The position numbers and the translations under genes are program-made. The notes below the pieces were generated by a model. The model saw only the letters and a list, made by a program, of their open reading frames with translations, made no database searches and was not told the DNA's origin. Source: Blasia pusilla (lineage: Eukaryota). From it: 64,000 nucleotides of DNA. The stretch covers positions 5,952,001 to 6,016,000 of the forward strand of contig CM114271.1 of NCBI GenBank assembly GCA_050084515.1, given 5' to 3'. Below are positions 1-64,000 of the stretch, one piece after another. How positions within the stretch are numbered: position 1 is the stretch's first letter; each line of letters starts with the position of its first letter.

Positions 1-1060
1 AGGCACGAACGTCAATCTGTCTTTGAGTAGCTAAAATGCTCTCTCGTGCTCATCCTCCCAGTGCCACTCCTCATCCACCTTAATCAGCAAGGTTGACGGC
101 TTTGCAATTGAACTGAAACCCTTGACGTACCGTCGATAGAAGTTTTCCAATCCCATGAATGCACCAACTCGACTCACATCTGTAGGGCGTGGAATGCGTG
201 AAATAGCCTCTACCTTTTTCTGTTGCATGCCAAGGCCCCCTAGGTATATCGTATGACCAAGGTACTCAATCTGGTCGTAGAAGAACTTGCACTTGCCAGG
301 ATGTAGCTTCAGCCCATGTAACTGCAATCGTTGAAACACCTCCTCTAGATGTCGCTCATGCTCCTCAACTGTGGAGCTAAAGATTACGATGTCATCAATA
401 TAACACCTAGCAAAATCCAGACCTACCAAGATCCTACCCATGACCCTTTGAAACTCATACGGAGCGTTGTTTAAGCCAAATGGTAAGAACCGCCACTGAA
501 AGAAATAATCCTTCCCGTGAGGATCGATGCCCCAAAATACCGTCTTCTGCGTGTCCTCCAATCTGATAGGCAACTGATGGTATCGGGCTCAAAGATCTAA
601 CAAACTAAAGACCTTTGCATGCCCAATAGCATCAAAGATATCCTCAGGGGTGGGCATGTCATACCTATCAAACTTCGCGTGCCGATTGATAGGTCGGTAA
701 TCTCCACACATCTGCCTATCTGTCCAGTTGCCATGCACATCCTTCTTGGTTGGCATGACCATGGCAGATGCATACTTTCAATGGGACATCTCCACTAGTC
801 CTGCTCCAACCAAGTCATGGCTCCTACTCTGAATCATAGCCCTCTCTATATCACTATACATGTAGGACCGTCAGAAGATAGGCGTGTTGCTCGATAACTC
901 AATGCAAATCCCTAGACCCTTCAGCATACCCAAGTCATGCATACTAAATGCAAAGCAGCTCCTATAACTCCTAAGGAACTGGTGTATCCAACGCCGCTCT
1001 CCTCCTATCAACTTGGGGCCCATATCTGGCTCCCAAGGCTCTGACGTGGGTGTAGGTAGT
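1..1060 (-). mobile_element. Ty3/Gypsy retrotransposon reverse transcriptase region (degenerate, runs off the window edge)
   Basis: ORF 31..573 contains RFLPFGLNNAP, CYIDDIVIFS, YLGH and FMGLENFYRRYVKGFS. Manual translation of 575-960 gives MCGDYRPINRH..DRYDMPTPEDIFDAIG..FSLLDL*ARYHQLPI, i.e. Gypsy RT motifs with stop codons. Confidence 0.95.
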
Positions 1061-1329
1061 TGCTATGTTGCAACCCCGTCTCGGACAACAAAACTCGACT
1101 GCTCCCCTGCAGCCAACTGCAAAATCGGATCTCCATGTGAAGTATCTGGAACCACCCTCGATGTTGTGGCTACCATCCCTTGGCGTACTTGCAAAAAATC
1201 CCAAGAAGTCCAAGGGTATCTCTCTCGATCACCCCTGGTGTGTCGGTCTCCTGGAGTCTCGCCCTCAGCCACTACCTCAACCGTCTCGGTAGGCATGGGG
1301 CTCACCAACGCAATAATTGTGATCTGTTC

Positions 1330-1625
1330 CATCCTCAAATGACACTGCTCAGCTACGCCCAAGCTGAACATCCATGTCAAGCACTTCAAGTCCATCTCTT
1401 GACGCAAGACATGACATCGTGATGCCTTTGATAGTGACGGTATTATCGTCACTCCTGTGGGGAATCCCATCGCTTGCTCTTACTCATCAGCGTTGGGCTC
1501 CACCAACCGATGTACCTCGTCATCCCAAACCTAGCCAAGTCCGGCCTTCTTAAATGCATAGGAAGCGGAAAAACTCACCAGTGTGGGAAAGGCTACCCGT
1601 GGCATGCCAATCGTGTTGTTGTCTA
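1330..1625 (-). pseudogene. C-terminal part (motifs IX-X) of a DNMT3-like C5 cytosine methyltransferase domain, directly upstream of the Gypsy RT
   Basis: Translation NTIGMPRVAFPTLVSF..VEPNADE*EQAMGFPTGVT..LSKASRCHVLRQEMDLKCLTWMF resembles the DNMT3 pattern E.ER.FGFP..YT....S...RQRLLG.SW. Confidence 0.75.
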
Positions 1626-1981
1626 AGAGGAGCATGTCATTTAGTAGATGGAACAAGGTTTTTGCTAAAAAACAACTCTTCTAAGTTTAGTGAAATCAAA
1701 ATGTTCAATAAATGAGATGTGTTGGCCTCGGGATATAAATGAATGCATGCATCGTCTTCTAAAACTCTATATCATGGTTTCCATTATCTACATCGAAGTG
1801 TTGCTAGATGAAGCCCATCATCGCATGTGCATCCTCATCATCTAGAATATTCGTCTAGGATCGACAACCTTATGACCTAAATTAGTATATAATCTCCTTC
1901 TTAACAACATTACATGCCAATCATCATCCATCCTTCTAGCCAAATATGCATAATGATTAATTGCACATAGGGGTAGAAATA

Positions 1982-2022
1982 TGTCATGACTTTTAGGATA
2001 GATGGGCGAGATATAGTAGAGG
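1982..2022 (+). mobile_element. 5' terminal ~40 bp of an LTR (same family as the solo LTRs at 22970 and 49082)
   Basis: TGTCATGACTTTTAGGATAGAT matches TGTCACGACTTTTAGGATAGAT at 22970. Confidence 0.7.
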
Positions 2023-2149
2023 TAGGTTGCGGCTACTAGGATAGCGGAGATGCGCGCTAGACCTGCAATAGAGCGTGCCATGGCTTCTCCTCGTGTTTTT
2101 TTGGTGGATAAACGGGGAGAGGCCTTTGAGTAGGTGAGTCCATGAGGTA

Positions 2150-2520
2150 GAGCTTTTAGTCCGCAGCGTGTCTTGTTGGATTCAGGAGCACAACTCCTGA
2201 TGTTTGAGGAAAGCAACATTCACAGGATTGGGCTTGACGAGAGCCGATGTGGAGCGCTATCCATTTTGGATATAAACATCCTTGGGTGGAACGAGTACCA
2301 CACTGTATATCACCTGACAAGAAATCGTGGTAAGGATTCGCCCAAGACATCCTACAGATGAGTACGTGGCGCGAGCCAAGGCGATAGTGAGCGATGCAGA
2401 GTCCTACGACGTCTTGGTTGGTGGAGCAGTGTTGTACCCAATGGGGTTTTTCCTAGATTAGTGGGAGGAGTTAGGGTCCTACAGACCAAGATGGAAATCA
2501 GGCGCCTTAGCTCATTACCC
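2150..2520 (+). mobile_element. Retrotransposon aspartic protease remnant
   Basis: RVLLDSGAQLLM (D-S-G catalytic motif, ~2167-2200) and a downstream SYDVLVGG motif (~2402), with frameshifts. Confidence 0.8.
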
Positions 2521-2859
2521 GTTTGATTCACAGGCGCAGTGATCGAGCGACGGTCAGGAGAGATGGCGACCTTAGCAGCATTTAGCAGCGCCATCACTTG
2601 GCCTAGAGATTTGATTGAGGGACACATCCATGCAGAGGAGACTCCCATTCCTGACATTTCTATGGAGAGGAGTGTCATGATAGTCGCCTCAGTCCGTGGA
2701 GGAGAGGTGCCACTTTGGGGCTCGACGGAGAAGCTCCGACGCTTGGCCATTGAGCATGTGCAGACCGCGTGGAGTGAGGCATTTGCACCAAAGCGTGCAA
2801 GGTTAGAGGGACCCGAGGTAGCCGTGAGTGCTATTATGACCCCTTTGGACACCACACTG

Positions 2860-3540
2860 ATTGTGTGGCGCATCCCAAAGGAGGGTATTCGCGTGTTGGA
2901 TCTCTTTGGAGGGATCAACACCGGTTTAGCTGCTATTTTGTAGGCAGGAGTAGACGTGCAACAGTACCTATACATGGAGATTGATGATATTACGAGGCGC
3001 GCTTCACTTCATCATGTGGCGTAATTATGCCTTCATTTTCCCGACTTGGTATCTGCGTCCGTTGTTTAGGGATACCAAAGTTCCCTACCGAGGGATATTT
3101 CATTCCTGGGGGAGCAGGACTTGGAGCGGGTAGGGACCATAGACTTTGTCATTTCTGGTTGGCCGTGTTAGGGCCAGTTGAGTACTAGGCAGGGTAGAGG
3201 ATTAGCTGACTTGCGGTCCATGTTATTTTGGGAGATGATGCGGATCTTGCGACATTTCCATGAGCATCAGTCTCGTTCTCCAACATACATTCTGGAGAAT
3301 GTGCCAATTTTGGGCGATTCGAGGTCCCGCGCGGTGACAAGTGCACATCAGGTACGCGCATGGATCGGCCCTGCAATGTTGTTAAATGCGGCAAGTGTAG
3401 GTTCTAGAGCACACCGCCCGCATCTTTGGAGGACCAACTTGGTACCACACGAGGTGTTTGTAGAGGGCATATGCGCGAGTGGAGCGCCCCTCCCAGTTGT
3501 TGGTGGATTCCATATTGGATCCAGGCTAGAAGACACGATA
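2860..3540 (+). pseudogene. N-terminal catalytic part (motifs I-VIII) of a DNMT3-like C5 cytosine methyltransferase within a retrotransposon pol
   Basis: One reading frame shows IRVLDLFGG (motif I), YMEID (II), DFVISGWPC* (IV), YILENV (VI) and RAHRPHLWRTNL (VIII). In-frame stops at 2941, 3022, 3067 and 3169. Confidence 0.9.
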
Positions 3541-3989
3541 CCATGAGAACGCGAGAGGCAAGACATTTTTGTAAAATTGTCTTTGCCGCTTTACAATCAT
3601 TCTATCCTTGTTGTGTTGTGTATATTTAGATTCCCGTCGCTTATTAAGTTAATGGACTAGGAGGTTTTGACATCCACCACCAAAAAGGTGGTACAAAAAC
3701 TCATAGTGGACTAAGTGACTCATCCGCTTACATGGACATTGAGAGGATATTATGGAATGGCAAAAAGGCCCATGAAATGAGCGATTGGGGCTTCTCATTG
3801 ATGATATATTATTGCATAGTCAACATGTAAATCTTACTTGATATTCCATGTGATGCTCATAATCTACAATCTCTCATCTTAGTTTAGTATGAAGAAGGTT
3901 CATTTTATATTGATGATGTTCAATGAAAATATGACAAAATTTCTCCCGCCCCAACCCTCTCCCGAAACTTATATAGACTTGAATTTAAA

Positions 3990-4985
3990 AAATTCCCTTA
4001 GTCTACATTTCCTTATATGACTGAATCCCAAGTACCATAATTGCATCATGTCTATTATATCTCCATATTTTGTGCATAGTGTAATAGCTCCACCTATAAT
4101 GGCATCACCTCCAAACTTATATAGGGTTCAAACCTTATTGCCTTTCATCAAGATTATGACTCCTTTTGAAACTCTTAGAACTCCACCTTTTCGTTCAAAA
4201 TTTGCAGCAATTATCATCCAACACACTTAGAGATATCAAGTTCTTTCACACATTATGGACATGTTTGATCTCATTCAATGTTCAAAAAGTCTCATCAAAC
4301 ATATTGATGCAAACAAAACCAATATCCATTATCTTGCATGGCATGTTGTTCCCTATCAATAAAATTCCACTAGCCCAATTAATATATGTATAGAAGCACT
4401 CTCTGTGAGGACCCATATGGCAAGAGCAACTGTAATTTATGTATCATAAAAGATATCCATTTTAGAAATTAAAATTAGTATATAGTCATCTCCATCCAAC
4501 TCCGCCACACTAGCATGTTCGGAGGTGTGAGATTTCTCTATATTTATGTCGCTAAGTGGGTCCTTTCTCTGTGCCTCTATATAGTCTGTCTTCATATGAC
4601 CAATCTTTGTGTAAGTCCAACATATGCCTTTCCTATTAGTACCACTATCACTAGATCAAGACTTCGATGTATATTTACCTTTGATGTAACTCCTATCAAT
4701 TGGCCTACTTAATCACCTACTTCATGCAACAAGAGCCTCTGAGTTCTTATCCTACAAACCTATAATCTTCATTTATGAAATTTTACAACACTTTGTCTGC
4801 ATGACTTAAAGGAATTATACTGAAACCTCTCGAATTTTGGTCTTTCCATTGTACGAGGGTCTTATCCGTTGGTTTATTCTCTAATGCTTTATATAGTCAT
4901 TTTTAAACTAAACATTATTTTACCTTCAATTTCCATAAACTAAAATTTCTCTTCCCATCAAAGTTCTCCTGCTCAAATTTTTCAT
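3990..4985 (-). mobile_element. Ty1/Copia gag-protease remnant
   Basis: Manual translation: KFEQENFDGKRNFSLWKLKV (gag N-terminus, ~4975), SCSCHMGPHRECF (protease), IGNNMPCKIMDIG..KHVHNV*KNLISLSVLD..GGVLRVSKG. Confidence 0.8.
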
Positions 4986-5508
4986 TATAAATCTTTCACA
5001 AATGCTGTTGCAAAATTTCCTTTCCTGCACTATTATGCCAAATATTTGAAGAAATTGAAGAATTATTGAGATAGATTACACATGATATAAGTGGTTCACT
5101 TCATACTAGGAAGTTGCATCCATATTCAAACACTCTCATGTTGCTTTACGAAAACCTTCACACATTATACATCAAGAGTTCTCTAAGACGCTTTCCTCAA
5201 GCCTAAAGCCCCACGCATGGAATAAGAATAAAATGTAACGTGGCTTCATTCATACAGCCACGAAAACACAACCTTAATATATTCCCCCCCTCCCCCTCCC
5301 AATCCCAAACCTATTGAAGATTTTATTATAGTGAAGTTTATCGAACACAAGAATTGTTGTATTTAATATTCACACTGAGTAGGAAATCTTAATCATGGCT
5401 TGTCTATTAACCATAATAACCTTAACTAAGCTTATTTTATCATATAACTCCTCATATGTTTAAGGTTCTTGTGTGTCAAACACATAGTGTCATGTTTTCA
5501 ATCCCCAT

Positions 5509-5755
5509 CAAGATTGCATATGGACAAAGTTCGTGTCCGCGGACATGTTCATGTCCGTAGACTTATGTTAGTTCTATAGAAGGACTTGTTCGTATGGGCC
5601 CCGTATCCTCCTTCTTTCTCATTTCCCCTATTCCCTCTTCCTTATTACCCCGCCCGCCCTTGCCCTACCTTCCACCATGAACTATAAGTGTGGGGCCCAC
5701 ATTTTGCAATCCATGTCCAAACTTGCATGTACATGTTTGTTTTTATGCAACCATG
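5509..5755. mobile_element. Candidate hAT-type MITE
   Basis: Imperfect terminal inverted repeats (TIRs) CAAGATTGCATA / TATGCAACCATG. Flanks ATCCCCAT (5501-5508) and ATTCCCAC (5756-5763) resemble a decayed 8-bp TSD. Confidence 0.45.
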
Positions 5756-6299
5756 ATTCCCACCCTTCATATACTCACTCTACACCATAAAAATTCCTCA
5801 AGAGTCTTTTAGAAGTGAATGTTATACATCATAGATATCTACATACAAAATTTCTTTTATTAGTATGCATATGACTAGCATATATCCATGGTCATCTTTT
5901 GCTTACTCTTTGTGAAATCTTGCTAATTGAATAAGAGAGAATATAAGCACTTATAACCTCTTTTAATTCCATAAGTGTCATTAACTTAAGGGTGTTTGAC
6001 ATGAAGGATACCTTTGGGAGTATCCCCCAATTCCCCCTTGCCTAGAAGAGGAAGACTTGGAAATTTTATAATTCAAAAATTCTTCAAGCATTTAATGCTT
6101 TATGCAAATAACAAGAAATTGGGAGAATCTTCAAAATAAGTAACACACACATCCATATGTTTTTTTTTTCAGCAAATCCTATATGTATTTGGAAAAAAAT
6201 CAATTAGTCTTCTATCTTCTTTTATCTCTATGCTATAGTTTGTATGTCATGTATTGGTTATGGATAAGCCTTCCTCTCATTTTCACCCTTTAGCTATTA

Positions 6300-6640
6300 G
6301 AGAAACACTATATCACTTGGCTAGCCGATCCCTTTTTTCTATAGTTTTGTCAACACTTTAGCTCTCACATATTTCCTCATCGATACTTGGTGACTACCTT
6401 TGGTGATTTTGAGGCAATACTTCATGAGAAATGCTCTATCCTTTATATTCATCCAAATTGGATAGTAATTGAAGTTTATGTAGCTATTATCTTTGATTTA
6501 ATTTCTTGTTGGATGATATTTTACGAGTTAAGTAGTACATGAAGTCAACTAGAAATTATTGTTCTATTTGTGCTTTCCTTCTATGACTATGATTCATCTA
6601 TTTTCTATCTTCTAGAATAGAATATCCTCCAATCAACACA
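6300..6640 (+). mobile_element. Degenerate CRE-like non-LTR RT fragment
   Basis: HIFPHRYLVTTFGDFEAILHEKCSILYIHPNWIVIEVYV..FYDYDSSIFY aligns by eye with HLFPHQFGVATLGHCEIVVHWIRSTLDIHPEWVTIQVDI..LYAYDTPIIY at 22330-22570. Confidence 0.7.
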
Positions 6641-9600
6641 GTATGTAGGAGCATCGAAATGATTCCAATTGGCATTGTGAGGCTTCCCTCCATAATTCTA
6701 ATTGAACCATCTTATTTTATGAATTAGGATTGAATCTAGTCTTACAACTTAAAGGTTTCTCCGGTACAAAATTATTATGTTGATCAATCTTCTAGAATCA
6801 TGGAATGTGATACATAAAGGAAAAATCTGCTCAAAGTAACAAAATATTTGTTTGGAGATCTCGAAAGGCTAGACTCGAGAGGTTTGGTGAGAAATTGTTA
6901 AAGCCATGATTTATTGACGCTGGTATAGCAACCTCTGTGATAGGACAATCTTTTAGAATAGCAAGTTAAACCTTCTATATTTTGTTCATACAAGCCCGAG
7001 CTCAAAATAACTTATATGTGTAGCATTGTGATATTTAGAGTGGAAGGTCAAAAAGTGATATATGTAGGTTCACATGACTTATGCATGGGTTTAGGGTGAT
7101 AAATCCTTTGTGTGGATTCTAGGGTAAGTAGTTATTGTTCCCACATTTACATATAGAGAGAGGGACGAGGTTCTCTTATTCTCTTTGTGCAGGTTCTATG
7201 ACAAAAATTAGCAATGCAAAGCTATTAAATTGAAATTTCATGGAATTAAAAATTCCATGAAATTTCAAAGAGCTTTTCATTGCGTGATTTCAATCTTTTA
7301 AGATCGTCTTTAAGACGATAGGTAGATCATTGATGTGTATAGAATACTGGATTATTTTAAGTTGGATGTGATGGTGCTAAATAGAGTTAGGAGACATAAC
7401 CATAAGTCAAAAGAGCAAATTTGTGGTCTTTATATACATGTGTGTGAGTATTTACATATGTGTAAGAATATTTCCGTATGGTTGGAAGATCAACACTATA
7501 TATGGTATGATTTCGAAAAAATGTGTGAGTGTATCACATTTCTTATATCATAGTTGATTGAGCATTAAAATTTTACCACCTCGATGACGTAGTGGGTTCT
7601 CTGATTTTTTGGTCGTATCATTGTTTTGAGAACGTGGTCAATTAAGGTTGAGGTCCACTTCGTTGTGACAAGATCAAAATTTCTGAAAAATTCCCTTTTT
7701 TTTTCTTCAAGTTGGATGATCTATTGATATGATCAACGGTCACGTGGTAACCAATGTGCACATGTTACCTTTTTGTGGTTATGTTTGGGGAAGGTGTCAT
7801 TTGATTCTTCCCAAATATAAATATAAATATAAATATATATAGGTACTGGGTTTAACTCCTAACAATTGTATCAATTAAGTGGAGTCTTAAAAAACACCTA
7901 TGTGAATGTTAGATTTCTTGTGAACTATTAAGTGCGCAATTCATTAAAGTATTCAAAATTTATTTTATTATTCTTATTATTACTTGCATTTGTAATTATA
8001 TTAGTTTTCCATTATTTTTTGTAGATTTTGTTTCCCTTTTGGGTTAGTTTAAGTTTATTAGTCTTCTTAAAAGAAAATTATATGGTGAAAAGATGTTTTC
8101 TCTTCATAAATGCCAAGAGTTTTGAATGATTTTTTTTTTCTATCAAACTTAATTTTTTCTAATAATCTTTACTATTATGCAATGCTTTGCTTCTTTGAGA
8201 TGTTGACACTTGAAAATTTTCATCATTGTGAGCTTGCCACCTATCCCACTTATTCTAGATTCGTACATGAATTGGATTTTGGATTCTATCAAATTATGAG
8301 CAATTTGAATTACCCATCATTAACCAATGAGCTTCCACTAATAATAATAGATCACACTTTGATGATTAAAAAGTAAGGACGTGATCGAAGATGCTTTAAA
8401 GCATAACCCAAACTTTTCCCGTGTTCATTAAACCAAACGAAAGCACTTTTTTGTATTCGGTGAACTATTTGATACCAAAAGACTCCATATTTTCAATTAA
8501 ATTTTTAACTGAAAAATTAGGAACGAAAATTTTAATCGTCCGTCTCAACACGTAACCCCGATTCTCCCCTTAGGTTGGTAAGATATCCTACGTAAACTAG
8601 GGACGAAAGCAGGTATCATTTTCCCTTGAAGCAAACATCTAAATGTGGCGCACTGGTATGGTAGGCTAATGACGGCCCAACGATCGCCGACGACAGCATC
8701 CCCACCGGCTGCTATATTTACCGTCGGTAGGCGCCACCTACGCCGGGGATTTCAAGAAACGTGTAGGCTGGCAGATGAATCCTATCCACAATACAAAAAC
8801 CAATTTCCTCTGAGAGGAGGACTTGAGCTGTGCCACGTCAGCAACACAAGAGACCATATGTGGTGAGCATGCCCGTCGTTTGCAAAACAACTCTCGCGGA
8901 AACACGTGGCAGAAGGCTCTTTGTCGTTGAAGCCCCATTCTTAAATAAAAAAAATAAAGTACAGAGTCATCTGGACGGCCGTCCATCTCCAGGAGGCGCG
9001 AAAGACCGATTCCTATTCCTCCGCTCCGCTTTCCCTGCCCGGTCCCAGATCTCCACCGTCACGGCCTATGGAGGACGAGTTGTCACACCCTGTATGGTTC
9101 CAATCGGACGGCTTTTACGCTCCAAGTCAGTACCTTCGGGCTTCACCGAGGCATCATTCAGGAGACACCGATATAGCCGGTCAACTGGACACCTACCCCA
9201 GGCAGTCGACGGCTACATACCCCATCTTTGAGAACTTTTGCGGGCGCCACCTGGTGGAGGCGCCCCCCGAGCGTACCTAATAGGGGCGCGAGTCGCGCGA
9301 CCTATCCGATGTGGACGGAATACTACTACTAGTACTACTCCTTCACAATACCACCTCTTACGTTACTGTGCTGACACACAGAATCGTTCCGTGCTCTAGA
9401 TTTAGATCTGGAGCGGTATTGAAAGAGTGAGTGTACTGCATATTCCGAGAGAATACAGATACGACGTGTCGAATATCGATGAGATTTTATGGACTTTGAC
9501 TTTCCGCGCACAACTGGACTCTGGAGCGAACGCATTTCGAAGTTTTGGATTTTCTTATGATCCGTAAGCCCACCCCACTAGTACGGAGGGTGATCGGACA

Positions 9601-10599
9601 CGAAAGAAAGGAATGTACGACTTCTTTCCGGGCTTGACCGTCAAGGCTTTGTTTCTCCCCGGGCAGCCGGGCTTCGAATAGCTTCGCTCTCCCTGAGTTT
9701 CTTTCCATCCGGCGTTCGAGGGGCTTCGTTCTCCCTTTGGGGAATGGGATGTCCACTCCACTTACACTTTCTTTTTCATATTAACTTTCGCAAGTTTTTC
9801 CTCGCGGGTTAATTTTTTCATTGGTGTTCGTATTTTTTGTTTGGGTTTTTTTAAATGATGGGGAGTGTCAAGAATCTATCTTATCCACGGAGGAACGTTT
9901 CTCAAACGGTGAATTCATCACGTGTTTTTTAATAGTGGGACCACGCGTGGCATGGGTAGGGGGGCATTAAAGTAACCGGGTGTGGCATGGATAAGGGGGC
10001 ATTAAAATAACCGGATATCCAAGGTAAGGGACTGATGCCTGCCCCCTCACAAGTCCTAACTAGTATTAAAAATCTTCGGGTTATGTTTATGAATCATGAT
10101 ATTATGGGCATCGGCTCAAACCGAGAAGTTCCCGCATGTGAAGCCTTTTAAATTTTTTGAGTTTTTATTTGGTTATAATATAATTTACGAGATCTTTTCA
10201 TCCATGCATTCCACTTGATGGATGTGATATGAATGGATGCCCATGAGGAGCTTCAAATTGAGAGTACATTACTTATATATATATATATACTAGAATGTAA
10301 AATAGAATAAAATCAAATCTAATTACACATTAGAAGTACATGGAGCATTTTAATGAGGAGGTAGTTGTAAAAAAAAATTATAAGATATAATCTAGGATTA
10401 ACTTGATTGGAAGTGGCTTCACTTCTTTTGGAAGCTAATTTCTTCCATGATAACAAATTCCCCTTTCCTTCCATTATAGTATAGATTATTGTTGTTTTCG
10501 TATTTGAAAAAAAAATTCTCTCGTTATAAATACGGCGATGTATATCCTACTCTTGTAAGATAGGAATGTTGAAGAAGTCAACTAAATCTTAGATCACTA

Positions 10600-11250
10600 G
10601 ATAAATGAAAAAGAAATGCCAAATATCTTCATGAAATAATTGATTAGAACTAAAAATGATGGCAACTAAGGACAATGGAAAGATCACCTCGATCCACAAA
10701 TATTTTTTGAACTACCTTTCTTGCATCTCAAAATCCAAAAGACATAGGAAATTAAAATCTACATAGATCAAAAGGTAATCCAAAGTTAGACACAAACAAA
10801 AGGATAAACATTAGTTTTGCATTTATCCCTTTACTTTGCGGTATCAAAATAATCGTATCACTTTAAATGTTAATATTGTAAAAAATTTCAAGATCATTCC
10901 CACGGTAATATCAATAAGATCTCTTCAATTGATTAATTTTAGTTACCATATTAAAATCATCAATCCTATAAAATCATCTCCTAGGTTTGGATGCAGATGT
11001 ATACGTTCTATCCCTCCGCAGTTAGTTAAATGTACAGCGCTCATGCTAGCAAGGACCCAAGAAGAGAGTATCGGTATATCATGGTTCAAATGAGAAGAGA
11101 CCTTTGTGTGAACTATCAAAGTCAAAACCTAGACTAGCGAGTTGCAAGACTAGAATGGGTAACGAAACCTACATCGGGACTAACTCTAGTTTTGATGGGC
11201 GCTAGAGACTAACCTCAGGAGAAAGGGCGCATATTCACTTGCACGGATGA
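10600..11250 (-). mobile_element. Possible highly decayed CRE-like non-LTR 3' region
   Basis: VHLTNCGGIERIHLH resembles the VHLARCPVGGERIATH knuckle of the other CRE copies. A DLIDITV motif follows downstream. Weak evidence. Confidence 0.3.
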
Positions 11251-12313
11251 GGGTTAGCCAAGAGATGTGAAAGATCCTTGAGTTGGGTTTTGAGTCAAGG
11301 AGGAGTAGCAATGAAGAAGATAGTAGCTAAGATGGGCGATACGTAATGAGATTAGTCACAAAACATGCAGGACGGCAAGACAACCATGAGACATCAAATA
11401 GCAAAAGTCAAAAAGAATGCTAGCCATAAGATGCACGAAATGGGGGTAAAGTAAAAATGAGTTTGGGGAAGTCAAGCAGGGCAGATCCTGCCAATAGAAT
11501 TCTCCAAGTCATCTTGAGGGTTAACTAATTAAACACAGTTCCGCTAGAAGCAAACCACATTTATGTTGTTGGTCAAATCAAATCAAGGGCCTGAGGCGGA
11601 TATCATGAGATGTTGGATATTTAATATCTACTTTTTTACTAACATCATTAATCTAAATGTTCCCCTTGTATGAAGAGAATCATAGATTTATGGTCTCAAC
11701 TTAGACGTCACAATAGTTATAGATATATGGAATAGGTGGTTTATGGAATAGAGTGTTATTAGGTTGATCTAAAACTATATTTCACTAGGATGTGAGACAC
11801 GTTAATGCAAGATAGGGTTAACTTTTTTCTGGAAATAGAATTGACGAAAAAAGGTCAAATACTCTAATTCCCCAAGTAGTCACATACTTGGGGAACAACA
11901 ACAGTAATGCATTCTTGTCTTTCAAAAATTTTCTATATTCAACTTCTATTGAAGTTTTAATATGAGCGTAAGGATGGACTAGGTAACTTTATACTATCGA
12001 TGTTTGTTATATCTTGAGTGATTTGTTCACATTGTGTTTTCTTCTATAAGGAAGGAGCTACATGTTTATGGGGATGAGATGCATACCAAGTGCCTTAATC
12101 AATGGAGTTGGGAGTTGAGGCCAGTTTCAATTATATAATCATCTTGGTCTCTTCCCAGGGATCTTAGCAGACAATGATACACACCTCCCTGAAATTCAAA
12201 GCTTTTGATGGCCCCTACATAGAATGAAAGCTTTCAATCTGGATCAAATTCAAATCCTCCATTCTATGCCATAGATAAAATTTGAATATCATTTAAATTA
12301 AAATTCTAGATAG

Positions 12314-12439
12314 ATGTATATAACGGATCTATGGCATAAAATGCCATAGATCTATTATTTGAATTTTAATATTATTCAATTTGAATAATATTACAAATCA
12401 AAGTCCCCTTTATAGATGCCATAGATCCGTTATATACAT
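12314..12439. repeat. Nested palindrome cluster
   Basis: Perfect 24-bp inverted repeat 12314-12337 / 12416-12439, with additional hairpins at 12326-12352 and 12367-12393. Confidence 0.9.
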
Positions 12440-12599
12440 ATATATCCTCTACTTCCTCATCTTACAAATCAAAGTCCTCTTTATGATTTCCACCAAGGTT
12501 TCTTGCTTATAAGTTGGAATCACCGCCATATTTTATGACCCCTCCAACACGTTCTTGGCCATCACTTTCACATAAGTATTGTATATACATATGGGCTTA

Positions 12600-14000
12600 T
12601 CTTGACTTCCTTGAAACACCCTTCTCTCCCAACCTTCAGTTTGTATAGAAGTACACCAAATCCCTTGCATGTTTGTTGTTCAATTTAGTCACGTGCTTGT
12701 CATGGATAAAACCTTGACTACTCCAATTTCTCTCTCACAAGGAGAAAGAGACCACTTGCGCTAATATGGACTTAGCCGAGGAGTGCAACATTGGGGCAAG
12801 TGGACTATGCATGCTCCACCAAATAGGTGGACGAAGGAAATCAACAGTTTCCCTAATAAACTCATCCATAAATTGTTCCGTTTGGTTGAGAAAATTTACC
12901 AACTCTTTCATCAAGTTGCTACATAATAATTTTCCTCAAAAATATTGAGGCCATGCACCCACTTTTCATAGAGTTTCAAATATTGCTTGAAATCTCGTAC
13001 GCATTCTACATTCAAAGTAACTTATTGAATACTATGAAGAAAAATTTATGGAGAAAGAATGTACCTCACACCATATAAGTTATTTTGAATAAATTCCCAA
13101 CACCTAAAAATAATTGAAACTATTTCTATAGCTCTCAACAAAGTCACAGAAGAATTGCAATGCCTTGCACTCACACCGGGCCATGGAGTTATAGGAAAGA
13201 AATGAATCTCCTCCATTATCTCAAATATTCTATATATATATATATATCCTATTTTTAAATTTTGGTTTGTGACCATCCCACTCTTTGAGAAGAATAATTG
13301 TTGGAAAAGCCCTAAAAAAAAAATGTTCACCAATCTAGAAATCGTGATTAGCCATAATAAACTTAATCCCTTGTGCCTTCTCTCTTCGCCTTGTATCCCT
13401 TACATTCAAACACTCCCTAAACATATTTTTGGCCATCATTTCATGGAATACCTCCCTCAATTAAAAGATATGTATCAAAATTATTTTATTTTTTTGGCAA
13501 AGTGTGTGTAAGCTAGAAACAACAATCATATCCTCGATGGATTGGTTTCCATGAATTTTTTCCACCACCAAATTCTTCCTTTCACAATTATCACCATCTT
13601 GCAAGCTTGTGGAAAAATTCTTTCTACCCAAGGCCACTTACCCCATTACACATATACAAGATCAAGCGAATGTGATACACATACACCATAAATACATGAA
13701 GAAACATCACTTCAATAAGTTTCCCAAGTCCTCACTCATTGTTAGGTTTATTTGTAACAAGTTGCAACACATTTCTTGGACCTATGCACATGATAGTCCT
13801 TGCCATGTGCGTGAATAATCATTCAAACATTTGGGATTTCCTCTTGTGCCTATTGACTTAATCTTTACCTAGCCTTTTGGAGACAATATCATGATGTTCA
13901 CCAAAGACTCACTTCTCACATCGATCCAACCATTCATGATGATCATGACACCTAAGTGTAGATCGTCCAACTTGTTGTGAATCTTGCCGCACTATGTTGA
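12600..14000 (-). mobile_element. hAT DNA transposase remnant (DUF659 region plus dimerisation domain)
   Basis: IIMNGWIDVRSESLVNIMILSPKG (DUF659-type), WCICVSHSLDLV (CxxH), and PIWWSMH..SILAQVVSFSL*ERNWSSQGFIHDK..DLVYFYTN (hAT C-terminal dimerisation domain). Confidence 0.85.
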
Positions 14001-16891
14001 ATGGTATACTACATTCGTAGAAATGTTTTACCCACCTATCATTCACAACTTCTATTTCTTGGAGATTGAAAGAATCCCTCAAATCTCCTTGCTTTCTTCT
14101 AAGGTTGCTACTTAGTTTAGTTGGCCCAACTATCCCTTCAAATTTGTCCTATTTGTCAATTGATATCATGTTTGAAACTCCATCTATACCACTGTATTTG
14201 TCGATGCTTTGTAACTCCTTAGAGTCGCAAGTCAGCCGCACTAGAATCACATCCAAGCCAAAACTTTGAGAGTGCTTGACTTCCAATGAATTCGTATTAA
14301 CAAATAGTTGAATTCACACTTTGTGAATTTGATGCGTCTCTAAAGTTTGGTTCTATTACACTCATACTCCACGTGCAAGATATTTGCAAAGACTAACTAG
14401 CAAGACAATTGTAAGGAACTCGCAATTGGCTTGTAAAGAGCGTCTGACTTGCGAGTTTGTGTAGCAGCAAATAAGTCAGAGAAATGGACTCATACGTCAC
14501 TAAAAAAAACTAAATAATCATAAAAACTCAAAAAATGCAAGTCCAATTAGTAGTTTGGGACTAACGTAGTAGTGGTTTTCCGCCTCTTTTTTCTGTACTT
14601 TGGACTCATTTTTTTGGTGTATAAACTATTTTCCCAAGAGGGATTTGGCTCCTTCCAACTTTTCTTAGGGATGAATTTGCTCTTTTTGTTCTCCTTAATT
14701 TCTTATAGTTGGAGGAAGTAAATTTCGAGAAAAATATTGTGAACTAATAATATCTCATAATGAGCACATATCTCATAATCCCAACCTCTTCATCCACTCC
14801 TTTCCAAACATATGTTTAACCTCTTCATCCATCTCATTTTCCAGAAAATGTATCTTCTAATATAACACTTCCCTCCCCTTTCGTACCACCTACGATCCAT
14901 TTTCCCTTAGTCTTCCCTTATCCACCCCCCCAAACCTCCCTACACCTCCACCTATGTATTGCATCGTGGTGTAGGTCTCAATCTCCCAAGTGACCACTGT
15001 GTAGGTCATACTTAGGCAAATCCCTCTTCACCGTCCAACCCAAGTGCTTTGTTGAACCATTTTCCTCAAGATGATCTTGTGACGTTGTGCAGTGCTTGAT
15101 CATATAAGATATAAAACTCCTAAGAATACTCAAGGCTTTACTCTAATTATTGATATTTTCAAATTATTAATTTTGTCATTACACGTGTGAAGGGAGAGCT
15201 TTTCTTCTTGAAGGCACATTTTGCTGATACTGAACCTTTGCACATCCCTATATCATTGTCTGATTAAAATTTGAGATTAAGCATTTATATAAAGGAGAGT
15301 TATATTGACATATTTGAATTCCTTACTAGTGCCAACTTCCTAGGGTTTGGAAGAGGAAAAGAGAGAAAAAGAAGACTTTACAATATCATTCTTCTCATGA
15401 AGTTAGTCATAAGTTAGATCCAACTCGTCGATAATTGTTGGCGGAGTGTACCATTCACATAAAAAGGGATCCCAAGGAATGACAAAAATGCACAAAAATT
15501 AGAATTGGGAGTCATTAGACCCTCCCGCAGATGGCCCTTGATGTTGGTGGAACGACGCTTCGAAACGCGGTTGTTTCCTTTCGCATTCTTTTAGAAGTAC
15601 TCTAGAATTCCTTGACAGTGCAACATGCGTAACCTAAACGCAACCCTAACCGTAAGCCAACGGGCTTTCGAAGCATGCTCAAGCCTTAGGATTGAGGCCA
15701 TGCAAATTTTAGTAAACTTTCTCGAACGGATCGATGTTTCTTGCCCCGTGGCCCCTCCCTCATGAATGAAATGGCCGGAGGCTATGCGGGTAGTCCCCAT
15801 CCGTTGACAAAAAACCGGCGAGCAGAGTGCTCCGCCGCATTGTGAAGTTGTGAACGACTCGGTCCCCGTTGTTCCCGTAGACGGATTGATTATGAAGCGA
15901 AAGTTACCTAGAAATGGCAAGTCTCATTGTTGTTTGTGCTTTGTCGTCGCTCGCTGCCATGTCCTGCAGGCATCGCTCATCCCGCCCCTCACCATGAGGC
16001 GCCGGCCCCAAGCCCGCCCGCCGATCGAAGGCCAGGCAGGATGCAAGTGGAGCTTGGAAGAATGGACTTTGTGCCAATGTTCGATGCACTCGCTCACTCC
16101 ACGCAGTCTCATGTGACATGTCCAGCGCCACAGCCTGAGTCGAAGGTGATGGACGGGTCTATCGTGAAATGCAACGGAGTCCTGGTAACTGCTTCGGGTT
16201 TCATGCTTGGCGTCGTGTCCAGAGGGGTTGTCGTTTCGGAGCCTCAACCCATCCGTTCGTTCACGTGCAACTCGGAGCCGAACCCTAACCCTTGAAACGC
16301 CTAGAAGTGCGGCTGGAACGGGTGCACTCTGCGCATCGGAGGAAAGAAAAGTTCGCGGGTGAGGGGCTCTAGGTGGAGAATCCGAGAGAGCAGGTTGTGC
16401 GGGAGGCGCTGGTTCTAGGCGCGCGTGACTGGAAGATGGATTGATGGCTCGGAGATCTTGAGATAGCAAGCAAGCGACTACTGTTTGGTTTACCCTTGGG
16501 ACTGCGTGTCCGTCGTACGTTTTCGTACTCGCGTAGGACGCGCTGGGAACAGAAATGGATGAATGGAGCTTGGTTTAACACGTGCTTGCTTTCTTCTTCA
16601 CCACCGTTTCCAGAGATTGATGTCTTTCTGCAGTAAGAAAAGAAACCAGCCTCCCCGAGGAGCTAGCGTTTCTCCGGCCACTTTCAACGGTCACACGTCT
16701 TTATACAATCGAATGTCGAACGTCCCTAGCTTTTGAAATCCGTGATCTTTCTTCACGATGGCATCCGTTCAGTTTATCCAGAAACCATTCGCGTTTGCGA
16801 TTCCCTCACCAACTACTTCCCACGAGATCGCTTTTGCACAATTGGTGCGATTCCCTCTCCCAAAGCTTCGACACCAGCGTTGCTTCCACGG

Positions 16892-17732
16892 ACCACTTAC
16901 CTATACCACAGCGATGCGGTTCCGCTTGGGCCTCCCCCAACCATCGGTGGTTGGTTCGACACACTGCGAGTGTCGCCGGAGCCTGGATCCACTTGGTGTG
17001 CATTTGGCACGCTGTCCAGTTGGGGGTGAGAGGATAGCCACTCACGATGCAGTGCGGGATATCATGTTCAGTATTGCTCGGGAGAGTGGCTTCCATGTGC
17101 AGAGAGAGAGGCACTACTCCATGCGGGATTCCCTCATTCGTGCCGATCTCTACATGACACGTGAGGCTGAGGTGGTTGTGGCGGACGTGGTAGTCACAGA
17201 TCCTACGCGGGAGGCAGTGCGAGCCCAAGTGGTGGCCCAAGGGCGAATGCTACAAGGAGCGGCGGCGGCGGCGGCGGCGGCGAAGAAGACACATATCTAC
17301 TGATCGACTACACGAGGGACACATCTTCATCCCCCGGCCATAGAGATGTATGGGGCTATGGGGAGAGGTTCGACTGTTCTTTACGGATGCGCCCATCATC
17401 TCCACTCGAGAAATGGGTTGTCCTTAGCTACTGCGATTCTGTATTGACAGGCAGCTGGTCTCCATAGCGTTGCGGCGTGCCAGGCTAATGGGATTTTGCG
17501 GCGGGCTCAGTGTGGGGAGACGCCGGCGCTAGAAGCCCACTTAGTAGTAGTCATAGCTCTCTTGTTGTTGCTGATATTGTCTATGCTGTTGGTGAGTTTC
17601 GTCGTTAGGGGGGGAATGCCCCCTTCTTCCTTTTCTGGTCGTGTTGTGGCCTTCAGGTTTTGACTCTTTGAGTCCCCCTCTTTTGTACTTCCGATGGGTT
17701 TTCCATCACTCGTTTTTATCGAAGTGCATCTT
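16892..17732 (+). mobile_element. 5'-truncated CRE-clade (restriction-like endonuclease) non-LTR retrotransposon, copy A
   Basis: RFRLGLP..CECRRSLDPLGVHLARC..ERIATHDAVRD..RADL..VVADVVVTDP..K (CCHC knuckle plus RLE). Near-identical to 44813-45649. Confidence 0.9.
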
Positions 17733-18826
17733 TGTTTCGGATGACTCGGTCGAGTCAACTGACATCTTCGCTGGTTCACACGACACCGCTCTCCAGGGGG
17801 CCATCCCGCGGTCTCGAAGTACTCAACTCGTCCATATCATCCTACCTCACAACACCCGGTTTCTCTCCGTTTGTCTTCCTCTCTCAATAACTGTGCCGTC
17901 GATTCTCTCCCCGGTACCAACTTGCCGTCTTGAAAACCTCGATTGTCCATATCGTCCTCCCTCACAACGCCCCGTTTCTCTTCCGCTCGCCATTACTGCG
18001 GCGTTGGCATCCATTCCTTTTGGATCTTCTCTGTGGCCTTTTTCTTCCGGTTCCTACCGCCACATACGGATACGAAGACCGCTCCATCTCTCCCACTTTC
18101 TCTCCTGCCACTCGTTTTATTTTTCAGTTGCACCTTCACCCACGGGACGCTATGCGCCAATACCTATGTCGCAACTCGACAAAAACCCGTCGGTGTCCGC
18201 GCTCACTCAACCTTCGGCGCAATCTGCACGCTTTCCATTCCATCCTGCACTAGTTCATTCACGTGCGGAGTTTCCATCGCCAGTTACCTCAGTTGGGGCG
18301 TTTGAAGGTGCGGCCGCGATTGGCGAAGTCTCGGTTTCTCCCGCCAATCTATCTGCCTGCCTTTGTGCGTCGCTTTGGGTTTGTCACGGTGTCTCGCGGA
18401 AGTCATGGGTCCTTCAAGTTATGGAGGGACACCTTTCGGATTTGCTTTAAGTGGTGGGAGTATCCCCATCGCTTTCTTTTTAGCTCAGTAGGTTTGAGGG
18501 ATGAAAGGTAGGAACGAGGACGATGGATAAAGATGGATGAGAAGGGTGAGAGAACAAAGATGTCAAGAAAGCAACAAGAGGTTTCGAAAGGGGTCTACGA
18601 GATGGGAAACCTCTATGAGTTCATAAACAAAAGTTTGAAGAAGTAGAATAAATTAACCAAAACTTTAACTTTCGGAAAAGAGATTAATATCTCCAAGTGT
18701 CTACACATCATGCCAGCACGTTAACAATCCATCCACTTGGGGCACATACTAATTTATGGAGATATATCAAATAAGATTGTTAGTTTTAATTGTTTTTTTA
18801 TGTAGGATTGAAGGGTTTTCATTTTT

Positions 18827-19012
18827 TATATTATTATGGGAAAGAGCTCTTCCATTTTGCAAAGTCCTCTCCTCTTGGCATTTTTAGATAGTAAGATTAT
18901 TTTTTGCCTTCTTAGTTAATAGGATCGTTTTAATTTGATTTAAAACGAAACTTGAAAATTTTGTGAGTTAATATGGGAGGTAATTTAAACGCGTGCATCG
19001 CATACGCTTATA
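18827..19012 (+). repeat. Dispersed repeat with Helitron-like 3' hairpin (paralog of 51132-51303)
   Basis: Shared TATATTATTA..GGAAAG..CATTTTGCAAA.TCCTCTCCT..GGAGGTAATTTAAAC..CGTGCAT.GCA. Confidence 0.6.
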
Positions 19013-22000
19013 TTAATTTTATTAAATGAACAAACTCATCAAAGAGGAAAGTTGAAAAAAATCCGGGAGGAGGTTGCAAGAATGCCTAGCAAAACAACTA
19101 CAAGCCAAATGAAATCGAAAAAAAAACCCTAGGAAATAATGTTTACTTGAAGAGAAACACATGAAACTTTTAAGATGTTGCCCATAAGATTGTGAGCCAA
19201 AGGGTGACAAAATGGTATGTTTTGTGTGGTTAATTAAAGATTGGAATCTATCTTTATTGCAATGCTTCATTACTTCCCATGACAATCTCTTCATAGCCAT
19301 AGGGACTAGTATGTATGCTCTCACAAAACCTTGGAACCAAGTTAAATTTTTTTGGTTTCAAAATTGTGGGGAGGATTTTGCAAGTCCAAAGCAAAACCCT
19401 ATCATAAGTAAATCTTCCTAACATTTGAATAGAAAATTATCATTATATCCTAATATGAAAGGTTAGTTCTTGCCCGTTTTCACGTTTATATAAGGGGTAC
19501 GTTACCATTGAGTTACCCATTCATATTTTCATATTGATTCACCTTCGAATTGTATGTGGGAGAAACTTTTTAATAACATGCTTATAGGGACGTTCCAAGC
19601 ATTATTTCTTAATTGGGAAACATTATGGGATAACACTTATATATATGCTATTGTTTTCCTTAGATCCCCCTATGTTAACCTTCAAAATTACAACATTCCA
19701 AAATTTTGCAAAAGGGAAATTCTTCCTTTTCTTTTCACACTTGTGAAAAATATCCAGAAATAGTTTCAAGTTAGATTTTGTATGCTTGCAAGATTCATTT
19801 GGAAATATCTGACTTGGAAAGTTCTTTGATCACATTTTCATTCTTGAAAATTATTTTCTACAAATTTTTCATTGGAAATAGCCAACCAAAGAAATTCTAA
19901 AATAAAATTGCTGTCACGAAAATTATCTTGCTAGAAATCCTTTTGAAATTGCTATAAAGTTTTAGATAAAAACTACTCTAGTTAAAGTTCAGTTAACACA
20001 TTTGCATAAAAAAGTACTAGATACTTTGATTATTTTGATGCAAGTTCTTATTTTCTTTAATCATGTTTCAAGCCGAAACAAGATTTGGTTAATTATATTA
20101 TTATTTTCATAATGAATTAAAAAAATTAAAATGCTATGTGGATACTATATGTATTTTTTTCCAAAGGATTGTGTGAGTTAGTGTTTTAAGCAAGCATAAT
20201 TAGAATTATTGTGATACCTTTTACCACTAAGACATACATATCTTTAAATTTAGCTTTACTTGATCTTGAAAACTCTTTCATGAATTTTTTCTACTAGAAT
20301 ATTTTTTGTGCATCTCATTGGCCAAGAATATTTTCATAATTATATTTTGGGAATTTTTTGACAAATTATTTATTTATAGTTGGAGAATAATGAAAGTTGG
20401 GCTTGGTTATTTTTGGGTTTTGTTTCAATTTGGTCTTCAATTTTTTTCAATTTTTTATTGTCCAAATATACTAAGATTTTTTAAATTGCAATTTGTACTT
20501 GAGCCACGACACCCCTTTAAAGGGAGTGTGTTGTCACACATCCAACATTACAATGGACTTTACAAATATTAAAAATTTGTTTTTTAACACTTTACAAGTA
20601 CTTTTAGAAACACTTTTAGGAATGTGGTGGATGATGAGGGGATTATGGAGGAGGAGATGGAGGGACGTTTAGAATTTTGCTTGTAACTATTTCTATTGTG
20701 TTTCACTCTTTGCAATCTAAGGCCCAACGTGTTCATCTTCTCAAGCTTGAACTTTGGGGTCTTCTTTTTTCCACTTAAGATGGAGTTTTCCAAAGTTTTT
20801 GGGATCTTTGGACCTCCTTCTCTCCTAAATATGCTCATAGGTTTCTAAACGCAATTTCACACTGCGCTCTTCTTATAGTGTGATACTGGGTTACCATCGG
20901 TTTAAGGGATTCCTCTTGCTTTTCTCGACCTTTTGATAGGGGCTGGGCTCAACAATACGACCTCATTCCCTCATAGCAGTCATCAGCGGGTGGCTCACTT
21001 TCTCCTCACATCCTCTTTTTTTGTGTTTCCAATTTTTTTCATAACTTTCTCATGGAGTATCGGTTTTGGGTTTGTTTTCGTGTTTCAATTATTTTGACAA
21101 GCTCGTTCTTTTCATACCAAGTCGCTTTTCTAGTTTTTCTTTGTTTTCTACAAGCGCCTATTTTGGTGTATGGGTTTGTTTTGGGTCAATTCCTCTTAAC
21201 CGTCTTCCCTGCTCTTTCAACTCTTTACCTTATTGTTTCACCCCTCCCCTACATACATTTATTATCTCCTTAAGGACATCAGAGATTCATATTCTTGATC
21301 CACTTATTTCAATATCATATAGGTCACTTTTCCTTTTCAAGAGATTTTTATATTTCTTTAAGTAACTTTCAATCATAAATTTATCATTGCGTAATCTTAT
21401 TCTCTCCATCTAAATATCTTTTGGACGGATTCCACTACGGATTTTTTTTCTGGTCGTTACCCTCATGCTTTCTCAAAATCACGTTTCATATGTCTTCCCT
21501 TGTCTTCGATGACTTGCCTATCTTTGCTTCTTTGGTATCTAAGATGGAGTTGGATACTCCATCTACTCGCTTCTCTGGTTTTATACGCCCTCCTACAACC
21601 GTAACCTCTCCCCCTGTTTCTCCTCCTCAGCGTAGATCTCACCATTTTCCTCCACATACTAATATACCTATTACACTTGCTACATTTCTTCCCGATTCTC
21701 CTCTTTTCTGCTCTTTGTCTCGTCCTATTGAGCCTAATCTTGATCCATTATCACCGAATCCCACTCAACATGCCAATCATGGGAGGCCTTCAGCACAACA
21801 ACATCTTCGACAAAGTCTTCTTTTGGGGAAAGTTGGTGAGTTTTCACGTGCGGCTCGAGCATTGGGTCCTCTCTGTCCGGCGGTTCCAAATGCGGGCACC
21901 GTGGCTCTCTTAGAAGCTCTTCACCCTCCTTCAAGTGGTGATGCCTCACCTTTTGTGAAGGACTATACAACGGATCTTGACTTGGAGGTCTTTACAAGGC

Positions 22001-22084
22001 CTTTTTTTTCATACTCCTCGCTTATCAGCAAGCGGGCTATTAGGGATGGTTTTTGAGCATCTCTGCAATTGTGGTAGTTTCAGC

Positions 22085-22207
<123 letters not shown>

Positions 22208-22969
22208 AAATAAAGGTCGTCTCCCATTCTCTATCTCTAGGCTCTTAGGGGCTTATCATTTGTGAGGTTTTATACCGCTTGGTTAGTCGATCCATGTGCA
22301 CGCAATTTTTTCCTCACTTTAGAGCCCACTTATTTCCTCATCAATTTGGAGTGGCAACCCTTGGTCATTGTGAGATTGTGGTGCATTGGATTCGCTCCAC
22401 TCTTGATATTCATCCAGAGTGGGTAACAATTCAAGTCGATATAGTTAATGCATTCAATTTAGTTTCTTATGCGGCCATCCTTGAGGAGTTACGTTGTGCA
22501 AGAGGACAGCTTGTGAGTCTCATTCCATTTTTCCGCTCCTTATATGCCTATGATACACCCATTATCTATTCTCATCATACTAGTTCCGGGGAAGATAGTA
22601 TTCTCCAATAAGCTTGTGGCACGCGGCAAGGTGATCCCATGGGTGGCCCATTCTTTGCCATTGCCCATTTTTGTGCCCTTCGAGCATCAGCTCAAGCATT
22701 TCCATCTTGTCTTTTCCCTTCAATTATTGATGACGCTCACATTATAGGTCCTCCTTATGAAGTGGTTCCTCCTTATATCCATTTTGTGGAGCAACTCTCT
22801 TTCTTAAACCTTAAAGTCCACTCTAGTAAATATCGGGTATTGTCTCCTTCATGCCTTCCCTCCAAATTGACCCACCTACTCCATATTTTCCCATCTGCGT
22901 TGAAGGGGTAAGGGTTCTTATGATCCCAATTGGCTTCATCAACTATGTCTCGAAGTTCTTGGATGAGGC

Positions 22970-23647
22970 TGTCACGACTTTTAGGATAGATCGGTGGGAT
23001 CTAGCAAAGCGTCTGCATGAGTAGTGGAGGACAAGCCCAGGAGGTCAAGGATGACATGTTGAGGCCCCGAGAAACTTGAGAGAGCAGGTTTTCCCTTCGT
23101 TTTGGCTCATTTGGAGCCATCTAGAGAAACTTACTATTTCGGGTAAGTTTCTATGTTGGGGATACTTGACTTTCCACTTTGGGAAGTGGCTCTTGACCTA
23201 CTGTAGCGGGTCAAGGGTCAACCTACTCTTGACCTACTCTTGACCCGCTACAGTAGGTCAAGAGCCAAGGAGATGACCTGCGAGCATAGGTTACCGTTGA
23301 GAGGGCTTGGGAGAGGGAAGGGGGTATACCTCCAAGACAAAGAGCTTGAGAGCTCATTCTCTCTTTGTTGAACCTCTTGGCATGAGGCGGCGGAGCTATG
23401 GTCTTGCTTGCCTTGTGTGTGTAACCAAAGCTTCTCATTAGGAGAGTGGGTTTGGTTTGACATTGAGAGAGACATATGTGAGAACTATAGTGTTGTGAGA
23501 GAGATTTGACCTTACTTTAATTGGAGATATTTTGGTACTTCTTGCCTCTATGTATGGATGCCATGAGTTAGCATGGGATCGTGTGTGTTTGTGTGTGTAT
23601 TTGATGACAACGATGTATATTGTGTAGCGATGTCTATGCGCACGACA
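22970..23647 (+). mobile_element. Solo LTR (678 bp) inserted into the CRE RT, 4-bp TSD AGGC
   Basis: Termini TGTCACG...CACGACA. AGGC at 22966-22969 and 23648-23651. Excision restores the CRE reading SKFLDEALLKDVEW. Homologous to 48453-49082. Confidence 0.92.
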
Positions 23648-26170
23648 AGGCCCTTTTGAAAGACGTGGAATGGCTTCATTTGTTACCTCATCTAGGAGAT
23701 CTCCAAGTGGCTTATGGGATTCCCTCCCAATGTTTTCTACAACGTCCTTCCTACCTTCTTTGCAATGGTCCTCCAACTTCAAGGTTCTTACATCAGTTGG
23801 CCTCTTTTGATGCTTCTATCTTGGCAAATTTTGGTCAACTTCTTAGCCCGAATACATTTGAGGGAGAGGATGATGTCTTGGCTTCAAGACAAGCTATCTT
23901 GCCTATTTCTTTTGGAGGGGCGGGGCTGTCCTCCAAATTGCATATGGTCCAAGAGATTATTTGGGGAGTTGGGCGTTGGTGGCACTAATTATGGCTTCAA
24001 GGTTGTTCCAAGGAGATACACCTATCTTGATGGATGACATCGCCCATATAGAAGAGGGGGACATGTTATTTCAACAACAATTGAGATATGCTTGAGCTCT
24101 TCTTCCTCTTCCTCTTATACAAGCAATTCTACCCCGTTTCACTCAATTGATGACGGAAGGGCTTGATCGACTTCAAGAGCATATCTCAGAGAATTTGCAC
24201 CAAATCAAACTTTTCCAACATTCTCTCTGAGGCATCCTCTGACGCTCATCGAGCTCGTCTCCATTCATGTGCGGGTACATGATCGCGGGCGTGGCTTTTC
24301 CGCAAATCCTCTTATTCTTCCATTTAGTCTTCCTTGAAGTATATTCTCGACAGCTTTGCCGTTACGCCTTGAACTTCCCATCCTTCTCTATTAGGTGTGC
24401 CAAATTGTGTATGCGGAGATCCCATTGATGCAAAGGGTATCCATATTCTTCGATGTGCACATGGTAGAGGAGGAACGACCACACATGATGTCATTGGAGA
24501 GGCGGTAGCAGCGGTGGCTTGTACTACAGGGGACACTGTTGGGCAAGAGCAGCTCCATGTCCTACCTTTAACCATACAAGCAACGTGTCGTCGGAGAGTT
24601 GATCTTGTTATGTATGGAGGTGGATTTTGGACACTAGGTGATGTGGTGGTTGCTGATCCAACACGTTCTGACTTGGTGTGTCGAGCCGCACATACCAAAG
24701 GTTTGGCGGGCAAAGCATCAACAAGAATGAAGGAGTTAAGTTCTGTTGCGAAGCATGCGATTGATCGATTTATTCCTTTTGGAGTGAAAATATTCGATCA
24801 TTTACATGTGTCTTTTGATACTTTCCTGAAAACATGTGCTCACCACTCCCTTGAGAATCATTACCTTGCCCCTTCCCGTAGTCCTTCTCTCTATATAGTC
24901 AATACTTATTTTTGACAATGCATCTCAATGACCTTACAACGTGCACAAGCCTTGGCATTGATGCGTCGTGTGGAGGTGATAGGAGATCGCTCGCCTCGTC
25001 GTCCGTTCACGTTTGACCAACGACTAGTGTTCTTGTCAGATTCGTTTCAAACTATCAATCGTGTATTTTTTGAGTTAGTTTTCGTCTTAGATAGTTGCCA
25101 TTTTCTTTTTGCATTCCATGACGCATTCTTGATTCCTTTTTTGAAATGTTATTACCTTTCTTTGTCCTCTTTTGAGATTTGTTTCTATAATAAAATGGAT
25201 ATTATTTTATCAGAAACAAGTGCCTAATATGAGAGGGGGTGGGGAAAAGTGCCCACACCAGTCTTCCCGTATGGGAGTCTCTCTCGAAACGAACGTATGA
25301 CCGGACTAACATGTTCATGTCCTTTTTGTGGATGGAGATAGTAATTACTGTTTCTTAGCGATGGAGAACCATGATGTAGAAACATGCGACTGTGCCACAC
25401 ATAGGACTTGTTCAGTGGTGACGGGACGCGGCTAACGCTGCCATATCCGGAATTTCCAACTTTTGGCTACAATTTTCTGGAAAAGAGGCATAAATTCTCA
25501 AACCTGAAAAGTTCAGAAAGTTTCCATTAGAAAAAAGGAGAGTTTTCTGACGTAACTGTGGAAATAACCAGCCAAGAATATCTCGCGTGAGTCGAACGTA
25601 TCAACCCGCCGATCTCGGACGCCTCCGCTCTTGCAAATTGAAACAACTGTAATGAGAAGGGTCCGCTGCTCACCATTTTGGGGACAAGTCCAGGTGTGCG
25701 AGTACCATGAGTGCTCGCACATCTGGAGCACTTACTTGGCAAAGACGGCTACCCGGTCTTTGCCAAATTTGTAGAGGATGGAGTGGATATCATGGATCAC
25801 TCAGTCAGATCGATCTGAACGGGACTGTTTTGACGAGGTGTGAGAATCCACTTCACCAGTCATAGCTAAGCAATGTGCACTCAGAATCTCTGGCTACAGA
25901 AACAATGGGTACAGTCGATGTCCGTGGATTCCACACGCCTAGCTTATCCAGCTGTTTTTGGATAGTCTTGACAAGCTGGAAGTCTTCTACGAGTGAGCTG
26001 AGGTGAGTCTTCTATGGTGGACTCATCGTTCAATTTCATATCGCTGTTAGGGACTATTACACATCATCCTTGAGAAGGCAGACCTAAAACCGCTACATGG
26101 TAAGCCAAGGATACCCAGCCCCATTCATTGCAGGAGAATGCCGATACAATGAAATTAGAATACTTATCTT

Positions 26171-27644
26171 TTATTGCGTTCCATCCTCAATGTCTTCCTC
26201 TTCTATTGAATGTTCTAGTTGCATCTTCAGCTGCTCAAGAGGGCCCCAGGATGGCTTCAATTTCACATCAACACACTTGCAGGAGTTCACATTTAAATTT
26301 ACTCCACAAGTCAGACATAGACCCTTACAGTTCCCAGAGCACAATGACTTCGATGGAATCTCTAAATGAACCGTGTCCCGAAGATACTTGGAGAGATCAA
26401 TCTCTTTCGCATCACGGGGGAAGTGGAGCTTGTCATCCAAGTCGAGGTCAAGGCCATCTTCCATATCACTGGGACCCAGGTGGGTGTTCTCGCCGAGAAC
26501 AACACCAATTCTTTGTTGTGTTGGTTCCTTCACAGGCTTCTCAGTTAAGAGCACACTGAATTCTGCAAACACTCTCTCGATGACCGGTGAAAGACACCTG
26601 CAGGCAACAGAAACATCCATCAACACATACTCCTAAATGTGCAATGGGCTACCCACCACATGTTGTAGTATGTAGGACCTCCACATTTTCCCTCACAAAC
26701 CTTGGATACCATTTTCTACACTCAGTTAGTCCATAGTTGCAAGACTGGGGACTTCCAAACCCACAGATTCTTCTAGATCCAGATGCACATGATCACGGAC
26801 ACCTTGGACGTACCAACACCGATCCACGTAAATCTAGACGTCATAACGACATTTTGCCCATGTCGTTCGTAAGCACATGCCAACAGCGCTACTGACACAT
26901 CATAGTCTCCACCAGAGGAAAGATCCGTGCAACTTCACAAACTAAAACTATCTTATATGCCATCCATGCCCTATACCATGTCCTCATTCCAAGCATTCAG
27001 TACTCCTAGCAACACGGAGTTCATTGAAATTTCCACTTTCCAGTTTTAGTTTTGAGTTACATGATTAGAAGACAATACCTGTTGCAGCAAAGACTGATTG
27101 CTGTGCGCACAAGTCCGTCCAATCGGAAGTCCCTGCCTTCTCTGGTTACGTCAATCGAGATGCCAACAGGGGTAACCTGTTCAAGTGAACTTTCAGGACT
27201 CTTGATTGCTACTCCTATCGAGTGTGCTAGGGATCTGGATGGCTCGGATGACAATACAGCCAGACCCAACCTTTCCAGGGAGGTTTGAAACTCGTAGTGA
27301 TTCCGAGTAGCACTTCGCTTGAAAACAACTGCTCCAAGCCATGGTTCTAACTCCTCAGCCCTCTCTATTTCCTCTAAATTACCATCATCCCTTAGGCTGC
27401 CACGGTCAAGGGGGAGGGCTGCTCGCTCGAAAAGGCTATTTTTGCTGCTCCTGTTGAAAGGTTTTGAAAAGGCCTTCACTGGGTTGTAAGATAGAGTGGA
27501 TTCACAAAAATGTACTCTTCTACTCCATTTCCAGCTGCTCTTGCACAAGCTGACTGAACTGATTGATTGGTGATCGGGGCATGCTCTTGCAATGTACTCA
27601 GATAAGCCCAGTGTATTGTCTCCTAATTTTACAAGTGAAACCAT
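26171..27644 (-). CDS. DUF177A: DUF177/YceD-family chloroplast 23S rRNA accumulation protein, 330 aa; exons 27644-27079 and 26597-26171
   Basis: A GT-AG intron joins ISLCCNR|CLSP. Motifs PWLGAVVFKR..LERLGL, RLDGLVRT, CNRC, IDLSKYLRDTVHLEIP, C..NCKGLC..CG.NLN and WGPL. N-terminus resembles a transit peptide. A leader-intron acceptor lies just upstream of the ATG. Confidence 0.93.
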
Positions 27645-27907
27645 ACTCTCCTGCTAGAGTTCTAAAAGAAAATCCCGAACACAGCCCAGGCGTGTTTGTG
27701 TTGCTGAACAGGCAGTAAAAGCTCCAAACTGCTGTTACAGGGAAAAAAGATCTTAGTTTTCTTCTATCCACAGACCCGATTTTTGAAAAGAATCTAGTGG
27801 CTTAACAAAAAAGCTACGAAAACAATCAGCAAAGCTACGAAGCTAAGATTGATAACCATATTTGCCATACTACAGTCTATCCATAAAGGGGTGAAGATTC
27901 AGCCTGG

Positions 27908-28064
27908 ATTAATGTTAATTATCTAAAGCAGCAGCGAGTGAGCTGACTTCTGACCTAAAATTCAGAGTATCTGCAATACAAGAATAAAAGAATACTTGCA
28001 GATACTCTGAATTTTAGGTCAGAAGTCAGCTCACTCGCTGCTGCTTTAGATAATTAACATTAAT
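27908..28064. repeat. Perfect 69-bp inverted repeat with 19-nt loop
   Basis: 27908-27976 is the exact reverse complement of 27996-28064. Confidence 0.97.
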
Positions 28065-30199
28065 TATCTAAGATACACTCACCGGGAATAAAAGAAATAC
28101 TGGTCAGTTTTTTTCCAGATTAGAATTCGGCGCCTCAAAAGTCACTGCTTTTTTAAGGCGACTTTTGGACTTGTCCAACTCCTCTGCCACATCCAGTTTC
28201 AGAGCCATGTAGTGAGTGTGATGACCAAAAAGATCCGAGATAAATGGGTGAGAGAGTCCACCATCCTACATTTTAAAAGAGACACTGTCCATTGATATTA
28301 TCCCTACTTTAGTAATCACTTCTGCCGCAACAGGAGAGGAGGTCGATATCATGCAAAACGATTCAGATTGAATTTTAAGGAGCAAGGGAACTGCTCTTCC
28401 AACCCTCAGCTCCACCCACAGAGGTAACAAACTACGAACAACTGTTAAGACAACTAAACAATACAACTCCGAATTCAAAATCAGCCCAACCACTACGATG
28501 CACACAGTAAGAGACGGATTGCCTGACTGCATTCACCAGGGCTAAGCACGGCAGATACCGCGTATAACCTTTTGGGAATTTGGGCATCAAAATGCACAAG
28601 TAAACGACTGTACTCACTCTGTTGGGAATTGATCAGAGTTTTGATGTCCGAGCGGAAGAAAATTGTACCCCTTTTCTGATAAACGCTCTGCAAAGAAAAA
28701 TGGGTCAAGACAGTCAATTGGAACGAGATCTCCTATTTCGATAAATCTTTTGGCACTTAACCTGTACAACCTGTAAGAATCATCGATTACAGAAATTCTA
28801 TCATTTTGCCACATCATTGCCTGCCAGCGCCCAGTGGCTACACGGCTGCAAAAATAATATCCCACATTGGCGCAAGCAAGAAACCGACGTCTCGTACCCT
28901 TTCGAGAGGTAGACTCTTGAGCTCTTCACAAGCGACCTCCAACTGGTGGACCTGGACAAGCAACGTAAGAAATTCGGATGTGTTAGAGGAGCGCCAGCAG
29001 AATATCCTCGAGTCAACCACTGGAAATTAAACTCCTCAATACAAACATTAGGCCTCCATTCTGTCTGCTCCGCCGTCCGTCAGATCCTCCGACCCACAGA
29101 CTACGGCAGTAGAAACCGCTCCTTTGCGCCAGATACGTCCGACTTCAAAACCTAGAGAAATTATACACGCGTACACGTACAGACAACTTCGGCCTACACA
29201 ACCGTCCCTCAAGCACACGAGAGAGAATAAATGAATGAAAGAAGCGATTTACTGTCCACAGGGAGCCCATGGGACTAGAATATGCAGATTGTGGAACAAG
29301 GTAGAGCAAAATCAATGAGGACTACGAGGTCCTCTGCTCCAGGTGATGCTCTGTAGCGTGCACACACCTGTGTAAGAATCTAGAGAGATGGAGAGAAACG
29401 CGGAGCTTACGGCAGTAGACAACTGCTCCTTGGTGAATTCGTCTTTCAGCACCATCGCTTTGGCAGTTCTCATGAGCTGCGACGCGCGCGGACTGCAATC
29501 CCAATTTGCCTTTCCCTGAGGAACCTTATCCTGTCGTGTGACTCCTGTCAAGAGCCTGCGCTTTTTGCGGGTATTAACTGTAAACCCCTCGAGCCCCCGA
29601 AACTCGGGCCAAAACCTCTCTCTTTCGTGTCCCTCTCCTCTCGCCTTCGGGAAGCTGTCACACTAGTAGGGCGTGTCAACATGGAAGTCCGTATTCCCGT
29701 CGATGCGAGCGGGCAGGAGCGGGATGACCGTAGGCGACCTATGCTCATTCTACATGTTGTCCACAATATTATCTTCGGATCTTTCTTATGATTCATACAA
29801 TACATTGTCATTCATAATGTTATCTCAATATCATTTTCTTTATTATTTGCAAAAGTGGTTTTTTGGGAGATGTGGAATTATTTGTGTTAATCTATAGGAG
29901 GTTGAGGTGATGATGAGCCCATGTTTTGGCACAAGGGTGATTGTTACACGGAGCGGCGGCCGCGAAGAAGACTCATTTATGTAGTTGACTTCATGATGGA
30001 CATCGATTCGTCTCCCATAACCACAGAAATGCATGGGACTACGGGGGAGAGGTTTGACTCGTTGACACGAATTCGGTGAGTATTCGTTAGCACGACAAAA
30101 TTGCTATATGATCATGTAAGACTTTCAAGCATGGTTGTTCCAAATGAACATTATTCTTGTTATATGCATATATGATATGCACAGTTGGATTTGAGTATT

Positions 30200-32300
30200 C
30201 TAATCCTATATCTATAAGAAGATTATTCAACCAAACTTAACTTATTGATATGCTTCCATGTTTTCTCCTCTACAGTCTCCTTTGATTGAAGATAAGATAA
30301 CAATTAGTTGTTTCATTAAAGCCCTAATCATTGTAGTAGAGCAAAATGCCAATATGTACCAAGAAGTAAATCTTATATCAATATATCAAATTGAATTTAA
30401 CTTCAAATGCTCAAACGATGATCGAGTTATGAAGTCCAAAATGAATTGTGAACTTCATTGCTCATAGAATTCTTCTTATCACGTTATGATGGGCTTTCCA
30501 TGGCTATTCTCTCAACTAATTTACCAAATGAACCCTACAATTGAGATCTAGTTTTTTATTGTCAAATAGACCAAGCTACCAAACATACGAGCATAAATGT
30601 GGGATTAGTTATCTTTTTATTTTCATCCGTTGTAAGCTGTTAGCTCTAGTCGATTGGTGTCGAGATTGGTTTGCATGTTGTCATGTTCAACTTAAAGGCT
30701 TATCAACAACATTATAGTCTTGAAGTAGTCATGTATCATGTCCATCCTTAATACATTCTACACCAAGTTAGAAAGTATTTGAGTTCTCCCAAGTCCTTCA
30801 ACTCAAACTCGGCTTGCGACTAACCTATAATCTTCTATATGAATTGCTAGATGCTACCTATTCCTATCAGATCACAATTATACTAGATGATGACCAAAAT
30901 CATACGTCTTGATAATCTTGGTGAAGAATATTTAGAATGAGAAATATGAACTAGAAAACTAAAATCTAAGTGTCTTTAAGAACTTACTAATCTTACCATA
31001 CCAAGATCTCGGAGTTTTTTTTTAATCATAATTACAGGATGGTAGGCAAGATTACATTGAGTCTTAGAAGGATCCTTTTTAGTATTTATTTTAGGAGATC
31101 ATTATGATTTGTTACCTTAGGGATAATACATGTATGCATGTCACCTTTCTATTTTGTGTTGGATGGCACATTATTTATATTCTACTTGAACCAATGAAGA
31201 TGGAAATAATGCAATTAGTCTCATTTTGAAAAGCCTTTCTTTGCTTATCATGCATCTTCACTCTTATTAGAGAATAGGGTATAGAGGTAGTTAAGGGTGA
31301 GTACATAAAGTAGTTCAAGATGGTATTGATCTATTGTAGGAGTGGTAATATATATAAAATAGGTTAATGTAGTTCTCAACTTCTCAATTTGAAGCCAAAT
31401 TTGAAGCCCATTTTTAGAAATTACACCCCGAAAGTGATATATTGAAACAAGACTATGTTGAAATAAGAGTCTCTTGAGTTTAGAGAGGGATATTTGCTAT
31501 TAAGATTGCACATTTTTCTGTCTACTTTGTGTTTTAATTCACATTTCTTTGTTGAAAGCACAACATGTATTATATGTAGTATGTCTAAATGACATTGAGA
31601 GTACTAGAAAATTGGAACTTGGAGGATGTTGCCCTTCACAACTTCTTAGATATCTAAATATCTAAACTCATATTCAAAGATTAGAGAATGTACGTAATTA
31701 GGTCTATCCGTTGCTTATATGTAGATGTTGTATGATTCATACAATAGATGAATCTTAGATATGTGATGATGATAATCAGTGTATTTTGGTTAGCGATGTG
31801 TCTTCCCATAACTTGTTGGAGTCCATCAAAAGCCTTTTTCAATTCTCGTAATATTAGAGAAGGATTATCTAGATGCCCATAACTAGATAAAGGTTGGATT
31901 ATGTGGATTTTCTCCTCCAAGTTTCCCCATTGAGAAATGAATTCTTAAAATCTATATGATGCATTCTCCAACGTTTGCTACTTGCTAATATTAGGAGAAT
32001 TTTGATTGTCACAATCTCGATTACATAATCAAATGTCTCATTATAGTCCAAGATATATTTCTTTGCAAATCTCTTAGCTACTAACCTAACCATATATCTA
32101 ATGACATTACTAGCTGAAATTTTCTTTATTGGAAAATATCCATCCACGTTCAATTTCTTTCTTACCTTATAAGAGATCAACTAGATCCCAAGTTTTTGTT
32201 TTCTTCTTCGATTCTGCAAGATCTTCATCCATAGCTTTAACCTATTTTGGATTTTTTAATGTCTCTTCAAGAATGCTCGGTTAGTATATTTGAGGAGTCT
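30200..32300 (-). mobile_element. Ty1/Copia RT remnant, fragmented or interrupted
   Basis: YMVRLVAKRF..DYNETF..WRMHHIDFKNSFLNG (31899-32180), KKAFDGLQQ, KKTPRSWYGKI, EFELKDLGELKYFL and YARMFGSLVYLT. Confidence 0.85.
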
Positions 32301-33934
32301 TAATCATGTATGGATCGTGAATTGCCAAGAAGCCATTATGCATGAATTTTTGTAAGAAAATCCTCTTACCCTATTCGATGCTCTAAGTAGGGAAGTTGAA
32401 TAAGATTACAATCCTTCGTGCCATCATTTGTGGGAATACCCAATTGATGGACTATTATATGATGACATCTAGAACTTCACGTGCCCTACTAGACGGAATA
32501 AATTCTAGTCTAAACCTTCAAGATCATGTAGTTCTAGATTTCTAAAAAGTCATCTAGAAGGGTGTGTCAATTCTAGGATTGAGTGAATTCCAATCCCTTA
32601 CTAAGAGCACATAAAACATTACTAGTGGATGGAGGACCACATCAAAAGTACAGAAGGGGTGGTTTAAAAACCCAACCAAATTTATGGCCACAACCGATTA
32701 GCCATAGGAGGAAAGGGGGAGCCCTCCTAAATGCTAGTTTTACCACAATATTTTAAATACAAATCAACAAATAGCTATGGATATATTTGCCTAGTGGAAA
32801 GAAGGCAACTCGTACATTGGGATTCCCATATGCCTAAAGGTATGAATGTGATATGGCAAACGTAAATCATAATTTAGGACATGCTATTCTAGGCTTAAGT
32901 AACTACATTAAGCATCACTCATGATATTATTCATAAAATCCTGGGCTAAAGTACAAAACTTGAAGACTCCTACGAATTTAAATGGAGCAATTTAGTAATG
33001 TTGAAGGAGCATATGCCCGTTTGGCATGCTGTTGCTAATTTATGTAAGGTGGGATAAGAAGTCTAAGACAACAGAATAAACTAGAAAATTAACTTATCCT
33101 CATTCTCATCGATAATGATTGAATTTGATCTCCTGAAGAGGCTAAGATGAATTCCTTATTACTCAACCTGAAAACTGAACCTCACATACATTTTCCAACA
33201 TTTCTTAGTGATCTCAAGATGGTAAAATGAGGATTCATAGACATAAAAGCCTAGCCCCAATACTTTCGTAGTATTTTGAAGCCACTTACTCCTGAACTCT
33301 GAAGCGTTCTTATTTTAGTCTAAACCTTTGTCCTCCATCAATACTAGTGAGATGTCCATGCTATGCGCAGGTAAGGGGAGGCATCCGTCAAATCCTTGGC
33401 ACTCATACTTTAGAATTTTTCTTAAATCCAACATCTTGTTGGCTCATAAATCGAACGACCCCATTGACTAAAAATGCCAAGTGTCAAGAGGAAAGAAACT
33501 TGTAAAATGAAAGGGCACTTTCCAATAATAGATTATTTCCAATTAACTCTTTTAAAGATATCTAAACTACATCCATAATTTTTTTTATCATGCTGCTCAC
33601 TTGGATCTTACCATGGGCTACTGATATATGTGGATTCGTTGTCATAGTTTTAACCATATACACACTCAAGTTCTCAAAACTCTCTTGGGAGCTCCAAGAG
33701 AGTGAGTCTACAAGTATCTATTTAGTTATTTAGTGCTATAAAAACGTAACGTACATTCATATCGTGCTCAGGCTCCTTTCGTGCGACTCTCAGACAGAAT
33801 AATTCCAAAAAAAATCTGAAAATGTGGCAAGAAAGGAGGAAAGGGATTGGTGTTGAGTACGAGTAGGAGTTGGAGTGCACGTACTACTTTCGTGATGAGG
33901 GCCCCCCTTAGGCGATACTCGAGTGATCTACTGT

Positions 33935-36900
33935 CTAAATTCTTATGTATTCGACTCCGTAGTATGTTTCTAGGGTCAGACCTTCGCCACCCACAGTGAC
34001 ATCGGTCTGACCCTTGGGATGGTAAGATTTTCTCTCATGAAGAGGAGTAGCCGATTCTCCGGGGAACACCATAGTGTCCCAGCCATATTCCATATTTGTT
34101 GTTAAAGGTCGAACCAATGTCTCGGCGGGTCCGAGTGGATCCCTCCGATGTTTGCCTTTCATCTCCACAATCTGCATTACTCAGACAGTGATCTGTTAGA
34201 TCTGCAATGCACTTCATGTTAGAGAGAATGCATCGCTTTCCAAGACCATGATTTCAAGGACGTCTTGTTACTTGAAAGGATTCTGCATCTATATCCAGTA
34301 CTTCGAACACTGAAGTATCTAAAAGGGTGAAAACTAGATGGGTGCCAGACTCTTTGTGAGAATGCTTTGCTCAGCAGTAGGCTAACTTGTACAGCAGCAG
34401 AGGATGTGCAGTTTATGCAAGCATCTTTTAACGTTACTAGCAAGAAGGATCGATGTCAGGTTTACTTCGAGTACCTCAGAGTTTAGAATTTTTTTCCTGG
34501 GTAGTGGATTGCCCACCAAAGCTGCATCAGTCAATCAAATGTAAGCTCAAAGGGATGCTCAATCTGTGAGGTGATTGATATCATTTGAAATCGTTTCACT
34601 AAGTGAGACAATCCAGATTTGTGCATTCTCATTGGCAACCTCATGCTATTGTGCCAGGACAACGAAATAAACATCCATGTCTGCATCTCATAATAAACAC
34701 TCTCCATGGGAACTCTCGTATTCCTCACTTACTTTTTGCTACCTTGGTCACAACCGGTGGCGGGCTCATAACTGTATCAGCTGCCATTTAAAAAAGTCGA
34801 GTTTTGTCAGTTTGGACAGTCCCACATAGTTCCCCCGTAAGTATTCACTCCTGTGTCTGATGACCATTTTTCATTTTAAGCATCTACCGCAACTTAAGGT
34901 ATCATGGTGATGCTCTCGAATTTGAACTTGCATCCCTAAGTTTGATCTGATTCTCGAGCTAACATTGGACTTCCTCGGCATAAAAGCTGAATCTGGAATA
35001 CTGATAAAAATCCAGAATGACTGTCATTCTGGAGAACTGAAACCACTCTGTGATAAAAACCACCCACTCTGCCCTTGCAACTGTATTTCTAAGTGGCCTA
35101 AGCTGTTCCTTAATTGTAAGAACCATACATCACAAAGGGAGATGATAATGATACATTGGAGAGGTTGCGATCTAAATCTTACAATGCTGGTAAAAGTCTT
35201 TTGCAAAGGCAGTTTTAGCTACCTTGCAAATGTTTTAGGTTCTCAGCGAACATTTCGTAGCTTATATTTCCTGGTTGACAAGGGAAGTATCTGTACAGAA
35301 GCAACCAGGTGGTCATTTTCGAAATTCATTCACAAAGAGTAACGATTACAAGACAGGTTCAAGTTTTCACAAAGAGCCATTTGAGTTGCATTGACTTGCA
35401 CACCTGACATTGGGTCGTAGTGACTAGCTGATGGCATGGTAGAGTTCGTAATATACTGGCTGAACAGTCGTGCACAAAGGAAAAAGACTGCAACGACCAG
35501 AGATCTACTAAGTCTCCTCTTACATCCACAGAAGCCATGGAACCAGGAAGTTGACCATTTACAAACATAAAATTCTGCGAAGTCAAATAACCAATGACAC
35601 AAAGGAGCACTACAAGCACTTTAAACTTTCATAAAGATCTGCGGTGTAGGCCGGCTATGGCCAGTGTACCATAATTACCATGATTGTGGTGACTCCCTAC
35701 CAATTTCTTGAACTTCAGAGACAGCGGTCTTGGGCTTGTAAATCTTATCACCGAGACTGTCTCACTATTTCAAAGGTGAGCAGAAACTTAGGCACGTTGA
35801 TTTCCTATCAATGAAGACCAAAGAGGGCTAAGCAAGACATGAAGACTAGGCAACAGCCTTGCATGCCAAAAAGAATTGAAATAGGCTCTACTGTCTACTG
35901 TACTCTGTTGAATGGTGTTTGTCACAGACTTACGACTGTAGAGATGAAGAATAGAATATGACAGAGGGTGATTCCTCATAAATTTGTAGTGCCTACTATA
36001 CCCTTGAGACCACAGATCCCACGCCCTAGTAGGGTTGTGGAAATAACACAGATGAATGCAGGAGAAATACGAGACAAAATCATTATGTAACACCATATTA
36101 AAACCCTTCCTACAAAACACAGGAGATGTTACTTCGAAGTGGTCTTTCTCCCCTTCAAGCAATCCGACATTAACAGACTATGGTTTTCTCATATCTGATC
36201 TCACCTGTACGCATCCATCTTCCTAGGATGCGTAAAGGTGGAAAGGTATTGCATGTCCTGGTTGAACTAAATCCCGGTTCATCACTACCAGGCTTGTCAC
36301 TTAGGTTAGTCATGCATGCCACTGCATTATTTGCACAGCTACAACATGGGTGGCGAGAGTTATCCTCTAACTGTAGACTGCCAAACCATGTGACGAAGAC
36401 AAGGAGGCAAGCATTGTCAAAAAATTATTTGAATTGCCTAAGAAACCATACTAGCTACCATTCCTCACCTTTCACTGTCATGGGCCTATCAACATAAAAG
36501 TAAAAATAGGGTCCACCAGACAGCACTCATGCCCAAAGCCCATTCACATGCCACTCATGATTGGCATAACCTAGTGACAATTTCCTTGGTAGTGTTCCTG
36601 ATGAATAGCCTTAGAGAGCAGCTACTCAGGCCATTTATGAGTTGTATTTCCCAGGCCTTTGATCCTCCACCTATTCCTTTTCCAAAAAAGGAACAAGAGG
36701 AGCAGTTCGTATTTTCCATCGAAGTAATGAAAAACTTTCAGCCTCTCAAATTACACCGGATAGCAACTTAATGATGGGCTTGACAACCTGCTTAAACTGC
36801 TCACTTGAAAAATAGAGCTTGGCCTTATGAAAGCCCTAAAAGTTGGAACAGATGTAAATTCATCTGAGTTTTAACTCATATCCCCTACCATTAACTTGAC

Positions 36901-38123
36901 TCCCAGAGCACAATCTGCAATGACTAGTAGGTTCCTTTTCCTATTTGCAATCCACCTCAACTTGTGATAAAACCCCAAACCGCCCCTCCTACATTCTGAG
37001 GATCCTGAATGAAGTCATTTTGAACATTAGGAACATGACCCCACACCATTACTTCTAAGCATGGAATTCAAACTGAGTTGTGACAATAAAATTATGACAA
37101 TGGTAGCCATCCAGCATGCCCATATCCTCAATTATGCAAGGTGTGCTTTGAGGAAATAGCACCATCAAGGTCAGCAGACCAACAGCATCAGGACCATTAA
37201 CCATCTACTTCCCTGTGAGCATTCGTGCAATATCTGCCACAGCCCTTTTATTCTAGCTGTTCCAGATCATTGAATTAAATAAGCAATATTTCAAGTTAAT
37301 ACAGAATATTTCAAGTTGACATATTACATAGATATTGTTGTTTGCCTACATTTAGAGGATTCAGAAGAAGAAAGAAATTTGATCACAGAATAAGTAAGTC
37401 CTGAATTAAAAGGGTCTTTAACATTTTTGAGGAAAACTCATTATTTCCCAAATGATCTCTACAGTTGGATACTTATCACCAAGGAGTTTTCTTTACAAAA
37501 GATTAAGATTTCAGGAAATCCACTGATCTTTCTTTGGAAGTCTGTATGATCATTTGTTGCAACATACACAGATAATTCTGTCATCCTCTCTAGACTCGTG
37601 ACCAAATCCTTTAACCACACTCCAAACAGTACACACAGATTTCACATTCAAGAACCCTCTCTCGAGTCTTAACCAAAGCTGCAGGCGCAGGTGTTGATCA
37701 TAGGTGGCGAAAGTGTACAGAATGATTACAGAAAAGTTCATCCGCCAGCCGGACGCACAAAATGGAAGCTGGTTCTTTCTGTGTCCAGGAGCAGAGTGGC
37801 CCAAGTGACCTCAACACTTGCGGAATTTGGGAAGAGGAAAAAAAAACCACAAAAGTGACAGGTTTTTCTCTTCTCAGTCCATACCTCAACACTAAATCCA
37901 TCTCAGATGGCGTAAGTTGCCTTCCTATGGCATCTGTGAAGACTTGTGGTAGTATGGCTCTCCTGATAGAATCTTCGTTCAAATTCTCATGCCCCTTCTT
38001 AAGAAACACTTCCAGAAAACGTTTCCTGGGTACGTCCTTAATGCTTCCACTCAATGGGCGACGCTGAGCATGGAGCAACGTTTTAGGATCCCCAAAATAG
38101 GTCATGCCAAAAATTGTCGCCAT
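33935..38123 (-). CDS. Putative flagellar microtubule-inner protein (FAP85/RIB22/TEX49-like; EF-hand-like region plus SNYG-type motif), 196 aa; exons 38123-37885, 35290-35223, 34521-34475, 34171-33935
   Basis: Four GT-AG exons with compatible phases total 591 nt: MATIFGMTYFG..EMDLVLR|YFPCQPGNISYEMFAENLKHLQ|ALVGNPLPRKKILNSE|IVEMKGKHRRDPLGPAETLVRPLTTNMEYGW..TDVT..EG..TYYG. Family assignment is from recalled motif similarity, not a search. Confidence 0.72.
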
Positions 38124-40048
38124 CTATCTGCAACACTACACAGAAACCATCAATTCCAGTTCATGTGGAGAAGAAACGCAAGGGAGCCCAATCCAAACCC
38201 TGAAATCACCAGTCGAGGCGAACCACCGAAGTGCATCACCTTTGTAGAGGAGGAAACCCTTAATGCCCTGAGTAATGCAGTGGTACTAACCGCACCTCAC
38301 AATTCATATAGAGGGGGAAAACGGCCCGAGATTTCGAAATTCAAGTCCAGATTTATCCAGGTTTTGCTCTGCAGCTCGCTCTTGCCTATTTCTCCATTCT
38401 GCCAGAACTCTGGCTCCCAAAACTACATCCGCCCATTAGTTTTCTGCAGTCGTCCAGGGTACCACCCAGGCTCTGGAATCCTGAATGGGTAGAGTAATTA
38501 GTAGCACCTCTATGACCTAATTGGCCAGCCCAGGTCGTGCTTTTGATCAAGGTTCGAGTAGGGCACACGAATTCAGTGACAGAAAGAATGCCCTCGAAGG
38601 CTATACCATCGTATACCGTGTGGGCATGGGGATCGGCAGATTCGGAGAGTTCGAGCATAGATCCCAACGATCGTCCCGACTCAGTCATGTGCGCGTTGGT
38701 TCTGTGTTGTAACACCAACCAGCTACACGAGGCCAATCACAATCCACGAATTCGCTGGGGAATTGAAAATGGTGGCAAAAGTAACTTACAGTGTTTCGCA
38801 ATGGCGTTGCCAAACAGTATCGCAGTGAAGTCACGCTCCCCAATCTTCAAAAGGTACGCATAATCCTGTATCTGAAGGTCAGAACGAGGAAACAATAGCC
38901 GAAGGTCAATCCATTCGTGAAAACCTGGAAACTGCAGACTCGTGAACCCAGCGTCCACGAGAGAATAATTCCGTAAAAATTCACAAGGCAAAGAGACGTG
39001 ACTAACGACTCACAGACTCAGCGTAGCCAGACTGAAACCGTATCTTTGGACTTCTCCTGAAGCAATCTAAGTAAGAGCTGAAGAATTTGGGAGGAATTCG
39101 CGATCGAGGTCCGCCGAGGAGAATTGTCGTTGTAGTCGGCCAGCATTCACAGGACATGTACGCAGCGACACAACTGTTGGTTGAAAACCTTACAAACTTA
39201 CCACTTCCCGAGCAATGTGAACAACCGGCACAAACAGACACGTGACAGTGGCCAGATCCGGAATTGACAAGCAGAAATAACTGCTCCCGATCCTTCCCAC
39301 TGTTGCTAGAGCTTGAAGAGAAAGAAACAATACTTTACTTTCAAGCACCATAAAACCGGACGCCCCCCTTCATGAGCGAGCGCCATTTACATCACATAGC
39401 CGAGCGGTCAGGAGGCATTATTCCTCGCAAACAGCCTCCAGCCACCTTTTCGCAACCAATTAATACTAACAATTAGATTACACTGACATTCTATCGTTCC
39501 GGTTGTAAAGAACCGGTCTGGCTTCTCATCTAACATCAAATTCCAAGTGCAAAGCATCTCGCCTCTCACTCTATCCATCATAGTCTGAATTTAATCCAAG
39601 ATCAATTTTCGTACACTATTGAGCTCATCCAAATCTACTTCCTTCCAGACGGTTCTCTGATCGATCGTGGTGATTTCCAGCACCTCCTCGTCTCTTGAAA
39701 AGCCAAATATACCACAGAGAGAGAGAGAGCCATATCGTAAAAGTAGATCAGGTCGTTTAGTAGCCAGAGCAAGAGGGTATCATTCAACCTCCCGCAAAGA
39801 GTGCCTCCTTGTAGAGTTCCACCCAGCTTGCCGCCCCCACTGGTGGATATCAGGAACTCCAGCTGTAATGCACATTTTGCTGATGAACATAAGAGCGGGT
39901 ACACTTCGTCGTCGCTTCCAGAGATAACAGGTGAGTAGTGTCCTCATCTCTTTCGACATGGTGAGCGCCACCACGCCTTATCTTTTTTCCTTTGCTGCAA
40001 CCAAAGCAGAATAACTTGGAGTAGGTGCATCTAACTGAGATGTTTGCC

Positions 40049-40951
40049 TCAAGCATCCACAGCTGATGAACAGCAACAAAACCATTTCCTGCTTCCGTGA
40101 CTCTTGGGGTGAAGCATGTTCGGTTGTTTGTAGAGATCATCGTCGTTCGAACCATCACCCGGCTGAGGAATCCGGACAGGCCCTCCAGTTCTTTTCTCAA
40201 TTCTAGCTTTGTTGAAGATCATTGTGAAACCCTCTCCTGCCTGGGGGTTCTGGTCCCATTCGCCAAACTTCGGAAGTGCTGCAGCCCCCTTCTGAGGATC
40301 TTCCGGTTTCGAGTTTCCAGACCGAAGACGAGATCTATTCGGGGTGGGTGGGGCTAAATTCTGCGCCTCCTCTCCAGCCGGCCGTCTCCTGTTTTCCCAA
40401 GCGGGCGAGTTTCCACCAGCTCCTCCCAGCCTGCCTGCAGTCCTACCTTGGTTACCGAGTGCATGCGACGGAGACTGATCCGCAGAGACGCTCGTGGATG
40501 CACTCTCTGTGCTTCCAACATTCTCCCTACCTGCAGGGCGCTTGACATAATCGGTCGGGGGTGGCCTTGAAGGCATCGCGCTGTTTCGCCCGTCAGGATG
40601 CGAAGCCTGGGGTGGTACCGCTGCAACCTGCCTGCGTGCCGGGGCCTCGTTAGAGGGCTTGGGCAGCAAAGGCACCGGCTGCTGCCCTCTTCCTTCTCTG
40701 TTCCCTTGCCTCTCTTGATGTAGATCTGCAGCATCCATGTCCTCGGGGTCGTTAGGGTTCACAATTCGCCTACCGGGAGCATTACCATTCACTCTCCCTC
40801 CAAAATTGCCAGGATTTTCGCTGGGATCGTTCGGATTGCCCGTGTGTTTGCCTCTACCGGCACGAGCATGGTCGAAAACAGCCGTGTAGGGCACGGGGTC
40901 ATTCGCATCCCAGTTTCCAAACTTCGGCACATGAGTACGTCGTTGGGCCAT
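40049..40951 (-). CDS. RIN4: RPM1-interacting protein 4 (RIN4/NOI family), single coding exon, 300 aa
   Basis: MAQRRTHVPKFGNW..YTAVFD (N-terminal NOI), LPKFGEWD..GFTMIFNK (C-terminal NOI) and a C-terminal WFCCC acylation motif. First ATG at 40951. Confidence 0.93.
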   Translation of the reverse strand: MAQRRTHVPKFGNWDANDPVPYTAVFDHARAGRGKHTGNPNDPSENPGNFGGRVNGNAPGRRIVNPNDPEDMDAADLHQERQGNREGRGQQPVPLLPKPSNEAPARRQVAAVPPQASHPDGRNSAMPSRPPPTDYVKRPAGRENVGSTESASTSVSADQSPSHALGNQGRTAGRLGGAGGNSPAWENRRRPAGEEAQNLAPPTPNRSRLRSGNSKPEDPQKGAAALPKFGEWDQNPQAGEGFTMIFNKARIEKRTGGPVRIPQPGDGSNDDDLYKQPNMLHPKSHGSRKWFCCCSSAVDA

Positions 40952-41047
40952 CGCTAATTCGCCTACGCACCAGTTCTTCAAGCGACCGGAACGGCCACTC
41001 CTCCACTCAAAACTCGATCTGATTTCTGACAAGGCGGGCTCCTGCGT

Positions 41048-41107
41048 TCGACTCGACCCGACTCGACTCGACTCAACTCAACTCCACTCCACTCCACTCC
41101 ACTCAAT
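41048..41107. repeat. Pentanucleotide repeat (CGACT/CAACT/CCACT)n upstream of RIN4
   Basis: About 11 directly visible units. Confidence 0.85.
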
Positions 41108-44100
41108 CCCCGCTCGCTCACGCTCCTGTCCGCCCTTCCATCCAGGTTTCTCCACCGCGCAACGCAGAACGATCTCTTTCACAGGGCCATCTCTAGCTTG
41201 TCCGCTTGCAGAGGCCGGGCACGGATGAACCCCGTAGCGGAGGCTGGCGTTCGACTGAGGTCCCGAACGAACGAAGCACTGGTCAATACCCGCTGTTGGT
41301 ACCTGCGACAGGTCGGTCTTTCGCTCCACAACTCAATGAATGGACATGCTGAAGGGCGGAGGCGATTGTGCATATACTGCTCGAAAGTAGAAGATGAAGT
41401 GCTTCACGCGGCTACACACTACAGCGATCCGCCTGCAGCATAGACCCTATGGAAGTCATGTAGCGCGTGTTTGCCCAATCCTGCACCCTGGGTCAGCCTT
41501 TGCGTGCGTGCCGAGTCCACTTCCAGGACCGAAATTATTCTAAGATCTACCAAGTAGAAAAGAAAAGAAAAGAAAAGAAATGATGCGGCCCAGTCCTTTA
41601 TGTCGCCGATGGTAGCACCCTACGAGTATCGATACTGTAGCCTATGTAGATGAGGGTTGTTCGCTTGCTTGACTTTTTCCAAGTCAGAATCTGACCCTCT
41701 GTCCCCCCCCACCCTTTCAGACGATGCGGTCCCTCCCAACTTGTCTGACGCAAAGTTATCTTCCGCAGAGTTCTCCATCGATGGCCCCGAACACGCACAC
41801 AAGCGACACAATCAATGCGATTTCTTCGGCGCCGTACCCCTCGCACTCATTTTGCTTCCGCAGATTTTATTAGCGGCAAATTGGATTTAGAGCGCTTGTC
41901 TACGACCGTGCGTAGCCGTTATTATTTTTTATATCCGTCTCCGTTTCTAAAGCTCCCTCGTCTCCTGGCCGCCGGGAGTCCGGGAGAGGACTCGGTCTCC
42001 GCGGCACGGGCCAGCCAGTCCACGATCTACTGCAGCGACTTTCCCTGCGCGTCGCTCCCCGCCCTCGCGTTCGCCCCACCGCCAGCGCCGCAATTCTCAT
42101 CGCTCGCCATCCGCCAACGCGGTCGGCGACGATCGCATCGTCAGTCGTCTGCGACGGATCGGATATGGCGGAGCGAGTACCGGAGTCCGCGGAGGGCTGG
42201 GTTTTCAGACCGCAGCCAGCCAACCGATCACCGCGTCTGCACCGTGAGGGATTGTCATACCATCGCGGAGATCGTTCCGCTGGAACTTTAGGTTTATGAA
42301 GTTGGAAGTGGAGTGTGAGTTGCATGGGCAGGTTTCGGGAGTCGTGACAGACGCCGGTCGATACCTCGGAGCGAACGTCGACTTTCGCCTTCGGTGGTAT
42401 GGGGAGCGTGGTGCGTGCGGGGCGGGCTCGACGCATATTTCCTCGAGGGGAACTAATTTCACGCCGTGCGCTGCGAAGCGATAATAGCTGTGTTATCGAA
42501 CTTGTGCAGAACTGTCAATATTCCTGCTCGTAAACAGGACTTCGACGGTTCAGCTGAGAGTGGTGGTTTGACCTTTTTTTCTAGATTATTTCACTGGTCA
42601 CCCGTATATGCTCGAATGTCCTTCTGCAGCTGGCACACGGCGGGAGCCATGGAGAATCAAATCCGGAAAAGACTTCGATGAAGTAGCTGTCGAAGATTTT
42701 CGAGGGTTTCAAACAACCCTGGCACAACTTCCACTGTAGGGAGTCCGATGAAACGCATACGTTCTGGGGCTGTATGATCTTTGGAAGTATCAAGCGAAGG
42801 CAGGAACTCTCTGAATCAGTCGAACATTACGTGCATCGGTCCATTTTTGGACGGTTGGAGAAACCCGTCATTCTCGTGGTGCTGGCGCACCTAGCAATTC
42901 GGAAGTGAGACACTTGCATTCGACCGTCTCAATCGACGAGAGTGGCTGAATATCCATGGATGCGTTGACTTTTACGAGTCATTATCTTACTTGAAAGGCC
43001 TATTCTACTCTTTTCCCCGCAGCTAGGAACAGGAGATCATTGGTGACGCCCACGGATCGGTGGACGCTTGACTCCGTGAAGACAGACTCGTTAGACTTTT
43101 TGCGCAGCGCTCGCAGGCCAGTTTCCTCTGGCACTTTGTGGATGAGGAGATGCGGATGGGACCATTGTCGGGGAGAGTAGGTTGCCATGGAAAGTAGCGA
43201 GGGGAAATGCAGTTCAGGGAATCGAAAACCTCCCCACCTGTCTGCAGATTTCCGAAACGCTGTCGAAGGCGAACGCTTGGAGACGGGGAAGAATCGGCGA
43301 CAATCGCAAACCGGCCATCCTGATCGAGTTCAGACCGTGAGGACGGACGCTACGATCTCCTACGGCCTCATGTAACCAAAAAGGACAATCGCTCGTCTAG
43401 ACTCTCGAGTAGAAAGTATTCAATCCTTCCGTGTTCGTTCGAGAGGGACCGGTGACTCTGCCCATCAGAGCTCTACTCTCCCTCGACATCGCGGAAGAAA
43501 TGTGACGAAGAAGTGGCCGCTCTCGTCTTCGCCAACAGCTCCTCGGCGATTTCTCGCTTTTCCGGCTCACAGGGAAAGGCGTACACCACCTGACACAACC
43601 ATCAATCCTCCCCAGCTCTGCAGAGACGAACCGCCCTGAGTCGAGTCTCGCGAGATCTTTCTCGATCCCACGTTTCCTTTCCCCCGCTGGAACCCGATCA
43701 ACCGCGCCGGTTTCTCACAAGGAACTGGCTTTCCTCTTCCCTAACTCTGGAGTCTGTACGCAGAGAAAGAGAAAGAACGAAGCACTGAAGCAGAGCACAC
43801 AGAGCCGATGGGACACGCGCCAGCAGCGATTATAGCTCCCCCATCTTGAAACCTACAACAACAATCAATGACAGACCTAAGCCCCAACACGTGGTCCTGA
43901 AATGACTACTTCACACTTCACACGCTCTGCGTCTTCTAAAACTCGCTCCAGCACTCTCCAGCGCAGAGTCGCAGACACGAAGTGCTCCAGCGAGATCCAT
44001 TTCGGCCCGAACTGTCCCGAACCAAACGGATTGAAGCGCCCCCAACGTTCGGACGACAGTGAAAGGAGCATCGACACGTGCTTTCATGCAGAGCCCATTC

Positions 44101-44559
44101 CGAAAGCAGAGGACGGGCATTGATGAGTCTTGCGCTCCTCGGACACCGAGTCCCTGCACACATGCGTATGGGCAAAAGCCACTCCATCGCTCGCTCGATG
44201 CCTCGATCCCTCCACAGGGGGCTTTATAGAAGTGGCAGACAGACAGACTGTCACCTGATGAGACATCGACTCGGTAAGTAAAGCCGATCACTTCACGCAC
44301 CCCACGAGGCTTCTGCTCTATTCTCCGCTTCTCTCATTACTACCGCGAGTGAGTGAATGAGCGGAGGGGTGGGGGGTGAGATGGCCTGCCACGTAACCAT
44401 CTCTGCCATAAACACTGCCCCCCTCGCCATCCTCGAACTCCTGTGTCCGTTTCGTGCATTCCCATTATTTTCGTTTCCGGGCTTCAGGAGCTCGCGGCGG
44501 CGACTGTTGCGTGTTGTTGTGGTTCGCTGTCGGTGAAGTTTCATTCATTTCTCCTTCTT

Positions 44560-45649
44560 TCGTGAGTGGTGATTTTCAAGTTTTCCACCTTTTTCAGCTC
44601 CCCCTTTTCTCGTTCGACGGACTCTCCCATGCAACTTTTTCTGCAGCCGTGTTTCCTCCTTTGATGGAAGCCCATTTTGAGGCAGTTTTTAGAGGCACTA
44701 TGTCTGACGGGAATATCCCCATGGAGGTTAGGGCCCGTATTCGCTCTTGCTCCGGAAAGGGGGCAGGCTCATGGGTAGGGGCGCGCCCCCTTCTCCAGCC
44801 TTTCCGTATCGCACCACTTACCTATACCACAGCGATGCGGTTCCGCTTGGGCCTCCCCCAACCATCGGTGGTTGGTTCGACACACTGCGAGTGTCGCCGG
44901 AGCCTGGATCCACTTGGTGTGCATTTGGCACGTTGTCCAGTTGGGGGTGAGAGGATAGCCACTCAAGATGCAAAGGCGGGATATCATGTTCGTATTGCTC
45001 GGGAGAGTGGCTTCCATGTGCAGTGAGAGAGAGGCACTACTCCATGCGGGATTCCCTCATTCGTGCCGATCTCTACATGACACGTGAGGCCGAGGTGGTT
45101 GTGGCGGACGTGGTAGTCACAGATCCTACGCGGGAGGCGGCGAGCCCAAGTGGTGGCCCAAGGGCGAATGCTACAAGGAGCGGAGCGGCGGCGGCGGTGA
45201 AGAAGACACATATCTCTGATCGACTACACGAGGGACACATCTTCATCCCCCGGCCATAGAGATGTATGGGGCTATGGGGGAGAGGTTCGACTCGTTCTTA
45301 CGGATCGCGCCCATCATCTCCACTCGAGAAATGGGTTGTCCTTAGCTCGCGATTCTCATTGTAGGCGGCGGGTCTCCATAGCATTGCAGCGTGCCCAGGC
45401 TAATGGGATTTTGCGGCGGGCTCAGGCTGTGAGAGACGCCGGCGCTAGAGGCCCACTTAGTAGTAGTCATAGCTCTCTTGTTGTTGCTGATATTGTCTCT
45501 GTTGTTGGTGAGTTTCGTCGTTAGGGGGGGGAATGCCCCCTTCTTCCTTTTCTGGTCTTGTTGTGGCCTTCGGGTTTTGACTCTTTGAGTCCCCCTCTTT
45601 TGTACTTCCGATGGGTTTTCCATCACTCGTATTTATCGAAGTGCATCTT
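44560..45649 (+). mobile_element. 5'-truncated CRE-clade non-LTR retrotransposon, copy B
   Basis: RARIRSCSGKGAGSWV..RFRLGLP..CEC..HLARC, the RLE motif VVADVVVTDP, and RVSIALQRAQA. Same 3' end (GAAGTGCATCTT) as copy A. The 5' boundary is approximate. Confidence 0.9.
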
Positions 45650-46043
45650 CTTCCCTTATTCGAGGGTTTGGAGTTCCACTTCCAATGTAACCGTTACGAA
45701 TATTTTTTCAAGTTGTCAAGAAATCGTAGAATGTGAGGGGAAATGTGGATTCTTCAGTCTAAGGGTCCAGGTTCACATTCACTCGTGAGGGCATTGTCTT
45801 AGGACCGGGTCCCATGGGCCTTGCGGCGATTTCATTTCTGCGACCAATTTATATTTTCGAAGGACAATCCAAGAAAATACATAGGTCCTTTGCTAAAACC
45901 ATTAGACATGCGGTAATAAAGGTGGACAATTTTTGCACACAAAAAAAATTGACGCAGAAAGAGTGGCGACCCCCGTTGGTCGCCGCGGCCTCCCGCCTAT
46001 GGGACCCGGCTCTAAGAACTCAAATAGGAGAGGAAGGAAGAAT

Positions 46044-46115
46044 GATGCACTTCGATAAAAACGTGTGATGGAAAACCCATCGGAAGTACAAAAGAGGGGG
46101 CATTCCCCCCCTAAC
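46044..46115 (-). repeat. Inverted, internally deleted copy of the CRE 3' UTR
   Basis: Reverse complement of 45520-45540 joined to 45591-45647. Confidence 0.85.
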
Positions 46116-47483
46116 AGAGGAAGGGGAGAGGAAGGGGAAAGGAGAGCTCCATCATTTTCCTACAGAGAATATTCTCTGACAATTTCAAAATTACTAGTAT
46201 GGGGCTGGATTGCAAAACAAACCCCTTCAACGTTGTTTTTCTTTCATAAGACTTCGTAGAGAGGTGCATTTCCATTCCAAGAAAACTCTCACGGACTCAA
46301 TAGTCTAGTCTTGGAGATCAATTTTATCTCTAAATCTAGATTATCTATAGATGTTGATGAGTATAAGTAAATCATTGATGAAATTATGAAAAAAAATTAT
46401 GTGTCAATATGAGTTCTTTGTATATTTATATCATTATTTGGAGTACAAAAAATATATTTTGGAAAATAAGAAATGTCTGAACTAGGAGGGTGTAGGCCGC
46501 AAATTCATTCCATAAAAATTTTGGCAGCCAATTATAACTTAGACCAACATTAGCATTTGGTATTAGATAAGGATAAATTTCAGGTCATGAGAAAAATTAT
46601 TAACCAAATGGTATTACTTATAGAAATGCATGAGTTGTGTATACTCGAAATTTATTTTTAGAAGGAAAGGTTTGAGTCGTATAGAAGAAAATGGATTTAT
46701 AATGTTTTGAGCTATGCATGGTTAACTCCAAAATGAAAGTTACACGTTTCCAAACAGTTCCTATATGATAACTTTTACTTTTTCAATAATGTCTTTGGTA
46801 CCAATAGGACATGTGTACATTCTTTACTTTCCTTGTTTTAAAATTTATAAATCTATTTTAGAAACAACTCAAAAGCATCAAAACCACAATAATATCTCCC
46901 ACGGTAACAAATATAAACTAGTTTGAAGGCATAATTACACAAAAGAAGATTTTTTTAAGTCAATTTTGCAATGTGGGGGAAGAAAAATGCTAGTTGTCCT
47001 TACTGAGGCCCAAGTAAGTAAAAAATTTAGAAATGGGTGGGAAACAAATTGGGTAGAGGAGACGACGGAATCAAAAATTATTTGTAAAAATTAGGATGTA
47101 AAATGGGGAAATTGAAAATTTTAATTAAACTGAATATTAAATAAATAAATAACTCACGATTGACGAGCAATAATGTCATAAAGGGGTTTAATGGATTTCT
47201 TTTAGGTTGGGAGAGATTATATCAACCCTACCCTTATAAAGGTTGATAGAATCTTTTTTTAGTAGATTAATTTTGTGATCGTTCTTTTATGTCATTGGTC
47301 TACACATTGATACACACCATACATCGATGTCATCATCAATGATGAAGACATTCTTCTAAAATCGATGGGGTCCACATCTTTTTTTAAAGTCAAATTTTGG
47401 ATCTTTTATAAGAGGCCATGTAAGTATGAGAGAGTTTTTACTTGAACCCCACCTTTTAGGGAATAATGGAGGTTGAACCAAGG

Positions 47484-49420
47484 TGTCATGCGACTATACA
47501 TTGCTACCCACATACATTGGCTATCATCAATACATATCTAAGATCCATCTATATTATGAATTTGAGTACATCCACATATGAATGACTAGACAAAACCCAA
47601 TAGAAAATCAGTCAAGATTTACATATACATTCATAAATCAGCAAGATCTTTGGAAATATATAATTAATCTAATTGCAATGTGCTAGCTCAACATTCACTC
47701 CCGATATGGTTCAATAATACACACTCTGATATCATCACGAGAATTGAAAAAAATAAGCAATAAACTCTCAATCTGTGATCTTCGAGATCCTAGCTCTCTT
47801 TACTCACGCGAATCCAAGCTTATTACAAAAACATTGCTACACAGTGTCGTTGATCCAAGCAAGGTTTGATCTAAGAAAGATGACCTTAAAATAAACGTCA
47901 TCAAGATTATATCCCTCCCCATGAAACTCAATGGTAACATGTGTGCATAAGTTACCCATTCATAGACGATCATAGACAACATAGAATACACATGTACTCC
48001 AAATCCAACCAAAAGTCATTTTTTGGGCACACACATCACCACATAACTTACATCGCTATCATCGATCAAACACACCAAACACGGAGACAAATAATTACCA
48101 AAATATCTCTATTGAAGGGATTACCAAATAAATAACTCTTGAAATATGTGTCATGCAAATAGACATCGTTGCTAACATACATCATTTGTTATGCACATAA
48201 GTCTAAGATCCATCTAACTATGAATCCTAAAATATTGTCGTGCGCATACACATCGCTACACAACATACATCGCTATCATCGATCAAACACACCAAACACG
48301 GAGACAAGTAATTACCAAAATATCTCTATTGAAGGGATTACCAAATAAATAACTCTTGAAATATGTGTCATGCAAATAGACATCGTTGCTAACATACATC
48401 ATTTGTTATGCACATAAGTCTAAGATCCATCTAACTATGAATCCTAAAATATTGTCGTGCGCATACACATCGCTATCACTGAACACACACACAAACACGC
48501 ACAATCCCATGCTAACTCATGGCATCCAAACAACGAGACAAGAAGTACCAAAATATCTTCAATCGCCAAAGTAAGATCCAATCTCTCTCTACACAATCTC
48601 ATACCATAGCCCTCAAAGGTGTGCACTCTCTCTCATGTCAAACCAAATCCACTCTCCTAATGAGAGGCTTGGGTTACACTCACAAGGCAAGGGACCATAG
48701 CTCCGCCGCCTCATGCCAAGAGGTTCAACAAAGAGAGAATGAGCTCTCAAGCTCTCTCTCCTTGGGATATATACCTCTCCCCTCTCCCAAGCTCTCTCCA
48801 TGGTAATCTATTCTCCCAAGTCACCTCTTTTGCTCTTGACCTGATGTAGGAGATCAAGGGCCACTTAACAAAAATAGAAAGTCGATTATATACTCAAAAT
48901 GGTACTTACCTAAAATAGTATGTTTCTCAATATGGCTCCAAATGAGCCAAAACGAAGGGGAAACCTGCTCTCTTAGGTTTCTCGGGGCCTCAGCAGGTCA
49001 TCCTCGACCTCCTAGGCCTGTCCTCCACTACTCTTGAAGACGCCCTACTAGATCTCCACGATCTATCCGAAAGGACGTGACAATATCTACACATGAACGA
49101 TTGGAAAACCCCAATATAAAAATGTCACATTGATAAAATCTGCAATCTGTTATGCGTTGTCCAAACATCCACTCAATGATACACACTGCAATAGCAATAA
49201 GAGATAGTCTACAATAAACTCTCAATATATGTGATCTCTGATTAATCCTAGCCCGCTCTTCAAGAGAGAATCTAGGCTCAATACATGCAAGCGGCATTGT
49301 ATCATAGATCCCAATATGGGTTTGATCCAAGGAAGATGAGCTTTGAATGAGCTTCATCCGAGATATACCCCTTCTTGGGCATCTCCATGGGTGACATGTA
49401 CAAAAAGTTAAACCTAGTTC
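47484..49420 (-). mobile_element. Nest of older LTR-like repeats (47484-~47950 and 48149-~49420) with a 217-bp tandem duplication
   Basis: Paralogous blocks TAAGATCCATCTA..TATGAAT, CAATAAACTCTCAAT and GGTTTGATC.AAG.AAGATGA. 48049-48265 is repeated at 48266-48475. Confidence 0.65.
48453..49082 (-). mobile_element. Solo LTR (630 bp), 4-bp TSD ATAT
   Basis: Termini TGTCGTG...GTGACA. ATAT at 48449-48452 and 49083-49086. Reverse-complement homolog of 22970-23647. Confidence 0.88.
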
Positions 49421-49689
49421 TAAAAACAACACACATGGTCCTCCCATAAGACCCACTACTACTTAACTACCATTTGACCCTTGAACTCTATCGGTTCAAG
49501 TGGCTCCACTCAAAGGATGAGAGAGTTAACCTCTCAAAGGTTGCTACTCCTAAAAAAGTTAAGGGTGATGTACGCTCGTAGGTCATCTCTTGAGAGCATG
49601 TTATATATCATCTCTCAAAATAGGGAAGTATAAGACTCCCCTAAGGCCTTGAAACTATCTTGCCACACGTCTCATCTACCATGACATAT

Positions 49690-50200
49690 GTGACGCTCCA
49701 TGTTGCAACCAAGCATTTTCCCTCATATGAGTTGTATTTTTGCCTCTCTAGTATTTTTCAAGCAACTAGCATTAGCCACTACAAAATCTCTTCCCTCATC
49801 ATCATGTTGGATAAGCACCACTCCTAACCCGAACATGCTCCAATTAGTATGTAATTAGAAAGGATGTTCCCTAAGTTGTCTCCTCAAGATGGGTGTGGAT
49901 GTCAATCGATCCTTGAGTAGTTTAAATTCTCTCTTATGCTCATCTCACAACTACCACGTACTCATGTTCCACCTTTGACAAAAACTTTAGTGGCTTCATA
50001 ATGATACTAAATCCCTTGACGTTCCAACAATAAAAGTTTGCTAATCCCATAAACACGTGAACTCGAATCACATCCGTAGGGCGTGGAAAGCATGACATAG
50101 CTCCTATCTTTGTCTCTTGAAATCTCCATCCACCTAGGTATATTGTGTGGCCCAAATCCTCAATCTAATGAAAGAAGCCCTAAACTTGCACTAACCTAGA
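49690..50200 (-). mobile_element. Gypsy RT-RNase H fragment of the same family as 1-1060
   Basis: GHTIYLGG..PRPTDVIRVHVFMGLANFY..VKGFS matches ORF 31..573, followed by LTSTPILR..LHTNWSMFGLGVVLIQ..YNSYEG (RNase H). Confidence 0.85.
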
Positions 50201-50559
50201 TGTTGAGAGGATTATGAAGAGATATCATAAATGTATTGGTTGACACGTTAGCAAGCCATAACTACTTTGTGTTACTCGATGGAATCAATCCTTACATCAG
50301 TAGGAAAAATTTACCCTTCAAAGATGATGGTAATGTTGCGAATGTGTACAACAAGTCCGGTTCATTTCAAATGATCTACTAGCTATAATTGTTTCCGACA
50401 TATTATTTATTCTTGCTAACTTGAGAAGGATTTTTTAATACAAGTTTGTCGATATTAGTAATATTGGGGGTGTTGTGAATTTCTAAATTTGATTCTATTA
50501 CAATGAACTTTATGATGAAGAATCATGACTTGAATGCTTCGACGTTCATACTCTTTAAA

Positions 50560-51125
50560 AAAGTAGGTTATCATCTCTTATTTGACTTTGATCCTCTTTG
50601 TGGATATTTGAAATGCGTGCAAAATAAGATAAGAGTAGAAAGTTCCATAATATTGAAATATTAAGGGATGAGATTGGAAGGGATTTAAAGGATTCTCTAA
50701 CCTTCCAAAAGAATTTTTCCGAGCGTAAATGCACATCTTTACAAAATCGATTCATGGATAGTAATTTGATTGCAGCAATGAGGACCATGAATCCTCTACA
50801 TGTGCCTTCAATGCTAGTAAGGTTTAATAGTGGGGGTTGCAAGGGTATGAATGACCTTTGCGCACATTTTGGGAGGGAATCAGCCTTAAGGGGTCATTTG
50901 TAGTGTGCCCTTGTGAAATTTGGGAGCCGTGAAACGAGAGTTTTAGTCATTTAAGCTTATGGCCACAACAGAGTGGAAAGATTGAAACTTTCGGGATTTA
51001 TGGGCTATGGTAAATTTGAGCCTATTGTGGCAATGTAGGTCTTTGTATCGAATATGATAAAGACTGGATGTGGTAATAGATTAATGACCAAAAATTTGGA
51101 TGTTCTCATGATTGCCTAAGAGGGG
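50560..51125 (+). mobile_element. hAT-like (ZNF862-type) transposase C-terminal remnant
   Basis: LQNRF..EF*SFK..NMIKTGCGNRLMTKNLDVLMIA*EG resembles the hAT dimerisation consensus NxIKTxxRNRL...LDxLM. Confidence 0.5.
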
Positions 51126-51131
51126 AAACTC

Positions 51132-51303
51132 TATATTATTATTGGAAAGTGCCTCTTCATTTTGCAAACTCCTCTCCTATTGAAACTTGGTACTTTCAGC
51201 CGATGGGATTGCTCGAAATTGATTTAAGATGGTACTTGAGAGTTTTGGGATTTAAATATTGGAGGTAATTTAAACCCCGTGCATTGCACAAGCTTACGCT
51301 CGT
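51132..51303 (+). repeat. Helitron-like 3' terminus
   Basis: GTGCATTGCAC hairpin followed ~10 nt later by CTCG|T. Paralog of 18827-19012. Confidence 0.55.
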
Positions 51304-53855
51304 ACTTGATTACGAGGATATGTTGGTTGAATTGGAAGTTCTTGGGGAAAATTCAACACATTTTAAATAGGTGGTTGACAATCCTAAGAGATGTTTTTGA
51401 TCAAGATACTCCGAATGAGCTTACAAATATGGAAAATTCTCCAAGTGCAATGGTCCCATATATTTAAGGTAGGAAACAAGGTCCCAATAAAAAGCGGAAT
51501 TTTAAAAAGGGAGAGGGGGAGCTCACAGAGTTTAGTACATGAAGGTCACAATCGGCCCAAGGTTTAAGGTAGGAGGGATGAGGTCAAGGGTCCCTTCTCT
51601 CTCTCTCCGGTCCCTTCAACTCTTTTTCCTTAACTTGTGGTAGTCCAAAGGAAGTCAGATTTTTTTTTCAGACCAAGCCTTGAATTTGTCTTAAATTCAC
51701 CGTTTAGAGCTTTAAAAATTCGGAAAATCATTTCAAAGTTTCAAACCAAAGAAAAAAGCTTCTGCCCATTTCAGAATTTTCCTCTGACCGACTAATAAGG
51801 TGTCTATGGATCGCAGGGGAAATAAAAAAATGTTTGAAAAGTTTTTGTTAGTGTATATCCGTGAAAAAAAAAATAATAAAATTCAAACATTTTTACAAAT
51901 TCAAACATTTTTCTCTATCCTTATTATGGGAAACATTTTCTTACTTACCATGTGTCACACATACAATAAGAAATAATATATAAATTAAAAACTTCCCAAT
52001 ACTCCCGGAAAATACTTGCCAGTCATTACTGGTTCCCGGGGATAAACTACGAGTGCGAGCGTCCGAATCATATTTCCCCGCGACGCAGGAATCTTATCCT
52101 ATATACTTCGCGATCCATGCCCGGGAAAAAGAAGGGACACGGCGTAAAGCACAGCTACAGCCCCGCACATATCTATTTTGAGTGTCCCTTTTCTTCGCGT
52201 AATAAAGAGCATTAGTTTGTGATTGTGGATCTTCAAATAGTCCTCACCCCGTCCCTCCCACCACCGCCGCCGCCGCATGCGAGGGGTGACGGGCTTTCTC
52301 CGCACTCGCCGAACCCCTTTCCCCGTCGTTTATGTTATTCTGCGTTTCTTTGCCGCGTGTCGGTACGCTTCATGATCCCGACGATGTGGAGGGACGATGA
52401 TCGATCGCTAGCACGAAGCTTTCGACGTGGCGCTGAACGATGCGGAGTTTGGACGAAGGTGCTCTCTTCTCTCTCTCTCATCGTCGAGCAATCGACCAGT
52501 TTCTCGCCGACGCTTTCGTGGATCGTGTACGTACGCCGCGTGCTCGTGATCGCGGACGAGCACAGCGAACGGGTGAGCCGCTGTCACGGCCTACGGGTTC
52601 GAAATTTCGCGTTCCGCGCTGCGATGAGAGGAGGAGGAGGAGGAGTCTCGCCTTCGGGGCCCGCAAGGCTCGGACAGTTTATTTTAGGCCGTCCGTTTTT
52701 TCCCGGATATATATTCATGCCTATACGGTTTTAAAAAATATGATCCAGTCCCGTTCCTACCTGCAAGGCTTCGTCGTCTCCGGTTTTCTTCCGGTGGACA
52801 GAAGTTTTGTCCAGCGGATAATAGGACTCCGCGTTAGTTTCCCGTGTGTTTACTGATCTTGCGAAGTTTGGAGTTCGTCCCGTGTTTCAGGCGTTTCCCG
52901 GGCCCATGAAAGCTGGATCCCGCCCTATCAGGCGGTTCATGACCCGATGAACCGGTGATATCGTGCCGGTGCCCGGAATGGTCGCCGAATGACATTCCGC
53001 ATCATTTGGAGGCGAATTTCGTGCTTGTCCTGTGGGATTGTAATATAATAATAGGGGCACTCACTGCCGGAGTTGGGAGGCCCCCGGGAGTCGTGGCAAC
53101 GGCCCATGCCCGTTTGAAGAAACGGGTACCTACACGGCTCCCGTTTTTGAGAACGGGACGTTCGAAAGAAACTTTTGTCCTTCTTCGGACGATACCAATT
53201 TTTAAATTATTTTTTATAAAAAAGTTATTATTATTATTCAATAAAGTCCATTCGTGCGGACTACGCGGGAATTTCCCCGGTCCCCGTATTTGTTCCCCGT
53301 CGGGAGGAAATGAGTGGCCTTAATAATATCCGAACAGAACTTCGTACAGGTGCCAGTCTCACTGACTCACTTCGCCGTCGTCCCCTTCCCCGTTCGGTTC
53401 GGTTTTGGATAGACCCGAGCGAGAGATTCCAGCCGTGCTTCGGCAACAGGGCACCACGTGGCTCGTCCGCGAGTCATCCAACTCAGCCTCGGTGACGGTG
53501 AAGGTGGGGGTTTACTCGCTCCGACCGAGAAACGTCCGGACTCTCGACGTGAGAGTCCCGGTGACGGAGCTGGATGACCGGCGTCGCTATATCCGGATGT
53601 GAGGTATTCGTCCTCGTGCTGTGGAGCTCTAGGGCACGAGCCCGATCAGTGACAACAATTCGAGGACTTTGGTACTACCCGTCTTAGTGATACAGAAAAG
53701 CAGTACCACTCCGCCGACGCGTTTCTGTCATCCGCATAGCTTCCATTGTATACTCGGCGGGGAGCGCTGGATTTGTCTTGTTCATGACTGGTGGAACAGA
53801 TGATTGTCTTCTTCGTGGGTGAAACGAAGGATTATCACCACTGCCGTCATCGCAG

Positions 53856-54069
53856 CAGGGAGAACCGGTACATTTCCGGTCTGTACGGACGAGAACGGTA
53901 ATTTTTGATATTTTCTCGAATCCGGCCGGTTAAAGAGATACAAATACAGATACAAAGGAGAACCTTGATTTTCTGCCGGTTTTTTGGCCGTTGATTTGCA
54001 AAGTGAATCGGAAATTCTAAATTTCTTCCGGCTAGGTCAACACGCAACCGCGGTTCTCCCCGGACATTG
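53856..54069. mobile_element. hAT-type MITE, copy 1
   Basis: CAGGG...GGACATTG flanked by CATCGCAG / CATCGCAT (7/8 TSD match). Highly similar to 54319-54511. Confidence 0.8.
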
Positions 54070-54318
54070 CATCGCATGGCTTAGATACTGGGAGCAGCTC
54101 CAGAGGATCTCAGGCAGGATTCGTCGTTATAGGTGGAAAGGATCGGGAGTCCCGACATGTGGCAAAGGTATTTCTCACCAGTCGTCCATAGACTGGAAGA
54201 TTAGGTGCCGTAGCGCAACAAGTACCAAAGGAATAGAAGCATCATGCGAGCCCTCAACCCACTCGCCGGTAGAAAAGTGCGGTCTTGTTGGAGTTCCGTG
54301 CCACCACCTTCCCTAGAC

Positions 54319-54511
54319 CAGGGTCCGGGTATTTACAGACCAGAACGGTAATTTTTATATTTTCTTGAATCCGGCCGGCTAAAGAGATACAAATACAAAG
54401 AAGAACCCCTGTATTTTGCCGGTTTTTGGCCGTTGATTTGCAAAGTGAATCGGAAATTCTAAATTTCTTCCGGCCAGGTCAACACGTAACCCCGGTTCTC
54501 CCCGGACATTG
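54319..54511. mobile_element. hAT-type MITE, copy 2
   Basis: TIRs CAGGGTCCGGG / CCCGGACATTG. Perfect 8-bp TSD CCCTAGAC at 54311-54318 and 54512-54519. Confidence 0.88.
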
Positions 54512-56305
54512 CCCTAGACGGTGGTTCTTCGTATACGTCGGCGGCAGTCAGACGCGAGAGGAAGATAACGATGTTCAATTTGGACCTGGTCCTATGTGCA
54601 CGGATTGAAACGAACGCGTGCGCCATGTAGGTCTGTTTCGTTGGATTTTTTTTTCTTGCCAGTCACTCGGCAATTTTAGATTCCGTTCGAAAGTGCGTCG
54701 CAGATGCGCATGTTTCATGTCGCGGACTTTGGGCTTCACGTCAAAGGAACCATGGCGCCAGAAACAATAGAAGACAGGTTCAACTCAAGTCATCTACCAC
54801 ATCCCTCGTTGTTGTCGACCAACGATTCGCTTAAGGATGAACTTTCTTTTCCATACGCTAGCTCATGCATTAACGGAGAACTAAACCTTACGTTCACTTG
54901 GTACTGCCACTGAATGTACTGGTGTAGTTGGCAGCATCTTGCTGGAGCACGATTCTCATGTTCTAACGAAAGCAACTTTGACCTTCCTCCACCTGCACAC
55001 GAGAGCGACAAGACCGGGGGATGTGACATGGACTAGAGATTCAAGAGGTGAAACGTGTCCGTTTAGGGTGTGACAACACACTCAGGCACTTCGAAATGTA
55101 AGGGGGCGTCTTAGAGCCTTGGGTCTTTCCAGAAACAGCGTTAGGGCCCAGCGATATGCAGAATGTCCCTGCTCTTCCTTGGAACAACACCGCAGAACCC
55201 TAGCCAATTGTCAACGGACGTCGTCTCGGATCCGCATTGATGCATGCGTCCGTCTACCGAATTGCAATGAGTTGTCAGTTCAGCTTTCGAGAGAGCACAT
55301 CTGAATCAAAAGTGAAAAACCGGCCTTCCCGCTAGACGATCTTACATTTCAATGTTAGCGCAAACAACACAAGAACAATAAAAGTCGAAGTTCCATGGCC
55401 ACTTTCAAGATTCAATGGCGTCCGAGGACTTCCCTTCGACGTTTCTATTGCCATGTATCTCCATCCTTTTCATAATCACGACAGGACTTATTTCCCATCC
55501 CTCATTTACCTCAACAGAATCATGAAAACCACAACCTCATCGTTTCGCGGGGCCATGACTGACCGAAAAGCACAGCTTTTACAAGGAAACACAACACGGT
55601 TCTCCATAGCTTCGTCCGCCGTCACGGGGCAACCCATCTTCAAGTCCGCTTGCGTAGTGCTCGAAGTTTCTACACACCAATAGTTTCTACCACATTTGTT
55701 CTTCCGTCATTCGACCGAACTCTGTTTAGACACTGTTCAACACAAACTCGTCGGAAGATTGAGAAATTCTTCCTACTTCGGGTTTTTATTGCCGGGTGAT
55801 CTACAAGCACCACATATTTTGGTGGCCAATGAATGTACAATGGACGTATCGGAAGCATAGGTGACTTCAATCTATGTGAACCTGTAACCCCACGCATCCC
55901 ACGCATTAGCGGATAAACCTACCTACATTGAGTACGGCGGCAGTACGTTGGTCATGAAGTTGCATTCTTGGCGTGTTTAGGACGAGGGATACTCCGTGGG
56001 TAATGTGGTCCATGAGTGATACAAGGACATTCAGAGAATCAGAAGATTCAGAGCTGTAAGGACGAATAACACAATACGCAGGCCGGGATAAGCTAGAAAT
56101 GACGATTGGCTGAACACCTAGGGCGGACATAGGGCTAACTTGGGAATCAGATCGGGTGCGGGAGTAAAAGTCGTCTGAACTGAAACCACGCGATTTGGCT
56201 GCGTGCTATCCTGGTAGAGAGTCCAGTCAAGCACGCGCTGACATATATCTCCCCGCATGGTACCCGCAGATACTCGCAATTATCGATGATGTGGGCCAGT
56301 TTCGT

Positions 56306-59300
56306 TCATGTTCCAAGATTCTGCACTTTCTGCCTCAAAGACCGCAGCTCGTTGTCAAGCGCTTCGAGTTGACTCTGAAGTCCCACTATCCGCGCCCTTT
56401 CCAACTCGGCTGCTACACGATACGGAGCGGTCAGTGATTGAATATCTGCCCTGAGCTGCTCCACGTTCTGCTGCAAGTCCCTCTCCATCGCCTCCTCCAA
56501 TTGTCTGGCCAGACTGTCTGCCACTCTGTTGACTTTCTTCTTCACGTCTTGCCTCCGAGAAGGTAAGTTCCACACTCCCACAAACCTGGACGGCAAAGGC
56601 CCATAGCGGCCATCAACACTCAGCTTACAACGAGACAAGGCTTCAAGTTTTCTTCCGAACTGAGAAAATTCGCCAAATTACTCCGAAATGCCCACTCCGC
56701 AAGGATTTTGTTTGCACAAGTCTACTTTCACAGGCTACTCATGCACAATGAAGCGCTTATGCGGTCAGTTCGTTCGAACACGCGGGTAAGCGGAAGAAGA
56801 CGGAGGAATTGCGACGAAGTAACTGACAACAAATCGAGTGTAAACCTCCTCAACAGTAGCGTCTTAGAGCTTACCCGCCTGCAGTACACACACCAAGGGC
56901 CACAAGATCTTCCAAAGTAGTAGGTAAGATGGATGTCAAAACTGATGCAGATACACCTGCGGCTCCCAGTCCAGTAAATGTACCCAACACCTACTCACGG
57001 ATCATTTCGAGTGCATCCAACGACAAGGAACTTCCCATCAGAACAAGAGAAGGCGAAACATTTTCACAGCAGCTCATTCAAGACAACGAAGGGTGGACTT
57101 CTGAACAAAGTTGGAGACGCTAGGCTCAAACACAGCATACAATATATTCGTACTAGGGGTCATGTAAGGCACACAGGTAAGAATTGTACCACTTCTCGGA
57201 TTTCCTGATCGAGTAGTAGCTCTGCGGCTTTTATATCGAAACCATTCAACACGGCGATGCTGTTACTGACATTTCTTTGTTTCTCCTCCTTAAACTTGTC
57301 CGATACTTGCAGGCCATTCGAGATACCTGATTTGGAGTAAGGAATTACATCCGGCCAGCGACTCCGGACGAGCTCTCCATACATGTCCAGCTGCCTTACG
57401 GTGTTGGACATCAACCACGTTCCATGCTCTTGAAGGACTTTCTGCATATCAACCACAAGCGTGTAGCGGTGCTGTGATTTGAGTGTCGAGTTTGATATTA
57501 TAAGAACAAGAAAAATCCTACATTAACTCTGGAATTGTTCACATTTCATATGCTCCATATTCGATTATAAGGGTTGGGTATAACTCCTTTACGCCCAACC
57601 CTTTGGGTGTAAAGGAGTTTAAGGGGAGTAATCTTCATATCTGACCGCATCCCGAAGGAACTTAAGTGCATGCGTCTCTCTCCTTCCCTTCCTACCACAT
57701 ACACCCACTCACACAAAATTTTCACAAAAAGGAATGAAGGGGTTTCTCTACCTGGATATCAGAATCTGCCGAGTCAACAACTTGCTTGCTGAACCCACTA
57801 GAAACTGGCATCCCCCGTGTTGCATCAGTTCCAAGTAAATACTTGAATATGGCTTCGATGTTGGAAAGCCTCAAGACTGAGTCGACGAACTTTCCTGCAC
57901 GGCCCTTGGCTGCAGTGATCTGGCATTCGTTACAGATATCAAGTTTCGTTACTCATTTTCATGACCAGGCGTCGCGGCATAACTGGCCTATGATAGCGTC
58001 ATCGCAAAAAATAAGTAACCATACCGACAAGAGGTGACAGTGACAGTTCATAGAGTAAAGCAGAATGTACGGAAGACAGGAGATGACAAACAGAACTTAC
58101 CACCATCATTGTACGCTGTCGTTGAAATGCAGCATCAGCTTGGATTGCTTGCTGGTACTGACTGAGTTGTTCATCTATCTGAGCTAAAATTCTGAGATCG
58201 CTCTCAGCTTTGACAATATCTGCAGAAAGTTGTCTATCACTAGCCCCCAGCAAAGCCGTTGCAATTCCTAGAGGAGTCTCAAGTTTCAACCTAAGCCTCT
58301 CAGCCCCGGCATCCGTAGACCCACCTAAGAAGCTAAAGATAAACTCCTCTAACTCTTCGAATCCACTGCTTTTCCAAAAGCTGTCTTGCAGAAGTAGCTC
58401 CGTGTCAATGACACCATCTTCCCCAAAGGCTGCTTGCTTTGCAAGCAGAGCACGTCGAGCAGAAACAGGGTACACAGATGCCTTCTCAACACCCAATAAA
58501 GTTTGAGCGTTCTCCTTCACAAAACTCATCACCTCTTCCAGCTGTCATTGTTCAACAGCAAAAGTCGGAGCATTATTTGGCTGTGCAATTTAGGAGTCAA
58601 TACGAAAAACAACGAAAGAAAGACAACCTCACTAAGTTTTATCAGTTCCTGATGTCTCTTAAAAATTAATTGTTTCAACGATAGGAAGAAAGCAACCAAG
58701 GGTAATAGAGAATCCGCCACTTCATCTCTCCCAAATTTATCATCCAGTGCTGTAAGCCTTTCTATGTGCTCGTATATTTTGCTGAAATTATGTGTGAGCC
58801 TACCTCTGTTGGATCTGAAAGAACATCAGACTTGTTCAAAATGAAAATGATTTTCTTGCCCCACTGACGTATGTACCTAAGAAATGTCACCTGTCAAAAA
58901 AAACACAGCACCCCTGTGAAAGTTAGAGTATTGCGTTAGAGATATTTGAAACCTGAAATTTGACAGTTCCAGGGACTACATGTGGAAGATGTTCCAGACA
59001 TCAAGTTCTGAACAGTAGCAATGAGAAAGAAACTGAGAGTTTCAAAGAATATGTGAAGGGTGTTCTCATCATGAAATGCTCTACAGGAACTCTGACAAAT
59101 ACCCAAGAGTACATAGCAATCAGTTATGCAGTCTATGAAACAGGTCAGATCGTATTTGAAATTACATTCAAGTCAAAACTGACATTTCTTGGGACTGCAA
59201 ATACGAAATCCATCCAAATGATGCAACAAGTAACTAGTATTGAACAAGTCAGAAAGTGATCGAGTACACTTCCAGAACAGAGCTATAAAACGGGACAAGC

Positions 59301-62300
59301 CAAGAAAGGGAATATCATGCGATCCTGAAGAGGAGGCTAAAAGAAGAGACCAAGAGTTCCTTTTTTTTTTTTTTTTTTAAAATTCTGTGCATTACAGAGG
59401 CTTCAAACCTCTGTTAGTCACCTCCGAAAACGTGCATGCTCCTAGCCCAGAACAGTAATTTCCTCCAAGTTTGCTCTCAAAGCAATCTTCCTTTTAGCTT
59501 TAAGCCATCCTTTGGACAAAGTTTGCCTTCAAAAACTTCAAATAAACCAGCTTCCAGAGCTCACCTCACTCTCAGTTAGTGGTCGGTCCACAGATAGCAC
59601 AAACAGCACCAAATCTGCCCGAGGTACAAACTCCTCTGTCAACCGCTGCTGTCGCTGAAGAATGACATTGGTGCCGGGTGTATCCACAAGATTCATCTGC
59701 TCTAACCAACATTTACAACCACAGGTGATAAATAAGGGCACAGTCTTCATCCAAAATAGAGATGGACCACTGATCGATCTGCTTGGGAGTTTGTGTCATG
59801 GGACCATTATCTGTTTTCAGCAAGGCTATAACATCATTCAGATCTGCTCTACATCCCAACCGGACAGACTAAAAGGTACTCAGTCACTTTGCTAGACTTT
59901 ACACAATATCAATACCCACTGTATCCTATTTATTACAAACTAAAATATGATACCATACCTGTTTTAAGAGTTCTGCAGGAAGATAGCGCAGGAAATGACC
60001 ATCAGGATGTCTCTCTGATCGTTCATCTCCATCAAGACCTTCTTCAGAATGTCGAAGTACAGTTATTTCATTGGTAGTTGGAAGCACCCCATCCTTCAAG
60101 AACCTCTTCCCCAGAAGGGCATTGATGAGTGAGGACTTTCCTGAGTTGAATTCTCCCTGAGGAAGCAGAGGGCTGTGAACTGAGAGACTAGAACAAAAAT
60201 AGCAATTTACGAAATCAAGAAGTTCCCACATGAGTACTGAATGTCATCTGTGGTGATTCCAATCCACTATCGATGACCATCCCAGGATCTGCTGTCAGCA
60301 GAATCAATTGAAACACTCGCAGACAGATCCAAGGCTTGTGTCAACTGAATCCACAACTAAACAGAGTTCTCCATAATCTGTGAAGGCTTTTTTTGTGTTA
60401 TCTTTCTATCAATTGAAAAATTGTAGGGCCAGGACAATCCTCAGAATATACAGCTCTCTATTCGTGTTCCTTGCAATGCCGTGCAGCATTTCTGTATGCA
60501 CTTAAGAACTCATGAGAACTAACCTGCTTGAACGATTTCCAATAGCTTCTTTCATTTGGTTCACGAGTCAAACTATTGTGTATCCCTTAAATAGCCTCCG
60601 TTTCAAAAATTATGAACTCTCACCAGGACTGGGGCATGATTGTTTCAAGTAGCCACTTTGTAGACAAAAGGTACAAAAAAGTTCTTAACTTTCGACAGAA
60701 GGATCCCTACAGCATTAAATTAGCTACTCAGGCCAAGAAAGCATCTTATCCCACCACCGTGTATGTGATGGAGATCTCTATTAGCCGACCTTGCTTTTTC
60801 AAAGGAAGAGGCAGCAGGCTTCATTCCTATGTTTGGTGAAATCAAAAGACTGCTTAGCACTCGATCCGTTTGTGAAACCCATCCCTAAGTTTAATCAGCC
60901 CTATCTTTTCACAATATACACTTGAAACAGACGGTTCATTTCTTGCAAAGGTGTTATTGTAACCTATAGTCCAATTCATATGAGAAAAGGGTAAATAGCC
61001 TACCACAATGACCAGCAAGAATAGCTCATCCAACTGCTTGACCGAATCCACCAATAGAGAGATTTCCTCCATCTGTTAGCCAGACAAACAGTGTTAAATT
61101 CACAGAATTGTGTCTGTCGCCCCCTTCCTTATTTTGAAGGGTTTCCCTTGATCTCAAGTCAAACACTGCAGGATGACCTCCATGACAGACGCTAAAAAAA
61201 GTTTAGTTCACTACAGTTGTCAGTAGTTTCACCAGTATCAAGACTACGTACGGTTGAAGAGGAAAGAAAAAGGTTTAGCATGACTCCACCACATAGAACA
61301 TCGTGTACTATCTCCAACATGATAACATTACAACTTCATAAAACACAACCGGTACAGCTAAGAGCTCGATCATGCGCTCTGTAGAGGACTCTGGATATCT
61401 ACAGCACAAATTTTCAGACCCATTGATCCCTTTCTGTCTTCTAATTTGGCCATACATTTTGCAAGTCCATCCATCATTCTCTCTGAATACCTTAAGTATA
61501 AGGATGAAGATAGATTTCTACTTCCTTTGTATAAATCATATCTCCCCCCCTTGATACCTATGTCAAAGCCTGTTAACCATGCAGCCGAGATTACAAAGAA
61601 AGAATTGGGAACCACATTTTGTTTCAGTGAGACTTTCTGAAGTCAACAGTAGGTGAGCCTCATAGGAAGGTAAGTTACCACTTCTACCATTGCCAAAATT
61701 TCAATAAAATTCAGGTCATACAAAATAGAAGTCAAAATCATGTCATGGAATATGTTCTCAACAAACATGGTCATATTCGTGATATTAGCTACTCATAGAC
61801 ACCAAGATGAGCACACAACCTGTTTGCAACTTACTAAATTTGGAGGAGTAGCTTGCCTTGTGGAGGACAGGTTGCAGATATTTTTGTTGAGTGATACTAT
61901 GACAACGCACGGTTCATATGGGTGAAAGTGCAGAAGCACGCCCATTTAAGGCCGGCACCTCTAGAAAACTGCCGAAGCAGTTTTCTAGGGGAGGTTTTGA
62001 GATTCCCGGATGACCATATGGAAAGAGGCTAAGAAGTAAGGGCTCAGTGATTCTGGAGTCTGCTTTTCTTCCTTTGTGTGGGCTGACAAGGGTGGCTCTG
62101 CTGTTATTTAATCTACTGTAACTGTTTTATTTCCCCTTGCCCCTGACCTCCGACAAAGTTAAAGTTGGTTCCATTCTATTAATAATCTTTCAACAGGGAT
62201 AGAGATACAGCTAAGCAATTTACTCTCCATAGAAATAAAGCACGTTTGGCAATTATTTACCAACGATTCTTCAACGGGGCAATCTGGAAGAGATGACCTC

Positions 62301-64000
62301 TGGTGAAGCAGCTTGCACAAAGTCAACCATTGTTGTAAGCAGCTTGCGCTCTTCTTCCACGATCAACTTGGCTTGTGTTTCTAGGTCCAGAGGTACCTCG
62401 GGTTCCTTTTCAATTACAGGAAAAGATCCATCTTGAACTCCTTGTATAGACGATGCTTGTGAGTAATCTTCACCTGTCTGGAACCTAGTAGTGTTCCCCT
62501 GCTGCTTCAATGCAAGATTTACGGCTGAAGACACAGAAGCCATATAACCAGCAACATCCTCCCTGTGTATCAAATCCCTTGCATTTAGGACAAGCCCACT
62601 TGCTCCAGCTTGTAGCATTCCTAATGTTCGCTCCAAATCTTTAGAGGACAACTCTAACATTGAGACATCGAGAAACACTGGAATGCTGACTTCCCTGCAG
62701 ACACTGCTTATATAATTGCCATGATCCTCAATTGCTGAACACTTGAGAAGTAGTAAGTCAGCCCCCTCCAATGCAGTGGCAGTTTTAGCTGACTGAGTGG
62801 ATGAGACAGTCCTCACCACAAGAGGTAACACTGCAGCTTCTGAAACAGCATTTTGCATCATTCTCCTTGCCACCACTGTCGGTAGCCCTGCAGAAGGAAA
62901 CATCATTATTCCCACCATAAGTATATAGCCGTCCAAAGCAAGAGACACAATCAACAAGACAATATAGTCTAATGGAGAAATCCTGTTGAGCAGGGCATTT
63001 ATTTACCGCTTGCTTTTGTAAATATCCATCCTAGACTACTGATTATCGATAACCCAAATTATGCTTCATGCGTGATGTCCAGAATCATAGGCTCTTTTTC
63101 TCATTCCCCGTCGATCCCTTTAGTAAATCGATTTCGTTTTCCCCTCGAAAATGAGGATGAAACTCAAGGTGAGAATTCAAAAAGGAGATTGGTCTCGGTC
63201 AGTTATCGGAGTGTTACAACACTATCAAACCAGTCGAAGAAATTGGAGAAAAAGGTGGAAACTTACGAGCTCTTTCAAGAACAGGAAGTAGGACTTTGGA
63301 GTTGAGCAACAACACAGATACCATTCTAGAAGACATGAGGGTTTAGAGTCTATAAACTTACAGCATGAAATATTCAAATCTTGAAGAAGAAGAGATAAAT
63401 TTTAGATCTGAAAGACTAAAGGAGGAGGGTTGGCTCCCATACACCTCTGGAAACAGAAGTCCCCGGAAGAATATCAGTTAAATTAACTGTAGGTTCAGGT
63501 CAAACATTCAAGACTAACCACTCCAAAATTTGTTGGGGTGAGTTAATGCCAAGTTAATCCATGATGGTGGCACTATTCACGAGCCTGTTTTGGTCAAGTC
63601 AAACTGAAGTATGTCACTGCGCGGGGTGCCGTTACGCATAACCGGCGAATGTGGGGTGCTGCAGTCTCACGGCTGTTGTCCACGCAATCGACAACCTTCA
63701 GGAAAATTGGGAGAAACTAAGCATTCACACTTGTATCTCAGAACGACGACTTAACCTCCACTCCACCCATCCGTCACGGGAAGACTCTGACAAATACTGG
63801 ATTGATTGGAAAAGGATTTACGATCGCTTTTAAGGACCACGTATGCATCTCTTTAAGAATTCGTACTGCACTTCAACGACAGGAGAAAGTGAATGCAGAT
63901 CAACTCCCGAGAGAGCGAGAGACGAAGAAAAAACTTAAGATTATTAAGGGCAATAACAACCTCCATCTGAGAGAACAACACCATCAGCACCAGCTGCCGC
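56306..64000 (-). CDS. FZL: FZO-like chloroplast dynamin-related GTPase, 5'-partial; exons >64000-63961, 62887-62298, 61072-61004, 60156-59959, 59696-59565, 58890-58804, 58541-58101, 57919-57752, 57441-57190, 56990-56875, 56585-56306
   Basis: G1 GEFNSGKS, G3 DTPG and G4 NKSD motifs; thiamine-phosphate-synthase-like N-region GVVLSDGGLPTVVAR; transmembrane segment GLGAAGVSASVLTSILPTTLEDL; C-terminal coiled coil. All GT-AG junctions are in phase. Confidence 0.95.

Follow-up and report, generated by a model that had tools for sequence, protein, structure and literature searches.

The first 3,520 positions of the window, by which we mean the whole 64,000-nucleotide stretch of Blasia pusilla DNA analysed here, are best read as a single degenerate copy of a Ty3/Gypsy retrotransposon. 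It comes from a liverwort family in which a DNMT3-like C5 cytosine methylase sits between the protease and the reverse transcriptase (RT). This copy is a fossil and only a pointer to its family. The account that explains our results best, and that we hold to be likely as a whole, joins a dead copy split by an inversion, a clade of related elements in other hosts and a mechanism proposed for the working element.

Degenerate Gypsy sequences on two strands

The recognizable parts of the copy are distributed over both strands, as follows:

1-1056, minus strand: RT part of the second ORF (RVT_1, E 3.6e-27, covering about 705-247)
1057-1065, minus strand: in-frame TAG followed by CAA CTA, read directly; the layout is shared with the relatives L001, L002 and L003
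1066-1650, minus strand: C-terminal part of the DNMT3-like methylase and linker tail up to the probable ORF1 stop (tblastn matches at aa 1081-1248 of P0002 and aa 1026-1168 of P0007)
about 1401-1372, minus strand: motif X region
starting at 1479, minus strand: motif IX, EQAMGFPTGVT
1651-2025: A+T-rich spacer of 375 nt between the halves
2026-2503, plus strand: pre-protease and protease region (tblastn to P0003 from aa 102 onward and P0007 from aa 540 onward)
2173-2190, plus strand: protease LLDSGA
2503-3459, plus strand: linker and N-terminal part of the DNMT3-like methylase (PF00145, 25.7 bits)
2896-2913, plus strand: methylase motif I, LDLFGG
3163-3168, plus strand: methylase motif IV, PC; the next codon is TAG where relatives have Q
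3295-3303, plus strand: methylase motif VI, ENV
3403-3441, plus strand: methylase motif VIII, SRAHRPHLWRTNL
3467-3520, plus strand: start of the target-recognition region, past another frameshift (frame-2 HSP to P0002, aa 1044-1061, 61% identical)

A previous sequence-only reading of this DNA had located an LLDSGA protease near 2170, followed by methylase motifs in one frame. The protease is indeed present at that place, and motifs I, IV, VI and VIII were all found in the frame 2503-3459, but protease and methylase do not form one uninterrupted frame, because the HSP frames shift near 2270, 2503 and 3460. Within the protease region the homologous frame switches near 2270, with a frame-2 HSP at 2276-2503, and there are stops at 2131, 2143, 2315 and 2459; the methylase frame contains five more in-frame stops, at 2524, 2941, 3022, 3067 and 3169. 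That reading had hung its claim on the existence of a DNA-methylase profile match, which was obtained with PF00145 at 25.7 bits, the curated cut-off being 22 (E 9.4e-6). The domain matches are far above chance, since the plus-strand translation matches Marchantia proteins with an E value of 1.6e-90; this N-terminal part of the methylase is 56-59% identical to the Marchantia copies and forms a clade with four Marchantia rows (SH-aLRT 100). Positions 3467-3520 are the last stretch with homology to relatives before the break.

The minus-strand part of the methylase takes in the end of the target-recognition region and motifs IX and X, has disabling stops at 1533 and 1482, and is 58-60% identical to the Marchantia copies. 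Across the two halves, the window thus holds motifs IV (PC), VI (ENV) and VIII (R-x-R), and the canonical order from I to X. As had been read from the letters, motifs IX-X run into a Gypsy RT, in a frame that passes through TAG CAA CTA without any frame change and continues to base 4. This TAG, which parts the methylase from RT, is probably the natural stop of ORF1, set in the surroundings of a leaky stop codon. The RT frame leaves the window at the left edge and is interrupted by disabling stops at 873, 780, 591 and about 30; a YIDD (YxDD box) is visible in its translation, which is 59.7% identical to the RT of Marchantia P0003 over 320 aa and 57% identical to ORF2 of L001. RNase H and integrase fall outside the window, so that of pol only protease and RT lie inside it, on opposite strands.

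In our reading, the copy was broken in the stretch of the methylase that separates motifs VIII and IX, and its 5' part is now inverted relative to its 3' part. The plus-strand half covers aa 540-986 of P0007 and the minus-strand half aa 1026-1275; in P0002 numbering, the former ends at 1061 and the latter restarts at about 1072-1083. The halves are therefore complementary to within about 10 codons, and we take them for a single copy divided by an inversion. Alternatively, the head-to-head layout could come from two copies of one family, each truncated on its own, or from an assembly error, as might be suggested by the 375-nt spacer between the halves and by the lack of a gag continuation past 3546. 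However, the halves share the same breakpoint within about 10 codons in a polyprotein about 2,400 codons long, making two independent truncations unlikely, and the N- and C-terminal halves of the methylase and the RT are equally diverged from Marchantia, with identities of 57-59%, 58-60% and 59.7%, respectively, the same Marchantia family being the closest to all three. We consider this alternative rather improbable.

A single inverted copy does not explain every feature of the locus in a simple way. To the right of 3546 there is an unrelated Copia fragment and not the gag predicted by a simple two-break inversion, so either the rearrangement was more complex or the copy had been truncated beforehand. 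No similarity to gag was found in the window at E<1 in comparisons with the Marchantia proteins. Likewise, the spacer at 1651-2025 has no similarity to the Marchantia Gag-PR-DNMT proteins at E<1 and is not repeated elsewhere in the window. No long direct repeat that could correspond to LTRs occurs within positions 1-12000 of the window, and the 3' end of the element lies outside it. In all, the copy accumulates 15 disabling stops and three frameshifts; being a dead inverted fragment, it is no proof of a lineage still working in Blasia pusilla. The region around it is a patchwork of transposon debris.

Of the 435 reads that aligned in DNA run X7, 391 did so only partially and 23 were at least 99% alike; there was no depth over 1681-1820 and about 0.5 per direction over 3501-3640, and no joints were reported. 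Alignments from RNA runs X10, X11 and X12 (22, 15 and 30 reads, respectively) were all partial. The RNA reads pile up mainly at 561-840, where loose ends occur at 680 and 712, indicating that the piled reads match only about 30-40 nt.

Kinship and conservation of the methylase

The sequence-only reading had also described the methylase as DNMT3-like, and this agrees with comparisons to solved structures, where the best matches were DNMT3A (2e-21) and then DNMT3C and DNMT3B (1e-19 to 1e-18), ahead of DRM (1e-14 to 4e-11), M.HhaI (2e-8) and DNMT2 (5e-5), with no DNMT1 among the matches at E≤0.01. Among the solved structures compared, the DNMT3 subfamily is thus the nearest one, ahead of DRM, bacterial enzymes, DNMT2 and DNMT1. 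In 14 relatives scanned with Pfam, no PWWP or ADD domains appeared; these are not strictly defining, because some DNMT3s are described as lacking identifiable companion domains (PMC12344493).

In 50 diverse members of the family (29-47% identity), the catalytic cysteine and the glutamate of ENV are invariant, and the Q of PCQ, R-x-R and other positions are conserved in at least 90%. Additionally, dN/dS values for the methylase were 0.12, 0.15 and 0.10 in three pairs among L001, L002 and L003, which are relatives and not the window copy, with values of 0.44-0.54 for the adjoining tail in the same relatives.

An alternative is that the methylase of the family has lost the ability to methylate DNA and is retained, for example, for binding DNA or RNA or as a structural part of the particle. 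In its favour, the only published activity assay of a Gypsy-DNMT3, in which the Klebsormidium nitens enzyme KnitGypsy-Dnmt3 was expressed in yeast, detected no methylation (PMC5890265), and the motif X of the family is QAMDLN, as against the GNS-type motif of many enzymes. However, the authors of the yeast assay called it inconclusive, since human DNMT3B failed too (PMC5890265), and a loss of activity fits poorly with the invariant catalytic Cys and ENV Glu, the conserved PCQ Gln and R-x-R, and dN/dS values of 0.10-0.15. We thus see a lost activity as unlikely, and favour an enzyme that would still methylate DNA in the intact members of the family.

Relatives, distribution and a leaky stop codon

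The closest relatives of the copy, with 57-60% amino acid identity, are nine M. polymorpha gene models organized as Gag-PR-DNMT-RT-RH, and M. polymorpha proteins made up all nine matches to the plus-strand translation. For instance, P0003 combines DNA_methylase, RVT_1 and RNase H. These gene models skip defects (motif IV, for example, is missing from P0007, and a piece of the domain from P0006), and the pairwise identities among them are confounded by such gaps. A methylase between protease and RT in a single reading direction had been anticipated for other copies, and it was found in Marchantia P0003 and P0007, as well as in P0087, P0268 and L001, an intact 9.3-kb environmental relative from a metagenome. 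A CCHC-bearing Gag is present in the Marchantia proteins, P0087 and L001, whereas the pol order protease, RT, RNase H and integrase was met in P0087, P0268 and L001; PF00145 scores in the relatives range from 27 to 51 bits.

A profile search retrieved 231 clusters (50% identity) at E≤1e-30, with two architectures. The first is PR-DNMT-RT, with Marchantia and Closterium as named hosts, and the second is RT-RH-DNMT-INT-PHD, whose named hosts are three chlorophytes. Domains were mapped on 154 proteins, comprising the best 150 profile matches plus four Marchantia proteins: 90 of them contained retrotransposon domains and 64 the methylase alone, many of these being short pieces. That a host DNMT3 pseudogene came to lie beside an unrelated Gypsy element by chance, as the opposite strands of the methylase and RT halves amid transposon debris could suggest, is extremely improbable and was rejected, because the same domain order recurs in the nine gene models of Marchantia as well as in unnamed proteins and the intact L001, because motifs IX-X, the conserved TAG CAA CTA and RT follow each other in an unbroken minus-strand frame, and because of the retrotransposon domains in those 90 mapped relatives.

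Methylase-bearing Gypsy elements form a large clade across the green lineage, to which the family belongs, with named hosts ranging from a prasinophyte to liverworts, and this wide spread over 231 clusters argues for a long persistence rather than a one-off capture. The PR-DNMT-RT clade has an SH-aLRT of 87, and the root of the family tree hangs on the long branch of Prorocentrum, a dinoflagellate whose proteins reach no more than about 1e-10 against the family profile. No Klebsormidium protein appeared among the 74 matches listed. A search for related loci yielded six from P0264 and none from P0077, and a protein atlas returned generic methylase clusters only.

The organization of the element can be deduced from L001, which consists of Gag-PR-DNMT, one in-frame TAG and RT-RH-INT-PHD. 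It contains two clean ORFs of 1,369 and 1,047 aa in one frame, parted by the TAG, the first with CCHC, DSG, motif I, PCQ, ENV and AHRxR, and the second with RVT_1, RNase H, integrase and PHD. The only repeat at its ends is of 23 nt, at 11-33 and 9257-9279, which suggests that LTRs start at the contig ends. The sequence CAR-YYA after a UAG is a consensus for leaky read-through, and TAG followed by CAR-YYA, with the downstream ORF in frame, was present in all four DNA sequences examined:

window: TAG CAA CTA
L001: TAG CAG TTA
L002: TAG CAG TTA
L003: TAG CAA TCA

Moreover, 12 unnamed PR-DNMT proteins stop 81-125 aa past the methylase and have similar tails. The lineage with the order PR-DNMT-RT-RH that the sequence-only reading had proposed is therefore supported, but not as a plain polyprotein, because an in-frame TAG parts the methylase from RT in the nearest relatives available as DNA; the product would instead be Gag-PR-DNMT plus a read-through extension.

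From this organization we infer that Gag, protease and methylase would be made together as an abundant upstream product, and that RT and integrase would be produced solely via stop-codon read-through. The enzyme may be a working de novo methylase directed to the newly made or newly integrated DNA of the element itself, which would mark and damp the new copy. The PHD finger, in turn, could read histone H3 tails and steer integration.

Comparison with other methylase-bearing elements

Retrotransposons with their own cytosine methyltransferase reverse the usual picture, in which methylation is a weapon of the host against transposons. As a tentative proposal, possible rather than probable in our view, liverworts, including Marchantia polymorpha, would host an old green-lineage clade of PHD-integrase Gypsy elements with a DNMT3-like methylase kept by selection; in its streptophyte members, this methylase would lie upstream of a leaky UAG and be made in Gag-like amounts, and the active de novo methylase of intact copies would mark their own DNA and could leak onto that of the host. 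If true, these elements would contribute, as transposons, to the methylomes of land plants. Marchantia polymorpha is genetically tractable and has about nine annotated loci of this kind, among them Mp8g17980 and Mp8g15430, so that the purpose of the enzyme, its activity and any effect on host DNA would become testable in a land plant by means of knock-outs and methylome tools; the leaky stop conserved behind the methylase, as well as the PHD finger of the integrase, provides a handle on the workings of the element.

Gypsy-DNMT3 is already known from Klebsormidium, and its occurrence in liverworts extends the phenomenon into land plants. In the literature searched, the streptophyte case so far rests on one alga, and we found no methylase-bearing retrotransposon for a liverwort or other embryophyte, although the supplements of PMC5890265 and PMC12344493 might list some. 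The acquisition of KnitGypsy-Dnmt3 was placed 'in the K. nitens lineage' (de Mendoza et al. 2018, PMC5890265), and neither Marchantia nor liverworts are mentioned in the available text of that paper. Going by its description there, KnitGypsy-Dnmt3 resembles the present family in placing a non-rearranged DNMT3-like domain within the coding sequence of a Gypsy element from a streptophyte host, in retaining the key catalytic residues, and in its Ka/Ks, below 0.2 as compared with 0.10-0.15 for the relatives of the window copy (PMC5890265). They differ in their hosts, K. nitens versus liverworts, Closterium and three chlorophytes, in a comparison made by description only; also, the available text on KnitGypsy-Dnmt3 mentions neither a PHD finger nor a leaky stop behind the methylase, as seen in the present family (PMC5890265).

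SymbioDIRS-Dnmt3 and SymbioLINE-Dnmt, from Symbiodinium, are likewise C5 methyltransferases borne by retrotransposons, the former being DNMT3-like and reported to methylate CG in yeast, but their backbones are different, a DIRS with tyrosine recombinase and a LINE, respectively (PMC5890265). EpiLTRs are, as chromoviruses and the present family, Gypsy elements with a chromatin-reader module appended to the integrase, and they also carry a cytosine methyltransferase (bioRxiv 10.64898/2026.05.21.726589). Their methylase, however, is described as related to DNMT4 and located at the 3' end of pol, and the reader of the present family is a PHD finger in place of a chromodomain; the same preprint gives 'streptophytes (Gypsy-DNMT3)' as a separate earlier case (bioRxiv 10.64898/2026.05.21.726589).

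Regarding host enzymes, plant DRM methylases are derived from DNMT3 and, as a group, come second among the solved matches, but their motif order is rearranged, whereas that of the family runs from I to X. Chromoviruses, for their part, are Gypsy elements with the chromodomain at the C-terminus of the integrase. Host DNMT3 enzymes include human DNMT3A and DNMT3B, mouse DNMT3C and the plant PpDNMT3b and MpDNMT3b. The catalytic domain of the family is collinear with that of DNMT3A over motif I, motifs IV-VIII and motifs IX-X; unlike in host DNMT3, it is embedded in a retrotransposon polyprotein, without PWWP or ADD, and in the alignment its motif IV is PCQ instead of the PCN of DNMT3A.

A methylase-bearing Gypsy relic in two opposed halves

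The first ~3520 nt of the window contain a real relic of a Gypsy element that carries a C5 cytosine methyltransferase (DNMT). Translation and similarity place a protease and most of the methylase on the plus strand, and the rest of the methylase with a reverse transcriptase (RT) on the minus strand, as a sequence-only reading had located them. In Pfam scans of the window translation, DNA_methylase scored 25.7 bits against a cut-off of 22, and RVT_1 gave E 3.6e-27.

Features of the relic (window coordinates, strand)
~2026-3520, plus: region upstream of a retroviral-type protease, then protease, linker and N-terminal two thirds of the methylase
2173-2190, plus: protease LLDSGA
2896-2913, plus: methylase motif I, LDLFGG
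3163-3168, plus: methylase motif IV, PC
3295-3303, plus: methylase motif VI, ENV
3403-3441, plus: methylase motif VIII, SRAHRPHLWRTNL
~1650 down to 1, minus: rest of the methylase, from the end of the target-recognition region onward, then RT
from 1479, minus: methylase motif IX, EQAMGFPTGVT
~1401-1372, minus: methylase motif X
1063-1065, minus: in-frame TAG closing a post-methylase tail of ~90 residues
to base 1, minus: Gypsy RT with YIDD, in the frame of the methylase C-half, running off the window edge

We read both halves as a single copy that broke within the target-recognition region and underwent inversion, because they are complementary and all three segments are equally far from the same Marchantia polymorpha family. 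The plus-strand half covers residues 540-986 of the Marchantia gene model P0007 and reaches residue 1061 of another, P0002, at window 3520; the minus-strand half begins at about P0002 residue 1072-1083 (window ~1645-1617). The two are thus complementary within ~10 codons of a polyprotein of ~2,400 codons (1,369 + 1,047 aa in L001, an intact element from a metagenome contig), and identity to the Marchantia family is 57-59% for the N-half of the DNMT, 58-60% for its C-half and 59.7% for the RT. Two clean breaks do not account for the layout: a spacer of 375 nt without assignment (1651-2025) separates the halves, and to the right of 3546, where the missing gag would be expected, lies a Copia-type Pol_BBD fragment (~4210-4440, minus strand, E 6.4e-13). 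Raw-read depth was 0 at 1681-1820 and zero joints were reported, a coverage too low to bear on the junctions.

The sequence-only reading needs two small corrections. No uninterrupted frame spans protease and methylase, since comparison with relatives revealed shifts of the homologous frame near 2270, 2503 and 3460, and the methylase frame is also broken by stops. The plus-strand half contains nine stops (2131, 2143, 2315, 2459, 2524, 2941, 3022, 3067 and 3169), the last where catalytic PCQ has its Q, and the minus-strand half six disabling ones (1533, 1482, 873, 780, 591 and ~30); the relic has three frameshifts besides. Opposite 8 of the 13 alignable stops (2315, 2524, 2941, 3022, 3067, 3169, 1482 and 873) a Marchantia relative has R or Q, a bias that fits C-to-T decay of CGA, CAG and CAA codons, which may have produced this pattern and is ordinary in silenced plant transposons. 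Comparison with Marchantia Gag-PR-DNMT (PR, protease) proteins found no gag similarity anywhere in the window, and there are no long direct repeats near the relic. The earlier reading is essentially right for the family, and the window copy is a fossil.

Marchantia relatives and two domain layouts

In a protein search, the plus-strand translation matched nine proteins (E 1.6e-90 to 2.3e-31), all hypothetical proteins of M. polymorpha. Their models lie over copies of the transposon and encode Gag with CCHC knuckles, LLDSGA and the methylase motifs from I to X, followed in P0003 and P0007 by RT and RNase H (RH). Several models omit stretches of the domain and so probably bridge defects.

A methylase-only profile (alignment A2), run against 1.84 billion representatives, retrieved 3078 matches at E<=1e-3, 833 at E<=1e-10 and 231 at E<=1e-30. 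Domains were mapped in the best 150 of these plus four Marchantia proteins. The methylase stood alone in 64 of the 154; 17 had a protease ahead and/or RT behind it, and 73 had RT/RNase H ahead and/or integrase (INT), usually with a PHD finger, behind. The unnamed protein P0087 illustrates the protease-first order (zf-CCHC, aspartyl protease, DNA_methylase, RVT_1, RNase H, integrase, all by Pfam), which, like the other layout, terminates in integrase-PHD in P0268, P0277 and P0279. The more numerous layout is RT-RNase H-DNMT-integrase-PHD (P0084, P0105, P0109, P0227-P0255, P0273, P0234); Pfam gave this order for P0084, P0105 and P0109, with the methylase of P0109 sub-threshold and placed by the A2 family profile.

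Named hosts of the RT-RH-DNMT-INT layout are Haematococcus lacustris, Chlamydomonas eustigma and Cymbomonas tetramitiformis, and those of PR-DNMT-RT are M. polymorpha and two Closterium strains. Prorocentrum proteins matched the family profile only at ~1e-10, and Klebsormidium had no row among the 74 named matches. In a methylase tree of 68 rows rooted on Prorocentrum, the window N-half grouped with the four Marchantia rows (SH-aLRT 100), and the 33 PR-DNMT-RT rows formed one clade that is not strongly supported (SH-aLRT 87). The tree contains a single layout change, to which its root, one long Prorocentrum branch, gives no firm direction.

The methylase and the stop behind it

Scanning metagenome contigs with the family protein P0264 yielded six loci, among them L001 (9317 nt), whose two ORFs are separated by one in-frame stop, as in the related loci L002 and L003.

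Reading frames of L001, and the stop with the next two codons
L001 976-5085: ORF1, 1369 aa; CCHC, DSG, motif I, PCQ, ENV, AHRxR; terminates in TAG
L001 5086-8229: ORF2, 1047 aa, same frame past the TAG; RVT_1, RNase H, integrase zinc finger, rve, PHD
L001 5083-5091: TAG CAG TTA
L002 2081-2089: TAG CAG TTA
L003 4661-4669: TAG CAA TCA
window 1065-1057, minus: TAG CAA CTA

Between methylase and RT, all four DNA sequences fit UAG CAR YYA, a consensus for leaky stops in several plant viruses. In addition, 12 unnamed PR-DNMT proteins terminate 81-125 residues past the methylase, with similar tails. From this shared context and these tails, the TAG at window 1063 is most plausibly the stop with which the element itself ends ORF1, rather than decay. 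Its recurrence in four of four sequences hints that read-through is programmed and that the methylase belongs with Gag and protease: the natural product would be Gag-protease-methylase, and RT-RNase H-integrase-PHD would be made only via read-through. L001 also has a 23-nt direct repeat at 11-33 and 9257-9279, 9246 nt apart, which probably marks where the two LTRs of an element of ~9.25 kb begin, the contig stopping inside the second.

In pairs of L001, L002 and L003, dN/dS of the methylase domain was 0.12, 0.15 and 0.10 over 335-336 codons, compared with 0.06-0.08 for ORF2 and 0.44-0.54 for the tail from methylase to stop. In 50 members with 29-47% identity to the Marchantia domain, neither the catalytic Cys nor the Glu of ENV ever varies, and conservation reaches at least 90% at the Q of PCQ and at the H-R-x-R of motif VIII. 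Low dN/dS and conserved catalytic residues together point to a putatively active enzyme. The Klebsormidium nitens Gypsy-Dnmt3 domain produced no methylation in yeast, a result its authors call inconclusive (PMC5890265).

Among solved chains, the family profile matched DNMT3A best (E 2e-21), followed by DNMT3C and DNMT3B (about 1e-19 to 1e-18), tobacco and Arabidopsis DRM (1e-14 to 4e-11), M.HhaI (2e-8) and DNMT2 (5e-5); no DNMT1 chain appeared at E<=0.01. Motif I, motifs IV-VIII and motifs IX-X of the family align collinearly with DNMT3A, which means that the domain lacks the rearrangement seen in DRM. Pfam scans of the relatives found neither PWWP nor ADD. A PHD finger closes the integrase of L001 in place of a chromodomain (8020-8226, ORF2 C-terminus), and also that of P0084, P0105, P0109 and P0268. 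The solved PHD fingers nearest to it are those of CHD4, PHF12, PHF21A, KDM5, KAT6A, DPF3 and UHRF1, several of which read the unmodified H3 tail; a parallel between the element's PHD finger and the ADD domain in host DNMT3s is only a lead.

Published elements and other features of the window

The kind of element is already described, as Gypsy-DNMT3 in streptophytes. De Mendoza et al. 2018 reported K. nitens Gypsy elements with a DNMT3-like domain, acquired in the K. nitens lineage, which ours resemble by description; the words Marchantia and liverwort are absent from the article text (PMC5890265). A May 2026 preprint still gives "streptophytes (Gypsy-DNMT3)" as the known case (bioRxiv 10.64898/2026.05.21.726589). 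Our literature search, which covered article text, found no published report of a methylase-bearing Gypsy in a liverwort or any embryophyte. Compared with the article text searched, three things are new: the occurrence of such elements in land plants, with about nine loci in a model liverwort; the spread of the clade through the green algae in two domain layouts; and the conserved, putatively leaky stop that would place the methylase in the Gag-protease product.

Elsewhere in the window, a second Gypsy fragment (49686-50176, minus strand) contains the end of RT and RNase H (RT_RNaseH_2 E 1.9e-11), with ~59% protein identity to the main copy and no methylase beside it. Repeated plus-strand ORFs at 16746-17303, 44412-45026 and 24373-24915 have a Cys/His-rich stretch in common (HCECRRSLDPLGVHLARCPVGGERIATHDA, plus a looser relative), show no significant Pfam match and probably represent another transposon family. 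An ORF with a YceD (DUF177) domain (26174-26632, minus strand, E 2.1e-22) is probably an exon of a host gene for an organelle-ribosome factor. Finally, an intronless RIN4-like host gene (40052-40948, minus strand) places the window in a complex thalloid (marchantiopsid) liverwort other than M. polymorpha. Its single open frame encodes 299 aa, including two PKFG-W-D motifs and CCC at the C-terminus; its product is most similar to M. polymorpha RIN4 (61% identity), followed by those of Riccia (49-52%) and Calypogeia (41%).
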